From the IMG/VR virus record IMGVR_UViG_3300028833_000144, positions 10,008 to 74,007 of that record: a stretch of 64,000 nucleotides of DNA, one strand, 5' to 3'. This document shows positions 1 through 64,000 of this stretch, piece by piece (the stretch's first letter is position 1; each line of letters starts with the position of its first letter). This DNA is from a virus. Its lineage: Duplodnaviria; Caudoviricetes. The notes beneath the pieces were generated by a model, which worked only from the letters and a program-made list of their open reading frames with translations, was not told where the DNA came from and did no database searches. The translations under genes and the position numbers were made by a program.

Positions 1-46
1 TTGTTAAGATTAAACTTGCTTATAGCCATAATGCTTTTCTCCTTTC

Positions 47-529
47 TTATGACCACATAACTTTTGTATAGTCTATATAATCAATCCGTATCTCCATGCT
101 ATATAAAGCAAGAGCAGGAGTGATTGCAGTATTGATTCCGTCTACTGACGGGTTTTCGGCGGTTGTTACCATTTCTTCGATGACACAATCCTCTCCGAAG
201 TTAGGGAAATTATGAGCTTCCCCCTGCTCGTTTATCCAGTCCATAATCTCCTGTATATCAGCAAGATCATCAAGATTTTCATTAGTAAGAATATCTTTCG
301 CTATTGCCATGTCAGTAATAGACTTGGATATTACCATGTGTAAGGTATAACTCTTACGAACACTTCCGTCTATAAAGGGTTTATTAAGTCTTTTATCGTT
401 ATCCTCTGTTAAGAATTGAATAGTATCATTCTTTGCATTAACGAAGTTAATAAAGATAGGATTACTCTGTATATCGGGATATGTAGCGAGAAATGATAAT
501 ACCGCTTTGTTCTTATCAACAGTAGCCAT
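47..529 (-). CDS. Putative tail-completion/terminator-type virion protein (phage A)
   Basis: 160 aa ORF; fourth gene after the head-tail adaptor in the conserved order; call is positional. Confidence 0.5.
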   Translation of the reverse strand: MATVDKNKAVLSFLATYPDIQSNPIFINFVNAKNDTIQFLTEDNDKRLNKPFIDGSVRKSYTLHMVISKSITDMAIAKDILTNENLDDLADIQEIMDWINEQGEAHNFPNFGEDCVIEEMVTTAENPSVDGINTAITPALALYSMEIRIDYIDYTKVMWS

Positions 530-1107
530 TAAACGTGATACCTCGCTCCAGGAATACTCTCTCCGATAGCAACTTTCAACACTTCCATTATCTTCCTACG
601 CATAGGGTTATATACCCACGATGTTTTTCTTGCCTTTTCAGTCCAATGGTGTGTAGAACCTGCCGTTGTATAACCTTTTACATAAGCAACCTTGCCTGCG
701 TTCTTCCCTTTTGAATAGACAACATAATGAGGTTTTCCAATATGGTGCATATCAGAAGCATACTTCTTCTTAACACCTTTTGGAGTACGCCATACATCTG
801 TATAAAGACTATTGCCTTTAAAAACAGGATATACCGGCTCCATAGCAATACCTTCCCATTGATAATGAGCATACTTATTTGAAGGATTCTTTACACCCCA
901 TATTACAGTTACTCTGTTCTTACCTACATAGGCTCTGTAACCTCTCTTCAATGCTCCCGTATCTTCCGGTGCAAAAGTTCCCATAGCTTCTGCGGTAATA
1001 TCCCCAACCTCTTTCCATACGGAATCATCGGGACCTTTTTTTAACTGTGCAATAGCACGAGCAAAGAAATCAGTATTATCAAGTTGAATCTTTAAACCAT
1101 CACTCAT
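529..1107 (-). CDS. Neck / minor capsid (HK97 gp10-like) protein
   Basis: APEDTGALKR and YAHYQW motifs typical of this family; position in the head-tail joining block. Confidence 0.55.
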   Translation of the reverse strand: MSDGLKIQLDNTDFFARAIAQLKKGPDDSVWKEVGDITAEAMGTFAPEDTGALKRGYRAYVGKNRVTVIWGVKNPSNKYAHYQWEGIAMEPVYPVFKGNSLYTDVWRTPKGVKKKYASDMHHIGKPHYVVYSKGKNAGKVAYVKGYTTAGSTHHWTEKARKTSWVYNPMRRKIMEVLKVAIGESIPGARYHV

Positions 1108-1111
1108 AATA

Positions 1112-1579
1112 CTACTCTCCTATTACTCTGTAATGCTCCATACCCATTCCTGTGCCTGTATTGATTACATAAGAATCAATCTCTACACATTCAAGAAGTT
1201 CTTTATACTTGCTTACAAGATCAGTCGATCTCTGCCCGTCTGTGTACTCGTCAATAACATCATCAACTTCTCCGAGAATGATAATATCCCCTGTTGCAAG
1301 AGTGAAGTTCTTTGACTTATCTTGCAAAGCTCTCCATTCCTGTTGGTAAAGGAATCGTTCATCTTTAGGAATACGACATATAACGTGCTTCGTTTCCAAT
1401 TCAATACCCGATACCTTTACGGAGTATTTACCTACATAGTAAGTAGTATTGTCATACTTCCAAAAGCAGTTATTAAGTACAGTTCTGTACCATGTAACTC
1501 TCTGTGTAGATGGATCAACATACTTATTGTAGATAGTAAGGGTTTTATCCCACCAAGGAAAAGGAAAATTATTATTCAT
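1112..1579 (-). CDS. Putative head-closure protein
   Basis: 155 aa; TLTIYNK...WYRTVL and GDIIILGEV pattern; follows the adaptor. Confidence 0.5.
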   Translation of the reverse strand: MNNNFPFPWWDKTLTIYNKYVDPSTQRVTWYRTVLNNCFWKYDNTTYYVGKYSVKVSGIELETKHVICRIPKDERFLYQQEWRALQDKSKNFTLATGDIIILGEVDDVIDEYTDGQRSTDLVSKYKELLECVEIDSYVINTGTGMGMEHYRVIGE

Positions 1580-2012
1580 CTTCGTACAGTCCTCGGTAGA
1601 GAATCTTTCGTCCTGCGCTGTTCATTACACCATTAAGATAACGCTTAATACAGTCATCTATTTCCTGTTTAGACTTCTCGTACAAAGCATTACCGGAAAG
1701 AACCGCATAAGTAGCAGAAACACCGTCATTAGCCTGTGACATAAGTTGTGCATTGGTATTAATACCGCCTGTACTGCTTACATCGGGAGTAATGATACTA
1801 GCCTTAACCTCAAGTAACTTAATGAGTTGATACATACAGATTTTTACTCGTTCCATAACGTCCTCTGTACGCCACTTCTCTTTCCAAAGTCTGTTAAATG
1901 TGTACCAATCAATATACCCTTGAGCGTCAATAGCAAGAGAATTAAAGAGGGCTTCGTCAGTAATCTTACCGCCCATTTCAGTATATTCAGCAAATGTTAA
2001 GTATTCTACCAT
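1572..2012 (-). CDS. Head-tail adaptor (gp15/gp6-like)
   Basis: YLTFAEYTEMGG N-terminus, AQGYIDWYTFNR, NDGVSATY and C-terminal LYRG; position after MCP. Confidence 0.65.
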   Translation of the reverse strand: MVEYLTFAEYTEMGGKITDEALFNSLAIDAQGYIDWYTFNRLWKEKWRTEDVMERVKICMYQLIKLLEVKASIITPDVSSTGGINTNAQLMSQANDGVSATYAVLSGNALYEKSKQEIDDCIKRYLNGVMNSAGRKILYRGLYEDE

Positions 2013-2038
2013 ACGAAACCCTCTCTTATTTGTTCTCT

Positions 2039-2359
2039 TTACTCTTCCGTTGACTTCCTACGAGTTCTCTTCGGCTTATCTTCGAAAACGATAACGGGTT
2101 GTGTTTGTACCTCATTGAGTTGTGACTTCAAAGATTCGATTTCTGCTTCAAGAGCAGCGATCTTGTTCTTCAATGCCTCATTCTCTTTCTTGGCATCTAC
2201 ACAAGCCTTTTTCAAAGATTCTGTATCTGTCGGTACTGCCTCTTTGAGAATCTTGCCGTCAAGTGTCTTGGCGGTAAAACCCTTGCTTACATAGTAGTCC
2301 ATTTGAGATTTGTCAACTCGGAGAACTACATTACCCTTAACGACTTTAATAATGTTCAT
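2039..2359 (-). CDS. Small coiled-coil virion-associated protein
   Basis: RBS GAGGAG; coiled coil and basic tail KPKRTRRK; directly after MCP. Confidence 0.45.
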   Translation of the reverse strand: MNIIKVVKGNVVLRVDKSQMDYYVSKGFTAKTLDGKILKEAVPTDTESLKKACVDAKKENEALKNKIAALEAEIESLKSQLNEVQTQPVIVFEDKPKRTRRKSTEE

Positions 2360-2371
2360 AACTACCTCTTA

Positions 2372-3319
2372 TCAAGACGTTGTTCCAGAACCCTCTGCGA
2401 CATTGAATCTGATAGCACCTGCCTGCTTGTTCAGAATGAATACGTCCTCGTGAGATTCCTCATAGTAGTAATACTTACCCTCTGTAACTGCGGAAGGTGC
2501 AGTAAGGTCAGCAAACTCATAGGAAACAGGAGTAATAACTGCCATAGGGTGTACGAGGAACATATTGATTTGAAGTGCATCATCATCAATCGCCCAACCC
2601 TCTGTGAAGTCATAAGCAGTTTTCATAAGAGTTGCAGGTACAGGAATGATCTTAACCTCGTCAAGTCTGTTTACTCTACGATCAATAGCATTAGGTCCCG
2701 ATGTAATATCCATAGAACGAGAAATGCCGTCAGCCTTTGCAAGCATCTTGTTTACTTCGTGTGTAACGTAGAGGATTCTGCCGTTAGAGGGAACTCTCTC
2801 ATTATCCATTTGAAGCATAAGGTTATCAAATACCTCAAGGATATTATTAACTGTAAGAACAGTTGTGTCGGGAGTTCTTACGTTACCCTGCTCGTCCTCA
2901 ACAAGACACCAGTCAGCGAAAATCTTGGAAACTGTATAAGCGTCCATTTCCGGAAACTTCTGTGTCGTATTGAAAACAGATGTGATGTTAGAGATAGAAG
3001 CAACAAGATTTGTTTCATCAATATCTCTAGGGTGTACGAGCGTTGACCACTTTCTCTCGTTAGAAAGTGTCTTTTGCTCCCATGCGTTATCGTAGTTTCT
3101 CTGTGCAGTACCGATAGAATCACGGCTTGCATTTGTTCTACCGGAAGTTCTGATAGAAGGAATCTCGATAGTCTTTGAGGAAGTCCAACGATAACGGTTG
3201 TTGTTAGGTGTGGCGTAGAGATCGCCAAAGTTGAGCATATAAGGAAACCATTGTGACAGTTCTCTTTGATACTCGTCAGCGTAACTTACTGTGCCAAGAT
3301 CGGAATGTTTTGTGGACAT
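2372..3319 (-). CDS. Major capsid protein (phage A)
   Basis: 315 aa after the scaffold; TIEIPSI, QKFPEMDAY, INMFLVHP and YYEESHEDVFIL match a Clostridia-phage MCP family. Confidence 0.85.
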   Translation of the reverse strand: MSTKHSDLGTVSYADEYQRELSQWFPYMLNFGDLYATPNNNRYRWTSSKTIEIPSIRTSGRTNASRDSIGTAQRNYDNAWEQKTLSNERKWSTLVHPRDIDETNLVASISNITSVFNTTQKFPEMDAYTVSKIFADWCLVEDEQGNVRTPDTTVLTVNNILEVFDNLMLQMDNERVPSNGRILYVTHEVNKMLAKADGISRSMDITSGPNAIDRRVNRLDEVKIIPVPATLMKTAYDFTEGWAIDDDALQINMFLVHPMAVITPVSYEFADLTAPSAVTEGKYYYYEESHEDVFILNKQAGAIRFNVAEGSGTTS

Positions 3320-3334
3320 AGTTATAATTCTCCT

Positions 3335-4021
3335 TTACTCTTTTTTGTCCATAGGTCTTATAGGTGTGAAGTTAAAACCAAAGATATTCTTTGATTCACT
3401 TCCGGAATTTGTACCGCCTGTGGGACCAGCAAAGTGAGGCTTCGGTTGAGCAGGATTATTAGCCGGAGGGGGAGGTGTATTTCCACCTTCATCTTCCTTT
3501 ACGAAAGCATCTGCATTATCCTTTGAATAGGATTCTACAAAATCTTCCGCACCCATGATCTTGCCATTGTCGAACTTCAAATTTGCGCCTATCATAGCGG
3601 TTGTGAAGTCCCTTCTCGCTGCATTAGACGAAAACTTTTTGCCATTAGCAAATTCTCTACAAGCAAATTCATACTGTTGAGAAGCAATTTGCTTTTGATA
3701 AGCTTCCATATCGGTTGTGTATCTTCCTTGAAGTGCATCAAAATCAGACTGTAACTTTGATAGCTTCTCTGCATCTGTTCCTGCACTTGCCAACTGCTTC
3801 TTGAGATTTTCTAAATCGGTATCTCTCTGTGCAATAGTAGAATTAAGTTGCTCGATAGACTTATCCTTTGCGCCAAGTCCGTCATCATACTTATCCTTGC
3901 TTACATACTTTCCTTCGGAAAGATCAGTAAACTTTGCACCGTCAGCCTTTGCAAATGCTTCAAACTGTGCGTAGGTAAGAGTTCCGTTTTCTCCCTTGTC
4001 AAAAATGTCTTTAATGTTCAC
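3335..4021 (-). CDS. Capsid scaffolding protein (Phage_GP20 family)
   Basis: GKYVSKDKYD motif, coiled coil and Pro-rich acidic tail; GTG start with AGGAGG RBS; upstream of MCP. Confidence 0.8.
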   Translation of the reverse strand: MNIKDIFDKGENGTLTYAQFEAFAKADGAKFTDLSEGKYVSKDKYDDGLGAKDKSIEQLNSTIAQRDTDLENLKKQLASAGTDAEKLSKLQSDFDALQGRYTTDMEAYQKQIASQQYEFACREFANGKKFSSNAARRDFTTAMIGANLKFDNGKIMGAEDFVESYSKDNADAFVKEDEGGNTPPPPANNPAQPKPHFAGPTGGTNSGSESKNIFGFNFTPIRPMDKKE

Positions 4022-4168
4022 GAAAAGTTCCTCCTAAAACATTCTTTATATCTGCTTCGTTTTAAATCTGCGGTTGCAGTTCCGCATGAATGTATCGAGA
4101 TTTTAACGTCCCTCGACAAGACTATATAAAAAGGCATTATGCCTAATTATCAAAGAACTTATATTGTA

Positions 4169-4197
4169 ATTTTACTAAACATAAGTAAAAGAATCAA
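4169..4197 (-). promoter_or_regulatory. sigmaA-type promoter for scaffold/MCP
   Basis: TTGATT-17 nt-TAAAAT on the minus strand in the intergenic gap. Confidence 0.6.
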
Positions 4198-4213
4198 CAT
4201 TATATACAATGTT

Positions 4214-5383
4214 TTAGTAATCTTTTACCCGTATTCTTTCAAGTTTAGCAGGTAAACCACATAGTCTGCTAAACTGCTTATACTGTGTTGTTAATGATCC
4301 TACTCGATTACGGGAAGTAAACATATCCGCTTGTTTACCCAAAGATTTACTAAATAAATATTTTTCTTTAGCCTGCCTAATCTTTCTTTCATAACGTCTT
4401 TGTATTTGGGAACACTCATAAAGGGTATAGTGTTTACCGCTAGGGGTAGTATAACCTCTTTCGTTATCTTCAAGTATCTTATCCAACTGTTCTTGAGTAT
4501 ATTCCGGTTCTTTCTTGCCTATCTTTATATTCATAAAATAGTGACGGCAATTATACTGATAAATTTGTCTTTCGAAGCCGATATAATGATTACCTTGAAC
4601 GTCCTCAAAATCCTCTGCACTTTGCATTTTATCTCTGTTTTCAAAAGTAAACTGATGACCTTGAGCAGGAGCATGATCGGGTGCAGGTGCTACATGAGCA
4701 GACAATTCTACACCGTCAGCACCAAACTGCTTACCCATAGTGTCCTGTACTCTCTGAATGAGATTTTTAATGCTCTCCAGGATATTAAATCTTACTGCTC
4801 TTACTGCGCTTTGTAATCCTCCGTTCACTTCATATCTAACACCACTATCAAACAACTGTGATTCTGTTCTTTGCATAGCAACATCAAAAAGGTTTTCGGG
4901 TACATTACTGTAACTTCTTGCTTCGTTGATTACAGAACGATAAGCGGACTGTAAGTTATAATTCTGCATATAAGAACTGTTAGATAAATCACGCATAGTA
5001 ATAACAGGACTATCCGTTAAAGTGGTAAAACTGCCCTGTGCTTCGTTTATCATTCTGTTAGTGAGTTCTACTATTTCTTCATTTTGTGCCAATGCTAATT
5101 GAGTTTCATAGAAAAGCAGACCTTCTCCGTAGATATACTCTACTATCCACCACCAGTCTTTCTTAATTCTCTTCTTTTGATCCCGTCTAAAAGCGTTATA
5201 TTCATCTTCTATAAGACGAATATCACGCTGCATGGTTGCTACTTTATTAAGAGCGTCTAGTTTATCAAAATCGGCAAGCTTGCTTATCCTATTCGCAATA
5301 ATACTGATTACGGATAGGCTAAACTCCTCTTGCCGTTTTGCGTAAGGATAAAGTATATTCTCAATTTGCTCATCATTAAGCAT
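4214..5383 (-). CDS. Minor capsid protein (Phage_min_cap2 / MuF-like)
   Basis: ELSAHVAPAPDHAPAQG, YNCRHYF and SQIQRRYERKIRQAK motifs; follows portal. Confidence 0.8.
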   Translation of the reverse strand: MLNDEQIENILYPYAKRQEEFSLSVISIIANRISKLADFDKLDALNKVATMQRDIRLIEDEYNAFRRDQKKRIKKDWWWIVEYIYGEGLLFYETQLALAQNEEIVELTNRMINEAQGSFTTLTDSPVITMRDLSNSSYMQNYNLQSAYRSVINEARSYSNVPENLFDVAMQRTESQLFDSGVRYEVNGGLQSAVRAVRFNILESIKNLIQRVQDTMGKQFGADGVELSAHVAPAPDHAPAQGHQFTFENRDKMQSAEDFEDVQGNHYIGFERQIYQYNCRHYFMNIKIGKKEPEYTQEQLDKILEDNERGYTTPSGKHYTLYECSQIQRRYERKIRQAKEKYLFSKSLGKQADMFTSRNRVGSLTTQYKQFSRLCGLPAKLERIRVKDY

Positions 5384-7140
5384 TAGCTATACTGATTATC
5401 TCCACTCTTAAAGTTATTATCTCCGTCCTCATTCTTCGGACTTTCTTCTTTCTTGCTTTCTGGTGCTTGCCCAAGCATCTTCATTTCAGTAACATTCTGT
5501 TCAACTGCTTCAAGATTCTCCTGTTGAATACGAATGAGTGCTTCTTTAGCCTGCTTTTCGGTTTCTCCAAAGTACCACATACGAGTTTCCAACCTGCCTG
5601 CAAGACCATTGTTCATAAGAATCATTCTTCTCGAAAGCTCTGTGTCCTTATCAACAAGAATACTGTCGTCCCATTCAAAAGACACTTCATATTCGCCCTC
5701 TTCTGTAATCTCATAAAGGGTACAATAAGCGTTCATTACATAAACTGCATCTTCCAATGCTTTTTGTGTAGCTTTTTGAATATCGTGGTTAGTTTCGTAA
5801 TTCCTGGTTCTTTGAAGCATAAGTTCCGTGGCGGTTTTTGCTTCTGCCATAGTTTCATCAGATAAAGTACCTCTTGAAAGACCAACCTTATCCTCTATTC
5901 TCATAAGCATCATATTAAGACCATGAATAAGGGATTGATCTCTTAAATCGGGAGAAAATACGTTGTAAGTATTTTCGTCATTAAGATCGACCTTACGATA
6001 AAGTCTTTGTTGAAGTTTACCCATTACAGAATTACCGCTATCGGGATCATCGGGATTATCAATGTATCTCAAGGCATCTCTATCAATGTCGATAGCAAGT
6101 TCTCCTGCTTCAAACTCCCAAAGAAGTCTTGAATACTGCATATCAGCATCTTCGATAAGAGAAGTTGCTTTAGAAAAACCACTAACACCAAGAGGACTTT
6201 TTCTATCAATAGTATTAGCTTCCGGCATCTTAAAATAAGCGAACATAAGCCTATCTACATCTTCAATATGAGCAACAGGGGTAAACAATTCCCACCCAGG
6301 TACAGACTGCAAAGGCACTTCATCTCCGAGATATTCAGCAGGATTATTACCAATACCACTCTTAAAAGCCTTATTAATAACAGTAACAGTATTCCCGTCT
6401 AATTTGTGATACTCAAGTCTTGAATAAGTAGTATCTTTATCATACTTTCTTTGAATAAACGCTGCTTCTGTCAACTTGCCGTTTGCATCAAACGAAAGAG
6501 GAAAAAACTCATTAGCTTGAACATAATCAAATTCAATATCGTAAGAAGTTCCAAATTCCTCTGTTTCAGACTTGCCTGTAAGCATATCTACATTACCGGA
6601 ATTAACCTTAACTTTTCTTTCAACAACATAAGGCTTAATAACAAGACCACCAAGAGCAATTCCATACTCTAACTGTTCTCTCAAATTATCTTTAATCTTC
6701 TGATATTGCTTATTAAGATATTCTGCTCTCTTTGTAGAGCCTTTCGCAACGTCCTGTACTACCACATGAGTAGCAACCATAGGTTCTGCTTTTCCGTCTG
6801 TGCCAACATTATTAGGATTCATGTAATTAGGGGTAACGGGTTCAACCTCTTTCATAGGTGCGGTAACTTCACTCTCAAATTCCACAAGAGCAGTTCTAGC
6901 CTTTTCACTAGCAATTAATTGAGGTAAGCCAAGAGAACGAACGGTAATAGGATCATCGGGTGTTCCTTTTCTTATCCAAAAAGCCTTATCCTCATACATA
7001 TCTGACCAAAGATCAATAGCTTTCATCATCTTATCGGAAACGGCAGGTGTAACGTGTAATACTTCTTGAATAGTTTTCTTACCTATCATTTTGCTCCATA
7101 TCCCCTTTATTTTATTTATTACTTGATTAAGTAGTGACAT
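5383..7140 (-). CDS. Portal protein (SPP1/A118-like)
   Basis: 585 aa; QLEYGIALGGLVIKPY, YSRLEYH, PLGVSGFS, TATEL and FEWDDSILVD; follows TerL. Confidence 0.85.
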   Translation of the reverse strand: MSLLNQVINKIKGIWSKMIGKKTIQEVLHVTPAVSDKMMKAIDLWSDMYEDKAFWIRKGTPDDPITVRSLGLPQLIASEKARTALVEFESEVTAPMKEVEPVTPNYMNPNNVGTDGKAEPMVATHVVVQDVAKGSTKRAEYLNKQYQKIKDNLREQLEYGIALGGLVIKPYVVERKVKVNSGNVDMLTGKSETEEFGTSYDIEFDYVQANEFFPLSFDANGKLTEAAFIQRKYDKDTTYSRLEYHKLDGNTVTVINKAFKSGIGNNPAEYLGDEVPLQSVPGWELFTPVAHIEDVDRLMFAYFKMPEANTIDRKSPLGVSGFSKATSLIEDADMQYSRLLWEFEAGELAIDIDRDALRYIDNPDDPDSGNSVMGKLQQRLYRKVDLNDENTYNVFSPDLRDQSLIHGLNMMLMRIEDKVGLSRGTLSDETMAEAKTATELMLQRTRNYETNHDIQKATQKALEDAVYVMNAYCTLYEITEEGEYEVSFEWDDSILVDKDTELSRRMILMNNGLAGRLETRMWYFGETEKQAKEALIRIQQENLEAVEQNVTEMKMLGQAPESKKEESPKNEDGDNNFKSGDNQYS

Positions 7141-7490
7141 TCGACAGTTCCCCGTTCTTTCTTTTTCTCTTCAACGGCTACGAATATATCCATATTCTGT
7201 TCAGGTCTTACTACCTTAAATTTAACATTCTTTTGAGAAATAATCGACCTATAAGAAGTAACATTAGGGAATCCTGCCTTTTTAAGTTCTTTAAGAACAT
7301 CTTTAGCAGCATCTACATGAGAATATTCCTCTAATTTCCAATCAAAAGGCATAAGACAACGAATAATAGCAGTATCAACTGCTTTACGATCTAATTTCTC
7401 TGTTTGAATATAAGCAGAACTTCCATATAAAACATCATCAACATCTTGTTTCTTGGGTTTTCTGAAAGGGATTCCTTTATCATGGCTCAT
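7119..7490 (-). CDS. Hypothetical protein between TerL and portal
   Basis: AAGGAG RBS before ATG at 7490; overlaps the portal start. Confidence 0.6.
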   Translation of the reverse strand: MSHDKGIPFRKPKKQDVDDVLYGSSAYIQTEKLDRKAVDTAIIRCLMPFDWKLEEYSHVDAAKDVLKELKKAGFPNVTSYRSIISQKNVKFKVVRPEQNMDIFVAVEEKKKERGTVECHYLIK

Positions 7491-7509
7491 TTTTGTACTT
7501 CTCCTTTTA

Positions 7510-9171
7510 TTAGTGTCCTCTTCTATTTGCATATGTTTCAAGTGCGTATCTGCAATTATGAACTACAATGCCATTAGATAGTACAAAATTGTGGAAAATT
7601 GGCACTTCTAAATCATAAACAGGCAGCATCTTATCCGTTTTCTCAACAGATTTAACTCTACAACATTCATCTATACAGGCTATTGTATCTTCCGTAGTTA
7701 AATCTCCTGCCATCACATAACCTCTGTTAGATGTAAGAATCCTATGATTATCCGTACATTCAACAAAACGTCCGTCAAGCAGCCATACTTTATATATTTG
7801 AGCATTTTCAAAAGTCAGCCTACAATGAATATACTCTGTTTCTACGACTGTTTTTGTATTAATATCATAAGCAAACAGAGTTCCCTCTGTACCCACCATA
7901 TCTTCTATCTTTTTATATCCGTCAGAAGTAAAAACTTCGGTATTTCCTACCAAACAGGCATCAATACTGTGGTTATTCTCGTCCGGATATGCAGAAATGA
8001 AATTACCGTCCCTATCTCTTTCGTACTCATAATTAACAAATTCGTAATATGTTTCGGGGCATCTTTTCTTATCTATATAAATATGTCTTAAACCTTGTAA
8101 CCACTTAATACCATATCTGACGCTATCGGGACCTTTTTTAGCAGGTCTTATAAAAGCACCATAAGCTCTAAAGTCTGCAATAGACTTTTCTTCTGCACTA
8201 TCTGCGATAACAAGTTCTGTCCTCTTAACCTTTTTCTCTTCGTCATACAGTTGTTTAAAGTTATCTTCATTTCTAGTCTTATAAGAAGTAAATTCATCAA
8301 AGATATAAAGGTCTAACTTCTTTGCATCAAAGTGCATACGGACATAACGGAAAGGATCACGGGCAAAACCCCAGTCTATTCCGTTATAAATATGGTCAAA
8401 AGATTTAACCATAGTATTAGGCATACGCAAATCGGAGGCATTTTCAAATACATCTCCTCCCGTACCCGTAGCAATACCCAGGTATTCATGTTCATAAGCA
8501 CGAGGATTAATAGCCTTTAAGTCCTCCGCTTCTTCTATAAATTCATCTCCTAGCCAAATACGAGGTACATCAAGGTAATTATTCCTTACTACAAGTGTTC
8601 TCGCCCTGCTTGAAGCCTTATCTGCATACACATTCGCCCAATTATTCTTACTGATCGGAGGGTTAAATGTTCTAAAATCCCAATATTTATCTCCTCCACG
8701 CATAGTTGACTGCGTTACTGAACGAATCTCATTCTCACCGGAGAACTGATCTAACTCCTCAAACCATGTGATACCGATATAACCGAACGTAGGCTTGATA
8801 GATTTTACTTTTTGTGGATTATCCAAGCCTAAAAAGTATATTTTTTGCCCTGTCGGTTTAAAAATAATAGGATTTTGATACGCTTTAGGTATTAAAAAGT
8901 AGTCTGTTAAGCCTAATTTGCCTATTCCCCACTCAATTTGCGCCCTTATACTGTTCTGTATGGTATTTCCTATCTTACGAAAACACGCTGCATGAACACC
9001 AGGATTACTTATTACCAATAAAGGTATAACAATACCCACAAACGATGATTTTGTACTGCCTCTTCCTCCAAGGAAAGTGTAATGAACGTGTCCATGATTC
9101 AAAATATCCTCAAGGACTTTATCATACATAGGAATTATACAGTCTTGTATATCTACGTTAAAGTTAAGCAT
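7510..9171 (-). CDS. terL: Terminase large subunit, PBSX family, intein-containing
   Basis: Walker A GGRGSTKS, Walker B WFEELDQF, YEHEYLG, GIDWGFARDP and NHSIDA...CRYA. Confidence 0.93.
   Translation of the reverse strand: MLNFNVDIQDCIIPMYDKVLEDILNHGHVHYTFLGGRGSTKSSFVGIVIPLLVISNPGVHAACFRKIGNTIQNSIRAQIEWGIGKLGLTDYFLIPKAYQNPIIFKPTGQKIYFLGLDNPQKVKSIKPTFGYIGITWFEELDQFSGENEIRSVTQSTMRGGDKYWDFRTFNPPISKNNWANVYADKASSRARTLVVRNNYLDVPRIWLGDEFIEEAEDLKAINPRAYEHEYLGIATGTGGDVFENASDLRMPNTMVKSFDHIYNGIDWGFARDPFRYVRMHFDAKKLDLYIFDEFTSYKTRNEDNFKQLYDEEKKVKRTELVIADSAEEKSIADFRAYGAFIRPAKKGPDSVRYGIKWLQGLRHIYIDKKRCPETYYEFVNYEYERDRDGNFISAYPDENNHSIDACLVGNTEVFTSDGYKKIEDMVGTEGTLFAYDINTKTVVETEYIHCRLTFENAQIYKVWLLDGRFVECTDNHRILTSNRGYVMAGDLTTEDTIACIDECCRVKSVEKTDKMLPVYDLEVPIFHNFVLSNGIVVHNCRYALETYANRRGH
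7555..7956 (-). mobile_element. Mini-intein (134 aa, Hint only) in TerL
   Basis: Starts CLVGNTEV; block B ECTDNHRILT; block F VYDLEV..HNF; ends VVHN with Cys at +1; no endonuclease domain. Confidence 0.92.
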
Positions 9172-9189
9172 TACTAAACTTTTCCTTTA

Positions 9190-9600
9190 TTACTGTTCGG
9201 CAGGTGTATTCTCCGATTCAGGTGTTCTAGCAGGACGGACGGCAACCATATTACAAGTGAAACCCTTACATCTCTTGCCTTGAGCATTAACAAAATAGAT
9301 TTCATCCTGGCAAGAGCCAAAATAACCCTCTATCTCTTCCGTAGCATAAGGCAAAATAATAGTATGATTAGAAGGTGCAGTAACTTTCAACCAAAAATTC
9401 TCATACTCAACAGGATCATGCCCCTGTTCTACGCCAAAAGTATAATTATAATAAGTACCTATTATCTTTCTATGGAGAACACCGTCTTGAGTTCTTGTAG
9501 CTTCAAGATCAAGAACATCTCCTTTTCTCTTCAAGTTAGTAATAGGCACTTTATACTCTGTATTATCTATACGAATATATTTAGAAGGTGTAACAGACAT
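9190..9600 (-). CDS. Distal-tail (Dit)-like protein
   Basis: LKRKGDVLD..ATRTQDGVLHRKIIGTYYNYTF resembles the family normally found after tape-measure genes in Clostridia phages (recognised from memory). Confidence 0.55.
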   Translation of the reverse strand: MSVTPSKYIRIDNTEYKVPITNLKRKGDVLDLEATRTQDGVLHRKIIGTYYNYTFGVEQGHDPVEYENFWLKVTAPSNHTIILPYATEEIEGYFGSCQDEIYFVNAQGKRCKGFTCNMVAVRPARTPESENTPAEQ

Positions 9601-10091
9601 TACTCTTCTCCTTCAAGCAAATCCTCTTCGGTAGGAAGATCGGGGGAAACCTTATCATTCTGTCTTGACCAATTAACAGTAACATTAATCTCATTGGCAG
9701 CAGCCCTGTCAGCAATAGCCTGCATATCTATCTGCCTCTTTGCCAAAGCATCAGCAGCTTTCATTCTATCCGCTAACGTAGCTTCAATACCAAACTGATC
9801 CTTAATCTCTCCACGCATAGCCTTTGTATAAAAACACATTATCTCTGTCGTAGAAGCAATAGCATCATTCTTAATGCCCTCTAACTGATTCTTTAGTTCC
9901 TGTTGTATCTTCGCCTTGCCAAGCAGTTTCCTGGCATACTGAATAGGGGCATTAGTTTCAAATCCGGCTTCCTTAACCGCCTTTGTCGCATCCCCATACT
10001 CTATATAGTAAGCAACAAACTTCTGCTCCCTTATGGATAACTTATATTCCCCTCTTTCTATCTTCGCCTTACTTGTCCTTGCCATAATCAA
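9600..10091 (-). CDS. terS: Terminase small subunit
   Basis: REQKFVAYY..DATKAVKEAGF..ARKLL HTH; RMKAADALAKR. Confidence 0.85.
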   Translation of the reverse strand: MIMARTSKAKIERGEYKLSIREQKFVAYYIEYGDATKAVKEAGFETNAPIQYARKLLGKAKIQQELKNQLEGIKNDAIASTTEIMCFYTKAMRGEIKDQFGIEATLADRMKAADALAKRQIDMQAIADRAAANEINVTVNWSRQNDKVSPDLPTEEDLLEGEE

Positions 10092-10405
10092 CCATGCTCC
10101 TCATAATACTTTGCTTTCGCCTCTTCCCAAATAGGATTATCGTGAGGTATCTCCTCCCCACGTTTCTCGAACAGCAAATCCCTCAAAAAGAATGTTACCT
10201 GTATCTGTGAACAAGATGAAAATAACTCCACCATACTAGACTTTCCATCCTCTTCAAATACCTGCTTCTTTATATGATACCTCGTAACCGTCTTATGCTT
10301 ATCCGCACTCCAAAATTGAGAAGTATTGATTACAATAATCTCCCCCTCATATATCAACGCCTGTTGAAGTTTCTTTATAGTTTTAGTCTGTCCACCTGCT
10401 CCCAT
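10088..10405 (-). CDS. Hypothetical protein upstream of terS
   Basis: AGGAG RBS before ATG at 10405; coupled to terS. Confidence 0.6.
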   Translation of the reverse strand: MGAGGQTKTIKKLQQALIYEGEIIVINTSQFWSADKHKTVTRYHIKKQVFEEDGKSSMVELFSSCSQIQVTFFLRDLLFEKRGEEIPHDNPIWEEAKAKYYEEHG

Positions 10406-10589
10406 AAAGTAAACTCCTAACTCAAATACTACCGCCAAGAAGTTAATTTCCCTGTCGTAAGTACTTAATATAATTCCTCTAGTAAATCAGAATACTGTAA
10501 TCACTCTCTATCCTACTCGCTGCCAGTCATCGGTATCTCTACCTAATCCGTTGCCACTTTCGGTGACCTCGATTCAGCCTATCCTTCTT

Positions 10590-11330
10590 TACTATACCTA
10601 AAATATATCAAACACATTTCCAAATATCAAATTCATATATATTCCTTATTTCCCTACTCTCCACTCAAATATCCCCACTCTCCCCAATCACTCCCCCTCT
10701 CTCACTTTTCAAACTCGCCCCCACTTTATATATTTTTACCCCGTATAAAATACCAACTCCCAAGATCAACTCTCCCTCCCACATCCTCCCTCCTCAAAGG
10801 GTGTGTATCTCCCGTAATTGCTGCATCTGCGCCCCACTTTACTGTTTTTGGCTACACATCAAATTTGGGGTACGGGGGCACCCCCTGGCTTCAACCTCCG
10901 GCGCTCCCGTGCCCGTGTGTCCCCCTGTTTCCCCTCACCGTGTTTCCCCCTGCCTGTCTGTCGATCCGTGACAATTTAGGGCGTGGGGGTGTCGTGTGGG
11001 TGGGTTGTGGGTTGCTTTTTTATCCTGTTTCCTGTTTTTGTTTCACGCCTGTTAAATACCCCGTAGAATCACGCTTGTTTTGTGTTGGCAGTATAATTTC
11101 CTTTTTGTATTCTTACTTGATTAAATAAGGGCGTTTTCGTGCGTTATAGATAGCATTACTTTTTGGGGTTATTTCTTAAAATATAGGGGTTGTTTCTATC
11201 TATACATAATGCACAAAATAATTACATCATTTTTGGTGTTTTTATCAAGTGTTGATATTGGGGCGTTCTTGTATCATATAGTCAAGTTAGGTTTTGACGG
11301 GGGTTGATCCCGTGGGGCGTGGTGGCTCAT
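10590..11330. other. Non-coding strand-switch region (candidate packaging site/genome end, divergent promoters)
   Basis: No credible ORF; C-rich then G/T-rich tracts; GGGGGCACCCCC palindrome near 10875-10885; genes diverge on both sides. Confidence 0.45.
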
Positions 11331-11578
11331 TCGTACCTTTACAAGTTCATATATAGATGTCACTTATATGGTAGTGATTGCGCGCTCTGAAGGGGTTGAC
11401 TTGTCCCTCCTTCGGTCTGTTGACGTGTCCAGATTTCAGAGTGTAGGCGTCCGAGAGGAAGAAGGATGATGTCTTTATTTGACTTTATACTTTAAGGGTC
11501 TTTTATGCCGTTAAGCGTGAATAATTAACGGCATTATAAAGCTTTTAAAGCTTATTTATTTTAAGGAGGTTTTACACC

Positions 11579-11800
11579 ATGAAAACTACACTGACCAATA
11601 TCAAGGCTTTTTATTGTGAGGATATTACAAGATACTCTGATTCAGATATACAGGCGTTAAAGAATGAAGAGCAATTTTTCCATCGTGTAGCATATTCTAT
11701 TGGCGTTTATGGTGTTACAGGGTGTGTATTACAGGGACACAAAACAGGTAAGTTATATAAAATTACTTCTCGCAATTCTAATTTATTTTATCTTTATTAA
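11579..11800 (+). CDS. Early hypothetical protein
   Basis: AAGGAGG RBS; AYSIGVYG..G motif of a conserved small phage family. Confidence 0.7.
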   Translation: MKTTLTNIKAFYCEDITRYSDSDIQALKNEEQFFHRVAYSIGVYGVTGCVLQGHKTGKLYKITSRNSNLFYLY

Positions 11801-12134
11801 TGGGGGTTAATTGATTATGTATTCATTCTATACAAACGATAAAAACGGGGCGGTTTTAGTTTACTTCAACGGCAAGCTTAAGGCAGTTACAAAGGACACT
11901 AACAAGGCATTAACATATATCAATATTCATAATAAAAGGGGGTGCTGATTATGACACGAGTTATCTATTGTGACCATTGTTTAGATTATTTGAAATCATG
12001 CGGTTATAAGATTTTCAAGGGTTCTGTTATTGATTCCGATGAGGTTATAGATAATTGTTTGAAGTGTGAATTTTGCATGAATGAAGATTATGAGGATATT
12101 GAGTTAATTGAATGTTATGAGGAGGTTTAATATT

Positions 12135-12557
12135 ATGCTAAAGACAAATTCAAAGAAGGCTATCGAGAACATAAAGGCATATATCGTGAAGGGTTTTGAC
12201 GGTACAAATTACGAGCCTAGATTCAATTATATTGATGAGGCTATCGAGGACAATAAACACGGTGCAAACATTGACATTTTTTCACTTGTGGCAAATGCTA
12301 TTTATAGTACTTTCGTAGATGAGTATATTCATGAGTACAACCGCAAAAGAAACAAGCAAGAAGTATTTATTGAATGGTGTACGTGTTTACCCTCGATTCT
12401 TGACACTTGTTACTACTATAACCGTTCAGCCGTTACGGATCTCGGAGACATTCTCGAACAAACAGAAGAAGAGCGTAACCGATATACAGAAGAACAGGCA
12501 GAAGAAACACTGTCAAGGCTTATTTATCGAGAGATTATTAAGGCAACTAAACATTAA
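12135..12557 (+). CDS. Early conserved hypothetical protein
   Basis: GGAGG RBS; MLKTNSKKA...FIEWCTCLPS pattern. Confidence 0.7.
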   Translation: MLKTNSKKAIENIKAYIVKGFDGTNYEPRFNYIDEAIEDNKHGANIDIFSLVANAIYSTFVDEYIHEYNRKRNKQEVFIEWCTCLPSILDTCYYYNRSAVTDLGDILEQTEEERNRYTEEQAEETLSRLIYREIIKATKH

Positions 12558-13172
12558 TAATTCCAGGTTTTAGCGGTATCCCTCAACACCGCTGCCATAG
12601 GCTTATAGCCTTAATTTACACCACATTATTAAGGAGGATTTTACCATGAAACAGTATATTTATGAATTGCCAAAAAAAAGACAGAATAAAATCCGTAAAC
12701 AAGTTATTGAATGTTTGCATGGTATTGTTTCATCGGATCGTTTGGAAAGTGAAGTCAATATCATTATGACCGGAACTATTAACGATTTACGTTATTTGGA
12801 GGTGGAATTATGATAAAAGAAATTTGCCGGATTTTCTACGAACTGTATTTTGATTATTGCATGAAGTATAACGAAAGATTTTTGGAGGACTGATAATATG
12901 AATTTATTTAATTCGGAAAAATGGATTGAGCATAACGGATATTCTTTTGAGGTTACAAGCAATTCTATGGGCGTTTGTTTAACTTCTTACTTGCCTTATC
13001 ATTGGAAAGTTTATAACGGATATTCATGGTTTGAAATGTTGGAAATGTTTACCCAGGAATTAAAGGAAATTGAGGAGGCTGCATAAATTCTATTATGGAA
13101 ATTTATGTTGAAAATCAAGGAAACATTTATTAGAATGTTTATACACCACAAAACAAAACAGGAGGTTTTTAC

Positions 13173-13799
13173 ATGAACACTACAAAGCTTTATCAGATCA
13201 TCACGGAAAACAAGGACGGAATCGAAGCAGGCGTATATGATGTACTGCTTGGAATCGTTAAGGAAGAACTTGCAAAAGAATGTGAAAAGGCAGCAGGCAG
13301 GAAGGCTAATGTCCGGAAGGCAGCGGAAAGAATGTTGTCTAAAGATATTACAAGGGAATATCTTACTAAAACGCAGGTTAGAACTATTAACGGTGTAAAG
13401 TATTACGCACAAATTGACGGCTTTAGAATGTCCTGGTCACCTATTGATTTTGGTTTTGGAACTTGCGAGGAAAATGAATCTATAAACTTTGAACGGATCA
13501 TCGAATACAGATATAAGGAACCTGGAATCGTTAAGGTAAACAAGGCAGATTTGATGAATCATATTAAGACAATGAAGTATAGCGATTATGCCTGTCATGG
13601 AATTGTCCCTTATACAATTAAGTTTGGAAACGGGTGTGAAATTGACCTTAACCCAAAGTATTTAAAGGATGCACTCGATTTTACGGAAACAGATGAACTT
13701 ACCGTTGACTTTGGTGTAAAGGGTGCAGGTGCTTATCCCGTAATGCTCCATAACGAAAAGGAAGATCGTCATGCTCTTGTACTTCCTATAAGAAGATAA
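13173..13799 (+). CDS. Sliding-clamp (Pol III beta) C-terminal-like protein
   Basis: C-terminal IDLNPKYLKDAL...PVML...ALVLPIR resembles the last beta-clamp domain. Confidence 0.55.
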   Translation: MNTTKLYQIITENKDGIEAGVYDVLLGIVKEELAKECEKAAGRKANVRKAAERMLSKDITREYLTKTQVRTINGVKYYAQIDGFRMSWSPIDFGFGTCEENESINFERIIEYRYKEPGIVKVNKADLMNHIKTMKYSDYACHGIVPYTIKFGNGCEIDLNPKYLKDALDFTETDELTVDFGVKGAGAYPVMLHNEKEDRHALVLPIRR

Positions 13800-13911
13800 G
13801 AATAAATCAGGTGTGCGATAGGCAAAGGCTAAAGGGTATATATTACCCCTAAGATGGAAACGGCAGACCGGTATTTGAACTACCTTTGAGCCCCCATCAA
13901 TGCAGCATTAA

Positions 13912-15670
13912 ATGGAGTTTGACGAACAGCCTGATATTTATAAAAAGGAAGTTGCAGCTATGGAAGATCAGATTTATAAATCATTGTTGGAATCTATCAA
14001 TACAATCTTAACTGCTTACGGAATCACGGAAGATACACCCGTTAATTCTCTTACCAAAAATACAGTTAAGAATCTTACGAGATCAATCGCCGGAGTTTTG
14101 GAAACGGCAATCAAATATTCTAAGGAGGTATGAAACATGAACTATACTATCAGTACCGACAACAGAATCATTCATCTTGATAGTTTTAATGGAACTGACT
14201 ACCATGCGATAGTTTCAGAAATAGAAATTGACGATGATGGGAATGTGAAAGTGCTTAATGAGTTTGGAACATTCTACACTACATCTGAAATTGGAAATCT
14301 TATCGGTAAAACTGCTGAATATAAATTAAGAATGAGTACATACGAATAGGAGGATTGATTATGACCGTTAAGGACTTAAAGAAGATACTAAAATTCTATG
14401 ACGAGGAAGCGGAAGTTAAGATCATTGTTAATACGGATGACGTTCACTATGGTTACGGATTTTACCATGATAACAACGAGATCACTACGGAAACGGAAGA
14501 AGAATACGGATATAACGATGATAGAGAAACACTTTATCTTCGAGCAGATATTTAAGGAGGTACGGTATGTATACAGTAATAATGAATGACGGAGACTATC
14601 GCTACATTAATGCTCGAAATAATAAAGAAGCATTACTCACATTTCATCTAATGTTTTCGGAAGAAGAGATAAAGGAAAAGGAAATAGAATTACTTGATAT
14701 ATATGGAAATATAGTTAAGGAGGTAACAACATGAATTACTACTACACAATAGTTATCAGGGATAAAGAAAAGAATCTTAACTCCGCAGCGGTATTGAAAG
14801 TAAATGAAGCATACAATCTTCTTGGTAAGTTAAAAGGTATTAAGAATCTTTACGCAGTACACCCTACGGAAACAAGAAAAAAGGCTTTTGAGTTAGCTAA
14901 CTTTTGGAATGAATGTTACTTGAATAACGGTACTTATCCTTTTGATAGAGTATATCCTGCTTATGAATGGAGGTAATATCAATGACTACCAAAGAATTAG
15001 CGGAAAAGATTTATGAAACATTATTCGATTCGTTTGATGATGAAAATTCAGTAGAAGAAATTGAAAGAACTATTAAGGAAACACCGGAAGTAGTTATTGA
15101 CTATATTCTTGAACAGTATAAGGAGGCTATTTTATGAATAAAGTTTATTATGTAACGTGCGATAGACAGGGCGGAACATTCGGAATGGGTAGGTTGTTTA
15201 CTGCTACAGAATGGCTTGAACAGGCAATTAACTGGGCTGATGATGATAATTGGTGGACTACAGATGAAGATGAAGAAGAAAAGTATAGAAAAGAGTTTAT
15301 AAGTAATTCAGAACAGTTAATCAAAGAAGGAAAAGAACAGGATTTTATTGATTATATCGCTGATGTTTGGGAACTTGACTTTGAAGAGGGTGATATTGAA
15401 AAGGGAATACCAGAAGAGTTTAATCCCTGGGATGATAACTATTAAGGAGGTAAATGAACTATGCTGCCGGAAACATATTGGAAGAAAAACGGAATTATCT
15501 ACGGGGTAAGAAGCAGATACATAAAGCCTGGTGTTTGGCAGCATGAGTTTATTACCTTTAGGAATCTTAAAAAGGCAATGGAATGGAAAAAGAAAAAGGA
15601 ATACGGATATACAAGAGAACTGTTAAGCAAGGATAGAGCAAAGGCTTTAGGAATGAAATTTGAGAAATAA
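13912..15670 (+). CDS. Run of small acidic early hypothetical genes (13912-14133, 14137-14349, 14355-14555, 14731-14976, 15134-15445, 15461-15670 and shorter ones)
   Basis: Closely packed co-oriented ORFs, most with (A)AGGAGG RBS. Confidence 0.7.
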
Positions 15671-15699
15671 TTGATTTTAAATCAAACGTGTATTATAAT
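15671..15699 (+). promoter_or_regulatory. sigmaA-type early promoter
   Basis: TTGATT-17-TATAAT. Confidence 0.75.
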
Positions 15700-15737
15700 A
15701 TTTACAACACCACAATAACAGGAGGTTTTACAACATT

Positions 15738-16367
15738 ATGCCTATTACAAAGACAGAAAAAGAGAAGTTAAGAACAGAGTATTCAAAGGTATGGAAAGAT
15801 CAGAAGATGGTTGACTATTGTGTAAACAAGGTTGCAGAGTATGCAGTATTATCAAACGGAAATATCGTAACTGTTGATAAGCAGACTATTGAAAAGGATT
15901 TCTGTTTTGGAGAATCCGGTTACGATTACGATGATGCTCAAGCTATGGCAGCACACGCAAGGAAGAGTGAAAAGTATTTCAAGGATAAGAACATGGAATA
16001 CTTCAAAGAATGGATTAATGATCTTACAAATTGTGTGAACGTGACTAACAACGGAAGATATGTTTTAGTTATAGCTCCAAAAGCTTATTATTCACAAACA
16101 GAAGATTGCAAATTAGCAAGTATAACTTGGTGTAAACTGACTGACGTTATAGATTCTATGGGCGGCTCGTGCTACGTTGAAGATTTACCTGGAACGGAAG
16201 TTACTGTTTGTGGAACTCTTTACAGAATCGCAACGAAAGAAGAAGTATATCAGATTTATGAGATGTACCGAAGAGCAGAAAAGAATCACGAAAAGAAAGT
16301 TGACAGTTATTTGAAGAGATACGGCACATCGAAAGTTAATTCATGGACGTATTGGAGAGATGCTTGA
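15738..16367 (+). CDS. Early conserved hypothetical protein
   Basis: 209 aa; RBS and promoter upstream. Confidence 0.7.
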   Translation: MPITKTEKEKLRTEYSKVWKDQKMVDYCVNKVAEYAVLSNGNIVTVDKQTIEKDFCFGESGYDYDDAQAMAAHARKSEKYFKDKNMEYFKEWINDLTNCVNVTNNGRYVLVIAPKAYYSQTEDCKLASITWCKLTDVIDSMGGSCYVEDLPGTEVTVCGTLYRIATKEEVYQIYEMYRRAEKNHEKKVDSYLKRYGTSKVNSWTYWRDA

Positions 16368-16383
16368 AAGGAGGTTTTACAAC

Positions 16384-17091
16384 ATGGCATATACAGGAAT
16401 GGTTTACGATTTCTATGAGGACTTAATTACAAGACACCAACACATTATGATAGCCGGAATGACGGGAAGTGGTAAGTCTGTAATTATGAACGGAATGATT
16501 TACTCAATTCTCTTTCGTGATCCAGGCATGAACAGAATGGTGCTTCTTGATCCTAAACGAGTAGAGTTATCAATGTACAAGGATATGCCCCACGTTGACG
16601 CTTTCGCTTCGGAAATATACGAGATAGAAAAGATGTTGACCGCTTGCCTTTACGTTATTGAAGCACGATTTAAGGAAATGGAAACAAGAAGAGAAAAGTT
16701 ATACACGGGACCTAAACTATATATTTTCGTAGATGAAATGGCAGATTTGGTTTTGTGTAATACCGGAATAAAGAAATTAATTCAGAGAATCGCACAAATA
16801 GGAAGAGCAGCGAATGTTCAGTTGATATGTGCAACACAATGTCCGAAGTCTAATGTAATTCCTACGGAGATCAAAGTAAACTTTGGTGTGATTATCGGAT
16901 TACATACAAGAAACAGGCAGGATAGCAGGAACATCTTGGATAGATCGGGTTGCGAATTGTTACCTAACTACGGAAGATGTTTAATGCAGATAGCGGATAA
17001 GGTGGAACTTCTTAACCTCGATGTGCCTATGATACCGGAAGTTAAGATAGAAGAAGCCATGCAGCAGAGATTATTAATGGAGGTAAGTTGA
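16384..17091 (+). CDS. FtsK/SpoIIIE-type ATPase (single domain)
   Basis: HIMIAGMTGSGKS, LLDPKRVEL, IFVDEMADL, QIGRAANVQLICATQCP. Confidence 0.85.
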   Translation: MAYTGMVYDFYEDLITRHQHIMIAGMTGSGKSVIMNGMIYSILFRDPGMNRMVLLDPKRVELSMYKDMPHVDAFASEIYEIEKMLTACLYVIEARFKEMETRREKLYTGPKLYIFVDEMADLVLCNTGIKKLIQRIAQIGRAANVQLICATQCPKSNVIPTEIKVNFGVIIGLHTRNRQDSRNILDRSGCELLPNYGRCLMQIADKVELLNLDVPMIPEVKIEEAMQQRLLMEVS

Positions 17092-17092
17092 T

Positions 17093-18973
17093 ATGACAGT
17101 ATATACAGTAAGAAAAATAGAATTGAAGCCAGGAATGACATTTACAGATCGTATAGTTGCTTATGAAGAAGCGGAGAAGATATATTGCAAGGGTATGAAA
17201 GAAGTAGAGAAGTTTGTTGGTGGTAAGTTGCATAGAGGGCGTTGTGGATATTCTGGAATCGTAGGCAATACGGAATATATCGCAGAAAAGTCATACACAA
17301 TTAAGGAGGTATAACATGAACATTAACGAAATTGCAGATAGATTAAATAAGGAGCATTACAGGCTTGGAACTTCACTTCTTGCTATTGTAGATATGTGTG
17401 AGAACGGGAGAAATAGTGATTATCTTGACGGGTACACTCATGCTTTGTATATGGCAGATGTAATTACAGATGAAGAGAAGTATATCATTAGAGAATATTG
17501 TAAGAGAAGAGTATATGTAGTTGCTAATTCTCATACCGGAATACCTTACAGAAACCAGGAATACATGACGGAATCAGAATGTGAAGAATGGATCAGGCGT
17601 GACATGGAAGAGAATGAACAGTTAGGTCTTAACCCTAGCAGAGAAGATTATGAGATACAGGATCATAGTGAGTTTATTAAGGAGGCATGATTATGGGTTA
17701 TACAAGATATTGGAAGAGAACAGATAAGGCTATTACAGAAGATTTTGTTAAGAAGGTTTATGAGGTTATTGGTAATTCTATCTCAAGAGGTATTGTTATT
17801 TGCGGTTGGGACGGAACAGGAACACCGGAAGTATCAACAGAAGCTATCTCATTCAACGGAAATGGTAATAGAGGATTAGACCATGAAACACTTTTTATTG
17901 GCAAGGAAACAGGATTCAATTTCTGCAAGACTGCTTGTAAACCTTATGACTATACAGTAAGAGAAGTATTAAGAGCAGCAGAAAAGGAAGGATTGATTTA
18001 TGATCTGTCAGATGACGGAGAAAATGAAGAGATTATTTCCGATGATGATTATATCAAGAGGTATGGAGCATGAAAGAAATTAGAAACATTACAACAGTTA
18101 CTTATGAACTTAATAATGGATTCAGATGTGATGTAGTAATTACAACAGATATGATAGAAGCCTGGATTTACCATGAAGATTATGGAATTAAGTCTCACAT
18201 CTTCGGAATGGATAATAAGAATACATCTCTTGATGAAGTTATTTCTATCATTAATGAATGTTCAGAAGAATACATGGATAGTTACCGTAATGAGTTTATG
18301 GATTACTGTTATCTATGAAAGATGTGTTGGAGGATTAACATGACTAACTTTGAATGGATAGTATTAGCACTTGGATTATTATTCTTAAATATCAGTTGGT
18401 TTGCTTTGTATTATAAGATCAATATGGAGGTTCACGATGACTAAAGAAGAGATTATTAAGGAATTATGGAATTGTCGTGACGAATTATGTTTGAGGTGTG
18501 GGAAATACCAAGACGCATGGAAAGGAGCTTGTAACGACTGCCGGTATAACTTCGAGAATATGGAGAAGTGGAAGGAGGCAGACGATGTATAAGGTAGAAT
18601 ATGAAATCAGTTTTAGCGCAATATCGGCACACGGAAAAGAAGAAACTATCCGTTCAGAAAAGTTGTTTGATAACTTTGTCCAAGCATTAGCTTTTGCACA
18701 TGATGTAAACGGAGAAGTAGTTGTAGAGGAAAATAGATGATAGTAGTAGCAGTAATATTTTTCCTTATTGGAATGGCAACCGGAATTATCGTGTATTGTT
18801 ATACATCTGTTATCAGATATGAAAAGGATATTGAAGTTATCTTGGAACGGATCAATAAAGAACATCAAGAAGAACTTAATAGGAAAGAAGAAGAGAATAA
18901 AAGGCTTCACGATAGCCTTATGGAAGCACAGGTAAAGCTGGCAGAAAAGAAGGTGAGGAAGAATGCAAATTAA
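17093..18973 (+). CDS. Run of small early hypothetical genes (17093-17314, 17316-17690, 17687-18073, 18070-18318, 18585-18740, 18737-18973)
   Basis: Translationally coupled ORFs; 17687-18073 has an MGYT.YW...FCKT..KPYD family motif; 18737-18973 has an N-terminal TM helix and coiled coil. Confidence 0.7.
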
Positions 18974-19241
18974 CTTTGATGCTGTTGAGAAAGATGTTAA
19001 AGGTAGGCTTATTCATAATGAGTGTTCTAAAGAATATTCAGATGGTGCTATGGATGCTTTGAGTATTGTTAAACTTCATGGCTATGATAGACCGACAGGA
19101 CACTGGGTACCAAAAAAATGCAATTTCTATTGGTATAGACAGTTTGCTTGCTCCGAGTGCGAGCATGAAATAATCTGCCGTAAAAAAACACCGAACTTTT
19201 GCGAGAATTGCGGAGCTGATATGAGAGGAGAACGAAAATGA
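18963..19241 (+). CDS. Zn-ribbon protein (RPTGxW...CxxC...FCxxCGADMR)
   Basis: Two Cys pairs; paralogous tail to 19537-19809. Confidence 0.7.
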   Translation: MQINFDAVEKDVKGRLIHNECSKEYSDGAMDALSIVKLHGYDRPTGHWVPKKCNFYWYRQFACSECEHEIICRKKTPNFCENCGADMRGERK

Positions 19242-19390
19242 GAAAGTATAAGTGCTATTACTGCGGAGCTATCATAGACCATTTCCTGTATCTGTACGAC
19301 AGTTCCCCGAGAGGCGATGATGAATCTGTCTGCCCTGTATGCAGGCATGATGATGGATTTGAGGAAGTAAAGGAGGAAGAAGATGCCTGA
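19238..19390 (+). CDS. 50 aa Zn-finger protein MRKYKCYYCG (not in ORF track)
   Basis: Translated by hand; near-identical to the N-terminus of 19806-20156. Confidence 0.65.
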   Translation: MRKYKCYYCGAIIDHFLYLYDSSPRGDDESVCPVCRHDDGFEEVKEEEDA

Positions 19391-19553
19391 TATTAATTTT
19401 CGCAACAAAATGATCGTGAACGATAGCGGAATATGTCAGAGATTGTACATTGATAATAAGATTTTTGGAGATAAGATCGTGATCACGAAAGAAGCGTTCA
19501 TCGAAGCATATTATCGCTACATCAAGGAGGCTGAGAATGAAGATAGTAATTGA
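19383..19553 (+). CDS. 56 aa hypothetical protein (VITKEAFIEAY motif; not in ORF track)
   Basis: AAGGAGG RBS; coupled on both sides. Confidence 0.55.
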   Translation: MPDINFRNKMIVNDSGICQRLYIDNKIFGDKIVITKEAFIEAYYRYIKEAENEDSN

Positions 19554-19809
19554 TATTCCTGAAATGGCTTACGAGGCTTATAAGGAATGGCATAAAAACA
19601 AGGTTGCAACGGTTGAGCAGAGCCTTATAGCGCAAGGCGCACCTTATGAAGCAAGACCAACAGGCGAGTGGATAGTAGGTGAATATATGGATTGTCATTC
19701 AGATATATTGCCTGAATATACTTGTCCCTTTTGCGGTGAAGTAGAGTATAGAAAATATGATTTTTGCCATTGTGGAGCTGATATGCGAGTTAAAGGAGGC
19801 AGAGAATGA
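19537..19809 (+). CDS. Zn-ribbon protein with MKIVIDIPE N-terminus
   Basis: RPTGEW...CPFCG...FCHCGADMR. Confidence 0.7.
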   Translation: MKIVIDIPEMAYEAYKEWHKNKVATVEQSLIAQGAPYEARPTGEWIVGEYMDCHSDILPEYTCPFCGEVEYRKYDFCHCGADMRVKGGRE

Positions 19810-20156
19810 GAAAGTATAAGTGTTTTTATTGTGGAAAGATTATTGACCATTTTGAGTACAGATATGATTCTGCTCCTAATGGAGATGATATATCTGTTTG
19901 TCCCGAATGTGGACATGATGACGGATTCGAGGAAGTAGAATCATTAGACAAGGAATCATGTGAGAAACTGATGTTGGAAAAGATAAAGGAACTACTCGAT
20001 ATTTTCCATAAGTACGATCCTGCCGGAAATTATCTTACGTTCTCATATATTAATGAGAATGATGATAACTACATTAACTGTTATTCAATAGAAGAGTATG
20101 GAAGTATGCCCCCTGTTGACGTTCTTTCGTATAAAGGAAAGGAAGATAAAGCATGA
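19806..20156 (+). CDS. Zn-finger protein MRKYKCFYCG with C-terminal extension
   Basis: CxxC...CPECG. Confidence 0.7.
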   Translation: MRKYKCFYCGKIIDHFEYRYDSAPNGDDISVCPECGHDDGFEEVESLDKESCEKLMLEKIKELLDIFHKYDPAGNYLTFSYINENDDNYINCYSIEEYGSMPPVDVLSYKGKEDKA

Positions 20157-20425
20157 TTTATGATAAGTCTATCTTTCCTGCAAGGCTTAAAGCTGCTATG
20201 GAAAGCCGTAGAGTAAACGGGAAAGAGTTAAGTGAGAAAACAGGCGTAACGCAGTCTAGTATTTCACGTTATCTATCTGGAGAAAACATACCGAGGATCG
20301 ACAATGTATTTGTTCTTTCAGATGTTCTCGATGTAGAGCCTAAATGGTTGCTTGGATTAGATGATACAGAAAAGGAAGTTACTAACTATATTTTCTGCCC
20401 GTGGTGCGGAAGAAGATTAAGATAA
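20153..20425 (+). CDS. XRE-family HTH regulator with Cys tail
   Basis: GKELSEKTGVTQSSISRYLSGENIP..LSDVLDVEPKWLLG. Confidence 0.85.
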   Translation: MIYDKSIFPARLKAAMESRRVNGKELSEKTGVTQSSISRYLSGENIPRIDNVFVLSDVLDVEPKWLLGLDDTEKEVTNYIFCPWCGRRLR

Positions 20426-20458
20426 AAGAAACCCCTCATTTACGAGGGGTTTTTATTT
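20424..20458. terminator. Bidirectional intrinsic terminator between convergent blocks
   Basis: AAACCCCTC-ATTTAC-GAGGGGTTT flanked by A and T runs. Confidence 0.85.
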
Positions 20459-20461
20459 TGT

Positions 20462-21502
20462 TTACATTATGTTTTCATCTACTAACTTTTCTACTTGTTC
20501 AAGAATATCGGAATGTTCTTCAAGGAATTTACATACTCCATCCGATCCTTGTATTTGTTTCTCTGCTCCAGGTATTGTGTACCATGCTCCTGCTTGAGAA
20601 ATAACGGAAAGCTTAATTGCCATATCAACAAGGTCTTTTAAGTAATCTATTCCTTTACTAAATACCAAAGTACAGAATCCTGATCTTCTATCCGGTGCGC
20701 CTGTCTTTATCTTTGTAATCAAAGTCTGAATCTTCATGCCGTAAGGAGATTCAGTATAGCTAGGTAATTCTTTACCCTTCTCGTCAATGTAAATACCCTT
20801 GCCTACGTTAATACGAAGTGAAAGAGCATACTTCCATGCTCGTCCTCCAGGTGTTCTCTTACCACCATGCTGACTGTTGATAATGTCACGTTCTTGGTTA
20901 ATGCCTACGATAGTACAGTTATACTTTTGAAGCAGTCCTGTAACTCTGTTGGAAAAACGTGAGATAGGTGCGGAAGCTCCTCCGTAAGTCTTATCCTCAT
21001 AACTCTTCTTGGGATCAAGTTCGGCAGCGGACACCATAGCAGCAATACTGTCTATAACTACAAAACCTACATCTCCTGTCTTAATGGAGGCTTCTACAAT
21101 ATCAAATATCTTCTCTGCTGACTGCTTTTCTTTTGGTTGGAAAAGATACATGGAATCTATATCTACTCCGAGAAGTTCTGCCCATTCAGTATTAAGGGAA
21201 TTTTCAACGTCACAATAGAAAACGGAACGCTCGATGTAATTATCGTCCTCTTCTGCTTTGCGTCTTTCTATCGCTTGGAAATTAGCAACAAGGTCAAGAG
21301 CTAATGTTGTCTTTCCTCCGTATTCATCTCCGTATAATTCTGTTATTCTCTCGACCGGAATACCACCTCTAGTACAGTAATTCAGTCTTGGAGATGTAAA
21401 AGGAATCTTCTCATAGTTATAATGAGCAAGTCCTTTAAACATAATCTCTTCTTTTGCGTCTTTATTAAATTCCTTAATAAGTGCGTCCATTTTGGAACTC
21501 AT
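20462..21502 (-). CDS. recA: RecA/UvsX-like recombinase
   Basis: GGIPVERITELYGDEYGGKTTLAL, DVENSL, VVIDSIAAM, INQER, TPGGRAWKYA. Confidence 0.92.
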   Translation of the reverse strand: MSSKMDALIKEFNKDAKEEIMFKGLAHYNYEKIPFTSPRLNYCTRGGIPVERITELYGDEYGGKTTLALDLVANFQAIERRKAEEDDNYIERSVFYCDVENSLNTEWAELLGVDIDSMYLFQPKEKQSAEKIFDIVEASIKTGDVGFVVIDSIAAMVSAAELDPKKSYEDKTYGGASAPISRFSNRVTGLLQKYNCTIVGINQERDIINSQHGGKRTPGGRAWKYALSLRINVGKGIYIDEKGKELPSYTESPYGMKIQTLITKIKTGAPDRRSGFCTLVFSKGIDYLKDLVDMAIKLSVISQAGAWYTIPGAEKQIQGSDGVCKFLEEHSDILEQVEKLVDENIM

Positions 21503-21510
21503 TTTAAAAT

Positions 21511-21975
21511 TTACCTCCTTACTAATTCTGCAATTCCTCTGATCGTGAATAATTCCTCACAAAATTCTTCCCATTCTTTCTCATTATCCCATTCGTTAAA
21601 CGCTCCATGATAGCTATATTCGCCTGCAACATAGTTTTCACATATCTCTACTATCTGACGGTAAGTAAGCGTTATTTGCCCTGTTACAAGCGTTCCTAAA
21701 GGCATCTTCTGAATCCATTGTCTGTTGGAATACCTTTTTGAAACTTTAAATCTCTCTTTTTGTGTTTCTGTATAGCCAGGAGCGAATGTATCAAAGCAAA
21801 AAGATAACTCCTCTGTCGGAAGTATAAAATTACTTCTCTCATAAGTTACTACTTCGGAATCAAGCCACCAATAAATAGGTGCTTGGATAGTAAAGATCAA
21901 TACAGGGTTTCTTTTAAATAAGAAAAACCCTGTATCAACTAATTTATTGGATTCAATGTTTAGAATTTTAAGCAT
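21511..21975 (-). CDS. Degenerate ThyX-like phage protein
   Basis: IQAPIYWW...MPLG...ITLTYRQ...EWEEFCEEL resembles the phage APLYWW..EWREFC family. Confidence 0.4.
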   Translation of the reverse strand: MLKILNIESNKLVDTGFFLFKRNPVLIFTIQAPIYWWLDSEVVTYERSNFILPTEELSFCFDTFAPGYTETQKERFKVSKRYSNRQWIQKMPLGTLVTGQITLTYRQIVEICENYVAGEYSYHGAFNEWDNEKEWEEFCEELFTIRGIAELVRR

Positions 21976-22486
21976 TGCCTATCCTCGATAACTTCATTTC
22001 ATCTTGCCTGCGTGAAATTACTTTCTTAATGCTTGCAAGTAATTCCATAGCATTTTCTATCTTTGCTTTAGCAGTCTTATAAGCACTTGTATATGCTATG
22101 CTTACCACACTCTCTTTAAGGCTTTGAAGCTCTGCCGTGTTAGTCTTATCCTGTGCAGTTCCTTTTTTGCAATTAAGCCTGTATGTGTTAAATGCTTCTT
22201 TGTATGTGGTCTTTGCCACTCCGTCACGGACACCTATTCTTTCTGCACCCTCTCCGGCAAAGTAGATCAATGTGGAAAGATTAAGACAATAATCATCAAG
22301 TTCGGAATCTGTTGGTGGATTCTTCTTGTCTTGCAGCTTTGTCTGAATCTTCTTAACATATTCATCAAGGTCTTTCATAAAAGGCTCTGTGATTTCATCT
22401 ACAATTTCATCTATGTATGATGAATTAATCTGAACGTCATTAGATATATTCTTAATCTGATTCAGAATTATCGGTTCTATCTTGCT
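21968..22486 (-). CDS. UvsY-like helical recombination mediator candidate
   Basis: All-helical with ASIKKVISRR tail; lies between RecU and RecA. Confidence 0.4.
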   Translation of the reverse strand, partial: SKIEPIILNQIKNISNDVQINSSYIDEIVDEITEPFMKDLDEYVKKIQTKLQDKKNPPTDSELDDYCLNLSTLIYFAGEGAERIGVRDGVAKTTYKEAFNTYRLNCKKGTAQDKTNTAELQSLKESVVSIAYTSAYKTAKAKIENAMELLASIKKVISRRQDEMKLSRIGNA

Positions 22487-22908
22487 CATGTTCTGTAACC
22501 TCCTCTTCAATAATAGGTAATTCTATGCACTCCAGGTAATCCGCAGGAATAAGGTATGTAGCACCTTCTAGGTCAAAGCAAGTGAGAACAGGGTAAATTT
22601 CATTAGAACAGTAGGATTCTACTGTCATACCCTTTAATTCTCCTCTATATACTTTGTAAACATATGTCTTTTTCATAAGAACTTATCCTTTAGGTGTAAC
22701 GTCTTTTGCATTTGCCATTCTCAATCTATCTTCGTCTGTTTCAAAATAAGCCGTAAATGTCATATCTTTAAAATTAAAAATATCTACTTGTGACTTATCA
22801 ATAACCTTCTGATTAGAAAACCATTCATTTATCTCGTTTGTAGCATCATGTATCTTATGAAGTTTTCCTTCTTTATCTTTAGAATAAAACTCTAATTTCC
22901 CCATACCT

Positions 22909-23397
22909 TCAACATTCATATAACCTCCTCAAAAAATTCTCCATGTCATATTCAAAGTACACTCTCTTTTTCTTACCTTGAATTACTATGTGTCTGATGC
23001 GTTCTGTATGTTTATCTTGTATATTTTTAATATTGATAGATTTATTTCCAATATCTCTCCAAAACGCAATCTCATTTATAGGAATCCAAACTGTTAAATC
23101 ATGGTCAATAAACCAAACTATTACTCCTGCTAACACTCCATTTATTTTTGACTTTTCTAACATTCCAGTTATCTGTTCTTCTCTAATACAAGAGAACGGA
23201 AGAGTATTACCCTTATGTGACTTACATTCAACGTATATCTGATGTGGATATTTATAAACGATAAAATCAGAAGGATTATCTACATTCTTTAACTTCTTTG
23301 GTGCGTCACGAAGTCTGTCTATTGATACATCTTCTACTTCTTCAAAGGATCGCTTGATTACGTCCTCGAAAATCTTTCCTTTGTTTGCTCTAGCCAT
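22909..23397 (-). CDS. recU: RecU-like Holliday junction resolvase
   Basis: GKIFE, PSDFIVY, YVECKS, IREEQ; ATG at 23397 has a GAGGT RBS. Confidence 0.8.
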   Translation of the reverse strand: MARANKGKIFEDVIKRSFEEVEDVSIDRLRDAPKKLKNVDNPSDFIVYKYPHQIYVECKSHKGNTLPFSCIREEQITGMLEKSKINGVLAGVIVWFIDHDLTVWIPINEIAFWRDIGNKSINIKNIQDKHTERIRHIVIQGKKKRVYFEYDMENFLRRLYEC

Positions 23398-23495
23398 ATT
23401 TACCTCATTATTAATCCGGCTATAACGGTCGGACACCACTCCGGCTATGAATTGCACATAATTAATATAAGGAGGTTTCACATGAAAGTGAAACG

Positions 23496-23569
23496 TGGCT
23501 GCCGTTGTAGGTACTGCCCCTACGCTAGAAGTGCCAAAAACTCCTGTACTGCTTTTATACTAAACGGCA
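23496..23569 (-). tRNA. tRNA-Gln(TTG) with non-canonical D and T loops, encoded CCA
   Basis: Folded by hand: acceptor TGCCGTT/AACGGCA+G+CCA; anticodon arm GGAGT-TTTTGGC-ACTTC; T arm GTAGG-GGCAGTA-CCTAC. Confidence 0.8.
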
Positions 23570-23571
23570 AT

Positions 23572-23907
23572 TTACCAACTACAATAATCAGATATACATT
23601 TGTTATAGTATTCTAAATCGTTTCCTTTAAGATTCTGCCTACAATGATTATCTATCTGTTCCCACATCGACTGATACAGTTTACATATCCACTTTTCCTT
23701 ATCATAATGCTCGTAAACTTTCCAATTTACTGCCATTGATAATTCGGTTATGAAAATAGGATCATGCCTGTTCTCGACAAATAATCTGTCATAGGTGTTG
23801 GCAATAGCGGAAATACCAAAAGGCTCTGCCATACTTAACTCAACATAAAAACTCTTATGAGGTTTATATCCCGTAAGTTGTTCGATCTTCCAATCCTTTA
23901 TTGCCAC
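23572..23907 (-). CDS. Conserved phage hypothetical protein
   Basis: SMAEPFG...TELSMAVNWKVYEHY motif family. Confidence 0.65.
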   Translation of the reverse strand: MAIKDWKIEQLTGYKPHKSFYVELSMAEPFGISAIANTYDRLFVENRHDPIFITELSMAVNWKVYEHYDKEKWICKLYQSMWEQIDNHCRQNLKGNDLEYYNKCISDYCSW

Positions 23908-23928
23908 TCAATTAACCTCCTTACACTA

Positions 23929-23960
23929 AACATTATAGTAAATGTTCGTAAGAAGTTCAA
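23929..23960 (-). promoter_or_regulatory. sigmaA promoter with operator-like inverted repeat
   Basis: TTGAAC-17-TATAAT; AACATT-N6-AATGTT across the -10. Confidence 0.7.
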
Positions 23961-24769
23961 GCACTAAAAGCAGACCATTCATTTTCAATATCAGAAAGCC
24001 ATTCATAGAATAAATCCTCTGTGGAATCTGCATCAGAAATGTCTTGCAAGTAATCTCCGGTTATTGCCATAAGTCTGCAATAGATAACGGGATTATTTGC
24101 TGTTTGTACCTGTTCTGAACAAGCCTGTTTAAATGCTTTCCAAAGAATGTGCAAGGGGAATCTGTCATCATTATCGTTGTATGCGTTTATAAGGCTATTC
24201 TCGTCAGTTTTAAGGGTATTCAGTATATCTCTTACACTCTTTCTTAATAATTCGGTATTCAGTTCACACATCTCTTTTACCTCTCCTATATTTGTGGCTA
24301 CTTCCAGGATATATTCTTTTTCTTCATCGGGAAGATCAATGTCATTAAGGTAATCGCATTTATCTTCATAAGAATAGGATTCCATAATGTAAGTTACTGC
24401 ATTATTCTTTATCTTTAGCGGAATGTTATTCAGATTCTCGCAAGTAAGAATAAAGTATGCTTCGTAAGGCAGGTCTTTTATCGTATAAAGCAGAAGCTTT
24501 GTAGTTTCCTCTGATATATTATCGCACTCTGTAAGGACATAAAGCATAGGCATGGCAGGTGCTACTTGATATGCTAGTTCAAGTATATGTTCTACTGCAT
24601 GAGATGTAGGTGCTATATAAGTAAGACCATGATCTAAACTTCCGGCAATATAGTTAGCAAGTGTTTTTCTTCCGCTGCCTTTTTCTCCGATGATAATAGA
24701 TACTCTGGGAAATCTGTTTAATTCAACTTGCCTGTCTATTCTTTTAAGAAGTTCTCTTTGTCCGATCAT
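23957..24769 (-). CDS. Clamp-loader (Pol III delta-prime-like) AAA+ protein
   Basis: MIGQ..L, IIIGEKGSGRKTLA; degenerate LLL..E.P/AYFIL region. Confidence 0.7.
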   Translation of the reverse strand: MIGQRELLKRIDRQVELNRFPRVSIIIGEKGSGRKTLANYIAGSLDHGLTYIAPTSHAVEHILELAYQVAPAMPMLYVLTECDNISEETTKLLLYTIKDLPYEAYFILTCENLNNIPLKIKNNAVTYIMESYSYEDKCDYLNDIDLPDEEKEYILEVATNIGEVKEMCELNTELLRKSVRDILNTLKTDENSLINAYNDNDDRFPLHILWKAFKQACSEQVQTANNPVIYCRLMAITGDYLQDISDADSTEDLFYEWLSDIENEWSAFSA

Positions 24770-26543
24770 TCTTTATTCTCCCTATACATCTCACAAAATC
24801 CTCTAGCAGTAACTTCAAGAACGAATCCGTCTTTTTCGTTTGCTAATGCTATACAACAATTAGTTATCGTAAAGCCTTTGCCTTGAATAAAGTCTTTCTT
24901 TAATTCTCTACAATAAACACATGATTTACAATTCATCATTCTCTCCATATTGTTTCTACTAAATCTATTATCCATTTAATAACAAAGTACATTATTGTCA
25001 TAGAACATAGAACTATTAACAACGTATCAACTATCTCTATCATTCTTTGTTCTTGCCACCTACATCATCAAATAATAACTTTACCAATACTGTCAGACAT
25101 AATGCCTGTTCATAATTTAATTTTGAAAATCCACATACATCGGGAATAACACAATTCCACATTAACATTACAGGCAAGGCATATAACAAGCATAAAATAA
25201 TAAATGCTATTATTGCTATTACTACTTCTTTCATGTCTTATTCTCCTTCTGCTTTGGGTAATAAACGACCATATCCCCGTTCTTTAACCATATTGTCATT
25301 CCTTCTTTATCTGCTTGAAACACCTCATAACATACAGGTCTATAATCGTCTACCTCTGCTAAAGGAAAAGTGCTGTGAAACTTATTTAAACATTCTTTAA
25401 AGGTCATTCTCTGTCTCCTTATCTGCTTCTATAATTGTTGAAGCGTTATCAATGGCAATAACAGGAACTACTTTAATTACTCCTTCATATTCAACACCAT
25501 TCCAACTGTCGTGGTCTATTGAAAATAATTTAATATAATCAGCATCTTTCAATCTTCCGTGTCCTTTTGGAACTGGTGTGCCGTTTGCGATTGCCTGTGC
25601 TATCATGTCCATTCCTGCATCACCAAGCATAGGGGGTCTGCCTTTGTAACATTCATATATTTCATCGGGAATATCAATTATCAGTTTCATTCTCTGTACC
25701 TCTCAAACTCTTTTTAAATTCTCTTATTGTGTCTATATTACGCTTTAACATTTCTAGGTTTATTAAAGCCTGTATATTATTCTCTTCTAAAGGTACAACT
25801 TCTCCTTCGTCAAGAACTATCATGTGAGTAATAAGAGGTTTTGCATCTATATCATGCAAATTACCGTCTTTATCTCTTATACAGACTGTACTAAACTCTT
25901 TGTCTATAAAATCGTGATCTATTATTGCTATGTATTTCATATTTCTAAATCACCTTAATACCTTATTATCGTTCCTTTCCCATTATGTTTATTTACCCAG
26001 TCGATTACTTCTTTGTAATTAAGACCACCTTGTTCTTTAGGACGCATTACAAAATCGTATATTTGAGGGTGTGTTATCTTCATTATCATTCTCTGTCTTA
26101 TCAAGCATGAGCATTTCATCTCGTACCTTCTGATACTCTTCAAAATCTTTATCGTTAAGATAGATTTTTGATCCACAAAAAGCACAATTCATTTCCCCAC
26201 GAGAACTAATACGATATTCAGAACCACAATTATCGCAACGAATACAAAATAGCTTACTTCTCATTTATTAACCTCCTTATGTTAAACATTATAATAAATG
26301 TTTAGTGTAAAATCAAGGATTTTTCATGTAATTCAAACACCATTTTTCAAAGTCTTGGTGTGACATAGGATCAACAGTATAATTTCTAAATTCAGACTGA
26401 AATTGCTCCATGTCATAAACAGTAATAGAAGCGATACCTAACATTTCATGGTAATTAAAGCCATATTTGCCTACTTCATATGTATCTAAATGACATTGTA
26501 AGCTTTGTAATCTTTTTAACTCTTTTAATTCATCGTTTGTCAT
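24766..26543 (-). CDS. Run of small hypothetical genes (24766-24975, 25040-25234 membrane, 25397-25690, 25674-25940, 26037-26264 Zn-ribbon, 26313-26543)
   Basis: Coupled ORFs with RBS. Confidence 0.65.
26284..26316 (-). promoter_or_regulatory. sigmaA promoter with the same operator-like repeat
   Basis: TTGATT-17-TATAAT; AAACATT-N6-AATGTTT. Confidence 0.75.
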
Positions 26544-27271
26544 TTTACTTCTCCCCCAAACATCTTTGCTATCTCTGCTTCTCTTTTAGGAATGTAAATA
26601 TCAAGTGCTTTTTTAAGCTCTGCTAATTCTCCTTTATCTTCCCAAAAGATACTCATTGTGTCTTTGTCCGGATCACGTTGTTTATTACAAATAGAGCCAC
26701 CAAGCCACTTATCAATATGATTAACTACATTAGGTGCAAGATTTATTTCCTCAATGCTGCCATGATTATCATAGAGCCATTCACGAAAGATAAGATCATC
26801 ACTATTATTTCTCTTAACCGCCCCCTTAAAGTGCTGACTTTGCCACAAATTTCCATTCGCCCAATTAGCAAAAGAAGTAGTAAGAACAGTAGAAATATTT
26901 ATGCAAGGAAAAGAATACCACATCTTATGTTCTTCTAATTTGAATGTTCCTGCCTGCGGTTCTTTATCATATCCACAAGTAAAACCACATACTATCTCAT
27001 GGTTTTCGTATTCCTCTGTAATTTTCTTAAAGTCCTTACTGATAACAACATCATCTTGTAAGTGCCATACATTCTTTATTCTTGCGTATCGTGCTTGAAA
27101 AGATAATCTGTTACAGGAATCCACCCAGGCTCTTAAATTGCCTATTCTATTCTTATCACGATATACAAGAATGTGATCCTGGTTAATACCCTGCTTAATC
27201 ATTGAGGGTAAAAGAAAATCTTTAACGTACCAATACCGATCCTCACAAGTATGAATCATATAATAAGCCAT
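26540..27271 (-). CDS. Putative glycosyltransferase (GT-A-like)
   Basis: WHLQDDVVIS (DxD-like), WYSFPCI and NVVNHID; start at 27271 by TAATG coupling. Confidence 0.55.
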   Translation of the reverse strand: MAYYMIHTCEDRYWYVKDFLLPSMIKQGINQDHILVYRDKNRIGNLRAWVDSCNRLSFQARYARIKNVWHLQDDVVISKDFKKITEEYENHEIVCGFTCGYDKEPQAGTFKLEEHKMWYSFPCINISTVLTTSFANWANGNLWQSQHFKGAVKRNNSDDLIFREWLYDNHGSIEEINLAPNVVNHIDKWLGGSICNKQRDPDKDTMSIFWEDKGELAELKKALDIYIPKREAEIAKMFGGEVK

Positions 27272-27423
27272 TACTCTTCCTCCTTTTTTATCCACTCGTT
27301 ATAACAAGCTATAAACTCTTCTTTTGTAATAACGGGTTCGCTTCGCATCATAGAATGGTCGTGTTCAACAGGAATCATTCTACACATTACATCTTTGATT
27401 ATCTGAAATTTAGGCTTATTCAT
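27271..27423 (-). CDS. 50 aa hypothetical protein (VITKEEFIACY motif; not in ORF track)
   Basis: ATGA and TAATG coupling on both sides. Confidence 0.55.
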   Translation of the reverse strand: MNKPKFQIIKDVMCRMIPVEHDHSMMRSEPVITKEEFIACYNEWIKKEEE

Positions 27424-28064
27424 CTGTAAATTTCTCCACCCTCAAATTTCTTAATATCTTCCGGTGTATCAATATCACAAGTGTAATCGTTGATAACCGT
27501 GTAGTTTGTATAATCTATCTTTGCTAAAGGTGTATGCTTGATGACCTGCCACAATTCCCATGATACAGGCTGTCTATAAAACTTGCCCTGTTTCTCATAC
27601 TCTTTCGTTTCCTCGATAGCTTCAAAGAATCTCTTTGTATCAATTACCTTATACGCAAAAGGCTCTGCCCATTCCTTACAGTAATTCTTTGCAAAAGGAG
27701 GAGCAGAAGCAAAGAACTCAATATCATCTGTTTCAGTTTCAACTATCGTCTTAATAGCATTAGGAGAAAATACTACATCTCCAAAGATATAACAAACAGG
27801 ATCGGTCATAGGGTAAAATCCGTCAAGCCAGGGTGTCTTTGCATCGTTATTCTTCGGAAGATAATAAGGATTTTCATGGTGCAGCACAGGAACGCCAAAC
27901 TGTTCAAAGATAGGATTGTTAGAACTGATAGCAATATCCTCTATTCCATTTTCTCTTAACAGTCTTATTGTCCTTGCTACTAAAGGTTCTCCGTGTATCA
28001 TAGATAAATGCTTAGGCGTTTCCCATTTTTCATAACTGCCACCTGCCATTATAATGTAGATCAT
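27420..28064 (-). CDS. Nucleotidyltransferase (MobA/LicC-like NTP_transf family)
   Basis: IIMAGG...PKHL..IHGEPLVARTI, IFGDVVF, DIDTPED. Confidence 0.8.
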   Translation of the reverse strand: MIYIIMAGGSYEKWETPKHLSMIHGEPLVARTIRLLRENGIEDIAISSNNPIFEQFGVPVLHHENPYYLPKNNDAKTPWLDGFYPMTDPVCYIFGDVVFSPNAIKTIVETETDDIEFFASAPPFAKNYCKEWAEPFAYKVIDTKRFFEAIEETKEYEKQGKFYRQPVSWELWQVIKHTPLAKIDYTNYTVINDYTCDIDTPEDIKKFEGGEIYR

Positions 28065-28357
28065 TTTTGTTTGTCCTCCTTTGCTTGTCTGCCACCTCTG
28101 TTCTTCTCGTTTGCCATGACTACTCTTTTTTGAATACCAAGAACAACATAACCCTCTTTTAATCCCTCATGTTCTTCTGTCTTACTGATAATTTCTTTCT
28201 TTGCTTCTCTGCCTGTGTAATCAAAACTGTCAAATTCACGAAAGATTAACGTATCTCCTATCTTAAACTGTCTGTCATTAGGAAGTATGACGAATGTTGT
28301 AGTATTCTTCCTTAATTTAAGGAGAGTATCGGTATCTACTGAATACTTATAGATCAT
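28061..28357 (-). CDS. ASCH/DUF3850-like protein
   Basis: NDRQFKIGDTLIFREF...YTGRE. Confidence 0.7.
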   Translation of the reverse strand: MIYKYSVDTDTLLKLRKNTTTFVILPNDRQFKIGDTLIFREFDSFDYTGREAKKEIISKTEEHEGLKEGYVVLGIQKRVVMANEKNRGGRQAKEDKQK

Positions 28358-28685
28358 ATTCTGCCTCCAAACTTCTCTTCATAGCCAAGAATGTTTTTTC
28401 GTCAACAAGGTAAAACTGTTCTCCGTCCCCAAAGTCAATTACTAAAGCAGAATAGTCTTTACCCATAGCAAACGCTTCTTCCTTATTTTTCTCTATCCAT
28501 TCACGCTTGATAGAAAAGGATTTACTTTCAGTAGTCTTTGTCTTTGCTTCAAAAAGCCACTTATCTGTTTTTACATCTCCGGCGCAAAACTTTGGCGCAC
28601 CACTATTCGCTACCTGCTTCCCCTGTACTGCTTTCGCTATCTTCTTCTCTTGTCGGTTTGAAAAAAATCGTGTCGGACGGTTCAT
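28347..28685 (-). CDS. PD-(D/E)xK Holliday-junction-resolvase-like nuclease
   Basis: QEKKIAK, NSGA, GDV, LFEAKT. Confidence 0.7.
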   Translation of the reverse strand: MNRPTRFFSNRQEKKIAKAVQGKQVANSGAPKFCAGDVKTDKWLFEAKTKTTESKSFSIKREWIEKNKEEAFAMGKDYSALVIDFGDGEQFYLVDEKTFLAMKRSLEAEYDL

Positions 28686-28849
28686 AATACGGTATTACTC
28701 CTTTAAATCCTTGTTGCATTTACCTCTCCTCATATACTTCTGACAGTTAGGACAATAGATAGGTTGTGTCTTGCACTTATATCCACAAAAGGTACATTCT
28801 CTTATTAACTGTCCGTTGATTACTATATACTTCCAAAGTGTACTGTTCT

Positions 28850-29104
28850 TTACTTCCATTTAATAGTTACCTCCTTTAAGCCTAGTGCATCAAATATACG
28901 GATCATTGACCGGAAAGAAGGGCAAGCCGTTCCGTCCTCTCTGTATATCTCGCATAACGTAGCCGATGATAATTGAGAATCTTTACCTAATTTAATAGTC
29001 GAAATCTTCTTCTCTTCCTTAATTTCTCTTATCTGTCTTGCTACATCATCTCTCGCAAACAACTCAGCAGTATTCATATACTTTCTTTTCTTCCATACAT
29101 TCAT
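28850..29104 (-). CDS. XRE-like HTH protein
   Basis: QLSSATLCEIY...PSFRSMIRIFDALGL. Confidence 0.65.
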   Translation of the reverse strand: MNVWKKRKYMNTAELFARDDVARQIREIKEEKKISTIKLGKDSQLSSATLCEIYREDGTACPSFRSMIRIFDALGLKEVTIKWK

Positions 29105-29278
29105 TCCTTAATCTCCTCCACTCTCCATGTACTAGGAAGATGTAAAACACTATAATCACATACACAATGAGCATTTAAGATACTGTCATTCTTATTACCA
29201 ATGTTTAACGGACAATTAGTACATACATGATTCCTACAAAACTCTGCTATTGTCTTTGCAGCTTGTACTACTTCCTTT

Positions 29279-29518
29279 TCAGTCTGCGTCATTCTTAATG
29301 TCCTCCTCGATAGAATATCTAGTGATCCTTACCTTCTTACCATTCTTCCTTGCGGTAATGGTAATAGGTTCTCTCTTAATCTTAACCCTGTCTATTCTCT
29401 CAAGTTCTCCTATTCTGGAAGATAATTCAGTAACACCTATCTCCAAGAAAGATTCCATTCTAGTGATACTTCCATGCTCTCTCATGTACTGTAATACTTC
29501 ATGCCTCTGTGATTCCAT
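29279..29518 (-). CDS. Winged-HTH protein
   Basis: VLQYMREHGSIT..E....LSSRIGEL. Confidence 0.7.
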   Translation of the reverse strand: MESQRHEVLQYMREHGSITRMESFLEIGVTELSSRIGELERIDRVKIKREPITITARKNGKKVRITRYSIEEDIKNDAD

Positions 29519-29519
29519 A

Positions 29520-30050
29520 TCAATTTTCCTCCTTAATTCTGTCTAACTGTCTTTCAAGCTTAATATCTTTCATAGCTTTAATATCTCTTTCGGATATTTC
29601 AAGAAGATGTTTAATTTGAGAAATCATAATCTCTACATCTGCAATCTCTTCTTCAATGTGAATTTTCTTAAAAGCTTCGAGATCATTCGATCTTCTGTAC
29701 TTACTTACTGCCTGTATCAACTCTGAACATTCTTCCTGTAATATATCGAGTTGAGAATCCTTACCGTAATGTTCTGCTATCTTAATGATTCTCTTATCTA
29801 CCTTTGCCTTTTTATCAAAGCCTCCGATATTAAAATAACTTTCACAATGCAAAGCATCTTCTGTCTGACTGTCCATAGGAATCTTGTTATCTTCCATAAC
29901 AAAGCGGTATGATCCACCCTCTCCGCTACCATCTCCGCATTGAAGATTATGGTAAGTAAGATAATGTCCGTCCTCGCTTATCCTCAAACTGTCATGCTTG
30001 TTACTGCCATAGGTATGAACAGTCCCGTTACATAAATCAAGAATCTTCAT
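29520..30050 (-). CDS. MazG-like NTP pyrophosphohydrolase with N-terminal fused domain
   Basis: QEECSELIQAVSKY..EEIADVEIM. Confidence 0.7.
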   Translation of the reverse strand: MKILDLCNGTVHTYGSNKHDSLRISEDGHYLTYHNLQCGDGSGEGGSYRFVMEDNKIPMDSQTEDALHCESYFNIGGFDKKAKVDKRIIKIAEHYGKDSQLDILQEECSELIQAVSKYRRSNDLEAFKKIHIEEEIADVEIMISQIKHLLEISERDIKAMKDIKLERQLDRIKEEN

Positions 30051-30061
30051 TAAAAACCTCC

Positions 30062-30430
30062 TTATAATTCACATTTATCAAATTCTTCTTTAGTTCCCTT
30101 GCAGGAAAAATCATAGTAAGGACAAACACAACTGCCAGGACAAACAAAGTCTTTATTATTATGTGATTCAAGTTTAAGTGTTGTTTCCGGCAACGCTTCA
30201 TAAACTAACTGACCTTTGCCAATAAGTTCGTATATATCTTTAGGAGAAGGAAAGAAATTACCTTTCGTCTTAATATATACTCTAGCAGCCTTATAAACTT
30301 TTCCTGTATCTTCATCTCCTAAAGCTAATTCCCAAGCAGCTATCGTATTCTCAGGATCAGTAATAGGCTTAGTGTTAGGATAAGTAGCCTTAAATAAATT
30401 CAATAAACGAATAATCTCTTCTCTTTTCAT
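30062..30430 (-). CDS. Replicative helicase loader/inhibitor (G39P-like)
   Basis: MKREEIIRLL..ATYPN..AWELAL..FFPSPKDI; follows the initiator. Confidence 0.75.
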   Translation of the reverse strand: MKREEIIRLLNLFKATYPNTKPITDPENTIAAWELALGDEDTGKVYKAARVYIKTKGNFFPSPKDIYELIGKGQLVYEALPETTLKLESHNNKDFVCPGSCVCPYYDFSCKGTKEEFDKCEL

Positions 30431-31218
30431 AAATAGTCATCAAATTCACTATGCGATTCGATATGTTCTCCTTTCATAAATTTATCCCAATTATCTTCTG
30501 CCTGTTTAGGTTGATAAGAAGTTCTCTTCTTTTCTAATTCAAATAGTCCTAGCCACTCTTTTTCAATACTCTGATTAAGAATATCTATCATAATCTGATG
30601 ATTACCATTAGATAAATCTCTTAATTTGTTAAGAAGCTTGTTAAGACCTTGCGTTGTCTTAATAGGTTTAACCGCTTTTCTAAATTCTATAAAGTCTTTC
30701 CATGCTTGCAGTAATTCTGAATCACTACTTATCTCTTCATTAAGTTCAACTACCTTTATAGCATCAAACTTCTCTTTCTTTTGTATTTTTTCTTTCTCTA
30801 TATTTAATTCTTTAGTATTTTGTTCTTTAGTATTTAATATATTAGTATTTAATTGTGGCAGATTTTCCGTTGACGGATTTTCCGTTGACGGGTTTTCCGT
30901 AAACGGAAATTCCGCTTCGCTTATATGAGGTTCTTCATATATGTCATACTCATACCCATCAAACTTTCCAAACTCATTTGTTCTTTGTGTTCTAACAATA
31001 TACCCATGTTCTATTAGTTCTTGTAACGCATTGTTTACTGCATCTTTCCCATCAGAAAAAAGAGTTACAAGACCTTTTACAGAATATTCCCAATCATCGG
31101 GTAATGAATATATCTGTGTTAAAAGACCTTTTGCTTTCAAACTCAAAGAATGATCCATAAAAACGTGATTATCAATATGAGTATAATTTTCTTTCTTATG
31201 TCTGCGATAACGACCCAT
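30427..31218 (-). CDS. Replication initiator protein
   Basis: YTHIDN..LSLKAKGLL..LPDDW..AVNNALQELIEHGY HTH; internal repeats. Confidence 0.85.
   Translation of the reverse strand: MGRYRRHKKENYTHIDNHVFMDHSLSLKAKGLLTQIYSLPDDWEYSVKGLVTLFSDGKDAVNNALQELIEHGYIVRTQRTNEFGKFDGYEYDIYEEPHISEAEFPFTENPSTENPSTENLPQLNTNILNTKEQNTKELNIEKEKIQKKEKFDAIKVVELNEEISSDSELLQAWKDFIEFRKAVKPIKTTQGLNKLLNKLRDLSNGNHQIMIDILNQSIEKEWLGLFELEKKRTSYQPKQAEDNWDKFMKGEHIESHSEFDDYL
30809..30905. repeat. Iteron-like repeats and AT-rich tract inside the initiator gene (likely ori)
   Basis: GATTTTCCGTTGACG x2 (30861-30890) plus GGTTTTCCGTAAACG; TTAGTATTT x3 at 30812-30850. Confidence 0.7.
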
Positions 31219-31667
31219 TACGTCAAACTCCCTTTAATGTATTTTTCTACCGTGTGATACTGTTCTATAGTTATGTAATATCCATTTGTATATTCATCTC
31301 GAAAAGGAGATATATCTAATTTATTTAGAATTTTTCTCAAATCCCACACATTAAATTTAGAATAATAATATTCTCTTATCAAAGTTTTCACTTTGTTTAA
31401 TGAATAAACAGCACTATAATTCCGGCATTTATTGTACTTCGGTTTGTATTTTTCAATGTAAAAATCTTCGGTTTCGTTAAGCTTATCAATAGAACAAGGC
31501 AAAACCTTAACTAAATTAAACTTCTTATCGTTATGAGAAAATGGTCTTGATAACCCTACTGATGTCTGTCCGACATAAACAACTTCATCATCTTGAAGCA
31601 AGAAATAAACAAGACAATTACTGCATCTAACAAATGTATAAACGTCATCTTTTTCATCAAACTTCAC
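31218..31667 (-). CDS. GIY-YIG domain protein
   Basis: VYFLLQDDEVVYVGQT; GTG start at 31667 after AAGGAG. Confidence 0.75.
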   Translation of the reverse strand: MKFDEKDDVYTFVRCSNCLVYFLLQDDEVVYVGQTSVGLSRPFSHNDKKFNLVKVLPCSIDKLNETEDFYIEKYKPKYNKCRNYSAVYSLNKVKTLIREYYYSKFNVWDLRKILNKLDISPFRDEYTNGYYITIEQYHTVEKYIKGSLT

Positions 31668-31682
31668 ATCACATTCTCCTTT

Positions 31683-31770
31683 AAAACACAAAACCCTCCA
31701 AGAAGTCGCAGGTCTTGGAGGGTTAGGGGGTATATCGAGGGGCATCGTCTGCGACCCGATACACCCCAAA
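31683..31770 (-). ncRNA. Two-hairpin leader RNA / attenuator with complementary loops
   Basis: 11-bp stem (31727-31767); 12-bp stem plus U tail (31683-31724); loops GUCGCAG/CUGCGAC. Confidence 0.55.
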
Positions 31771-31782
31771 TTGTGTGACTTG

Positions 31783-31810
31783 ATTCTACCATATTCTGTG
31801 TTAAAATCAA
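31783..31810 (-). promoter_or_regulatory. sigmaA promoter upstream of the leader
   Basis: TTGATT-16-TAGAAT with extended TG. Confidence 0.65.
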
Positions 31811-31884
31811 ATTAGGTAGTTCATATTTTTACCTCTGATAAATTCTAACCCTGGTTTCCACGCTCGCCAGGGTTTCTTTATTAA

Positions 31885-32304
31885 TTAAAACTCCAACGTA
31901 TCGTTTACGTCATCTTCGCTTACAAACTCATAATCATCTTCGTTAAGATCAGTATTTGTATTTGCAGGCTTTGTCTGTGCAGAAGTATTAAGAGATTCTA
32001 CAAACTCTGCTTCATCTACTACAACCTCTGTAACAAACTTCTTATCTCCATTCTTATCCTCATAAGTTCTTGTCTGAATACTGCCTGTAAGACCGATCCT
32101 ACTTCCCTTATGGAAATACTGACTGATGAATGTTGCCGTCTGCCTCCATGCTACGCAGTTAATGAAATCTGCCTGTCTTTGTCCGTTACTGTCCTTAAAC
32201 TTTCTGTCAACTGCAACGGTAAAAGTACATACTGTAACTTGATTAGATGTATTCTTAACTTCCGGTTCTTTTGTAAGTCTGCCGATGATTACGCACTTAT
32301 TCAT
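31885..32304 (-). CDS. ssb: Single-stranded DNA-binding protein
   Basis: MNKCVIIGRLTKEPE, ADFINCVAW, GSIQTRTYE; acidic tail. Confidence 0.93.
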   Translation of the reverse strand: MNKCVIIGRLTKEPEVKNTSNQVTVCTFTVAVDRKFKDSNGQRQADFINCVAWRQTATFISQYFHKGSRIGLTGSIQTRTYEDKNGDKKFVTEVVVDEAEFVESLNTSAQTKPANTNTDLNEDDYEFVSEDDVNDTLEF

Positions 32305-32317
32305 AAATAATTCTCCT

Positions 32318-33079
32318 TTACTGATCTTCAACAGGGAATGGTAAACCAACCTGCTCGTCTATCTTCATCTTCTCTTCTTTTGCTTTCTTTGCCTTTACTA
32401 CTGCATCATGGGCGCACTTGGCACAAAGCACCTTACCAAACTTATTCTTTGTTTCAAGAGCAATAGCTTCCGGAGAACGCTCAATTCCCTTTTTGTCCGT
32501 AAACTTGGTAATCTCATTCTTGCAAACGTCACAAGTAAGCTTTTCGGGTTCTGTTTCTTCTTTCGGATCATTCTTAAATTCCTCTGCTTCGGAATCAGAA
32601 TAAATACCTGCATAAGCCAACTTACTGCTCTTGAGAATAACACGATCCATACATCTCTTTAATGCCATAGCATAAGGATAAGCATTAGTACAATTCTTAT
32701 CAGATACTTCGCCTACCTCATAAATACCCTGTTCATCATTACAGTATGTATAAACCAAAGACTTATTAAATCCGTCCTTGTCGATAGTAAGACAACTAGG
32801 CTTAAATCTCTTCTCAGCAGGCAGCGCATCATTGATCTTCAAACAACCATTATGCGAAATGATAAGTCCGGTATAAGCCATTTTACCGTTCTTCGTAGCG
32901 TTCATGAGAATCCAGAAGTCTGATTCAGATAAAACACTCTTATACATATCGGATTCCAAAGCTTCAATAGCCTTTTTCTTTGCTTCCTTATACTTTGGTG
33001 TAAGGAATGTTTCAACTTCCTTACCTACTTTGGCGTTCCATTCTGTACTCTTCTCTCCAAAATTATAACTCTTCGCCAT
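32318..33079 (-). CDS. Putative single-strand annealing protein with Zn-ribbon tail
   Basis: AYPYAMALKRCMDRVILK..IYSDSEAEEF; between Gp157 and SSB. Confidence 0.55.
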   Translation of the reverse strand: MAKSYNFGEKSTEWNAKVGKEVETFLTPKYKEAKKKAIEALESDMYKSVLSESDFWILMNATKNGKMAYTGLIISHNGCLKINDALPAEKRFKPSCLTIDKDGFNKSLVYTYCNDEQGIYEVGEVSDKNCTNAYPYAMALKRCMDRVILKSSKLAYAGIYSDSEAEEFKNDPKEETEPEKLTCDVCKNEITKFTDKKGIERSPEAIALETKNKFGKVLCAKCAHDAVVKAKKAKEEKMKIDEQVGLPFPVEDQ

Positions 33080-33322
33080 TTCTTACCTCCTTCTTGGCAT
33101 TGGTAGTTCATCTTCTTCTAAATTAGGTGCTAAAGGCTTCTCTATGCCCTCTATTTTGCGTTTGCTAGGTTTGTAAATAAAATTACTCTCCTGTTCTGCT
33201 TCACGCTCTATAACGGCATCTAGCGAGTTCTCCTTAATAAACAGGTACATTCCCGTTGCTCCAAGAAAACTACCAATTAAAACACCTATTGCTATTCCTA
33301 TGAAAGCAGTCATGTATTAACC

Positions 33323-33823
33323 TCACTTAATATTCATAGTAACATTATCTTCGATGTGCGCTCCCTCTGTGATCGTTCCGTCCTCGATAGCCTTTTTGAT
33401 AGACTTGAGGTCTGCTTTTCTCTCTACTGTAACATTAAAAAACTCGTCAGGAATCTTACTTGCATCATCAACAATAGTCTTTTTAGACTTACGGAAAGTG
33501 AACGCAACTTTGGAACTCTCCCACTTCTCTCCACCTAACATAGCACTTGCGTAATTAGCAAGTCTTTCTCTTGACTTCTTCTTACTGTTTTTCCTGTCCT
33601 TGATAGCCTTTTCTTCTTTGTCTAAAGCTTCAATTTCAGCATCAAGATTTTTCAACTTGCAACCAATAGCTTCGATCTTATCAAACTGTGCCATTTTAAG
33701 TTCTGCAAGAAGATCGGTAGTTTCATCTGATACCTCTCCGTCATTCTCTTCTGCTTCAATAAACATCTTATTGAGAACATCATCTATCTGCTTGTTAATT
33801 TCCCAAAGTGTAAAATTGCTCAT
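33323..33823 (-). CDS. Siphovirus Gp157-family protein
   Basis: TLWEIN, IPDEF...KADLKSIKKAI..G..ITEGA. Confidence 0.85.
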   Translation of the reverse strand: MSNFTLWEINKQIDDVLNKMFIEAEENDGEVSDETTDLLAELKMAQFDKIEAIGCKLKNLDAEIEALDKEEKAIKDRKNSKKKSRERLANYASAMLGGEKWESSKVAFTFRKSKKTIVDDASKIPDEFFNVTVERKADLKSIKKAIEDGTITEGAHIEDNVTMNIK

Positions 33824-33825
33824 AT

Positions 33826-34050
33826 TTAATCTCCTCTGTTTTTAATAATCTTCCACATTTCTTCATCGGGTACTTTGTAAAACTTCTGCACTTTATCCCA
33901 AGTTTCAACTCTGCCGGAAGTCTTACCCTGTTCTATTCTTTGATAGACAATGATAGGAATATCCATTTTCTTCGCTGCATCTATCTGCGTCAGTCCGTGT
34001 TCATGTCTTAAATTAAACAAACGCAGATTTTTTGCTATAAGTGAACCCAT
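33826..34050 (-). CDS. XRE-family HTH regulator
   Basis: LRHEHGLTQIDAAKKM..YQRIEQG. Confidence 0.8.
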   Translation of the reverse strand: MGSLIAKNLRLFNLRHEHGLTQIDAAKKMDIPIIVYQRIEQGKTSGRVETWDKVQKFYKVPDEEMWKIIKNRGD

Positions 34051-34107
34051 GTAGTTTACCTCCTTTCCGAATTATGATACACCATTAGCGATTTATGGTC
34101 AACCACT

Positions 34108-35037
34108 TTATAGGTATTTTTCAACATCTCCGATAATGCCTGTTTCTTCATCTCCAAAGTGTTTCTTACATACTGCTATGCAGAACTCTTCAATTTCGCT
34201 ACTCCACACAGGCTCACAACCACTTCTCTTAAAGACTAAACAGAAGCCGGATATGCCGTCAAAAAGGCTACCCATAGTAGGATTCTCTACCCCGTCTGCT
34301 TTAAGCTGCTTAACCATTCGATCAGCAAGAAATTGCCAATAAGGAAGTGCTATTGAATTACCTAAAGCCTTATATTTTGGTGCATCTGCTTCTTTGTGTT
34401 TCTTTCCGTTTTCGTCAACCCATTCTCCTATATCAACCCAAGTTTCTTCGTGTATTATTTGTTGAACTCTACTGTCACTTATCCCAAACATTTCTGACAA
34501 GTCTTTACAAGTAAAGTCTGTATTTTTATATATTAATTGAATTAAGTCGTGTTCTTCGTTACTTAATTTAGCCTGACCTGCATCTTCTTTAATTTTATAT
34601 AATCCATCTTTTCTTGCTTTTAAAGAATTTTGAGCAGATGTTAATAATTGAAGATTACATAAACGATTATCAGTTTTGTCATTGTTTATATGATCTATAA
34701 CATAACCATTTGGCAATACTCCATTAGCAGAAATCCAAATTATTCTGTGAACTCTACATTGAACTTTAGTATCTCCATTTCTTATATTAACAACTAAATA
34801 TCCTTTAAGATTACTTCCTTTTAATTCTTTTGGATTATCTAACTTAATTCCCCCAGGACCACGAGTAGCATAAACTTTTCCTGTGTTTACATCTGCTATA
34901 ATATTTCCTTCATATAAATTCCAAGCGATATATTCATCTTTTGTCATTTCTGAAAATTTTACCGTTCTAACATTAGGAAAACCCTGCAATCTACAACATT
35001 CCGTGGGCGTTAATCTTCTTACAACTGCATTAGGCAT
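34108..35037 (-). CDS. C5-MTase fragment: motif IX - in-frame HNH - motif X - motifs I-II
   Basis: RRLTPTECCRLQGFP; RVHRII..IDHINNDKTDNRLCNL; YKALGNSIA; GSLFDGISGF; SEIEEF. Confidence 0.88.
   Translation of the reverse strand: MPNAVVRRLTPTECCRLQGFPNVRTVKFSEMTKDEYIAWNLYEGNIIADVNTGKVYATRGPGGIKLDNPKELKGSNLKGYLVVNIRNGDTKVQCRVHRIIWISANGVLPNGYVIDHINNDKTDNRLCNLQLLTSAQNSLKARKDGLYKIKEDAGQAKLSNEEHDLIQLIYKNTDFTCKDLSEMFGISDSRVQQIIHEETWVDIGEWVDENGKKHKEADAPKYKALGNSIALPYWQFLADRMVKQLKADGVENPTMGSLFDGISGFCLVFKRSGCEPVWSSEIEEFCIAVCKKHFGDEETGIIGDVEKYL
34444..34974 (-). mobile_element. HNH homing-endonuclease domain inserted in frame in the MTase fragment
   Basis: 177 codons between QGFP and TWVDIGEW; HNH_3 motif plus C-terminal HTH; no intein termini. 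Confidence 0.75.
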
Positions 35038-35538
35038 TTTTTCTTCTCCTTTATTAATAACATAGGGTGTGCAATTCCCCCCGTTCCGTACCTGGCTCTA
35101 ACAGTTTCACACACATTATCAAACTGCTTATATCCATGATGTACGGAAGAATCATAAACACATTGAGCGTCTTTATAATCTCTGCTTCTCAAACTAAACG
35201 CTACCCCCCGTATCAATTTTAGGTGTCATTTCTGTTGTCAGACATATTTCTTCGTTCATTTCTTACCTCTCTATTATCCAAGATATATATTTCTCCCCCC
35301 CGTATCTGCTTTCTCCTGCATATAAAGAATTACAAATACCATTAATATCGAGGATAGTTTTACTTTGAAAATCATTTTTATTAAGATTTATCACCTTGTT
35401 CATCTTCTACCTCTTCAACAATTAAAACTAAAGGTATATGGTCACTATCAGTAGCAATATTAGTTAATGCTTTCGTTACCCCCCTGTTACAGTTTGGTTA
35501 TAAGCATCTATTCCTATTACTACCTTTTCTTCTTTCAT
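35019..35538 (-). CDS. Frame-broken C5-MTase target-recognition micro-cassettes (35476-35538, 35263-35403, 35194-35259, 35019-35216)
   Basis: Three start at ATGs (two with GAGGT RBS, one ATGA-coupled); TRD-like repeats continue in another frame at G6/G7 tracts. Confidence 0.6.
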
Positions 35539-35942
35539 TTGCTCTCCCACTTTTCACAAGTATCGCATCTGTGCATATAGCACCCTTTTTCAAATTTGCA
35601 ATTACCATATCTACCCTCTTTGTGCTTATTAGAAACAGTCCAATTCTTACAATCTTGACAATACTTATGTGCTATTCCAAAAGACTGTAAGACTTCTGTT
35701 TTAATTTCATCAAGATAACCCTCTATTCTCTTCTGTCGACCTATTTCTGTAAACCACTTTTCCTTGAACTTATCTCTTGCTTCGTTCCAATTACCTTCTC
35801 CTGTATCTCCCGAAAGATACCACTCTCTGTCATGGAATAATTGAGCAAGGTCTTTTACAAGGTCATCAAGCTCTCTATCTTTAAAATCTCCAACGTGTTC
35901 TTCTAATCTATTATAGAAATAATCTAAACTTCCACCACTCAT
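35535..35942 (-). CDS. Unrelated hypothetical protein interrupting the MTase locus
   Basis: MSGGSLDYFY..., Cys-rich tail; coupled at both ends. Confidence 0.65.
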   Translation of the reverse strand: MSGGSLDYFYNRLEEHVGDFKDRELDDLVKDLAQLFHDREWYLSGDTGEGNWNEARDKFKEKWFTEIGRQKRIEGYLDEIKTEVLQSFGIAHKYCQDCKNWTVSNKHKEGRYGNCKFEKGCYMHRCDTCEKWESK

Positions 35943-36157
35943 TTTTCTTCGTCCTCCTCTATTATTAAAATAGCCATTTGATCGTGCATACAATTCAATG
36001 TATGACTTACCTCATAACTCATTGTCATAGCTTCCTGTACTTGTCCGTTACCTATGCACCAAGTACCCCCCCGTTTAGTCTTTAAGGGATATGATGATCT
36101 TTCCTTCATCGACATATTGATTTCCAACCCCTTTATAATCTCTTGCACATAAAGCAC
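35939..36157 (-). CDS. MTase TRD-like fragment (CIGNGQ...HTLNCMHDQ)
   Basis: Same frame as the catalytic fragment, directly after its TAG. Confidence 0.5.
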   Translation of the reverse strand: MLYVQEIIKGLEINMSMKERSSYPLKTKRGGTWCIGNGQVQEAMTMSYEVSHTLNCMHDQMAILIIEEDEEK

Positions 36158-37381
36158 CTACGGTATCATTACCCCCCCAGGTCCCCTAGCAACTAATGGT
36201 TGTGCTATTTCTTCTTGAATAGAAATATCATACTTTGCGTTTTTGCCTTGATTAAAAGAAGCTCTGTCAATACCAAGCACACAAGGAATATCGTGATTAT
36301 CATTCTTACCATGTAATAAAGCATTGGTTCTATCTTCATTAATAGTAAGATCGTGAGAATTAACAACTAACATTCCACCTTGATTACAGGCAGGATTACC
36401 ACCATTAAGATCAAGTGTTCTTGAAGTATCTGCCTCATAAATACCGCTATTCGGATTATCAGACTTCATAGCATTAGAATCATAAGAGGATATTCCATAA
36501 GCTATAACTTCTCTTTCTATACCCGCTCTTTCTCCGCACCCTTTATAATAAGAAGCGTCAATAGGAGCTGCTATGTCATTCCCGTTTATGTTGCAAGACT
36601 GACTGATTATTGAGGGTTGACAATGTTCCTGTTCGTTCTTCTTGTATGAGGATTCCTTTACCCCCCCATTTTTGCCTGCTCTTTCTTGGAAGGACAAAGC
36701 TCCTTTGCCTGTTTCTCCAATGTCGTCTTGAGCAGTTCCGGTAACTCTTTCTTCCTCGCTTCTGCTCTCCTCAATATTCCTGCACTCGCTTTCGCACTCA
36801 AATTGTAACGAGGGTGCGGATAGTCCTCCAAAATCTGCGACAACCGAGATTCTTCTGCGACGCTGCGGTGTCCCCAACGCAATAACATCTCCTGTATCGC
36901 TATCTCTGATGGTTTTTCCCCAGTATTGAGCGTCATGTGTTCTCCACGATATACTAAAGGGAGTTCCATCATCTCCCACTCCATCAATGCTTCCTGCGTA
37001 GTGCCACCCCTCTTTAGGGATAGGAATAGGGGGGCAGTCCTTGCAGACAACTTTACAGATTTCTTGTAAGACCGCTTGGAAGTCTGCTCCTTTATTTGAG
37101 GAATAGCAGCCAACAACATTTTCGTAGACGGCAAACCGAGGTCGAATATTGATACCTGTCCTTCCATTACTTCTATCATCTTCTCGCATCTCCTTTATGA
37201 TTCTTATTGCTTCAAAAAATAAACCCGATCTTGTTTCTTCGTCATCTTGATTAAGTTTGCTTTTCATTCCGGCTCTCTTTCCTGCTATACTTAAATCCTG
37301 GCAAGGAGCTCCGAAAGTTATAATATTGACTTTAGGTGTTTTTGAGCCATCTATTTTTTGAATATCCCCATAGTGAATCAT
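36158..37381 (-). CDS. C5 cytosine methyltransferase catalytic fragment (motifs III-VIII plus TRD repeats)
   Basis: HYGDI, FGAPCQDLS (catalytic PC), YENV, DAQYWG, PQRRRR; lacks motifs I, II and X. Confidence 0.9.
   Translation of the reverse strand: MIHYGDIQKIDGSKTPKVNIITFGAPCQDLSIAGKRAGMKSKLNQDDEETRSGLFFEAIRIIKEMREDDRSNGRTGINIRPRFAVYENVVGCYSSNKGADFQAVLQEICKVVCKDCPPIPIPKEGWHYAGSIDGVGDDGTPFSISWRTHDAQYWGKTIRDSDTGDVIALGTPQRRRRISVVADFGGLSAPSLQFECESECRNIEESRSEEERVTGTAQDDIGETGKGALSFQERAGKNGGVKESSYKKNEQEHCQPSIISQSCNINGNDIAAPIDASYYKGCGERAGIEREVIAYGISSYDSNAMKSDNPNSGIYEADTSRTLDLNGGNPACNQGGMLVVNSHDLTINEDRTNALLHGKNDNHDIPCVLGIDRASFNQGKNAKYDISIQEEIAQPLVARGPGGVMIP
36658..37179 (-). CDS. Overprinted EcoHK31I-beta-like MTase small subunit
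   Basis: Alternative frame fully inside the catalytic gene; LSQILE..YNLSAKASAGILRRAEARKKELP. Confidence 0.75.
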   Translation of the reverse strand: MIEVMEGQVSIFDLGLPSTKMLLAAIPQIKEQTSKRSYKKSVKLSARTAPLFLSLKRGGTTQEALMEWEMMELPLVYRGEHMTLNTGEKPSEIAIQEMLLRWGHRSVAEESRLSQILEDYPHPRYNLSAKASAGILRRAEARKKELPELLKTTLEKQAKELCPSKKEQAKMGG

Positions 37382-37998
37382 CGTGTAATCTCCTTATATT
37401 TCCATTTATAACCACAAGCTGTTTTGCTTTTGTTTGTTAAACACATTCTGATGTTTCGAGTGGAAGTTTTTAATTTTCTTGCAGCTTCACTTATACTTTC
37501 ATACTCTTTAATAAAATTTCCATCATTATCGAATTGATAAACAGGGTGCATAAATCTTATGTGCGATATACGATTTTTCTCTTTTTCTTCTTCCGTTCTT
37601 TTCTTTCTATAATTGCCATTATTTATTCCACTATGTTTGCCTTTTTGAGATATTCTCATTTTATTTTTTGTTGCTTCATTATGCTTTAATCCCTTCCAAA
37701 CGCAAATTCCCCCTTTAGATATATTGTAACCAACATTAGGATCGGTAGAATTGAATTGTGCTATATACTTAATCTCCGCAGCATCAGCTTCGTCTTTTGT
37801 TAAGTTATCTTCGAGTATTTCTGATTTTAGAAATTTTTTATCAATAAAAGACATAGCATCTTTCATTCGTTGATTATGTTGATAACCTGATTCAATTCTT
37901 TTTTGAATGGTATGTTTTGTCATACCTATATAAATCATTCCGTCCGGAAATGTATGCTTATATACTTTATAGATACGTTCTTCCATACCCAACCTCAT
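37378..37998 (-). CDS. GIY-YIG homing endonuclease with NUMOD3/NUMOD1-type DNA-binding tail
   Basis: YKVYKHTF..IYIGMT, GYNISKGG, KHNEATKNKMR, VYQFD..FIKEYESISEAAR. Confidence 0.85.
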   Translation of the reverse strand: MRLGMEERIYKVYKHTFPDGMIYIGMTKHTIQKRIESGYQHNQRMKDAMSFIDKKFLKSEILEDNLTKDEADAAEIKYIAQFNSTDPNVGYNISKGGICVWKGLKHNEATKNKMRISQKGKHSGINNGNYRKKRTEEEKEKNRISHIRFMHPVYQFDNDGNFIKEYESISEAARKLKTSTRNIRMCLTNKSKTACGYKWKYKEITR

Positions 37999-38001
37999 AT
38001 C

Positions 38002-39311
38002 ATGTGCTTATAATCATAAGCAGTCATTCTTTTAATCTTCTTAATGCTTGATCTTGGTTCTATCTTTCGAAAAGCCTTTTTACATTCTTCTGTACTATCA
38101 GCATCATAGTTAGCCATGATCCTTTTGAATCCTTTACTATCCAGGTATTCAATTACATATACATATTCTTCCATGTGTTAATCCTCGTTATATAATTCTA
38201 CTGATAATCTGTATCTTTCTGCATCTAGGTCAGAAAAGAATCCGTCATCTTCTAGGTTCTTTATTTGTTCATCTGTAAGTTTGTGTTCCTTTTCGTATTC
38301 CTTGCATCTATCTATTCTTACATTAGGAACGCCATAAGCTTCCATATTATTTCTACATTCATCTTTATTTTTACAAGTAGTACAGATAGATTTCATTCTC
38401 TTTTCTCCTCTCCCGAGTTATAGATAGTTTCTTCTCCTACCTGAATACCAAATGCTTCATGCATATTAAAACCTTTAATTCTTACATTGTACTCGGGCTT
38501 ATTATCCTTATTAGTAATATATACTCCTGTTACTTCTCCTATTATAAGAACTGTATCTCCTACTTTATGTTCTATTTTCATTTCTGTATCTCCTTTAATT
38601 CTGTTCCGCAGTATTCACAATAAACTACATCTATGTAACGTCTGCCACATTCGGGACAAAACATATTATTAGAATTATATTTAGTGTCCATACGCACTAA
38701 ACCAAAAAACATACCAAGAGCAAGTGAAACAATTATAATAACAATTATCGCAAGTATAAATTTAAAATTCTCCCATTCATAGTTACTCATTCTCTGTCCT
38801 CCTCGTCAAACCCTAACCACTCGTTCTCGGATATTACACCTGCGATATATTCCACATCTTCTGTGGTAATTACCTGACCTTTGCTCTGTAAAACAACTAT
38901 CAGTCTTTTCATATCGTCAGTCATTGTGTATCCCCCTCATACCTGTCCGTCTGTACTTAGGGTGTGCCTCCACTTCTTTCCATTCAATACCTTCCACTTC
39001 AACCTTATGCTCTTTGTGTTTTGCAGGGATAGTCTGTAAGATGTTTCCCTTATCGTCCTGTATTACAATCTCATACTTCCGCATTATCATTCTCCTTCAA
39101 ACACTATCTTAAATCTCTCCATATCGCAGTATTCAAATTGTCCACACTCGTCACAAAGAATTAAACTTCCGTCCTGCAAGATAGCAAATCCTTCCATATC
39201 ACAGTACATTAGTTTATTCGCCCACTTCTCATGCAAAGCAATTTCATACTCGTTTGCTTCTTTTCCCGTTCTACTATCAATAACAATAAAAGGTCTAGGT
39301 TTATTAGTCAT
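38002..39311 (-). CDS. Run of small hypothetical genes (38178-38396, 38393-38581, 38578-38790 TM+Zn-ribbon, 39087-39311 and shorter ones)
   Basis: Coupled ORFs with RBS. Confidence 0.6.
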
Positions 39312-39808
39312 GTTTCCTCATCTATCATAGGTTCTGCTATGGAAAAGTAATTTCCTCCAATGCAGTCATACGCCTCATATCCGCTAAAGTAATTCCTGCA
39401 ATTAAAGAAAAGTACCCAGGGATATTCCTCTCCGCTATTTATCCACGCTACCGCTTCAATTACTGCTTGATCCGATAAATCTGTTCTCTGTGTTACGCTA
39501 TGTCCATTCCTTACCGTACTGAATTGACCTCGCTGCGTGAGAACTTCTGTAATAGTGTCCGGAAATCTACTGTCCATTACTCTACACAAAATACAAAGTG
39601 CTATGTATCTTCTACCCTCTGTACTGTCAGTACATCGGTTACTCTCTGCTTCGGTTACAGAACTGATTAGGATAAATTCATCTAGTTCCATACCTGCCAT
39701 TTCTGCTCTTTGTTCTATTGATAATGCTTCAATAGGTACATCTTCTTTAAACATAAAGATGTTTATTCCCATTGAAGCAATAGTTAAAAGTACCACTAAT
39801 TTGTTCAT
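39308..39808 (-). CDS. SleB-like cell-wall hydrolase (Hydrolase_2)
   Basis: TEAES..A..ILCRV.DSRFPDTITEVLTQRGQFS; N-terminal signal-like helix. Confidence 0.8.
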   Translation of the reverse strand: MNKLVVLLTIASMGINIFMFKEDVPIEALSIEQRAEMAGMELDEFILISSVTEAESNRCTDSTEGRRYIALCILCRVMDSRFPDTITEVLTQRGQFSTVRNGHSVTQRTDLSDQAVIEAVAWINSGEEYPWVLFFNCRNYFSGYEAYDCIGGNYFSIAEPMIDEET

Positions 39809-39925
39809 TCTATACCTCCTGTGGTTTGCATCATCTTCTTTATATTACATCTATTGTGGTTTATCGTCAACCACAAAAGAATTATTGTAATGTATCTGTA
39901 ATAAAGAGATGAAGCAAGATATTGT

Positions 39926-40207
39926 TTATGTTTTATCTGATTTAACATTCTTCTGATAGCGTTGAGTTACACTTCCCATTACGCCACTTCTACCTTTAGG
40001 CTTTGTTTCCTTAAATCTTTTAAGAGTATCAATATCCTTTTGTGTCCATACCTTTTGTCTGCGGACATTTAAGGTTATAGGCTCCGGCAATATCTTGGCG
40101 TATTCGTCATCGGGATTTTCTTTCTTAAATCTGTACCAATTATTAATAGTTTGCAAAGATACTCCCACGGCAACACATACTTCTTCTTTTGTAAACATCG
40201 GCTTCAT
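39926..40207 (-). CDS. MerR-like HTH DNA-binding protein
   Basis: EVCVAVGVSLQTINNWY..P.P...RQKVWTQKDI. Confidence 0.65.
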   Translation of the reverse strand: MKPMFTKEEVCVAVGVSLQTINNWYRFKKENPDDEYAKILPEPITLNVRRQKVWTQKDIDTLKRFKETKPKGRSGVMGSVTQRYQKNVKSDKT

Positions 40208-40224
40208 TACTCATACCTCCATGA

Positions 40225-40258
40225 TAAATATTATAGTACACGTTTGTTATGTTAGCAA
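40225..40258 (-). promoter_or_regulatory. sigmaA promoter
   Basis: TTGCTA-17-TATAAT; shares 21/22 bp with the promoter at 15683-15704. Confidence 0.7.
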
Positions 40259-41713
40259 ATAGTTAATAAGGGTTGTTTTATCTAATTCAGAACTTCCGTT
40301 TATCAGAATATTAGACATTTCTCCTCGCATTTCTACAAGGTGGTGTACTCTTTCATCTATCGTGTCTTTGCACATAAGAGTATAGATAGTGATGTTATGA
40401 GTAGCCCCTATTCTATGAAGTCTATCGAGTGCTTGATTCTTTCTTTCCATATTCGTAGGTTCGTCAAGGAAGATGACTACTTCTCCTGCGTATAGATCAA
40501 TTCCATATCCCATAGCACCGATAGTGCCTATGACAAACTCTACGCTATCATCGTTCTGGAACAACTCTTTATTCTCATAGCGTTCATTATCACTAATATC
40601 TCCTGTAATGATTACGCCCTTATGTTTCCTGGATAGTCTTTCATAAGCAGGGTTCACAATTTGAGTCCAAAGAGAGAATATGACAACCTTCTTTCCGTTG
40701 CTTACTGCATTATCAACTATCTCTTCCATCCTATCGAACTTCGCAGATACTTTCACATCGGAAAGAATACCCGTATATCCCGTTGCCTGTCTTGCTCTTA
40801 TAAATTCAGTAAGAGGATTAGCAGACTTCTTTATTCTGTCTATATTCTTAACAAGCGTTCTTTTTTCTCCGTTGTATATTCTTGCCTGTTTACTGCTCAT
40901 TTCAACATATTCATCAACAAACAGTTTATCCGGAAGATCAAGTGTTTCTTCTTTCAATCTGCGTAACATCATCGTATCGAGAATAGAAGATAATTCGTCA
41001 AGATGTTTATAGCCTAATATCTCCTTGCCGTTATATCCTCCCATCTTGCAATAATGATACTTAAACTTCCCGTAAGGATCGTTGTAATATCCAAGCCACC
41101 TTAACGACATATAAATATCAAGAGGAGAATTTTCTACAGGAGTTCCGGTTATAGCTATTTGAACAGGGGTATGAAGTTTTAAAATCTGTTTAGCCTGTTC
41201 TGTATTGTCATTCTTACAGATACTAAATTCATCTATTGCTATCATTTCTATTTGCCCTGTTTCACATAACTCTTGCAGTTTTTCTGTAATAGGATAACTG
41301 TATTTGTCAACAGTCTTAATTCTCCCTCTTATTACCTTTTCTACCTTTTCTCCTGTGGGTATTCTGTATTTAAGAGTTTCAATGTTGGTAATAATAAAAC
41401 GAGGTAATTCATCTATCCTGTTTAAATCTTCTAACCTCTGTATATTACTTCCGATAGAATTACCTCTTTGTCCGAGAATATAACCCTCTTCATAAGAATG
41501 TTTATGTATTTCATTAAGCCAATTCCATTTAAGACCATTCACGCAGCATATAATAAGACAATGCTTTACTTTCCGTATATCAGCGATGCAGATAGTCTGT
41601 TGACTTTTTCCAAGTCCCATCTGATCTGCAAGAAGCCACTTATCGTGAGCAAGTCCGTATTCTATCCCTTCAAGTTGATGTTTAAAAGGTTGTAGTTTAA
41701 ACGAAAAATCCAT
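40247..41713 (-). CDS. SNF2-family helicase
   Basis: LADQMGLGKS, IAIDEF, TGTPVEN, MLRRLK, QALDRLHRIG. Confidence 0.9.
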   Translation of the reverse strand: MDFSFKLQPFKHQLEGIEYGLAHDKWLLADQMGLGKSQQTICIADIRKVKHCLIICCVNGLKWNWLNEIHKHSYEEGYILGQRGNSIGSNIQRLEDLNRIDELPRFIITNIETLKYRIPTGEKVEKVIRGRIKTVDKYSYPITEKLQELCETGQIEMIAIDEFSICKNDNTEQAKQILKLHTPVQIAITGTPVENSPLDIYMSLRWLGYYNDPYGKFKYHYCKMGGYNGKEILGYKHLDELSSILDTMMLRRLKEETLDLPDKLFVDEYVEMSSKQARIYNGEKRTLVKNIDRIKKSANPLTEFIRARQATGYTGILSDVKVSAKFDRMEEIVDNAVSNGKKVVIFSLWTQIVNPAYERLSRKHKGVIITGDISDNERYENKELFQNDDSVEFVIGTIGAMGYGIDLYAGEVVIFLDEPTNMERKNQALDRLHRIGATHNITIYTLMCKDTIDERVHHLVEMRGEMSNILINGSSELDKTTLINYLLT

Positions 41714-41735
41714 AACGCCCCCCTTTTTATGTTAA

Positions 41736-41767
41736 TAAAAAAGAGATGGTATTTCTACCATCTCTTT
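41736..41767 (-). terminator. Intrinsic terminator after the six-gene cassette
   Basis: AAAGAGATGGTA-GAAA-TACCATCTCTTT plus U run. Confidence 0.85.
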
Positions 41768-41828
41768 CCCTAAGAAGTACAGTATTGGATTCAAGGGAAT
41801 CAACTGATTCAATAAGATAATTATAACC

Positions 41829-42311
41829 TTATCTCTTCATCTGCTCAATAGCTCTACGATAAGATTCTCTTTCCTCTTCGTTACGAGCATTACGCATCAT
41901 TTCCTCAAGATGTCCTATCATATCTTCTTTCCCATGTCTGCTATAGCCATCGTCATATGAACCACGACTTGTATAACGACCCATAGAATCACGACCTCTG
42001 CGATAAGAGCTATCTTCACTATATCTGCCATCTCCGTCACCATCTCTACCACGCCTACCGTCATAAGAAGTGCGGTAAGAGCCGTAAGCATTTGCATAAT
42101 CCTCTGAATAACCACGAGAGTAATCCCTTGCGTAATCACGAGAATAACCTTCTTGCTCTGCTTTGTGCATAGCATCAACAGTCGTAATATCCTTAATAAC
42201 ATCGACCATCTTATAGATGTTATCGAGGTCAGCAGAAGATATTTCTTCTTTCTTTGAAATAGACTTGAGTTCATCTTCCATTATGTCTTGAATGTCATAT
42301 AAAGCCTTCAT
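41829..42311 (-). CDS. Conserved phage protein with Tyr/Arg/Asp-rich RGRDSMGRY repeats
   Basis: Low-complexity YSRDY and RRGRD repeats. Confidence 0.7.
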   Translation of the reverse strand: MKALYDIQDIMEDELKSISKKEEISSADLDNIYKMVDVIKDITTVDAMHKAEQEGYSRDYARDYSRGYSEDYANAYGSYRTSYDGRRGRDGDGDGRYSEDSSYRRGRDSMGRYTSRGSYDDGYSRHGKEDMIGHLEEMMRNARNEEERESYRRAIEQMKR

Positions 42312-42328
42312 CTTGCAATCCTCCTTCC

Positions 42329-42784
42329 TTATGCAATTCTTTCAACAGATATTGAAGCGTTACGTCTAACTGTTATCGAGGGAGTAGGTGTTACCGCAGG
42401 ATCATCTTCTGTACCATCAACATACCTTCCTGAAACTGTCATACAACAGCCACAGGGAATAGTTATGATCGCTACAGTATTGATATGCGTGTAATCTTCT
42501 ACCGCCGCAGGAGTAACAATGGCTACACTTTCGGGTATCGTAACCCCATCAAGCGTAATACCGAGGGCAATAGGTGTGACCGCTCCACCTGTCGGGATCG
42601 CCACATTTGCCTGCATCGTAACTTTGTATCTTGCAAATCTGTTCGGAGTATTACCTTTGAGAATAAGAATCCCAGGGGCAGCAGGAATAACGTGTCCTGC
42701 ATTGCAAGGAATAGAAACACTATTGAACGGAATAGTACCATTTAACGCAACAGTAGCATCCGCAGTAGTTATATATTCTGCCAT
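42329..42784 (-). CDS. Conserved beta-rich phage protein
   Basis: 151 aa; IPCGCC motif; member of the cassette. Confidence 0.7.
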   Translation of the reverse strand: MAEYITTADATVALNGTIPFNSVSIPCNAGHVIPAAPGILILKGNTPNRFARYKVTMQANVAIPTGGAVTPIALGITLDGVTIPESVAIVTPAAVEDYTHINTVAIITIPCGCCMTVSGRYVDGTEDDPAVTPTPSITVRRNASISVERIA

Positions 42785-42797
42785 AGGTCATTCCTCC

Positions 42798-43658
42798 TTA
42801 ATTGTAGAAGCTACCATTGCATCCGCAACCGGAGTTCTGATTGCAAGTGAAGATAGGTGTTCTGCCATAGACCGGAGTTGTCGGAACAGGACAGTTATTC
42901 AGCCTGTTGTAAAGCTGATCTACCTCATTCGCAAAGCCCTGTGAGATAAGAGCATTCTGCGCCGTCTGGCTTTCCCTAAAGTTTGCCGCCGTGAGCTGTG
43001 TTCTGAGGCTGTCGTTCTCCCTCTTGTAACCGTCAAGTTCAAGCTGGCAAAGCTTATCAAGGATAGCCTGTGTACCATTGCTCTGGCTCTGGATGATGTC
43101 TCTTGTGTTATTCGCATCAGCAAATCTTGTAGCAGCACTCTCACTCTGAATGATGTTCTGTGTCTGACAAGTAGCAAGACGCTGATCACAACAGCACTGT
43201 GCCAACTGCGATCCAAGAGAATTAAATCCCTGATTCATAGCTGTCTGCATACCAAATGCCGTCTGCATATTAGCTATCTGACGAGCGTTAGCAGAAGATT
43301 CAGCGTTAGAGAAACCGTTAGCAAGAGCCATCTGCATATCTCCGCAACAACCGCAAAGTTGTGTAGAAAGACTGCTTATTCCATCTCTAATGCTTGTGAT
43401 ACCGTCATTGAGCATAGCATCTCTGAAACCTGCATTAGTGTTTGTATTAATTCCCTGCTGTCCATTAAGAAGCCAAGGAAATTCATACATTCCGCCTCCG
43501 AAGCCACCTCCGAAGCCATTACCCCAACCGCCACCTGCGAACAAGAGCAGTAAGAGAATCCACCAACCATCGTAACCGAATGAGTTACCGAATCCACTAC
43601 CCATGCCACCATACATAGGTGCTACAGGCATTACCATGTTTTCTGAACCATTTGTCAT
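42798..43658 (-). CDS. Conserved Gly-rich/TM, CCC-motif coiled-coil phage protein
   Basis: WWILLLLLFAGGGWG, AQCCCD, ILDKLC, final Cys-rich tail. Confidence 0.75.
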   Translation of the reverse strand: MTNGSENMVMPVAPMYGGMGSGFGNSFGYDGWWILLLLLFAGGGWGNGFGGGFGGGMYEFPWLLNGQQGINTNTNAGFRDAMLNDGITSIRDGISSLSTQLCGCCGDMQMALANGFSNAESSANARQIANMQTAFGMQTAMNQGFNSLGSQLAQCCCDQRLATCQTQNIIQSESAATRFADANNTRDIIQSQSNGTQAILDKLCQLELDGYKRENDSLRTQLTAANFRESQTAQNALISQGFANEVDQLYNRLNNCPVPTTPVYGRTPIFTCNQNSGCGCNGSFYN

Positions 43659-43948
43659 TGTTTTTCTCCTTTTCTAAAGAATTTTTATTTCTCTATCGTT
43701 GCAACTAATAGAAATCGAATTAAATAACTCGTTTATCGAGTTAAGTTCGTTGAATGAGAATTAAAAATACGTTAGAATGAAGATGGTACGGGTGTGTCAT
43801 CTTCGTACTTTTCTAACTCTCACACCTCGTAGCTATTCGCCCAACCCCCGAAGCTACGAGGTTTATTTCTGTAAATAACTGCAAATAAATGCAAAATAAC
43901 TTAAAATTTTGCAAAAAATCTGCAAAAAACGCAGTTAAATTTCAAAAA

Positions 43949-44179
43949 TCAACCTTTAAATAAGTTTTGAAACTGCGGATTATTCTTCATCTGCATAACT
44001 CTGTTCACTTGTTCTTGTGATACTTGACCACTATTAAGTAAGTGTTGAATAATCTGATTAGGATCATTCATTCCTTGAGGAATATTAAATCTCTGAGATA
44101 ACATAGCCATAGGATTTTGCTTAAACTGATTAAGTATAGTCATAAAGTTATTGTCATTAGGTTGTATGGGTGCTGCCAT
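43949..44179 (-). CDS. Gln/Asn/Met-rich small protein
   Basis: QFKQNPMAML..QHLLNSGQVSQEQ. Confidence 0.7.
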   Translation of the reverse strand: MAAPIQPNDNNFMTILNQFKQNPMAMLSQRFNIPQGMNDPNQIIQHLLNSGQVSQEQVNRVMQMKNNPQFQNLFKG

Positions 44180-44609
44180 AGTTTTCCTCCTTCTGTCGCT
44201 TTTGCTGACTATTACTATTCTGTCTTTGCTTTATAGCTTGTGTTATTTCGCTCTTGAACGCATCAAATTCGCTTCTGCTTACATAATCCGTATTCTCTGT
44301 CGGTTGAGTTTGAGCAACGCTATTTGAAGGGGCATTTGCTGTACGCTCTTTGTAATCAAAGATACGCAAAGGTTGTGGCATACCGGAATTATCCATAGTT
44401 TTTATAAAGAAGATAGGTTCATCTCGATCGAATAACCACATACGCATACCAGGTGCTACGGGATAAGCGTTAGCACTTGCTTCTCCACCTTGAATCCAGG
44501 CAAGAGAATTATTCTGTTGCGGTTGCTGAATGTTTTGTTGAACCGGATAACTTATTTGCTGCGGTTGATAGTAGGAATTAAAATAACCATTAGGATAAGC
44601 CATAATCAA
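44157..44609 (-). CDS. Gln-rich conserved phage protein
   Basis: WIQG..ANAYPVAPG..LFD..FFIKTMD.SGMP. Confidence 0.7.
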   Translation of the reverse strand: MIMAYPNGYFNSYYQPQQISYPVQQNIQQPQQNNSLAWIQGGEASANAYPVAPGMRMWLFDRDEPIFFIKTMDNSGMPQPLRIFDYKERTANAPSNSVAQTQPTENTDYVSRSEFDAFKSEITQAIKQRQNSNSQQKRQKEENYGSTHTT

Positions 44610-44986
44610 TACTCCTTTTCAAAGTAATAAAGAACTATCTCGTCCCCACTATCCCAAGAATCATAGTAGTTACCATCTATGCAAGTAACAACGTGACTTT
44701 GGCAAGTGAGAACATAACTACCTTTAGGGTGTTCATCGGCAAATTGAGCAACTGTAGTACATTTAGGACAAACAGAATCAATCGTCTTTTGAACATATCC
44801 ATACTTTCTCAAAAACATTCCCCATACGTAATTAGACGATGGCATATCTGCATAAATCAGTCCTTCTGAACACAATCCGAGATATGCTTCTTCCCAATTT
44901 TTCCCTGTAGCTTTACTGACTGCTCGTACAGAGCAATCTCCTACACGTTGATTACGAGGATTGTCATTGAAATAAACATAGGGCAT
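44606..44986 (-). CDS. Papain-like/C39-like small peptidase candidate
   Basis: NP...VGDCSVRA...HVVTCIDG..YDSWDS (Cys...His...Asp). Confidence 0.55.
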   Translation of the reverse strand: MPYVYFNDNPRNQRVGDCSVRAVSKATGKNWEEAYLGLCSEGLIYADMPSSNYVWGMFLRKYGYVQKTIDSVCPKCTTVAQFADEHPKGSYVLTCQSHVVTCIDGNYYDSWDSGDEIVLYYFEKEY

Positions 44987-45089
44987 ATAGTAAACCTCCT
45001 ATATGTCCTATTTTGTCAAAATATAATGTTCGTTAAAATGAAATATCCGTGTAACTTTCTTGCAATTTAAGATAAATTTACGGGTAATT

Positions 45090-45124
45090 AAAAACCCTTG
45101 TGCGTTCCAGACACAAAGGTTTTA
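45090..45124 (-). terminator. Intrinsic terminator
   Basis: CCTTTGTG/CACAAGGG stem plus U run on the minus strand. Confidence 0.65.
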
Positions 45125-45135
45125 ATTAAAAGGAA

Positions 45136-45339
45136 TTAGATATGTTTAAAAAGTTTGGACTCGCATTTTGATACGATATTCTTTATCTGTTTAACCGACA
45201 TATTCATTTCATCAGCAAGAGGTTCATAACAGATACCATCTATAAGCCTACGCTTGAGTATCTTTCTATCTCGTTCTGAATGAATCCACTCGTCTATCTC
45301 GTGTTCTATCTGAGAATTGGTAATATTCTCATAGTTCAT
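45136..45339 (-). CDS. Sigma region-4-like HTH protein
   Basis: SERDRKILKRRLIDG..YEPLADEMNMS. Confidence 0.7.
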   Translation of the reverse strand: MNYENITNSQIEHEIDEWIHSERDRKILKRRLIDGICYEPLADEMNMSVKQIKNIVSKCESKLFKHI

Positions 45340-45369
45340 CTTCTTCTACGCCTTGTTCCGTTACTACCA

Positions 45370-45687
45370 TTACGGCGTACTCTCGAATTGCTCCTGCGTC
45401 TGCGGATCGTTACTGTTTGTGCCATAATCAACATCTCCTGCTCCTACGATATTAACTCCATCTCCGTCTTGAGAAGCCTCTACTTCGATGTAGTCATCAC
45501 TAACATAGTCATACTGATTCCAAAAATACAACCATGCAGCGTTTGTTGCGATCAAGGCAATAATGAGAAATATTATGATTCTATTACGCCAAAGATCATT
45601 TCTCTCGTCTTTTGCCTGCATACGTTCAAAAGCGATACGGCTCATAATGATATTATCATTGTTTTCCATATTTTTACCTCCATTCAT
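45370..45687 (-). CDS. Single-pass membrane protein
   Basis: IIIFLIIALIATNAAWLYFW helix; acidic tail. Confidence 0.7.
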   Translation of the reverse strand: MNGGKNMENNDNIIMSRIAFERMQAKDERNDLWRNRIIIFLIIALIATNAAWLYFWNQYDYVSDDYIEVEASQDGDGVNIVGAGDVDYGTNSNDPQTQEQFESTP

Positions 45688-45760
45688 GTGAAAGATTTTC
45701 CACGTTGCACTTTTAGTTTAACTTACCGGAAGTTCAATATCAACAAATTCTTTGTAAACT

Positions 45761-45790
45761 AAAACCCTCACGATACGGAATGAGGGTTTT
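45761..45790 (-). terminator. Intrinsic terminator after the endolysin
   Basis: AAAACCCTCA...TGAGGGTTTT. Confidence 0.75.
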
Positions 45791-45854
45791 AATGATGATG
45801 CGCCACATAAAAAGGAGGTTTATAGTTATGGGTTTGATCCGTATCTTCTCCTAG

Positions 45855-46559
45855 TTATCCTTTAAGCAGATAGTTCCAGGTCTTTTGTCCGCATATATCA
45901 TCAATGTTTTGAATGATACCCTTCTTCTGCATTTCAACTTGAACATTATGAACGGCATATCTTACGTTTTTACCAAAATCGCAGTCAACAGTAAGAGGCT
46001 TGCCGTTTTCGCCCTTGAAATTCTTTCCATTGAGTATAATTTGAAGTGTACCTACTTCATAACACTTTGAACCTAACTGTAATACAGGCATTTCTACTGT
46101 CACGGTCTTAATCTCCTTATCTTCTCTGTATCTTAAAACGTAATCCCAACCTTTTGAAAATTCATAGAATTTACCGACTGCTATTTCCCAACCTGTTTGG
46201 TCGCCGTCTTTTCCGTTATAGATACCGCCCTTTTCGTTACAAGACGCTTGTACTATCTGACCATTACCGATAAATATACAAGTATGCTTCTTCTCGTTAA
46301 GAAGTACATCTCCTTTTAAAAGTAACATACCTTTTGTGTACTTAATATCTTGAAAGCCACATTTCTTAAAAGCACTACGCATATTTTCTGTATATGACGC
46401 ACCTGCTTCTTTTACTTTCAGTCCTGCTTCTTCGTATGCTTGGATAACAAGGCTAGAGCAGTCATAATCAACGCCCCAACGTCCTATTTGGTCGTAACCA
46501 TGAGAATTATCATTAGCAATACCTACTGCCCAATTAACTGCTTTATCAATGATAGTCAT
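45855..46559 (-). CDS. Endolysin (NlpC/P60-like catalytic domain plus PG-binding domain)
   Basis: YDCSSLV, GDVLLN..HT; LTVDCDFG...VDDICG.KTW-type tail. Confidence 0.85.
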   Translation of the reverse strand: MTIIDKAVNWAVGIANDNSHGYDQIGRWGVDYDCSSLVIQAYEEAGLKVKEAGASYTENMRSAFKKCGFQDIKYTKGMLLLKGDVLLNEKKHTCIFIGNGQIVQASCNEKGGIYNGKDGDQTGWEIAVGKFYEFSKGWDYVLRYREDKEIKTVTVEMPVLQLGSKCYEVGTLQIILNGKNFKGENGKPLTVDCDFGKNVRYAVHNVQVEMQKKGIIQNIDDICGQKTWNYLLKG

Positions 46560-46921
46560 GCTTTAGCCTCTCTTTCTTCTCTGCTCTTAACGTATTCACG
46601 AACTTCATCTATACGATTAAAAGCGGTCTTGAGGTCACGCTTGATAACTGCTATTTCTTCCCCATGCTCCGCAAGTGTCTTATTCATAGCCTTTATATCT
46701 GCTCTTGTTTCGTTTGTAGTAGCACATACTTGGTCTAATTTCATATTAGCCTTAAATATGCCCGACCGCATTTCAGATAACTCTTTCTCATCTTCTTTAA
46801 TATCAGTCTTACCATTACGCACTTGAGCGAGAATAAAGGTGGTAACACCCACTATCATAGCGATAGCAGAAATACCCGTCTTTATGAGTTCGTTAATGTC
46901 TATCTCGTTACTAAGTACCAT
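46556..46921 (-). CDS. Lysis-cassette TM plus coiled-coil protein
   Basis: One TM helix, coiled coil, KTAFNRIDE; between holin and lysin. Confidence 0.6.
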   Translation of the reverse strand: MVLSNEIDINELIKTGISAIAMIVGVTTFILAQVRNGKTDIKEDEKELSEMRSGIFKANMKLDQVCATTNETRADIKAMNKTLAEHGEEIAVIKRDLKTAFNRIDEVREYVKSREEREAKA

Positions 46922-46922
46922 T

Positions 46923-47126
46923 TCAGTCCTCTACTTCGGGCAAGCCTGCAAGAGATGTAGCAAGAGAGAGAATAGACGCTAGGGCGGATGCAGAGAGTAC
47001 ATACACCCAATTAACATCTTGAAGCACAACAGAACAACCCACGCCTGCAACAAAGGCTTGAAAAAAAGTCTTAATTGCTCTAACGCCTGCTTTTTCCCAC
47101 CATTCTTTACTTTTAAGATATTTCAT
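46923..47126 (-). CDS. Holin (r1t family)
   Basis: WEKAGVRAIKTFFQ..VNW..SLATSLAGLPEV. Confidence 0.85.
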   Translation of the reverse strand: MKYLKSKEWWEKAGVRAIKTFFQAFVAGVGCSVVLQDVNWVYVLSASALASILSLATSLAGLPEVED

Positions 47127-47164
47127 AGTCTTAATCCTCCCTTCACTTAAAGTATAACACGAAG

Positions 47165-47260
47165 TTATATTTCCTTATACAACACACTCGCAATAAACGC
47201 AATTACAGGAACGGCTATCTCGCCTATGGTACGGATAATGTCGTAGGTTTTATTAGTCAT
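47165..47260 (-). pseudogene. Truncated Dp-1-type holin (31 aa)
   Basis: MTNKTYDIIRTIGEIAVPVIAFIASVL then an abrupt YKEI-stop. Confidence 0.55.
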
Positions 47261-47271
47261 TGTGAGTCTCC

Positions 47272-47385
47272 TTATTTTAACTCGTCAGCGTCAAGTAAAG
47301 CCTTAACTGCCTCATACCACCTTGCAGGTACTTCTTCAAGCGTCATTTCTCCTGCCTTTATGCGTCTGTAATATATTTTCGCCAT
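47272..47385 (-). CDS. XkdX/CD1375-like small protein (not in ORF track)
   Basis: MAKIYYRRIKAGEMTLEEVPARWYEAV. Confidence 0.75.
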   Translation of the reverse strand: MAKIYYRRIKAGEMTLEEVPARWYEAVKALLDADELK

Positions 47386-47386
47386 A

Positions 47387-47662
47387 TTACTCACCTCCTA
47401 CGATAATTCCTGCAAGCTCTGTAAGTGCGGAAAACACATCGTCAAGAGCCACATCATGCCCCTGAACAGATTGGAATATCTCCCAGTCCTCTTTGGCTAT
47501 TTTCTTTTCCAAGAAGTGCCAATGCGGCTCGATGCGCTCTCCGTCTCCTTCGATGAACTCGAAGTCTTTACGAACTCTTACCCACCTTCTGTCTGTGAAC
47601 ACCACAGAATCGGGTTGATGTTCTCTGTCCGATGTGTCGTATGCGTCATACCAACTTAACAT
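47387..47662 (-). CDS. Small tail-fibre-associated protein
   Basis: GGAGG RBS; typical position before XkdX-like genes. Confidence 0.55.
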   Translation of the reverse strand: MLSWYDAYDTSDREHQPDSVVFTDRRWVRVRKDFEFIEGDGERIEPHWHFLEKKIAKEDWEIFQSVQGHDVALDDVFSALTELAGIIVGGE

Positions 47663-47702
47663 GATGCTTTACCTCCATTTGGTTATGTATTCTTTGCCAA
47701 TG

Positions 47703-47728
47703 TGTTGTTGCAATTACCGTCGTAAATC
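47703..47728 (-). repeat. Probable DGR template-region remnant
   Basis: 26 nt align to 47870-47895 with 8 mismatches, 7 of them at adenines of this copy. Confidence 0.55.
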
Positions 47729-47777
47729 GTGAGAATTTTCGTGCTACGTAAACCCATATATCAAAGTTCCTTTACTA

Positions 47778-49391
47778 TTACCTATAAGAAACGGAAGCCC
47801 CGACGTCCCCGTACGCAGAAGACGCAGTGTTGCTCAGAAAAAGATAGAACGCACCGCAAGAAGCCGCATCGTTGTAGCAAGCACCGCCGCGAACCGCGTA
47901 TCTTTTACCTGTTGTCGTGACATAGAAGTAGTCTTTATATCTTGTCGAAGATGAAGAACTTATTTCCTTATCATAGAATGAGCCGTCCTCATTGAAGTAC
48001 ATCTTCTGAACAAAGTTCTGTGCGGGTGCGGTATCATTCTGCGTAAGGTAATTCGTTCCTTCTGTGTTATAGTCAGAAGCCGCAGAGCCGTCAGCCGTAC
48101 TCTTTGTCAACTTATATTTCCACACATTATCATCGAGAATAAGTCCACAGAAGCGTCTCATCTGGTTAGACCATTGATTCTCCATGCCGAACACTTTCAC
48201 ACCGTAGTCATTCGTGTTGCTACCCCAGAACATACCCTTTGTGTCCATAGTGCCTGTACCAAGCATAGATGAAACGGCTGAAGTCTGCCTGCACCTACCG
48301 TTACCAAACTTACCGCTTGTGTCGAGCGACTTACTTATGAGAATAAGTAAGTAAGACATGACGATGTAATCACAGTAGACTTCCGTGTCCCAACCGCTAC
48401 CATTCCTCTGTGCCATTGTTCTTTCAACTGTTACGGTCTTACTCTGGCACAAGTCCTTATAGGTCTTGCCACTCAATGAACGGAGAACATCATTCGTTCC
48501 GTCATTGACGATAGAGCCGTTGTAAATCGGTGTGTAGAAATGTTCCACAGCATTTCCGTTATCATCGAGATTAGACCATGCGTGATACTGTCCGTCAAGT
48601 TTCCTATCAGAGATATAAACCGAAACAGAAGCGTCATCGTTAGCGTCAGGAACTACCTTATACCATATCTTACCCCACTCCATCATGGCGTTTCCGTCAT
48701 AAGCGTCATTCGCTATATCAGAAGCCGTGCCGTCCTCTTTCTTTGAGTAATCGTTCTTATCGAGGTAGTAATCAACTGTTCCGTCAGATTTCAGCATACA
48801 AGGGCGAGGCATGAAGAAAGCATTTTCCCAAGAGCCGTAAACAAACTTGTCATTAGTGTAGTCCATGTAAGCAGGTGTCATGCCTACTGCGTCCTCAAGG
48901 TAGGTAACTGCGTCATCTGCGTCCGTCTCGGCACTATCAATATGGAACCCGTAGCATATCTTCTTTCCGTCCACCTGATAGAGAGTGTCGCCTATCTTGA
49001 GAGTAGAGAGCGAGGCGGCGGGCGTGCCGTCAGCGTTACCTTCAACGTGTCCACTTATCTTATCGCTTGACCAAGTAAGAGCCGTACTTATAACACTATC
49101 ATCAATAACAGAAGGCTCGTTAGCCGAAGGCACAAGCACCCAAGACGAGCCGTCAGAAACAAAAGTATCTCCCGCTTTTGCCGTCTGCCCCGCATATGTG
49201 CCGTCTGTTATGACGATATACACAAAACCTTCGTTAGAACTTGAAGCTGTAGGTAGAGTTGTTATCGTTCCGCCTGTGCCAAGAGTTCCCTTAAAAATCA
49301 TAGGCAAGGGAAGTGCGTCTATGCGTTCATTGGCAACTTTGGCTCTCTTTAATGCGGCAACGGCAAGTGCAAATGTTGTATCGTTATCCAT
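47778..49391 (-). CDS. Tail fibre / receptor-binding protein with CLec (DGR-target-like) C-terminus
   Basis: FGMENQWSNQ, AVRGGACYN..CGAFYLFLSNTASSAYGDVGASVSY. Confidence 0.75.
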   Translation of the reverse strand: MDNDTTFALAVAALKRAKVANERIDALPLPMIFKGTLGTGGTITTLPTASSSNEGFVYIVITDGTYAGQTAKAGDTFVSDGSSWVLVPSANEPSVIDDSVISTALTWSSDKISGHVEGNADGTPAASLSTLKIGDTLYQVDGKKICYGFHIDSAETDADDAVTYLEDAVGMTPAYMDYTNDKFVYGSWENAFFMPRPCMLKSDGTVDYYLDKNDYSKKEDGTASDIANDAYDGNAMMEWGKIWYKVVPDANDDASVSVYISDRKLDGQYHAWSNLDDNGNAVEHFYTPIYNGSIVNDGTNDVLRSLSGKTYKDLCQSKTVTVERTMAQRNGSGWDTEVYCDYIVMSYLLILISKSLDTSGKFGNGRCRQTSAVSSMLGTGTMDTKGMFWGSNTNDYGVKVFGMENQWSNQMRRFCGLILDDNVWKYKLTKSTADGSAASDYNTEGTNYLTQNDTAPAQNFVQKMYFNEDGSFYDKEISSSSSTRYKDYFYVTTTGKRYAVRGGACYNDAASCGAFYLFLSNTASSAYGDVGASVSYR

Positions 49392-49402
49392 ACCCTACCT
49401 CC

Positions 49403-49603
49403 TTATAACCAATGCCATGTTCCATCTGAGTCACAAATGCCGACATCGCCATCAACAGTTACGGCTGTGGAGCCAAATCCCAGTTCATAATCTCCCACTG
49501 TCAGCTCGTCCGTGACTTCCACCTTTGTGTCAGCGACAACAGTCGCGATCACTTTTCCACTCTCTGCGTTTCTCTGCTGGATTCCTACCATTCTAACTGC
49601 CAT
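49403..49603 (-). CDS. Small tail-associated protein
   Basis: FGSTAVTVDGDV..DSDGTW family motif. Confidence 0.55.
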   Translation of the reverse strand: MAVRMVGIQQRNAESGKVIATVVADTKVEVTDELTVGDYELGFGSTAVTVDGDVGICDSDGTWHWL

Positions 49604-49625
49604 TTTCTTGATCTCCTTTGTATTT

Positions 49626-51060
49626 TTAATTTTCTGTTATTTCATAGATTAAGGTCATTGTGTGGTTCAGGTTCTTATCAACGAAATCCACACTGTTCAA
49701 GTTATATACTGTTGATACCCATGGGAAGAACGCATCCAGTGAGCAGGTCCAGTTCGCAGCTGCGGGCCTGTTGGAGTCCATCTTCATGATATTCGTTCCA
49801 TACAGATCACCACTGTGGATGCCCTGAAGCAGATTGCCCTGCACGTGGTAATCGTTCAGATTCGTTCTGTACCACTTATCGTTGTGCCAGTAGAGTGCCG
49901 ACGTGCCGTTCCTCAGCGCCTTGTAGCGGTCTCCGTTTGGAAGACCTATCCATACTCCGTTCTTATCTGAAGCGATCGGATCGTCACAAACTTCAGTCCA
50001 TGACGAATCTGAAAGACCACACTGAACGACTTTCAACACGGAATTGACTTCTGCGACTGCATACAGATATGGAACTCCGTTATCGTATTCGATCCACATT
50101 CCGTCCTTAACATTCGTGGTAAAATCGACCAGGCTTCCCGCCCAGGTCGGGAATGTCAGCCCGGTGTAAGTCCTCGAATAAGTCGTGACCAGTGTGAAGT
50201 CTGATGGATCAATCACATAGTCAACAAGCTGATTGGATCCAACATTCACGAAGATATAGTGAAGCAGATTCCCGACATACACGACTGTCGTGTTCTCGAA
50301 AATGTGTCTTTCTGACATAGCATAAGGAATGCCACTCTCCATGCTGATGATGTGAGTGCTTCCGATCTGCTCCCGGATATCGAGGGAAGCACCGGTCAGA
50401 TGCAGGATCTTCGTGTTGAGTGCATACTCTTCAATCTTGATCTCACCCTCTGTCGTGTCCCCTTCATACCAAACCTTATAACCAATCTCGCGCTCGTAGT
50501 CGATGACGGTCAGCTTCATGAGGTCATTTGACATCGCGACAGTTCCGTTTGAAAGAGACTCGTTCGCGAAAGTCATGGGAAGAGTCGGATCGTCTTCATA
50601 GTCGAGGTTGCCCGCGACCTTGAAGTGTACTTTTGCCAGATTCGGCCTGGTTAAACACACGGACTCGATATGTCCGTTTCCGTGGGTTTCGTTCCATCTC
50701 CACACGAACCTATATCCACCGGTTATCGGACCGGTCATGCCTGAAGAGTTATCAGCTGAACCTCTTCTCAGGTTGTTTCCTGTGTAAGCATCGTTGCCCG
50801 CCGTGGCGACGATCTCCGCATCACCGGCGACCATGCCAAAAGTGTCGCCTGCTGTCGGGTTCGCCTTATCAGTGAGGATGCAGCCACCGAACCAGTTCTG
50901 CGCAACGGGCATCATCTTCGTTCTATCCATAATGCCGTTGAAGTCGCCTCTTGAGATAGCCTGAGCAACAAATGGAGTGATGGTATTATGGCCCTCGATT
51001 CTTTTTATAACGCGGTCTGTTCTCGCGTCGTGCAGTTCAAGTCTAACGTGACCTTTCATT
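49626..51060 (-). CDS. Baseplate/tail-tip protein
   Basis: MKGHVRLEL..IEGHNTIT..ETHGNGHIESVCL; ATG at 51060 after AGGAGG. Confidence 0.55.
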
Positions 51061-51721
51061 CTTGCTCCTCCTCCGAGGTGTCTTTGATCTTTATATAATT
51101 CGCCTTGCCGTCGAATTGATGAAGAGCAACACCGCCGTACCACTCGCCGATTTTTATGTCGTTAATCGGGAAGGAATCCCAATACGAGGTAATATGTTCC
51201 CACTCTCCCTCATGTCCTTCCTCCCATTCTTTAGGGACGCCTTGCGGGATTGTGGTGCATATAGAGTTCCAAAAGCCGTGCTCGTCTTGAGTGAATAAGA
51301 TAAAGCCTCCGTCTTTGTTAAAAGAGACGCGGAGCGGTGTATTTCTCCAATCGCCTTCAAAGCGTCTTGATGCGCCTGAAATCTCCCCGATTGCCCGATG
51401 TTTCTCGTCAGAGTCATCGAAATAAATACGACCGAGAATATACACTATCATTCTGTATTTATTCATCGAGAACTCGACAACACGGGTACATTCGTGTGGC
51501 TCGACGCCTGGTCCTGACATCGTGATAAACCCGAACGCGTTGTCGTTGTCGTAGTTTTCCGCGTCTGTATCGAGGCTGAACTCGACCAAAAAGGAACGCC
51601 CGCGCAAATTGATCGTATCGTATGGATCTTCGCTCGAAAAATCGACATTATACAATTCCATGTCCCACTCTGACGGTGCCGGTGGAAGATTCCTGTTCGG
51701 GTATGCTTTGAAAAAAATCAT
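51056..51721 (-). CDS. Tail-associated hypothetical protein
   Basis: Coupled ORF in the tail operon. Confidence 0.55.
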   Translation of the reverse strand: MIFFKAYPNRNLPPAPSEWDMELYNVDFSSEDPYDTINLRGRSFLVEFSLDTDAENYDNDNAFGFITMSGPGVEPHECTRVVEFSMNKYRMIVYILGRIYFDDSDEKHRAIGEISGASRRFEGDWRNTPLRVSFNKDGGFILFTQDEHGFWNSICTTIPQGVPKEWEEGHEGEWEHITSYWDSFPINDIKIGEWYGGVALHQFDGKANYIKIKDTSEEEQE

Positions 51722-52059
51722 CCTATTATCCTCACTGTTACAACCAGGTCATACGAGAGTTCCGGGAATGTCAGATTGAGGACTCCCGGAACAGCCTGCT
51801 CATTAGTCGGATAAACTCCGCGCGGAACTGTGAAATACTCAATGCAGGAACCGTCTTTGATATGAGGATCTTGGAAGAGGAGCGAAGTCTCACCTGCTTC
51901 CAAGGTCGCCTGCAACTTTGTAATGCACGAACCGACTATATCTTTTGGAGTCGTGCTATATGAACCATATGCACCGTTGACCAAGTTATCCGTCGCAAGC
52001 ATCGAGGTCTCGGAATCGAGTGTCCCACTCGGGAGCTGATTAATCTCCACATTTGCCAT
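51718..52059 (-). CDS. Tail-associated hypothetical protein
   Basis: MANVEINQLP N-terminus typical of fibre-related proteins. Confidence 0.55.
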   Translation of the reverse strand: MANVEINQLPSGTLDSETSMLATDNLVNGAYGSYSTTPKDIVGSCITKLQATLEAGETSLLFQDPHIKDGSCIEYFTVPRGVYPTNEQAVPGVLNLTFPELSYDLVVTVRIIG

Positions 52060-53765
52060 TATTCATTCCCTCCTGATATAACAATATTGTCACCACCTAC
52101 TGTGGCGATTCCGTCACCTGATACAGTCGATAGATAGAAAGTTTCCGTGCTCTGCTCTGTGGTGAGTGTCACACTCTCGGTCAGGTCTGAATTGAAGACA
52201 GGACCGGAAACGAGAGGCGTGTATTCGTCTGTAAGTGAAAGATATCCATCTTCTCCGCCTGTGGAAGCATCCATCTTCTGTCCCATTAACAGGGCATGAA
52301 CATCGCCTGCCGCAATAGTCGCGGAACCTGAGTCGATGGAAGCTGCAACCTTGAATCTGTGAACGACTCCCGGAGCGACATTGACGAGCCAGTAGTCTCC
52401 CTTGAAGAGATGATATCCGTTCTCTCCATAAGTATTGATAGGTTCATACTCGATCAAACCGCCATCATAGTAGTAATGCAGTTTGACCTTCTGCGTGGTT
52501 CCATCAAGAGCTGACAGGATCTTCAGCTCGTGCCACAAGGTTACGGTTGTTTGGTCAGCTGTTGCGAAATAAATCTCATATATCTTCTTTTCTGTATGCG
52601 ATAGCGAGATAGCATCTGCGTTTATAAACGGGTAATAAGTGATCCCTTGCGACTTGCTGTTCTTCGCATTTGAAGCGATCTGCTTCTCTTCTTTGCTCAT
52701 TACGGTTGAAGCTGCCGGATTCTCTCCATAGCCTTCGATGACGGTGCAGTCCATCTTGATCGTGTAAGACATGATGACTCCGATAGAATTTGCACCGATG
52801 CCGCCCGTGAAGCGAATAACATCGCCAAGGTCATAGGCAGGATTCGGAAGAATCGACACAGAGAACGGTGTCGCGTTGAATGGTTCCAGCGAATCAATGA
52901 CAGCCTGTCTCTGTCTATCAAGGTCCGCATCCTCACCGTACTGCAAGAATGGGTTCGTGCCGATCTTCATAGTCAGTCCGCCGCTTCTGGTATTGAAGTA
53001 GAGCGAAATGGTGTCATCGACCATGTTCTGAACTTCGAGATCTGAATAGAAACTCGTGTAATCGGAGAACGAAGTCGAATATCTCAACTTCGCGGGAATC
53101 TCGTCAGTGATGACCGATGTGTCCGGCATCGGCCTGAAGACCAGATATCCGGACCTGTCTATTGTGGCGAAGCATCCAACCGCAGCTGCAAGTTGTGACA
53201 GCATATCGCGGTAAGTCATGATGGACGAGCCTCCGACAAGTGTCAGAGTCTCTGTCCCGTTCGGGAGTGCTTCACATTCTGCCTGTGTCATTTCCAGAGT
53301 CGCGCTGCATTCAGTGCAGATCAGGGAAAGCAAATCGAATAAGCTCCCCGATGTTGTATTGAATTGAGCAGTCTTATCGAACAGGCTCATATTGTCGTAA
53401 GCCACGACTTTGAGTCCTGCATCGCTCCATACTGCCTGTTCTATCGTGAACACTCCAATCGGAATGTATTCGAAGGAACTGTCTTCAAGCTCCACACCGA
53501 ACGAGATCGTGATGGAGAGTCCTCTCCAAGAGCCTCGGATGTTCATAGTGTTGGCGAATGCTTCCGTGAAAGTCAGGTCTAATTCGCCGACATACACGCC
53601 GCCAAGCTCGATCTCTGTTGCGGGGCAAAACTGATTCTTATAGACGAACGAATTGCGAATGATATCGCCATCATCGAAGGACGTGCCTCGGACGGTTCCT
53701 GATATCTTATGCGCCCGCGCGTTACTTGCAATCGCGGTCAAATAGTCGTTCGATACGGAATACAT
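52059..53765 (-). CDS. Tail-associated (Tal/hub-like) protein
   Basis: MYSVSNDYL..IELGGVYVGEL..YIPIGVFTI..AYDNM; follows the Dit-like gene. Confidence 0.7.
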   Translation of the reverse strand: MYSVSNDYLTAIASNARAHKISGTVRGTSFDDGDIIRNSFVYKNQFCPATEIELGGVYVGELDLTFTEAFANTMNIRGSWRGLSITISFGVELEDSSFEYIPIGVFTIEQAVWSDAGLKVVAYDNMSLFDKTAQFNTTSGSLFDLLSLICTECSATLEMTQAECEALPNGTETLTLVGGSSIMTYRDMLSQLAAAVGCFATIDRSGYLVFRPMPDTSVITDEIPAKLRYSTSFSDYTSFYSDLEVQNMVDDTISLYFNTRSGGLTMKIGTNPFLQYGEDADLDRQRQAVIDSLEPFNATPFSVSILPNPAYDLGDVIRFTGGIGANSIGVIMSYTIKMDCTVIEGYGENPAASTVMSKEEKQIASNAKNSKSQGITYYPFINADAISLSHTEKKIYEIYFATADQTTVTLWHELKILSALDGTTQKVKLHYYYDGGLIEYEPINTYGENGYHLFKGDYWLVNVAPGVVHRFKVAASIDSGSATIAAGDVHALLMGQKMDASTGGEDGYLSLTDEYTPLVSGPVFNSDLTESVTLTTEQSTETFYLSTVSGDGIATVGGDNIVISGGNE

Positions 53766-53766
53766 A

Positions 53767-54132
53767 TCAGTCCTCCAAGTCTTCCAGTTTGAAGCTCACT
53801 TTGTAAAATCGAGTCGTCGCAGTCTCAAGAATCAGGTCAGCGGAATAGTTCGTCATGAAGCAGTGCCATGTGACAACAGCGCCACTCGCTTCATTCCATC
53901 GCTTGCAAGTCAGTTTCGAGGCGCGAGAGAGTGCGTCAAGTTTGCCCTTCTCGGTGCCGTCACACTTATAAGCTACGGACAGAGAAGGAATGCCTGTTCT
54001 CACCACTGCTCGAAGAGTTGTTCCTGCTTCTGAAGTCTTCAAAGAATCGACGTTCTTGAAGCTCTCCGAATATTTATCATTCGTTAGATCGAGTGTTATA
54101 TTGTCGAGTTTTAGTGATATTACATTCGCCAT
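53767..54132 (-). CDS. Distal tail (Dit)-like protein (phage B)
   Basis: Directly after the TMP; KTSEAGTTLRAVVR motif. Confidence 0.6.
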   Translation of the reverse strand: MANVISLKLDNITLDLTNDKYSESFKNVDSLKTSEAGTTLRAVVRTGIPSLSVAYKCDGTEKGKLDALSRASKLTCKRWNEASGAVVTWHCFMTNYSADLILETATTRFYKVSFKLEDLED

Positions 54133-54134
54133 GA

Positions 54135-55934
54135 TTAGTTCCCTCTTCTGTATGTCGCGAGCTGGTCAGCTCTGATGAGGATAGTGTCGAGCCTCTCCTG
54201 TCCAATATTGACAGGAATGACGATATTTCCGCCTGTCCCGCTCATATCAGTTATCAGCTCCGGTGCAGCCATAGTCGGGAGTGACAGTGTCCTGTTCAGA
54301 GTCGCCTCGAGCTCAGGACTGCCATCTTCGATTCCTTCAATAAAGGACCTCACGAGTCCTGCACCGCCGTGGACATCCATGTCCGAGAGAGGCCCCTTTT
54401 CGGGAACCGAAAAGTGCAGGTAATCCGATATGCACGAAGCCAAATTGCTCGCTGCGTCGCTTAAATTTCCGAACATCGAGCGGACGCCATCGATCAGGTT
54501 CTGAACCATGTCGATGCCCCACTCAAGCGCGTTGGATGCGAGCTGTGGCCCGAGCTGTCCAAACTCTTCAAGCATGGATGTGATGAGTGTCGGGATCTCG
54601 GCGAGGATGGTCGGTGTTGCCTGGATGAGACCTTCAACGATTCCGAAGAAGAGGTCCTGTGCCGCAGCGATGATCTCATCAAGGTGTTCCATTAATGTCT
54701 CAGTTATCGTGTAGATACACTGAATTACGGCCGGGATAAGTTCAGGAAGTGCGTTGGCAATTCCTTCCGTAACGGCGATGATAATCAAAACTGCCGAATC
54801 GATCACGGTTGGTAAATTTTCAATCAAAAATTCGACCAGCCTGACGATGAGGTCTGCCGCCACAGGTGCCAGCTGAGGAAGGACAGCAATTATCCCTTCA
54901 CAGATGGCGAACAGGACTTCTCCCGCGCCGCTCAGGATGGTCGGTAAATTCGCAATTAAGGCATTTGCCAGAGTTATGATGATCGTTGTCGCGATATTAA
55001 CCAGTGTTGGAAGATAGGTAGAGATCAGGCTCGTGAGCTGAGGGACGATCGTGTCAAACACGGCTCCCATCTGTGTGATATCGCCGTTTGCCGCAAGGAT
55101 GCCCTGCGTAAACTGACCGAGTAAGTCAACACCGCTGGTCCCCATCTCTGTGAGGATCGGGAGCAATATCGTGCCAAGTGCATTCTGTGCAGCCTGCATA
55201 CCTGAATCGAGCTGATGCGTCACATCGTCAAAAGCGCCAAATGCTTCGAGTGTATCTCCATCAAGGATTGCACCCGCTTCCTGCGCTTGCTGTGCGTATT
55301 GTGCCATTCCATCAGATCCAACTGCTATGAGACTGTTCAAGTCTTGAGCTGACCGTCCGAAAATTTGCATGGAAAGTGCATCGCGCTGTGTATAGTCATC
55401 GACCTGACCGAGTGCGTCAATCAACTCCCAGTAAACAGTCTGCGAGTCTCTCAAGTTACCGTCTGAATCAGTGACCGCAACTCCGAGTGCTGCATAAGCA
55501 TCGGCGACGGCTCCTGTGCCGTCTGCTGCACTGTTCATGCTTCGAACATTTCGTGCCATGGAAGAAGTCAAGGTCTCTGTTGAAACATCGACTAACTCTG
55601 CCGCATACATATACGCTTGAAGGTCTTCAGTGGCGATATGAGTATTCGTGCTCATGGTAAGAACTTCATCGGCATACGCACCGCCCTGTGCCGTGAAATT
55701 AGCCAGGGCTGTCGCGCCTTCAGCAAGTCCGCTTGCTATCTGGGAACCGATGGACAGAGCGATGGAACCCGCACCGAGCAAAGCGGAGGAAAACGCATCA
55801 CCAAAGTCCGCACCGCCTGCCGAGCCCTGCGATGAAAAATCAACACCGGATAACTCGGAAGCGATCGTCTCCTGTGCGCCTTCCATTGATGGCACGATCG
55901 TCACATAGGCTCTCGCGAGTTCAATATTCGGCAT
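54135..55934 (-). CDS. Tape measure protein (short, 599 aa)
   Basis: ELARAYVTIVPS (r1t-like start); amphipathic repeats; HFSVPEKGPLS. Confidence 0.85.
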   Translation of the reverse strand: MPNIELARAYVTIVPSMEGAQETIASELSGVDFSSQGSAGGADFGDAFSSALLGAGSIALSIGSQIASGLAEGATALANFTAQGGAYADEVLTMSTNTHIATEDLQAYMYAAELVDVSTETLTSSMARNVRSMNSAADGTGAVADAYAALGVAVTDSDGNLRDSQTVYWELIDALGQVDDYTQRDALSMQIFGRSAQDLNSLIAVGSDGMAQYAQQAQEAGAILDGDTLEAFGAFDDVTHQLDSGMQAAQNALGTILLPILTEMGTSGVDLLGQFTQGILAANGDITQMGAVFDTIVPQLTSLISTYLPTLVNIATTIIITLANALIANLPTILSGAGEVLFAICEGIIAVLPQLAPVAADLIVRLVEFLIENLPTVIDSAVLIIIAVTEGIANALPELIPAVIQCIYTITETLMEHLDEIIAAAQDLFFGIVEGLIQATPTILAEIPTLITSMLEEFGQLGPQLASNALEWGIDMVQNLIDGVRSMFGNLSDAASNLASCISDYLHFSVPEKGPLSDMDVHGGAGLVRSFIEGIEDGSPELEATLNRTLSLPTMAAPELITDMSGTGGNIVIPVNIGQERLDTILIRADQLATYRRGN

Positions 55935-55940
55935 ATCGAA

Positions 55941-56366
55941 TCAGCTCCTTTTCTTGTAGTTCTTTATCCACTCCCGGAGTTCTGACTTCGGGAGAGCACC
56001 TTTGCCGATCTTCTTGGTCTTGGTCTTGCCCTCGCTCCAAGGTCGCGGCATAGGTGTTATCTTTGAGGCTTTCTTGTGGCTGAATCCGGCACACAGGTTC
56101 GCATTGATCTGTGATAAAACATCGAATATATCTGCCAGAAGTGCGTTCGTCCTCAAAGTAGTAGCCCACAGTGCGGTGTCTTCGTGAGTTGATCGCCAAA
56201 GTGCCGAATCAAAGTTATTCGGAAGAGCTTTGACGAACGAAGAGAAAGCTCCCATCGACAGGGAGCTTCCAACTTCGCTTAACTCGATACCGGCTGAGGT
56301 TATCAAGTCATATTCAATCGCCTCTTTGTGTCCATTCACGAACTCGCAGAGGCTTGCGATTCCCCC
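55941..56366 (-). CDS. Tail assembly chaperone, frameshifted second part
   Basis: -1 frame relative to the TAC at GGGGGAA; EAIEYDL..LWRS..LLADIFD. Confidence 0.7.
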   Translation of the reverse strand, partial: GGIASLCEFVNGHKEAIEYDLITSAGIELSEVGSSLSMGAFSSFVKALPNNFDSALWRSTHEDTALWATTLRTNALLADIFDVLSQINANLCAGFSHKKASKITPMPRPWSEGKTKTKKIGKGALPKSELREWIKNYKKRS

Positions 56367-56710
56367 AGGGAGATCCCCTGGAACTTCAGAGCGGCTTCCT
56401 GCCATGCGTTGAATAACGCGATCAGGTCTTCCACCGCCCAATCCTTAAATCCTAATCTCTCAAAGACTTCCTTCGGGATGATTGACTCATATATATCAAT
56501 CAGCTCGTTAAAGACTTTCGAATTTGCTTCGAGTTTCTCTGAATTGCTCCCGTTACCCTTGATGATCTCCGTGAGCTTCGTGATATTCGCGAGCTTGTCA
56601 TATAAGCCCGTCGGCATCGACGCGCCCATAGGGAGCGAGATTACTTCTTCGTCTATCTCCACATTGAAATAAACTTTCTTCTTCTTCTGGAACTTGAAAA
56701 CCTCAGCCAT
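56336..56710 (-). CDS. Tail assembly chaperone
   Basis: Between tail tube and TMP. Confidence 0.7.
   Translation of the reverse strand: MAEVFKFQKKKKVYFNVEIDEEVISLPMGASMPTGLYDKLANITKLTEIIKGNGSNSEKLEANSKVFNELIDIYESIIPKEVFERLGFKDWAVEDLIALFNAWQEAALKFQGISLGESQASASS
56360..56366 (-). other. -1 programmed frameshift site GGGGGAA
   Basis: CTG GGG GAA in the TAC frame, GGG GGA in the downstream frame; same heptamer as the mycobacteriophage L5 TAC site. Confidence 0.7.
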
Positions 56711-56724
56711 TTTTCCGTATCTCC

Positions 56725-57255
56725 TTAAATCGTCTGTCCGTCATCGCAAACGAGTGTCCAGTTGCCCTGGATGGTAACTTCCCACTCGATTGCTTCGTCA
56801 TTCTTGAATGTGACATCGCCAAGCTCACTGATGAGACCATTGGATGTGCCAAGAATCTTCATGTCGTCGCCGTCCTTCATTACGAAAAGGAAAGCAGCAG
56901 CGGCAGGCTTGGCATCCGTGTCGATCGTGAGGAGCTTGCCATGGTCCGCAGTAGCGGCGGTCTCGGTGACAGAACCGAAGATCGCTGTGAGTGCAGCCTT
57001 CGTTGTGTCCATGATCTTAGCTGAAACTGTTGCGGGATCAGCGCCGGGAATAACTCTCTTCGGCTGACCTGCCCAGTTCTTGAGTGTGTCGCTGTCGCGA
57101 GGTGTGAAAGTGATACCATCTGCGTCGATATCACCAACTTCTGTCCATGCTGTCAGATCATCACCCGGATATGTGGGGAGAGCTGTGTTAGCAGGTGCAG
57201 TGTAAAACATACCGGAAGCATAACCGCCTCCGAGCTGAACTTCATTTGAAGCCAT
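56725..57255 (-). CDS. Major tail tube protein
   Basis: FYTAPANTALPT..VGDIDADGIT..ELGDVTF; r1t-like. Confidence 0.8.
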   Translation of the reverse strand: MASNEVQLGGGYASGMFYTAPANTALPTYPGDDLTAWTEVGDIDADGITFTPRDSDTLKNWAGQPKRVIPGADPATVSAKIMDTTKAALTAIFGSVTETAATADHGKLLTIDTDAKPAAAAFLFVMKDGDDMKILGTSNGLISELGDVTFKNDEAIEWEVTIQGNWTLVCDDGQTI

Positions 57256-57260
57256 ATCGT

Positions 57261-57653
57261 TTACCTCCTGTTAATAGTTGTTTTCTCTTGATGTGCTACG
57301 ATTCTTAATCTGGCGGAGCACATAGCCAGGTCAGGCCGAACAGGATCGCTCCCCCATGAGCCTGATGAATTAACTTCGATAAATCGAATCGCTGTTGTTT
57401 GGTCTTTTGCCACTTGTTTCAAAACACCGATCGCGTTTCTCAACTGTTCGTCTGCGTCAGCTGGTTCCTTCGCTCTCGAATCAAGAACGATGTCGAATGT
57501 GTCGATCGTGTTAGCGTCCGTTCCGCCGACTCTCTGAACTTCGAGAGACGGCACGGTGAACTTTGACGGAAGAGGTCGGCAGTAAATAGTGAAGTAGTCA
57601 GATAAAGCCAGTCTGACGATGTTCTCGATATCAATACTTCGTAATATTTCCAT
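57261..57653 (-). CDS. Tail terminator
   Basis: VQRVGG...DPVRPDL motif; position. Confidence 0.7.
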   Translation of the reverse strand: MEILRSIDIENIVRLALSDYFTIYCRPLPSKFTVPSLEVQRVGGTDANTIDTFDIVLDSRAKEPADADEQLRNAIGVLKQVAKDQTTAIRFIEVNSSGSWGSDPVRPDLAMCSARLRIVAHQEKTTINRR

Positions 57654-57654
57654 A

Positions 57655-57903
57655 TCAATACACCGCCTGACTCAATACTTTGTCTTCCGCTTCAGCCTGT
57701 GCGCTTGCCTCGTCTGTGGTTCCTGCGAACGCGATGTAACGAGTCCCCGCCTTGACTGAGTGTGCCTGGAAACTATCAAGACCGCTTGCCGAATTTGCCC
57801 GTTCCGCGATCATGGTCGCCTTTTCAGTGACCAGCTGTTCCACTTCGGGAGAGTTAAGGAGCTGACGGAAGCCGTCTGAATTGAAGACTAATCTCACACT
57901 CAT
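57655..57903 (-). CDS. Neck protein
   Basis: FNSDGFRQLLNSPEV; position. Confidence 0.6.
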   Translation of the reverse strand: MSVRLVFNSDGFRQLLNSPEVEQLVTEKATMIAERANSASGLDSFQAHSVKAGTRYIAFAGTTDEASAQAEAEDKVLSQAVY

Positions 57904-57906
57904 AGA

Positions 57907-58245
57907 TCATCCCTCCCATCTCATCAAGTTGAGCTGGATGTGGGAACAGCGCATCGTGCCTGTCCAGATCCTCGGTTTTCCATTGATCTCGTAGGTGTTA
58001 CCATCGAACTCGATGTGATCTCCGGCTTTAACATCCGAGTCATCAGGGAGATAGGCTGTCCATCCGTCAGATATACCGAGGATGCGCCCATCCTGCGACA
58101 AGGAAGTTGATGCCGGCTGAACAGAACAACCATGAATGTCAAAAGGTTCTTCGGTGTTTTCCCAATCAGGGACCAAAGAACCTCTCACATCCTTATATTT
58201 CGGTCTGATGACCGTTATTGTCTGATTAGCAAAAGAAGGAAGCAT
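57907..58245 (-). CDS. Head-closure protein
   Basis: GCSVQP..DVKAGDHIEFDG.TYEING. Confidence 0.7.
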   Translation of the reverse strand: MLPSFANQTITVIRPKYKDVRGSLVPDWENTEEPFDIHGCSVQPASTSLSQDGRILGISDGWTAYLPDDSDVKAGDHIEFDGNTYEINGKPRIWTGTMRCSHIQLNLMRWEG

Positions 58246-58246
58246 A

Positions 58247-58657
58247 TCAATGACACTCCCTTCTCTCTTTCATTAAACTCAATGCGCTTATCTGCTGTCT
58301 TCTAAGACCAAGTGTCTTCAGATCGGAAGGCCAGAGTTTTATTGAACCACTTGAGTTGGGAAGGCTGAACGACTGCGACACACCGCCCGCCGCTTCACTG
58401 TATGAAGTTGCGGGAAGTTGTGTGCCGGGAGTGTTCAACTCTCTCATAACCACGTCACAAACTACACCCTTCGCCACATCTGACAGGTCGGGATCGGCAG
58501 TGATCATCTGATCGAAGTCTCTTCCGACCTTCTTGGCTTCAACACGAATCAGCGAACTGATGACAGGGATGAGCGCATTTGCTCTGTCCTGCTCCGCTTG
58601 CGTCAGAGGTCTTTTGAGACTCTGTATATCCGCAACAGTTGCATAGTTTGTTCCCAT
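58247..58657 (-). CDS. Head-tail connector (Gp19/Gp15/Gp42-like)
   Basis: NYATVADI..RPLT..EQDRA..S..AGGVSQSF..LKTLGL. Confidence 0.8.
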   Translation of the reverse strand: MGTNYATVADIQSLKRPLTQAEQDRANALIPVISSLIRVEAKKVGRDFDQMITADPDLSDVAKGVVCDVVMRELNTPGTQLPATSYSEAAGGVSQSFSLPNSSGSIKLWPSDLKTLGLRRQQISALSLMKERRECH

Positions 58658-58667
58658 AGTTCACCTC

Positions 58668-58847
58668 TTATTTCTTCGTTGTTCTTCTTCTCTTTTTAGG
58701 CGCTTCGATCACTTCTTCTGTGGGGACTGTGGAAATAGCGGCAGACTTTTCAGCCTTGCCGCCTATCTTCTCCCAGTTCTTTCCGTTTAACTCGGAAGCC
58801 ACATCAATGATCGCGCCCGTGACTTTGTTTCGATAGCGCATGATCAT
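58668..58847 (-). CDS. Small basic protein after MCP
   Basis: YRNKVTGAIIDVASEL.G.NWE; RBS AAGGAG. Confidence 0.65.
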   Translation of the reverse strand: MIMRYRNKVTGAIIDVASELNGKNWEKIGGKAEKSAAISTVPTEEVIEAPKKRRRTTKK

Positions 58848-58855
58848 TCCGCTCC

Positions 58856-59728
58856 TTACTCTTCGATTCTTGCGAATGCTGCACCATCGAGGATAGCCCA
58901 ACCAATCCATGCCTCTGTTCTGAGGTAAACCTGGTTGTAACCCTTGAGGTCCTTGCCGGAGTTGTCAGGATCACCGTACTCGATAACCTCGAGGTTGATG
59001 GACTCTGCATAGCCCCACTTGAATGCGTTCTCAAAGTCACCGCAATATGCGTGCTTACCGGTAACTGCGGAAACTGTGCTGTTTACAGAGGAAGGAACGC
59101 CCTTGATGGACTCAGGCTGTCCGCCCCACTGAAGCTCAGGATACTGAGATACGCCATTGACCTTGAGGCCTGCGAGAGCCTGTGCGAATGTCTTGTCGAT
59201 TGCGATACCGTTGAGGTCGTAATCACCAAGAGCTGCAACTGCTGTCTCGACATTTCCTTCCGGATCAGGTGAGAGCGGGTTGTAAGTAATATCATTTACA
59301 TCTGTGTTCGTGTCGAATGAGTTTGTTCCGATTGCTGTCGCAGCAGAACCAGTTGCGGGATTAACACCATGGAAAGCCATGATATCAAGACCACGAGCGA
59401 CCTTCTTTGCGAAGCCCTCATTGAATGCTCTGAGATACTCGAGCTGCTTCTCCTCGGAGCAACGAACGAACTCATCAGATACTCTCTGGCCATACTCGAT
59501 CTTGAGAGGAACCATTCTGATAACACTGTTTCCGCCTGTGTGCTCACCCTTTGCAGCTCCTTCGGCTACGAGATTGACTTCTCCATCGAGAGAAAAGGTC
59601 ATGATGTCTGTACCGCTGAATGCGATAGGTGTCTGCTTTGCGAGCTTCGCGATGGAAGACTTGCCCTGTGCTGCTACGAATACTTCCCTTACCAACTCAG
59701 AAGGGAAACCTGCTGATGTGAAAGCCAT
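58856..59728 (-). CDS. Major capsid protein (phage B, r1t-like)
   Basis: GKSSIAKLA.QTPI, PLKIEYGQRVSDEF, ARGLDIMAFHG, YNQVYLRTEA.IGW. Confidence 0.9.
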   Translation of the reverse strand: MAFTSAGFPSELVREVFVAAQGKSSIAKLAKQTPIAFSGTDIMTFSLDGEVNLVAEGAAKGEHTGGNSVIRMVPLKIEYGQRVSDEFVRCSEEKQLEYLRAFNEGFAKKVARGLDIMAFHGVNPATGSAATAIGTNSFDTNTDVNDITYNPLSPDPEGNVETAVAALGDYDLNGIAIDKTFAQALAGLKVNGVSQYPELQWGGQPESIKGVPSSVNSTVSAVTGKHAYCGDFENAFKWGYAESINLEVIEYGDPDNSGKDLKGYNQVYLRTEAWIGWAILDGAAFARIEE

Positions 59729-59744
59729 AATTCTTTCTCCTTTA

Positions 59745-60209
59745 TTAATTAGTTTTTATTGCGCCAAGAAGGGACTTCATCGCCGTTTTTGCCGGATCAG
59801 TCGATTCTCCGCTTTCTGTTGATTTTGTCGGTGCGAGAACGGTTCCCGCTCCAACGAGCTTCTTCAAGGACTCCGCGTCAGCTCGGATGGACTCTTCATC
59901 TTCTCCGCTGATTCTGGAAATCCAGTCATAAGACAACCCGACCTCATGAGCGATCCGGCTCTTCAACGATGTCGTCTCGTATGTTTTTACTTTCGCTGTG
60001 AGATCTGCGATCGTCTGCTCATCGTTCTTGTGAGCTTCCTTGTAATCACTAAATGCCTTGTTAGCCTCTTCGATTCCCTTCTGATGGTCTTCCGGAGAGA
60101 TCCATCCTTTGAACCTGTTTTCAGCGGACTCCCGCTCGCGCTTCAGGCGATTCGTGATGATCTTGTCGAGCTCTTCCTGTGTCTCGATGGGCTTGAATTC
60201 TTCTGACAT
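59745..60209 (-). CDS. Capsid scaffolding protein (phage B)
   Basis: FKPIETQEELDKII..RL.GEDEESIRADAE. Confidence 0.8.
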   Translation of the reverse strand: MSEEFKPIETQEELDKIITNRLKRERESAENRFKGWISPEDHQKGIEEANKAFSDYKEAHKNDEQTIADLTAKVKTYETTSLKSRIAHEVGLSYDWISRISGEDEESIRADAESLKKLVGAGTVLAPTKSTESGESTDPAKTAMKSLLGAIKTN

Positions 60210-60255
60210 AATTTTGTCCTTTCCCCGATTTTGTCCGTTCGGTAACGTGAATTTA

Positions 60256-61641
60256 TTAATAACTAACGCGCTGCTTCTTGACTTCTTTGTAAGTCGAACA
60301 GGCGTGAGTTGCTAATACACAAGACTCGATGAGTGCCACTTCAATGTCATCATCTAAAGTCTTGTAACCGTAACCGCCACCCGAGCCAATCGCACGGTGC
60401 TGACAGTTTGTGACTGATTGCCTCAATCCTGGCTGTCCACAGTGACATATCGTCTTCTTTGTGATGGCTGTTTCGAAGTCTGAGGATGCTTGAACAACTT
60501 CCTTAACCTTGCAAGCGTTCACGCCCTTGAGCTTTTGCTTTTGACACTCTTTGATAAATGTCTCGAGCCCGGAAGCACCGTCAACCAAGACCGTCTTCAC
60601 GTTACACTTAATCAAGAAGTTGATTATCCAGTCATTTCCTTCGCGCTGGTTCCTGCAATCAATCGCTTCAACGAATATCCGGTCATCGTCGGTCTTGACC
60701 GCAACTGACAGACAGGCATTCATTCCATCGCAACCGAATTTGACACCTGCACAAAGAGGAGCCTTGATCTTCGGCTTCTCCACTTTGCACGCGTCCCACT
60801 CAGGTGCGCTTATCGCGGACTGCTGATTGTATTGGATCCATAAACCTAAGCGCTGGATGTTGAAGTCGATATCATCGCCGTTGATCTCGTCTCGAATGGT
60901 CCTCTCCGTCAGGATGGTTCCAAGAGACGGGTTCGTCAGATACCATGCTTCTTTGTCGTTGACATCCGTCTTATGATCGACTGACCACTCCGCCCACCCT
61001 GCGTTGATCTTGTTGCCCTGAATGGTGTCGTCGCGATAGTCACGGAAAACATCACCGCCGGACACCGCTGTCGGAGGCGTTCCACACATGATGGTCTGCG
61101 GGTTCTTCGATGATGATGTGACGTAGTTTAGAGCCGTCTGCTGCGCCTTGGTGTATTCCTGCGCCTCGTCGATTATAAGAAGATCGTAACCGGAACCAAG
61201 AGCGCCTGATGAGGTTCGTGTTCTGAAGTCTACACAGCCACCCGTTGACAAAATCTCGATTCGCTCTCGACCGATAGCCTTATAAGTAACTATCTCTACT
61301 CCGATCGCCTCGAGTCTTGCCTTCAGACGTTCCCACGCGATGTGGGCCGTGTCCGTCAGGTGCGCTGTGTGCAGGATGTGTTCTCCTGTGAACAGCCCCC
61401 AGATCTCGCGCATGGTCAGGTCTTCCGTCTTGCCATTTCGTCGTGGGACGGAATAACCGAACTTCGTGTGAACCCATAGGCCATCTTCAGTCGTGGCCAT
61501 GATGTCATTAATCAATAACGCCTGCCATTCTTGACAGACGTTATTGCTCATATCGTATAACTGGACTGCTTCATCCCCGTATGACTTCTCATACGGCAAT
61601 ATGACAGATAAAGTCGGGATCTGATTCCCGACTTTAGTCAT
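60256..61641 (-). CDS. terL: Terminase large subunit (r1t-like, phage B)
   Basis: GNQIPT, VPRRNGKTE, FRTRT, DLLIIDEAQEY, GTPP. Confidence 0.92.
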   Translation of the reverse strand: MTKVGNQIPTLSVILPYEKSYGDEAVQLYDMSNNVCQEWQALLINDIMATTEDGLWVHTKFGYSVPRRNGKTEDLTMREIWGLFTGEHILHTAHLTDTAHIAWERLKARLEAIGVEIVTYKAIGRERIEILSTGGCVDFRTRTSSGALGSGYDLLIIDEAQEYTKAQQTALNYVTSSSKNPQTIMCGTPPTAVSGGDVFRDYRDDTIQGNKINAGWAEWSVDHKTDVNDKEAWYLTNPSLGTILTERTIRDEINGDDIDFNIQRLGLWIQYNQQSAISAPEWDACKVEKPKIKAPLCAGVKFGCDGMNACLSVAVKTDDDRIFVEAIDCRNQREGNDWIINFLIKCNVKTVLVDGASGLETFIKECQKQKLKGVNACKVKEVVQASSDFETAITKKTICHCGQPGLRQSVTNCQHRAIGSGGGYGYKTLDDDIEVALIESCVLATHACSTYKEVKKQRVSY

Positions 61642-61689
61642 CTTTGATCTTTACCTCCTGTGGCTTGTCTCTCGAATGTAATTTCATAG

Positions 61690-62541
61690 TTACACACTCC
61701 TGCTTGCTCTCGCCCTTGCGAGCCTCTCGGCTGCTTCTGCGAGCTGTCGCCTTTGTTCGTCCGTCAAGTTACGTTCTGCATTACTCAATCGCCTGATTTC
61801 CGAAGACGGAGCAGACTGTGTCCGCCGCGTCTGGTCGGCAGGCTCAACAAATTGAGTGCGGACCTGATTATTAACTCGCTCCGTGTAACGCGAGCCGTTG
61901 CGCTCCGTCACGAAGTCGATAGTGCAACGACAGTTCTCGTGTCTTCTCCAAACATCGTTACCCGTTCCCCGGACTTCGTCATAGTTATATGTCCCGGCAA
62001 CCTCACGACACCAAGCGCAAGCCTTAAACTCTGCCACGCGAATGACTTTCGACTCGATACCGACTCGACTCATCACACTCGCGTTGCTTCTTATTGATTC
62101 ATCGACTACGTTTTGCGAAAAATTCGCAATTTGGTCGTAAAAAGTGTCTTCTATATTGGTGAATTCGGGATTTTCGCGTAATTCTTCGACCATTCCGTAA
62201 CAGCGGTCCTTGTCAAACCTCGGTTCCACATACCGCATCCCGAGCTCTGCGTCAGCATTCATGTTTTCTTGAACTGTCCGGCAGGCTTCAGATACGATTG
62301 CATGGTCAAGACCGAGTGACTTCGGAAGAAGGTTCTCAATATCCCAGTCTGCTATGCTCGTTTCCGGCGCATACTCTCTCAGGACACGAGCAAGACATTC
62401 ACCCACCCGTGCCGCATAAGCCGAAGCGGTCGAATATGTCCCGCGTCCTGAATTAATGAGCGCCAGAAGGTTTTGAGCTCTCGTATCTTCCGCGAGCGCA
62501 TCCAGGAACGGACCTTTGATGTCTTCGTAAGTAACCATCAC
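61690..62541 (-). CDS. Minor head protein (r1t ORF28/MuF-like)
   Basis: CAWCREVAGTY..RRHENCRC. Confidence 0.7.
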   Translation of the reverse strand: MMVTYEDIKGPFLDALAEDTRAQNLLALINSGRGTYSTASAYAARVGECLARVLREYAPETSIADWDIENLLPKSLGLDHAIVSEACRTVQENMNADAELGMRYVEPRFDKDRCYGMVEELRENPEFTNIEDTFYDQIANFSQNVVDESIRSNASVMSRVGIESKVIRVAEFKACAWCREVAGTYNYDEVRGTGNDVWRRHENCRCTIDFVTERNGSRYTERVNNQVRTQFVEPADQTRRTQSAPSSEIRRLSNAERNLTDEQRRQLAEAAERLARARASRSV

Positions 62542-63764
62542 TCAATACCCGTCAGCCTTCTCATCCTCGATTCGTCAATATAATCGGGGATGGCAAGATT
62601 CAACTTCTGGACTCCATCACCGATGGCGCTAAGCATCTGCGCGTCAGGCTCGAACGTGGGTTTCCACATCATCTGCGTTTCGAAGATGACTTCGCGTCTG
62701 TAGTCTTCGTTGTCTCTCATGCAAGCGCCAATATAGCCGACATTCTTGAAGCCGACCGAGAAACATCTCTGTGCCTTGCTTGCTGCAAGCCTCAGATTCT
62801 CGTGTGCCGCCTTGATTGCTTCTGCGCTTGACGGATTACTCGTGACGAATCCCAGATCATCAAGAGTCAGTCCCGTTTCTCCTGCGAATAATGAAGCCGT
62901 CGCCTTCAGCTGTTCAACGTGGGGAGCCATCGAAGATGCTTGGAACTGTCCGAGTGTCGGCTTGTCTCCATCCTCATCCTTCGAGAATGTCAGCATCGCC
63001 GACATTGTCGCCTGCCATTTATCCATAACGTCCGCATCAGGACTCACGCCCGTCACGTACTTCTGCGGGAATGAATAGAACTCTGACGAGATTTCCATTC
63101 TCTTCACCGTTCTCATCGCGCTTGCTGAGTATTCCATACAAGCACGAGAAATTCTCGAATGACCGAACGGTCTTTTCGCGTCAGGTCTGTATATGATCGG
63201 GACCAGTGAGCAATATCTGGACTTGAATTCTTCGACCAGAACGGGATCAGTCTCGTCCTTCTCGTAATACTCAACACGGCCCGGTGTGAAGTACGCCCAC
63301 CTTGTCGGAACATCCTGATCGTCTCTCTCCAAAACTGCATACCCTTCAAGGAGCAGCTTCGTGAAGTCGTCGATGATACCCGTTGCGTTGGATCCATCAA
63401 TGATATTGAACCGCATTTTCGTCTCTTCTTTGAACTTCTCGCCTCGTGTAATATGCACGAACGCGCATGAAGTTATGAGTGAAGACAGGATTGCATCATC
63501 AAAGAAGATGTCAGGATTGTTCAAGTTAAACATCTCCTGCATCATGAAAATATCGTTCTCAAAACTGTCAAACTGGAGACGATCGGCAAGGTTATCAACG
63601 GCCTTGGTACACCATCCATTGACCACTTCGAACCAACGAAGACCTTCCGGAGTTGAAATTCCAAGGTCGTGAGCAGTCTGCTTCTGCTCATAATATCTAT
63701 AACGGAGAAGGACTCTCCTTCTCTTGAGTTCCAGCTTTTTAGCCAGATAAGTCATCCCCTTCAT
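62538..63764 (-). CDS. Portal protein (phage B, r1t-like)
   Basis: RYRYYE, GWCTKAVDNLADRL, RPFGHSRI, SEFYSFPQKY, NPSSAEAI. Confidence 0.9.
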   Translation of the reverse strand: MKGMTYLAKKLELKRRRVLLRYRYYEQKQTAHDLGISTPEGLRWFEVVNGWCTKAVDNLADRLQFDSFENDIFMMQEMFNLNNPDIFFDDAILSSLITSCAFVHITRGEKFKEETKMRFNIIDGSNATGIIDDFTKLLLEGYAVLERDDQDVPTRWAYFTPGRVEYYEKDETDPVLVEEFKSRYCSLVPIIYRPDAKRPFGHSRISRACMEYSASAMRTVKRMEISSEFYSFPQKYVTGVSPDADVMDKWQATMSAMLTFSKDEDGDKPTLGQFQASSMAPHVEQLKATASLFAGETGLTLDDLGFVTSNPSSAEAIKAAHENLRLAASKAQRCFSVGFKNVGYIGACMRDNEDYRREVIFETQMMWKPTFEPDAQMLSAIGDGVQKLNLAIPDYIDESRMRRLTGIE

Positions 63765-63961
63765 TATTTCCCACTCCTAATCTTTTTGATGATATCGTCA
63801 GCACTTGGACGGTCTTCTGACACGGACGCACCGGCTGCATCCATTATCTTTTGCATTGTCTGGATTGCTTGTATTCGCACCGCCGGAGAGGTCTCCAAGT
63901 CGTCTCGAATAGCGATCAATGTCTGAATGTTCAATTCAGTTTCTTTGTCGAGCTTAATCAT
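63764..63961 (-). CDS. Small helical protein, possible TerS of phage B
   Basis: GGGAGG RBS before ATG at 63961; upstream of portal. Confidence 0.4.
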   Translation of the reverse strand: MIKLDKETELNIQTLIAIRDDLETSPAVRIQAIQTMQKIMDAAGASVSEDRPSADDIIKKIRSGK

Positions 63962-64000
63962 TGTCTTCCCTCCCGGGGTTTTATAAGGCAATATGTCACA

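Follow-up and report, generated by a model that had tools for sequence, protein, structure and literature searches.

This work asks why the DNA methyltransferase gene of a caudoviricete virus should be divided into short reading frames, mutually out of step, among seven runs of G on its coding strand. The locus lies in a 64,000-nucleotide (64-kb) stretch of IMG/VR record IMGVR_UViG_3300028833_000144 (positions 10,008 to 74,007), referred to here as the window; its genes and tracts are all on the minus strand, and positions are counted from the first letter of the window. An initial annotation, made from the DNA letters alone, had read the locus as a slippage-switched specificity system, leaving open whether the shift occurs in DNA, in transcription, or through tRNA-Gly frameshifting.

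From its motifs and profile matches, the gene is identified as a circularly permuted C5 cytosine DNA methyltransferase in several pieces, with the order motifs III to VIII, module array, IX, X, and I-II. The first piece, ORF-A (alpha; 36158..37381; 407 aa as assembled), was delimited from the ORF list, the PF00145 profile (positions 46-130 of which correspond to ORF-A residues 3-108), and an alignment with homologues. It comprises motifs III/IV (PCQ), VI (ENV), and VIII (QRRRR), a linker, a first repeat unit (U1) in the wrong frame, and units U2 to U5, and it stops 4 codons past the second tract. The last piece is a C-terminal fragment of 309 aa (34108..35037), supported by Pfam and equipped with its own ribosome-binding site and ATG, in which motif IX is followed by an in-frame insert resembling HNH_3 and sigma-70 region 4 (about 34447-34974; Pfam HNH_3 and Sigma70_r4), motif X (GNS), and motifs I-II. 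Pfam aligns positions 3-51 of the DNA_methylase profile to residues 275-326 at the C-terminal end of this last ORF, and uninterrupted full-length homologues have the same C-terminal ending and the same permutation. All of the C5 motifs IV (PCQ), VI (ENV), VIII (QxRxR), IX, X (GNS), and I (FxGxG) are present, spread over several ORFs rather than running from I to X in canonical order on one polypeptide.

The fold was modeled on the catalytic core of an uninterrupted relative (L019) rather than on the window protein; AF2 gave a pLDDT of about 90, and the top Foldseek matches were M.HhaI, M.MpeI, and M.HaeIII (probability 1.00). For the module array of a full-length relative, the AF2 pLDDT was about 30, with only the catalytic core resolved. 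The interval from motif VIII to motif IX contains about 11 repeat units, the number that the initial annotation had counted; every unit has a (T/S/A)-L at its center and a turn rich in Gly, and this motif pattern and position suggest that the units are TRD-like. Nested in the array between U7 and U8 is a Cys-rich frame with its own ribosome-binding site, ORF152 (35535..35942), for which no Pfam family and one weak PHROG match were found; a homologue occupies the same place in relative L088 and is missing from L090 through a 408-nt indel. For this uncultivated phage, the short DNA matches obtained indicate phages of gut or rumen Clostridia.

The seven coding-strand G runs, here T1 to T7, have exactly the positions and lengths first reported for them, and every one coincides with a Gly-Gly turn, as had also been claimed. 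The interval 35077-36667 holds seven of the eight C≥6 runs of the window. Outside the seven tracts, the window contains two G/C runs of at least 6, one inside a ribosome-binding site (41718-23) and one in frame within the same methyltransferase gene (37029-34), and no further such run occurs in the whole 74-kb genome. With a first-order Markov model fitted to the region's own sequence, 0.48 runs were expected (maximum of 4 in 2000 simulations), and with the background rate of the window, 0.0255 (Poisson P ~1e-15). In the other long ORFs, GGG makes up 7% of Gly codons and GGGGGG is used at none of 23 Gly-Gly pairs. As at contingency loci, then, the homopolymers lie inside coding sequence and exceed what composition predicts.

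Each tract bears on the reading frame in its own way. T1 (G7, 36661..36667) sits within U1 and at the stop of an overlapping frame, beta: at G7, alpha passes U1 in the wrong frame and beta terminates, and at G8, alpha terminates after reading U1 and beta continues into U2-U5. The C-terminal half of U1 (36597..36659) is a "frame island," which has an offset of +1 relative to the downstream units and lacks a tract on its 3' side; this offset is the same in eight of nine genomes. T2 (G7, 36172..36178) is one G short, and G8 would add U6 (36078-36170) to ORF-A. T3 (G7, 36066..36072) is in frame with ORF-B (ATG 36115, stop 35939), which encodes U7. Three short ORFs carry the next tracts: mini-ORF C (ATG 35538, unit U8, whose C-terminal half has a frame ending at 35384) carries T4 (G6, 35479..35484), one G short; mini-ORF D (ATG 35403, unit U9) carries T5 (G7, 35295..35301), also one G short; and ORF E (ATG 35259, unit U10) carries T6 (G6, 35204..35209), which is over-long by one G or short by two. 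Finally, T7 (G6, 35077..35082), one G short, links U11 to the C-terminal catalytic fragment. The short ORFs are about 55-60 aa long; every one of them has a ribosome-binding site and an ATG to itself, contains one poly-G tract, and has an acidic tail.

These assignments bear out most of what the initial annotation had said of the frames, including the need for one extra G at each of T1, T2, T4, T5, and T7, the opposite direction of the shift at T6 relative to the other out-of-frame tracts, the ATGs at 35538, 35403, and 35259, and the ATG-GGG-GGG-TAA end of beta. Its account of the tract at 36066 holds in part: T3 shares its frame with an ORF whose start lies within the preceding unit, but it does not join U6 to U7, because the U6 frame has its own stop (36075-36077) before the tract. 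In all, five of the six switchable tracts in the window are off simultaneously. Frame breaks without a tract occur at the return from U1 to U2, at the stop before T3, and at the mini-ORF boundaries; such stops and tract-free frame changes rule out one continuous protein produced by tract lengths alone.

Although mostly out of frame in the assemblies, the units are conserved as protein. Taken one by one in their own frames, they show dN/dS of 0.02-0.35, and at pS of 0.35-0.6, internal stops are absent from them in nine genomes. The units that flank tracts have dN/dS of 0.08-0.24 against relatives (pS up to 0.6), equal to that of the catalytic part, versus at least 1 in their other frames. The frame island behaves likewise (0.35 in its own frame versus 1.2-1.4 in the others). 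The broken layout itself, including the U1 island and the mini-ORF boundaries that carry a ribosome-binding site and an ATG, is common to genomes that are 46-60% identical in protein.

Out-of-frame G tracts occur at the same junctions in relatives, a comparison that the initial annotation had put forward as a check. Eight related contigs from independent assemblies (IMG/VR, ENA, JGI, and Logan) carry the same tracts at orthologous sites, with lengths from G6 to G9 and frame offsets of -2, -1, 0, and +1; most of these 3-11 kb loci have no G≥6 run besides the tracts, and the tracts are absent from distant homologues of 44-58% GC. T2 is G6, G7, G8, or G9 and is in frame only at G8 (L040, L084, and L090). 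T3 is G8 and out of frame in L040 and L090 and has been lost in L082. At T4, the window, L083, and L090 are at -1, L088 is in frame, and L089 is at +1; at T5, L040 is at -1, as is the window. At T7, the window is at -1, L082 and L089 (both G8) are at +1, and L090 (G7) and L040 are in frame. In the closest comparisons, the tracts account for the frame-changing differences: the siblings L088 and L090 (94% identity) differ by four indels whose length is not divisible by three, each of them the gain or loss of one G in T1-T4, and the sole 1-nt indel between the window and L084 falls at T2. An exact-flank DNA pattern for T2 had no match in viral contigs, and a degenerate pattern, run on viral and metagenome collections, matched three known relatives only. 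Across the related contigs, tract length varies between conserved flanks and changes the frame, as expected of a contingency locus.

The first tract has a further role through beta, an ORF of 173 codons (36658..37179) in the +1 frame inside alpha, whose stop codon directly follows T1. This frame is open in all 62 distinct homologous loci, and the +2 frame is open in 1 of 62. The N-terminal part of beta shadows motifs VI-VIII. The selected part is a C-terminal module (LSQILE...GILRRA...), a segment that normally follows motif VIII, and in the 40-codon stretch that follows ADFGG, beta has a dN/dS of 0.18 and alpha one of 1.29. Beta is therefore a second ORF in another frame of a methyltransferase gene, under selection of its own; it matches 1227 representative proteins, yet searches of Pfam and PHROGs returned no family for it. 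A modeled complex of beta with the catalytic core scored 0.86 (best control, 0.16), its runs agreeing in at least 80% of contacts with a partner pLDDT of at least 67; 58 of 80 solved complexes reached the mark used, as did 2 of 110 mismatched pairs, counts that are rough since the analysis used its own alignments. The model supports binding of beta to the catalytic core, although it may have passed through its resemblance to the canonical C5-methyltransferase fold. The claim that the tract at 36661 selects alpha or beta as carrier of the array is upheld by natural variants of both kinds: L088, with G7, has the array joined to alpha, whereas sibling L090, with G8, has it joined to beta; L019 and P0125 show the same contrast, and a beta-joined protein, P0121, is found among the homologues. 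Judged from these frames, the first tract, at the conserved beta stop, decides which chain bears the array.

We consider it probable, given these observations, that the poly-G runs are hypermutable contingency tracts that switch the modules of a permuted, split, and dual-coded C5 methyltransferase. In such a system, an AT-rich lineage would write the Gly-Gly turn of several units as a G6-G9 run, and replication slippage, by gaining or losing one G, would bring the second half of a unit into or out of frame. This would be tolerated through division of the array into short ORFs with their own ribosome-binding site and ATG, the essential IX-X-I-II fragment being likewise equipped. Slippage at T1 would move the module array between the alpha and beta chains, the phage population would carry many combinations of expressed modules, and the differing sets of protected DNA sites would probably hedge against host restriction. 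We infer, further, that switching is fast and reversible within a population, that the pieces assemble into an active enzyme, and that each unit confers one specificity. Of the system first proposed, the signature of tract-length slippage in DNA stands, because orthologous tract lengths differ in both directions and the units are under purifying selection in their own frames; a fixed tRNA-Gly or ribosomal frameshift does not. Counted against switching are the shortness of G6-G7 for a fast switch and the size of the short ORFs: we know of no free-standing peptides of about 55-60 aa that serve as units of a C5 methyltransferase.

The strongest rival is decay, in which the methyltransferase is dispensable in this lineage, poly-G runs break first, and the resulting frames are neutral debris. 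Several observations that weigh against switching speak for it. Five tracts are off together in the window, the share of tracts in frame across relatives is about one third, the proportion expected if tract length drifts neutrally, and there are stops and frame changes that no tract could repair. In addition, L082 and L084 have a frame break at the PCQ motif, and L084 carries an IS200/IS605 insertion, lesions irreversible by any tract. Decay is nonetheless unlikely. It does not accommodate the low dN/dS of stop-free units in nine genomes or the retention of one broken layout between phages with roughly half their protein residues in common, and it leaves unexplained the rise of G runs, against codon usage, at seven Gly-Gly turns.

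A different reading of the same tracts, which we regard as quite doubtful, is that the short ORFs are free-standing recognition subunits that dock in trans on a core of alpha, beta, and the IX-X-I-II fragment, each switched independently. Such subunits would recall the S subunits of Type I systems, and up to 2^n methylation repertoires could then arise from one phage genome.

Recoding is very unlikely as the main explanation. Under it, the DNA is fixed out of frame, and transcriptional slippage or ribosomal frameshifting, perhaps with a special tRNA-Gly, mends the frame in some products. Homopolymers do promote polymerase stuttering, as is well established, and recoding would account for selection on units that are mostly out of frame. 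However, the shift needed at a single tract varies among relatives (-2, -1, 0, or +1), so that no fixed rule applies, and near-identical siblings differ in tract length at the DNA level. The tRNA-Gly or ribosomal version offered by the initial annotation fails as a fixed rule on these mixed offsets and on the lack of a tRNA gene: ARAGORN found none in the 64-kb window, which also removes a phage-encoded frameshift-suppressor tRNA within these 64 kb. Nonspecific RNA stuttering could act on top of a DNA switch.

Least probable is an assembly or sequencing artifact, with real genomes in frame and homopolymer lengths miscalled: five of the seven window tracts do want exactly one more G, the direction of under-calling, but offsets in relatives run both ways, including over-long G8 and G9 tracts; three independent samples of one relative (L085-L087) have identical out-of-frame lengths; fixing all tracts still gives no single ORF; forms predicted at other tract lengths exist as long open frames, as in L090; and runs of 7-8 A/T on the same contig (A8 and A7/T7) leave their ORFs intact, which rules out general homopolymer error on the contig, and the C6 at 37029-34, to which the initial annotation had appealed, is likewise in frame and harmless to its ORF. 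Together, length variation in relatives, selection on the units, and intact ORFs at A/T runs make both assembly error and plain decay unlikely.

Parts of the arrangement inferred here, switched modules in a divided C5 methyltransferase, have precedents. The multispecific C5 methyltransferases of Bacillus phages (M.SPRI, M.Phi3TI, M.Rho11sI, and M.H2I) carry tandem short modules between motifs VIII and IX, within a single uninterrupted polypeptide of canonical order with 3-4 TRDs and no repeats, and presumably protect against several restriction enzymes. The window gene, also a phage C5 enzyme, has its several putative recognition modules in the same interval.

Simple-sequence contingency loci in restriction-modification methyltransferases (phasevarions), such as the poly-G Type IIG enzyme of Campylobacter jejuni (PMC4889913), likewise have a G tract inside the coding region that sets the frame, is over-represented, and varies in length between strains. 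Those loci are bacterial, with one tract that turns a whole enzyme on or off, whereas the window gene is a phage C5 enzyme, permuted and in several pieces, with seven tracts, each in a separate recognition-type module. For phages, a preprint (bioRxiv 10.1101/2025.10.21.683753, citing Sorensen et al. 2021) describes contingency loci in T2/T4 and, in the receptor-binding genes of Fletchervirus, hypermutable poly-G tracts. These homopolymer tracts also produce frameshift subpopulations and bet hedging, but in receptor-binding or other genes rather than in a methyltransferase such as that of the window; of methylases, the preprint gives a passing mention to a poly-G in a BPP-1 phage "thymine methylase" and contains nothing on modular specificity switching.

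For beta, the closest parallel is M.EcoHK31I, also a C5 methyltransferase with a second polypeptide in an alternative frame of the main gene, where the beta chain is required as a subunit (PMC2836561). The EcoHK31I chain bears motif IX, whereas window beta bears the post-motif-VIII segment, and motif IX sits in the C-terminal fragment. Here, a poly-G tract can in addition fuse beta to the module array and motifs IX-X-I-II. M.AquI, a natural two-chain C5 methyltransferase, and M.BssHII, a circularly permuted one (PMC5944983), share with the window a variable-region split into complementing chains and a noncanonical motif order, respectively. Known natural permutants begin in the variable region (IX-X-I-VIII), whereas the window family begins before motif IV and ends with I-II. 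A literature search turned up no account of modules gated by poly-G in a phage C5 methyltransferase.

Gene callers break genes of this kind into fragments, and the conserved overlapping beta gene lacks annotation in thousands of homologues. The units are also a possible source of small, portable DNA-recognition modules. Bacterial phase-variable methyltransferases are single on/off switches, and the multispecific enzymes of Bacillus phages are fixed; this phage seems to combine the two, with a separate slippery tract gating each of the many recognition modules of a permuted, split, and dual-coded enzyme. If the switches work as proposed, a single phage lineage would carry its own means of diversifying methylation against host restriction, with a bearing on phage host range in gut communities.

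The gene under study encodes a C5 cytosine DNA methyltransferase and lies in pieces on the minus strand of the window (bases 10008 to 74007 of a 74,007-bp IMG/VR virus record), running from 37381 to 34108. Its first open reading frame (ORF-A or alpha; 36158-37381, minus strand) matches positions 46 to 130 of the Pfam profile PF00145 at its start, and its last (the C-fragment; 34108-35037, minus strand) matches profile positions 3 to 51, covering motifs I and II, at its very end, after motifs IX and X. Uninterrupted homologues (proteins P0009, P0020, and P0026 and a 632-amino-acid ORF at locus L019) begin and end as the window gene does, so this circular permutation is a family trait. In the AlphaFold model of the L019 protein, both ends together form a confident catalytic core (pLDDT about 90) that resembles M.HhaI, M.MpeI, and M.HaeIII. 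The interval between motifs VIII and IX holds about 11 short units, named U1 to U11; each runs from a hydrophobic strand through a Gly-rich turn and a central (T/S/A)-L to a hydrophobic strand that closes the unit.

An HNH_3 endonuclease domain with a sigma-70 region 4-like helix-turn-helix forms an in-frame insert between motifs IX and X (34447-34974, minus strand), in which no intein domains were detected; the insert is also present in the related locus L083 and absent from L040, L082, L089, and L090. A GIY-YIG/NUMOD1 homing-endonuclease-like gene (37378-37998, minus strand) overlaps the methyltransferase start by ATGA, and L082 carries a NUMOD-type endonuclease-like gene at the matching position. 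L040 (4302-5100) and P0007 have an intein with LAGLIDADG/Hint domains at the motif IV catalytic Cys. Separately, G+C content rises from about 35 to 40% to about 49 to 51% over the final 16 kb of the window (about 48000-64000), which suggests a module of different origin.

The initial annotation described seven poly-G tracts in the gene, and all were found on the minus strand: T1 (36661-67), T2 (36172-78), T3 (36066-72), T4 (35479-84), T5 (35295-301), T6 (35204-09), and T7 (35077-82). They make up 7 of the 8 plus-strand runs of at least six C, both in the window and in the whole genome, where 0.48 runs would be expected under a Markov model fitted to this same region and 0.0255 from the background rate (P of about 1e-15). 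In other genes of the phage, GGG accounts for 7% of Gly codons, and none of 23 Gly-Gly pairs is encoded by GGGGGG. The sole other minus-strand G6 (41718-41723) is noncoding; it sits within the ribosome-binding region of an SNF2-type helicase-like gene, a few bases 5' of its ATG. The frame relations assigned to the tracts were likewise correct on recheck: T1, T2, T4, T5, and T7 are each one G short for the following unit, and T6 is one G over. An ORF that begins at the ATG at 36115, inside the preceding unit, reads T3 in frame; the frame of that unit meets a stop codon at 36075-77, immediately before the tract.

Most homologues of the gene are 31 to 49% identical, have 44 to 58% GC, and contain no G run within it. 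Tracts occur in an AT-rich clade (L040, L082, L083, L084, L085, L088, L089, and L090) drawn from IMG/VR, ENA, JGI, and Logan assemblies, with 2 to 7 tracts of G6 to G9 per gene and, for most members, no others in the 3 to 11 kb fetched. As the initial annotation had proposed checking, these tracts sit at the same junctions and are orthologous by matching flanks and the Gly-Gly turn, with varying lengths. At T2 the window, L088, and L089 have G7, L083 has G6, and L082 has G9; L040, L084, and L090 have G8, the in-frame length. T4 is one G short in the window, L083, and L090, in frame in L088, and one over in L089, while T7 is one short in the window, one over in L082 and L089, and in frame in L090 and L040. 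L088 and L090 share 94% identity across 1545 nt and are separated by seven indels: four of a single G (T1 to T4), one of 3 nt, and two of whole cassettes (111 and 408 nt). All frame-changing differences between them therefore fall at tracts.

Against each relative, the tract-flanking units have own-frame dN/dS values of 0.08 to 0.24 at synonymous divergence of up to 0.6, excepting only L084, where 21 nearly identical codons are comparable. These values resemble those of the catalytic part (0.09 to 0.27), and the units' two other frames give at least 1, which makes plain decay of the gene unlikely even though only about one tract in three is in frame, as expected under neutrality. Decay also draws on breaks at the PCQ motif, away from any G tract, in L082 (4843-4935) and L084 (1508-1609), and on an IS200/IS605 insertion (Y1 transposase plus OrfB/TnpB; 2781-4282) directly after T2 in L084; individual gene copies can thus be dead in some genomes. 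Single units give dN/dS values of 0.35 (U1), 0.11 (U6), 0.22 (U7), 0.28 (U8), and 0.02 (U11). Own-frame values are low even for U1, which 7 of the 9 assemblies place in the wrong frame. The units have therefore undergone translation in their own frames during evolution, though they are usually off in the consensus genome. That the tract lengths are an assembly or sequencing artefact is highly improbable, on indirect but strong evidence: ORFs elsewhere in the contig stay intact across runs of A (A8, A7) and T (T7), the out-of-frame lengths of one relative recur in three independent samples (L085 to L087), tracts in relatives are over-long as well as short, and ideal lengths throughout would still give no single ORF.

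The array is instead split into short ORFs, an organisation able to absorb frameshifts, with ATGs at 35942, 35538, 35403, 35259, and 35037 (minus strand), each preceded at 5 to 10 nt by a Shine-Dalgarno-like GAGG or GGAG. Each short ORF carries a single tract about 15 to 35 codons from its start and has an acidic tail; the codons of the tail double as the next ribosome-binding site, and L040, L088, L089, and L090 share this layout. The C-fragment (IX-X-I-II) has a start of its own, so it could be produced under any upstream tract state. Split C5 methyltransferases, natural and artificial, are able to complement (PMC5944983, PMC2836561), so ORF-A with U2 to U5 plus the C-fragment, as assembled here, may still be active. 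Slippage at T2 would add U6 to ORF-A, the C-fragment would gain U10 and U11 through T6 and T7, and T3, T4, and T5 would act as on/off switches for free-standing unit peptides. Nested in the array (35535-35942, minus strand) is an ORF for a Cys-rich protein of 135 amino acids; it has a ribosome-binding site of its own and matches no Pfam family. L088 has a homologue at that site, L083 has a different Cys-rich ORF there, and L090 lacks it through the 408-nt indel.

T1 lies at the end of beta, a conserved and apparently unannotated gene that overlaps the methyltransferase in its +1 frame (36658-37179, minus strand). At all 62 distinct loci the +1 frame stays open across a stretch that starts before motif VI and ends about 50 codons after motif VIII; the +2 frame does so at 1. 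Over the catalytic motifs selection acts on alpha (dN/dS of 0.27, versus 0.87 for +1), and over the 40 codons after ADFGG the values are 0.18 for +1 and 1.29 for alpha. These ratios indicate purifying selection on the C-terminal ∼40 codons of beta and not on the alpha frame there. The beta module occurs in 1227 proteins from a search of 1.8 billion representatives. In some of them, including P0125, P0148, P0162, and P0236, the module continues in frame through the unit array to motifs IX-X-I-II; in other homologues alpha does so. The initial proposal that T1 length selects alpha or beta for joining to the units is borne out by the near-identical pairs L019/P0125 and L088/L090, which differ in this respect at a G tract. 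With G7 at T1, the window has alpha long and beta short; G8, the natural state of L090, would end alpha after U1 and make beta long. A complex model of beta with the catalytic core scored 0.86, versus 0.16 for the best control. Among solved complexes 58 of 80 reach that mark, and among mismatched pairs 2 of 110 do, counts that are rough here because our own alignments were used; at least 80% of contacts are shared between runs, and the partner pLDDT is at least 67. Binding of beta to the core is supported by the model, although resemblance to the canonical fold may account for the result. The nearest parallel is M.EcoHK31I, in which another frame inside alpha encodes the beta chain; that chain carries motif IX (PMC2836561), a motif that here lies in the C-fragment.

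DNA-level slippage at the tracts fits these comparisons best, with non-specific stuttering at the RNA level as a possible further contribution. Frameshifting by tRNA-Gly, also put forward initially, fared poorly: a fixed ribosomal or tRNA rule does not match the data, because the shift required at a single tract varies among relatives, and no tRNA genes were found in the 64-kb window.

Multispecific C5 methyltransferases of phages are known. So are phase-variable methyltransferases (PMC4889913) and the poly-G tracts and contingency loci of phages (bioRxiv 10.1101/2025.10.21.683753). We found no published description of phage C5-methyltransferase modules gated by separate tracts, an arrangement that the comparative evidence makes probable for this phage.

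Follow-up and report, generated by a model that had tools for sequence, protein, structure and literature searches.

The 74,007-bp viral contig IMGVR_UViG_3300028833_000144, which carries two complete head-packaging modules, is very probably an assembly artefact in which two phages have been strung together, and not the genome of a single virus with two heads. In the present study, the window is the whole stretch of DNA that was analysed, 64,000 nt corresponding to bases 10008-74007 of this contig, and the two phages are referred to as A and B. The artefactual nature of the linkage is well supported by a 127-nt repeat, by the closure of A upon itself, by the presence of the two phages on separate contigs elsewhere, and by the terminus of B.

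The contig can be explained as one walk through an assembly graph holding both phages. The assembler would have started at a 127-mer shared by A and B within a fibre gene, would presumably have gone once round A and back to the same 127-mer, and would then have left along the B branch until the physical end of B was reached. The sole real biological link would be a recent exchange of most of the fibre gene between otherwise unrelated phages that probably share a host.

Two head modules on one contig

IMG/VR holds the record as a single contig, classed as linear, with a CheckV completeness of 100 %. The 74,007 bp contain no Ns. A terminal repeat of the contig as a whole was looked for and not found, and its final 127 nt have no second occurrence in the contig. 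By self-comparison, the only long direct repeat is a stretch of the fibre gene. No tRNA genes were found in the window. The absence of an integrase, noted in the original prediction, holds across the full 74 kb, where there is no PF00589 match; att-like repeats and bacterial flanks are likewise absent from the 74 kb, both ends of the contig being phage DNA. When both halves were compared with the phage collection by megablast, there was no match.

Within the window, the two predicted head modules are each complete and belong to different families, as supported by Pfam and PHROG matches. The difference in composition, previously estimated by eye, is confirmed by calculation, A having a GC content of 0.375 and the B-specific part one of 0.494. 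No nucleotide similarity between A and B was found outside the fibre gene. The modules had been described as unrelated, which is so for the heads, though the distal tail proteins of the two phages show distant homology (27-32 % at the amino acid level) and are assigned to the same PHROGs (phrog_23052 and phrog_19291). This homology may be the reason that one fibre type suits both tails.

A probable graph branch point within a fibre gene

The join between A and B lies in a gene for a fibre-like tail protein, the parts of which are as follows.

47778-49391, minus strand: fibre-like tail protein, 537 aa in the window (phrog_5302)
47778-48729, minus strand: 3′ two-thirds of the fibre gene, carried by circle A (comparison with a second JGI contig, L012, described below)
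48730-48856, no strand: 127-nt word equal to the first 127 nt of the contig (exact match); A/B branch point and chimeric join
48857-49391, minus strand: 5′ part of the fibre gene, B-specific; first 220 residues 86 % identical in protein to the A copy

The 5′ part of the fibre gene belonging to A itself is at the left end of the contig, running from genome position 662 down to 1. The first 127 nt of the contig are exactly those of window positions 48730-48856, and the match breaks at nt 128. Beyond this, self-comparison aligns contig positions 1-586 with window positions 48730-49314 at 88 % identity. Identity between the copies is graded, being about 60-75 % at the 5′ end, followed by 6 mismatches in 356 nt, followed by the 127 nt that are exact. 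The two copies are therefore diverged over the first 115 or so codons and are nearly or fully identical from about codon 115. Such a gradient within the gene is interpreted as the trace of homologous recombination, and most of a fibre gene is taken to have been exchanged recently between A and B, by ordinary phage mosaicism. The exchange suggests that the two phages have a host in common.

The JGI metagenome workflow uses metaSPAdes with k = 33, 55, 77, 99, and 127 (bioRxiv 10.1101/2020.09.30.320929), and the length of the exact repeat, 127 nt, matches the largest of these. Since a repeat of exactly the largest k is present both at the start of the contig and inside it, the contig would have started from a branch vertex in the graph and later crossed it a second time. 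Read in this way, bases 1-58736, from the first copy of the 127-mer up to the second, form a closed circle, which is A. The remaining 15.3 kb, window positions 48730-64000, are the second branch, B, of which the 15.1 kb at 48857-64000 are a B-specific spur.

The fibre tip also differs between two otherwise identical genomes, a pattern that is typical of diversity-generating retroelements.

A and B are separate in other assemblies

Contigs of the ENA assembly ERZ27257202, located by exact-product look-ups, were compared with the window through their gene tables. The lysin of the window is on a 58,877-bp contig of phage A, and 58,877 is 58,736 + 141. At its start is a cut fibre C-terminus of 412 aa; the 91-aa ORF, the holin, the lysin, and the replication genes of A come next, and at its end are the A tail, proteins of 467 aa and 72 aa, and a cut fibre N-terminus of 171 aa. 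That this last fragment should have 171 codons had been predicted in advance, given a 58,736-nt circle and an overlap of 141 nt, and this is the length that was found. The largest default k of MEGAHIT is 141, and ERZ27257202 may come from a different assembler from the IMG/VR record. In the same ENA assembly, B is on a separate 15,282-bp contig, which by gene content corresponds to window positions 48719-64000 and runs from a cut 78-codon frame and the portal gene to a cut fibre N-terminus of 224 aa.

A further JGI contig, Ga0310694_10000387 (L012; 59,754 bp), matches the initial 12,436 nt of the contig at 100 % identity. Beyond the left end of the contig it extends into a fibre gene that is complete at 537 aa and then into the 91-aa ORF, and between window positions 48856 and about 48064 the two sequences do not differ. 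By this read-through, the A tail is directly joined to the 3′ part of the window fibre gene in another assembly. Thus A is present without B in two other assemblies (ENA, 58,877 bp; JGI, 59,754 bp), and B is present alone in ENA.

In the diverged first 115 or so codons of the fibre gene, no exact word is long enough to cause a graph join at a k of 127 or 141, and the linkage of the B tail to its fibre gene, which is the same in both assemblies, is real. None of the assemblies looked up yielded a continuation of B past the shared fibre stretch. Exact-product look-ups of the 537-aa fibre of the window and of the 505-aa B tail protein returned no record; for both, start calls may differ, and for the fibre it may be that the chimeric version is on this contig only. 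Look-ups of the helicase and RecA matched only short Logan contigs and gave no position for the start of L012.

Genes of phage A

Pfam and PHROG matches bear out the predicted content of the A head module, and its AT-rich composition agrees with the GC value given above. The features of A in the window are listed here.

47-10091, minus strand: head-packaging module, including connector genes (Pfam and PHROG matches)
9600-10091, minus strand: TerS (PF03592)
7510-9171, minus strand: TerL of Terminase_3/PBSX type with an intein-like C-terminal insert (PF04466/PF17288)
5383-7140, minus strand: portal, 585 aa (phrog_533; tblastn)
4214-5383, minus strand: minor capsid protein (minor capsid protein 2; PF06152)
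3335-4021, minus strand: scaffold, GP20-type (PF06810)
2372-3319, minus strand: MCP (phrog_422)
10088-45762, both strands: rest of phage A (PHROG and Pfam; GC about 0.36)
about 12.1-20.4 kb, plus strand: block with an FtsK-like gene (PHROG/Pfam)
20.4-45 kb, minus strand: replication and recombination genes, namely RecA, resolvase, clamp loader, replication initiator, SSB, and Gam
20.4-45 kb, minus strand: methyltransferases interrupted by homing endonucleases (HNH inserts), SNF2 helicase, and an accessory cassette
45855-47662, minus strand: lysis cassette and small ORFs (order the same on the 58,877-bp ENA contig)
45855-46559, minus strand: endolysin (Pfam ELLD, NlpC/P60)
46556-46921, minus strand: 121-aa protein
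46923-47126, minus strand: holin, 67 aa, r1t-type (PF16945 in the ENA gene call)
within 45855-47662, minus strand: 31-aa and 40-aa ORFs
47387-47662, minus strand: 91-aa ORF

The head module runs on into the A tail genes in the 10 kb to the left of the window. It had been noted that the B virion operon stands where the tail of A was expected, and a check of the sequence left of position 1 had been suggested; the whole A tail, including a 1119-aa TMP, is present there (L001) and is not missing. At its extreme left end, the contig holds the first 220 codons of the A fibre gene, which is cut at that point. On this gene content, A is a complete, circularly closing genome of 58,736 bp with predicted head, tail, fibre, lysis, and replication genes of its own.

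Genes of phage B

For B, the predicted r1t-order head genes and full tail are present, but the start that had been given for the module, at 47165 or 47272, is not supported, with B-specific sequence beginning at 48857. The head and tail genes are as follows.

58856-63764, minus strand: head-packaging module, r1t/Aster order (Pfam, PHROG, and TerL comparison)
62538-63764, minus strand: portal, SPP1-type (PF05133)
61690-62541, minus strand: minor head protein (phrog_2494)
60256-61641, minus strand: TerL, 50-51 % identical to the TerL of r1t and Aster
59745-60209, minus strand: scaffold, DUF4355 (PF14265)
58856-59728, minus strand: MCP (phrog_10)
49403-58657, minus strand: tail module (PHROG; Pfam tags in ENA; match to IMG/VR contig L007), with genes for proteins of 66 aa, 505 aa (phrog_19291), 221 aa, and 113 aa, a 568-aa distal tail protein (phrog_23052), a 121-aa protein, a 599-aa TMP, chaperones, a tail tube protein, and head-tail connectors

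By gene content and order, B, with a GC content of about 49 %, is a cos siphophage of the r1t/Aster-like kind. Its relatives are temperate, and of B itself the contig carries no more than the left arm.

The start of B-specific sequence depends on which phage owns the lysis genes. A close relative of B in IMG/VR (L007) is 90 % identical at the nucleotide level and 95-100 % at the amino acid level over most tail genes. After its homologue of the 505-aa protein, this contig has genes for a 364-aa fibre and a 127-aa protein, then a lysin gene, and beyond it an integrase gene on the other strand, these post-tail genes having a GC content of about 45-53 %, and a holin is placed between its fibre and its lysin; although the relative is 97 % identical, the fibre that it carries at the position of the B fibre is unrelated. 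Its lysin, at a GC content of about 0.48, is 61 % identical to the homologous lysin of the window, for which the GC content is 0.38. From this composition and this low identity, the window lysin is assigned to A, and so B-specific sequence would start at 48857 and not at 47165-47272. Other IMG/VR relatives of the window lysin, at about 62-64 % protein identity, are found behind a B-like tail (L009) and behind a tail distantly like those of both A and B (L003).

DNA of the holin and lysin was considered as the shared segment and rejected, B-type lysins having only 61-64 % protein and 65 % DNA identity. The original suggestion of an assembly chimera through shared fibre/holin DNA therefore stands with respect to the chimera and the fibre, but not with respect to the holin. 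An attempt to locate the join by GC content alone also fails; the rise from about 47250 is due to the fibre gene and 91-aa ORF of A itself, which form a GC-rich island (0.46-0.47) in both variants of A.

The right end of the contig

Beyond the portal gene of B, one further feature completes the window.

63765-64000, minus strand: left arm end of B, with a start word common to relatives

Read on the minus strand, the right end of the contig starts with TGTGACA, 236 nt upstream of the B portal gene, and these 236 nt hold an open frame of 78 codons that is cut by the end of the contig. Among the IMG/VR portal relatives of B, 18 of 20 contigs have their start inside the portal gene or within 1.1 kb upstream of it. 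At the aligned position, TGTGAC is the first word of the closest of these (L014; 81 % aa) and of another (L018; 69 %). The complete genome of Faecalibacterium phage Aster, with TGTGAAT as its first bases, begins 38 nt ahead of the portal gene. For Aster, cohesive ends with 3′ overhangs were predicted by PhageTerm from virion reads, and the deposited sequence was rotated to the cos start (PMC11792537).

By its gene table, the ENA contig of B ends at the same base as the window, position 64000. It is most likely that window position 64000 is the physical left end of B, with a predicted cos terminus, and that two assemblers stopped at one base because the DNA itself would end there.

Alternative explanations

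It is unlikely that a real hybrid is present in the sample, in which the B head-tail arm would be joined via the fibre to A-type lysis and replication genes, beside ordinary A. In that case, part of the population would truly carry the B-to-A junction, while the second head, that of A, would still be an artefact of the walk round the circle. The B tail is truly linked to an A-like fibre gene, so recombination there has happened, and the lack of a B continuation after the shared stretch in any assembly is also as such a hybrid would have it. However, relatives of the B type have their own lysin (about 48 % GC) and integrase after the fibre, and a hybrid would need a B-type TerS and a right cos end, neither of which is on the contig; the separation of B from A in the ENA assembly also argues against it. 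Slightly less probable again is the case in which such a join exists in some real genomes of the sample as a viable hybrid; it would combine a 37 %-GC phage that lacks an integrase with a 49 %-GC cos phage of temperate type, and would have arisen via recombination in the shared fibre and been caught beside its parent. Were both phages instead in tandem on one real molecule, as prophages or a co-integrate, the fibre would be a true direct repeat in two copies, with the assembler stopping at the second, and the same 127-nt end signature would be left. This is very improbable, given that there are no bacterial flanks, integrase, or att-like repeat in the 74 kb, that a separate contig reproduces the size of the A circle exactly (58,736 + 141), and that the outer end of B appears to be a packaged-DNA cos terminus common to its relatives, which does not fit an integrated tandem.

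A single phage with two head-packaging modules, either making two virion types or keeping a spare module after a swap, has the contig itself and the CheckV call of 100 % completeness in its favour, and nothing else. The left end of the contig cuts a gene, no relative was found with both head types on one contig, and all of the evidence against a hybrid and against a tandem applies here too, making this the most remote of the explanations considered, with almost no chance of being correct. Tandem prophages, a module swap retaining both heads, and a phage with two virion types had all been offered in the original prediction; with A closing without B, B found separately, and B having a probable cos end, none of the three is supported. 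An assembly artefact thus remains the preferred explanation, and the two-head configuration is, with high probability, not a real feature.

Implications

The IMG/VR record rated 100 % complete by CheckV would be one complete phage together with 15 kb of another. A host call, taxonomy, gene-content count, or genome-size figure taken from this record would be contaminated accordingly. Contig collections can be screened cheaply for similar cases by looking for a first or last k-mer that recurs internally and is flanked by decaying identity on just one side. What is left of biological interest is modest, and the main value of the finding is in quality control of a database record.

Comparison with known systems

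The nearest named relatives of the A head are the phiCD38-2 group (Clostridioides) and Faecalibacterium phage FP_Lugh, with portals that are 34-37 % identical (37 % for phiCD38-2). With these phages A shares a PBSX-type (Terminase_3) TerL, a GP20-type scaffold, and minor capsid protein 2. Unlike them, A is larger (58.7 kb) and is without an integrase, and it has a large replication and recombination set as well as methyltransferases riddled with homing endonucleases.

For B, the closest known systems are the temperate cos siphophages of the Lactococcus phage r1t-like group and Aster (PP479941), the latter being a cos phage with an integrase (PMC11792537). Portal, minor head, TerL, scaffold, and MCP follow one another in Aster in the same unusual order as in B. 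In contrast to Aster and r1t, the TerL of B is only about 50 % identical to theirs, only a 15-kb left arm of B is present, and the fibre is from another family (phrog_5302), which is common to B and A.

As a record, the contig resembles other repeat-mediated chimeric contigs from de Bruijn graph metagenome assemblies, having the same internal repeat of a contig end at exactly the largest k (127). Likewise, the join lies in a gene segment common to two genomes that differ in composition, and another assembly separates them. Nothing sets it apart as unusual among such contigs; the shared segment would here be the product of natural recombination, the join reflecting real mosaicism rather than sequencing error. 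The fibre gene itself resembles cases in which unrelated phages infecting one host have exchanged tail-fibre or receptor-binding genes, with the same intragenic gradient of identity (about 60-70 % to 100 %), unrelated flanks, and a GC-rich fibre island in A, although the partners A and B are 12 GC points apart, which is wider than is usual for fibre mosaicism.

Variation between two phage A variants

The head and tail genes of the variant of phage A carried on JGI contig Ga0310694_10000387 (L012) share 100 % identity with those of this contig over 12.4 kb. To the left of window position ~47220 (47218-47224), in the holin region, the JGI variant is unrelated to the window (compared with L012:13870-14051), and its lysin is a different protein from that of the window. 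The lysis cassette has therefore been exchanged between otherwise identical phage A genomes.

The two variants were also compared in the fibre gene. There are no differences in codons 180-462, and 16 of the last 75 codons differ (window 47778-47990, minus strand, compared with L012:13180-13388). All of the changes in the tip are non-synonymous, falling at codon position 1 or 2 and never at position 3. This pattern matches that of a DGR variable region borne by a C-type-lectin-like tip. The 74-kb contig carries no reverse transcriptase. Faecalibacterium prophages are reported to be rich in DGRs (PMC11792537), therefore the machinery may be on the missing right arm of phage B, or elsewhere. Directly 3′ of the fibre stop codon there is a 79-nt insert (window 47680-47764), which is present in the window variant and not in the JGI variant.

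Terminase and other genes of phage A

The large terminase subunit gene of phage A is overlapped at its 3′ end by a second reading frame:

Window 7119-9171 region, minus strand, TerL gene at 7510-9171: TerL of phage A, 553 aa, with a C-terminal Pfam Intein_splicing match after the nuclease domain
Window 7119-7541, minus strand: 140-aa ORF overlapping the 3′ end of the TerL gene

The Intein_splicing match covers residues 505-539 approximately (E 6e-14), and is possibly indicative of a mini-intein in this terminase.

A second cell-wall hydrolase (PF07486 Hydrolase_2, SleB-like; window 39308-39808, minus strand) lies amid the replication genes, distant from the lysis cassette. The plus-strand block includes an FtsK/SpoIIIE-like ATPase (phrog_1358; window 16360-17091, plus strand).

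Contig ends of B-type phages

In many metagenomes, the contigs of B-type phages terminate at conserved words a short distance upstream of the portal gene. These words differ by subgroup, being TGTGAC, TGCACA.AAAAACACACGG, or TGCTTCC.CATCTCGC. The ends compared were:

Window 64000: right contig end
L014:1, L018:1, and L013:1: ends of B-type contigs
L023/L026/L027 and L030/L032: ends of further B-type contigs

The conserved end words are likely to be cos termini, which would be directly visible in the ends of metagenome contigs.
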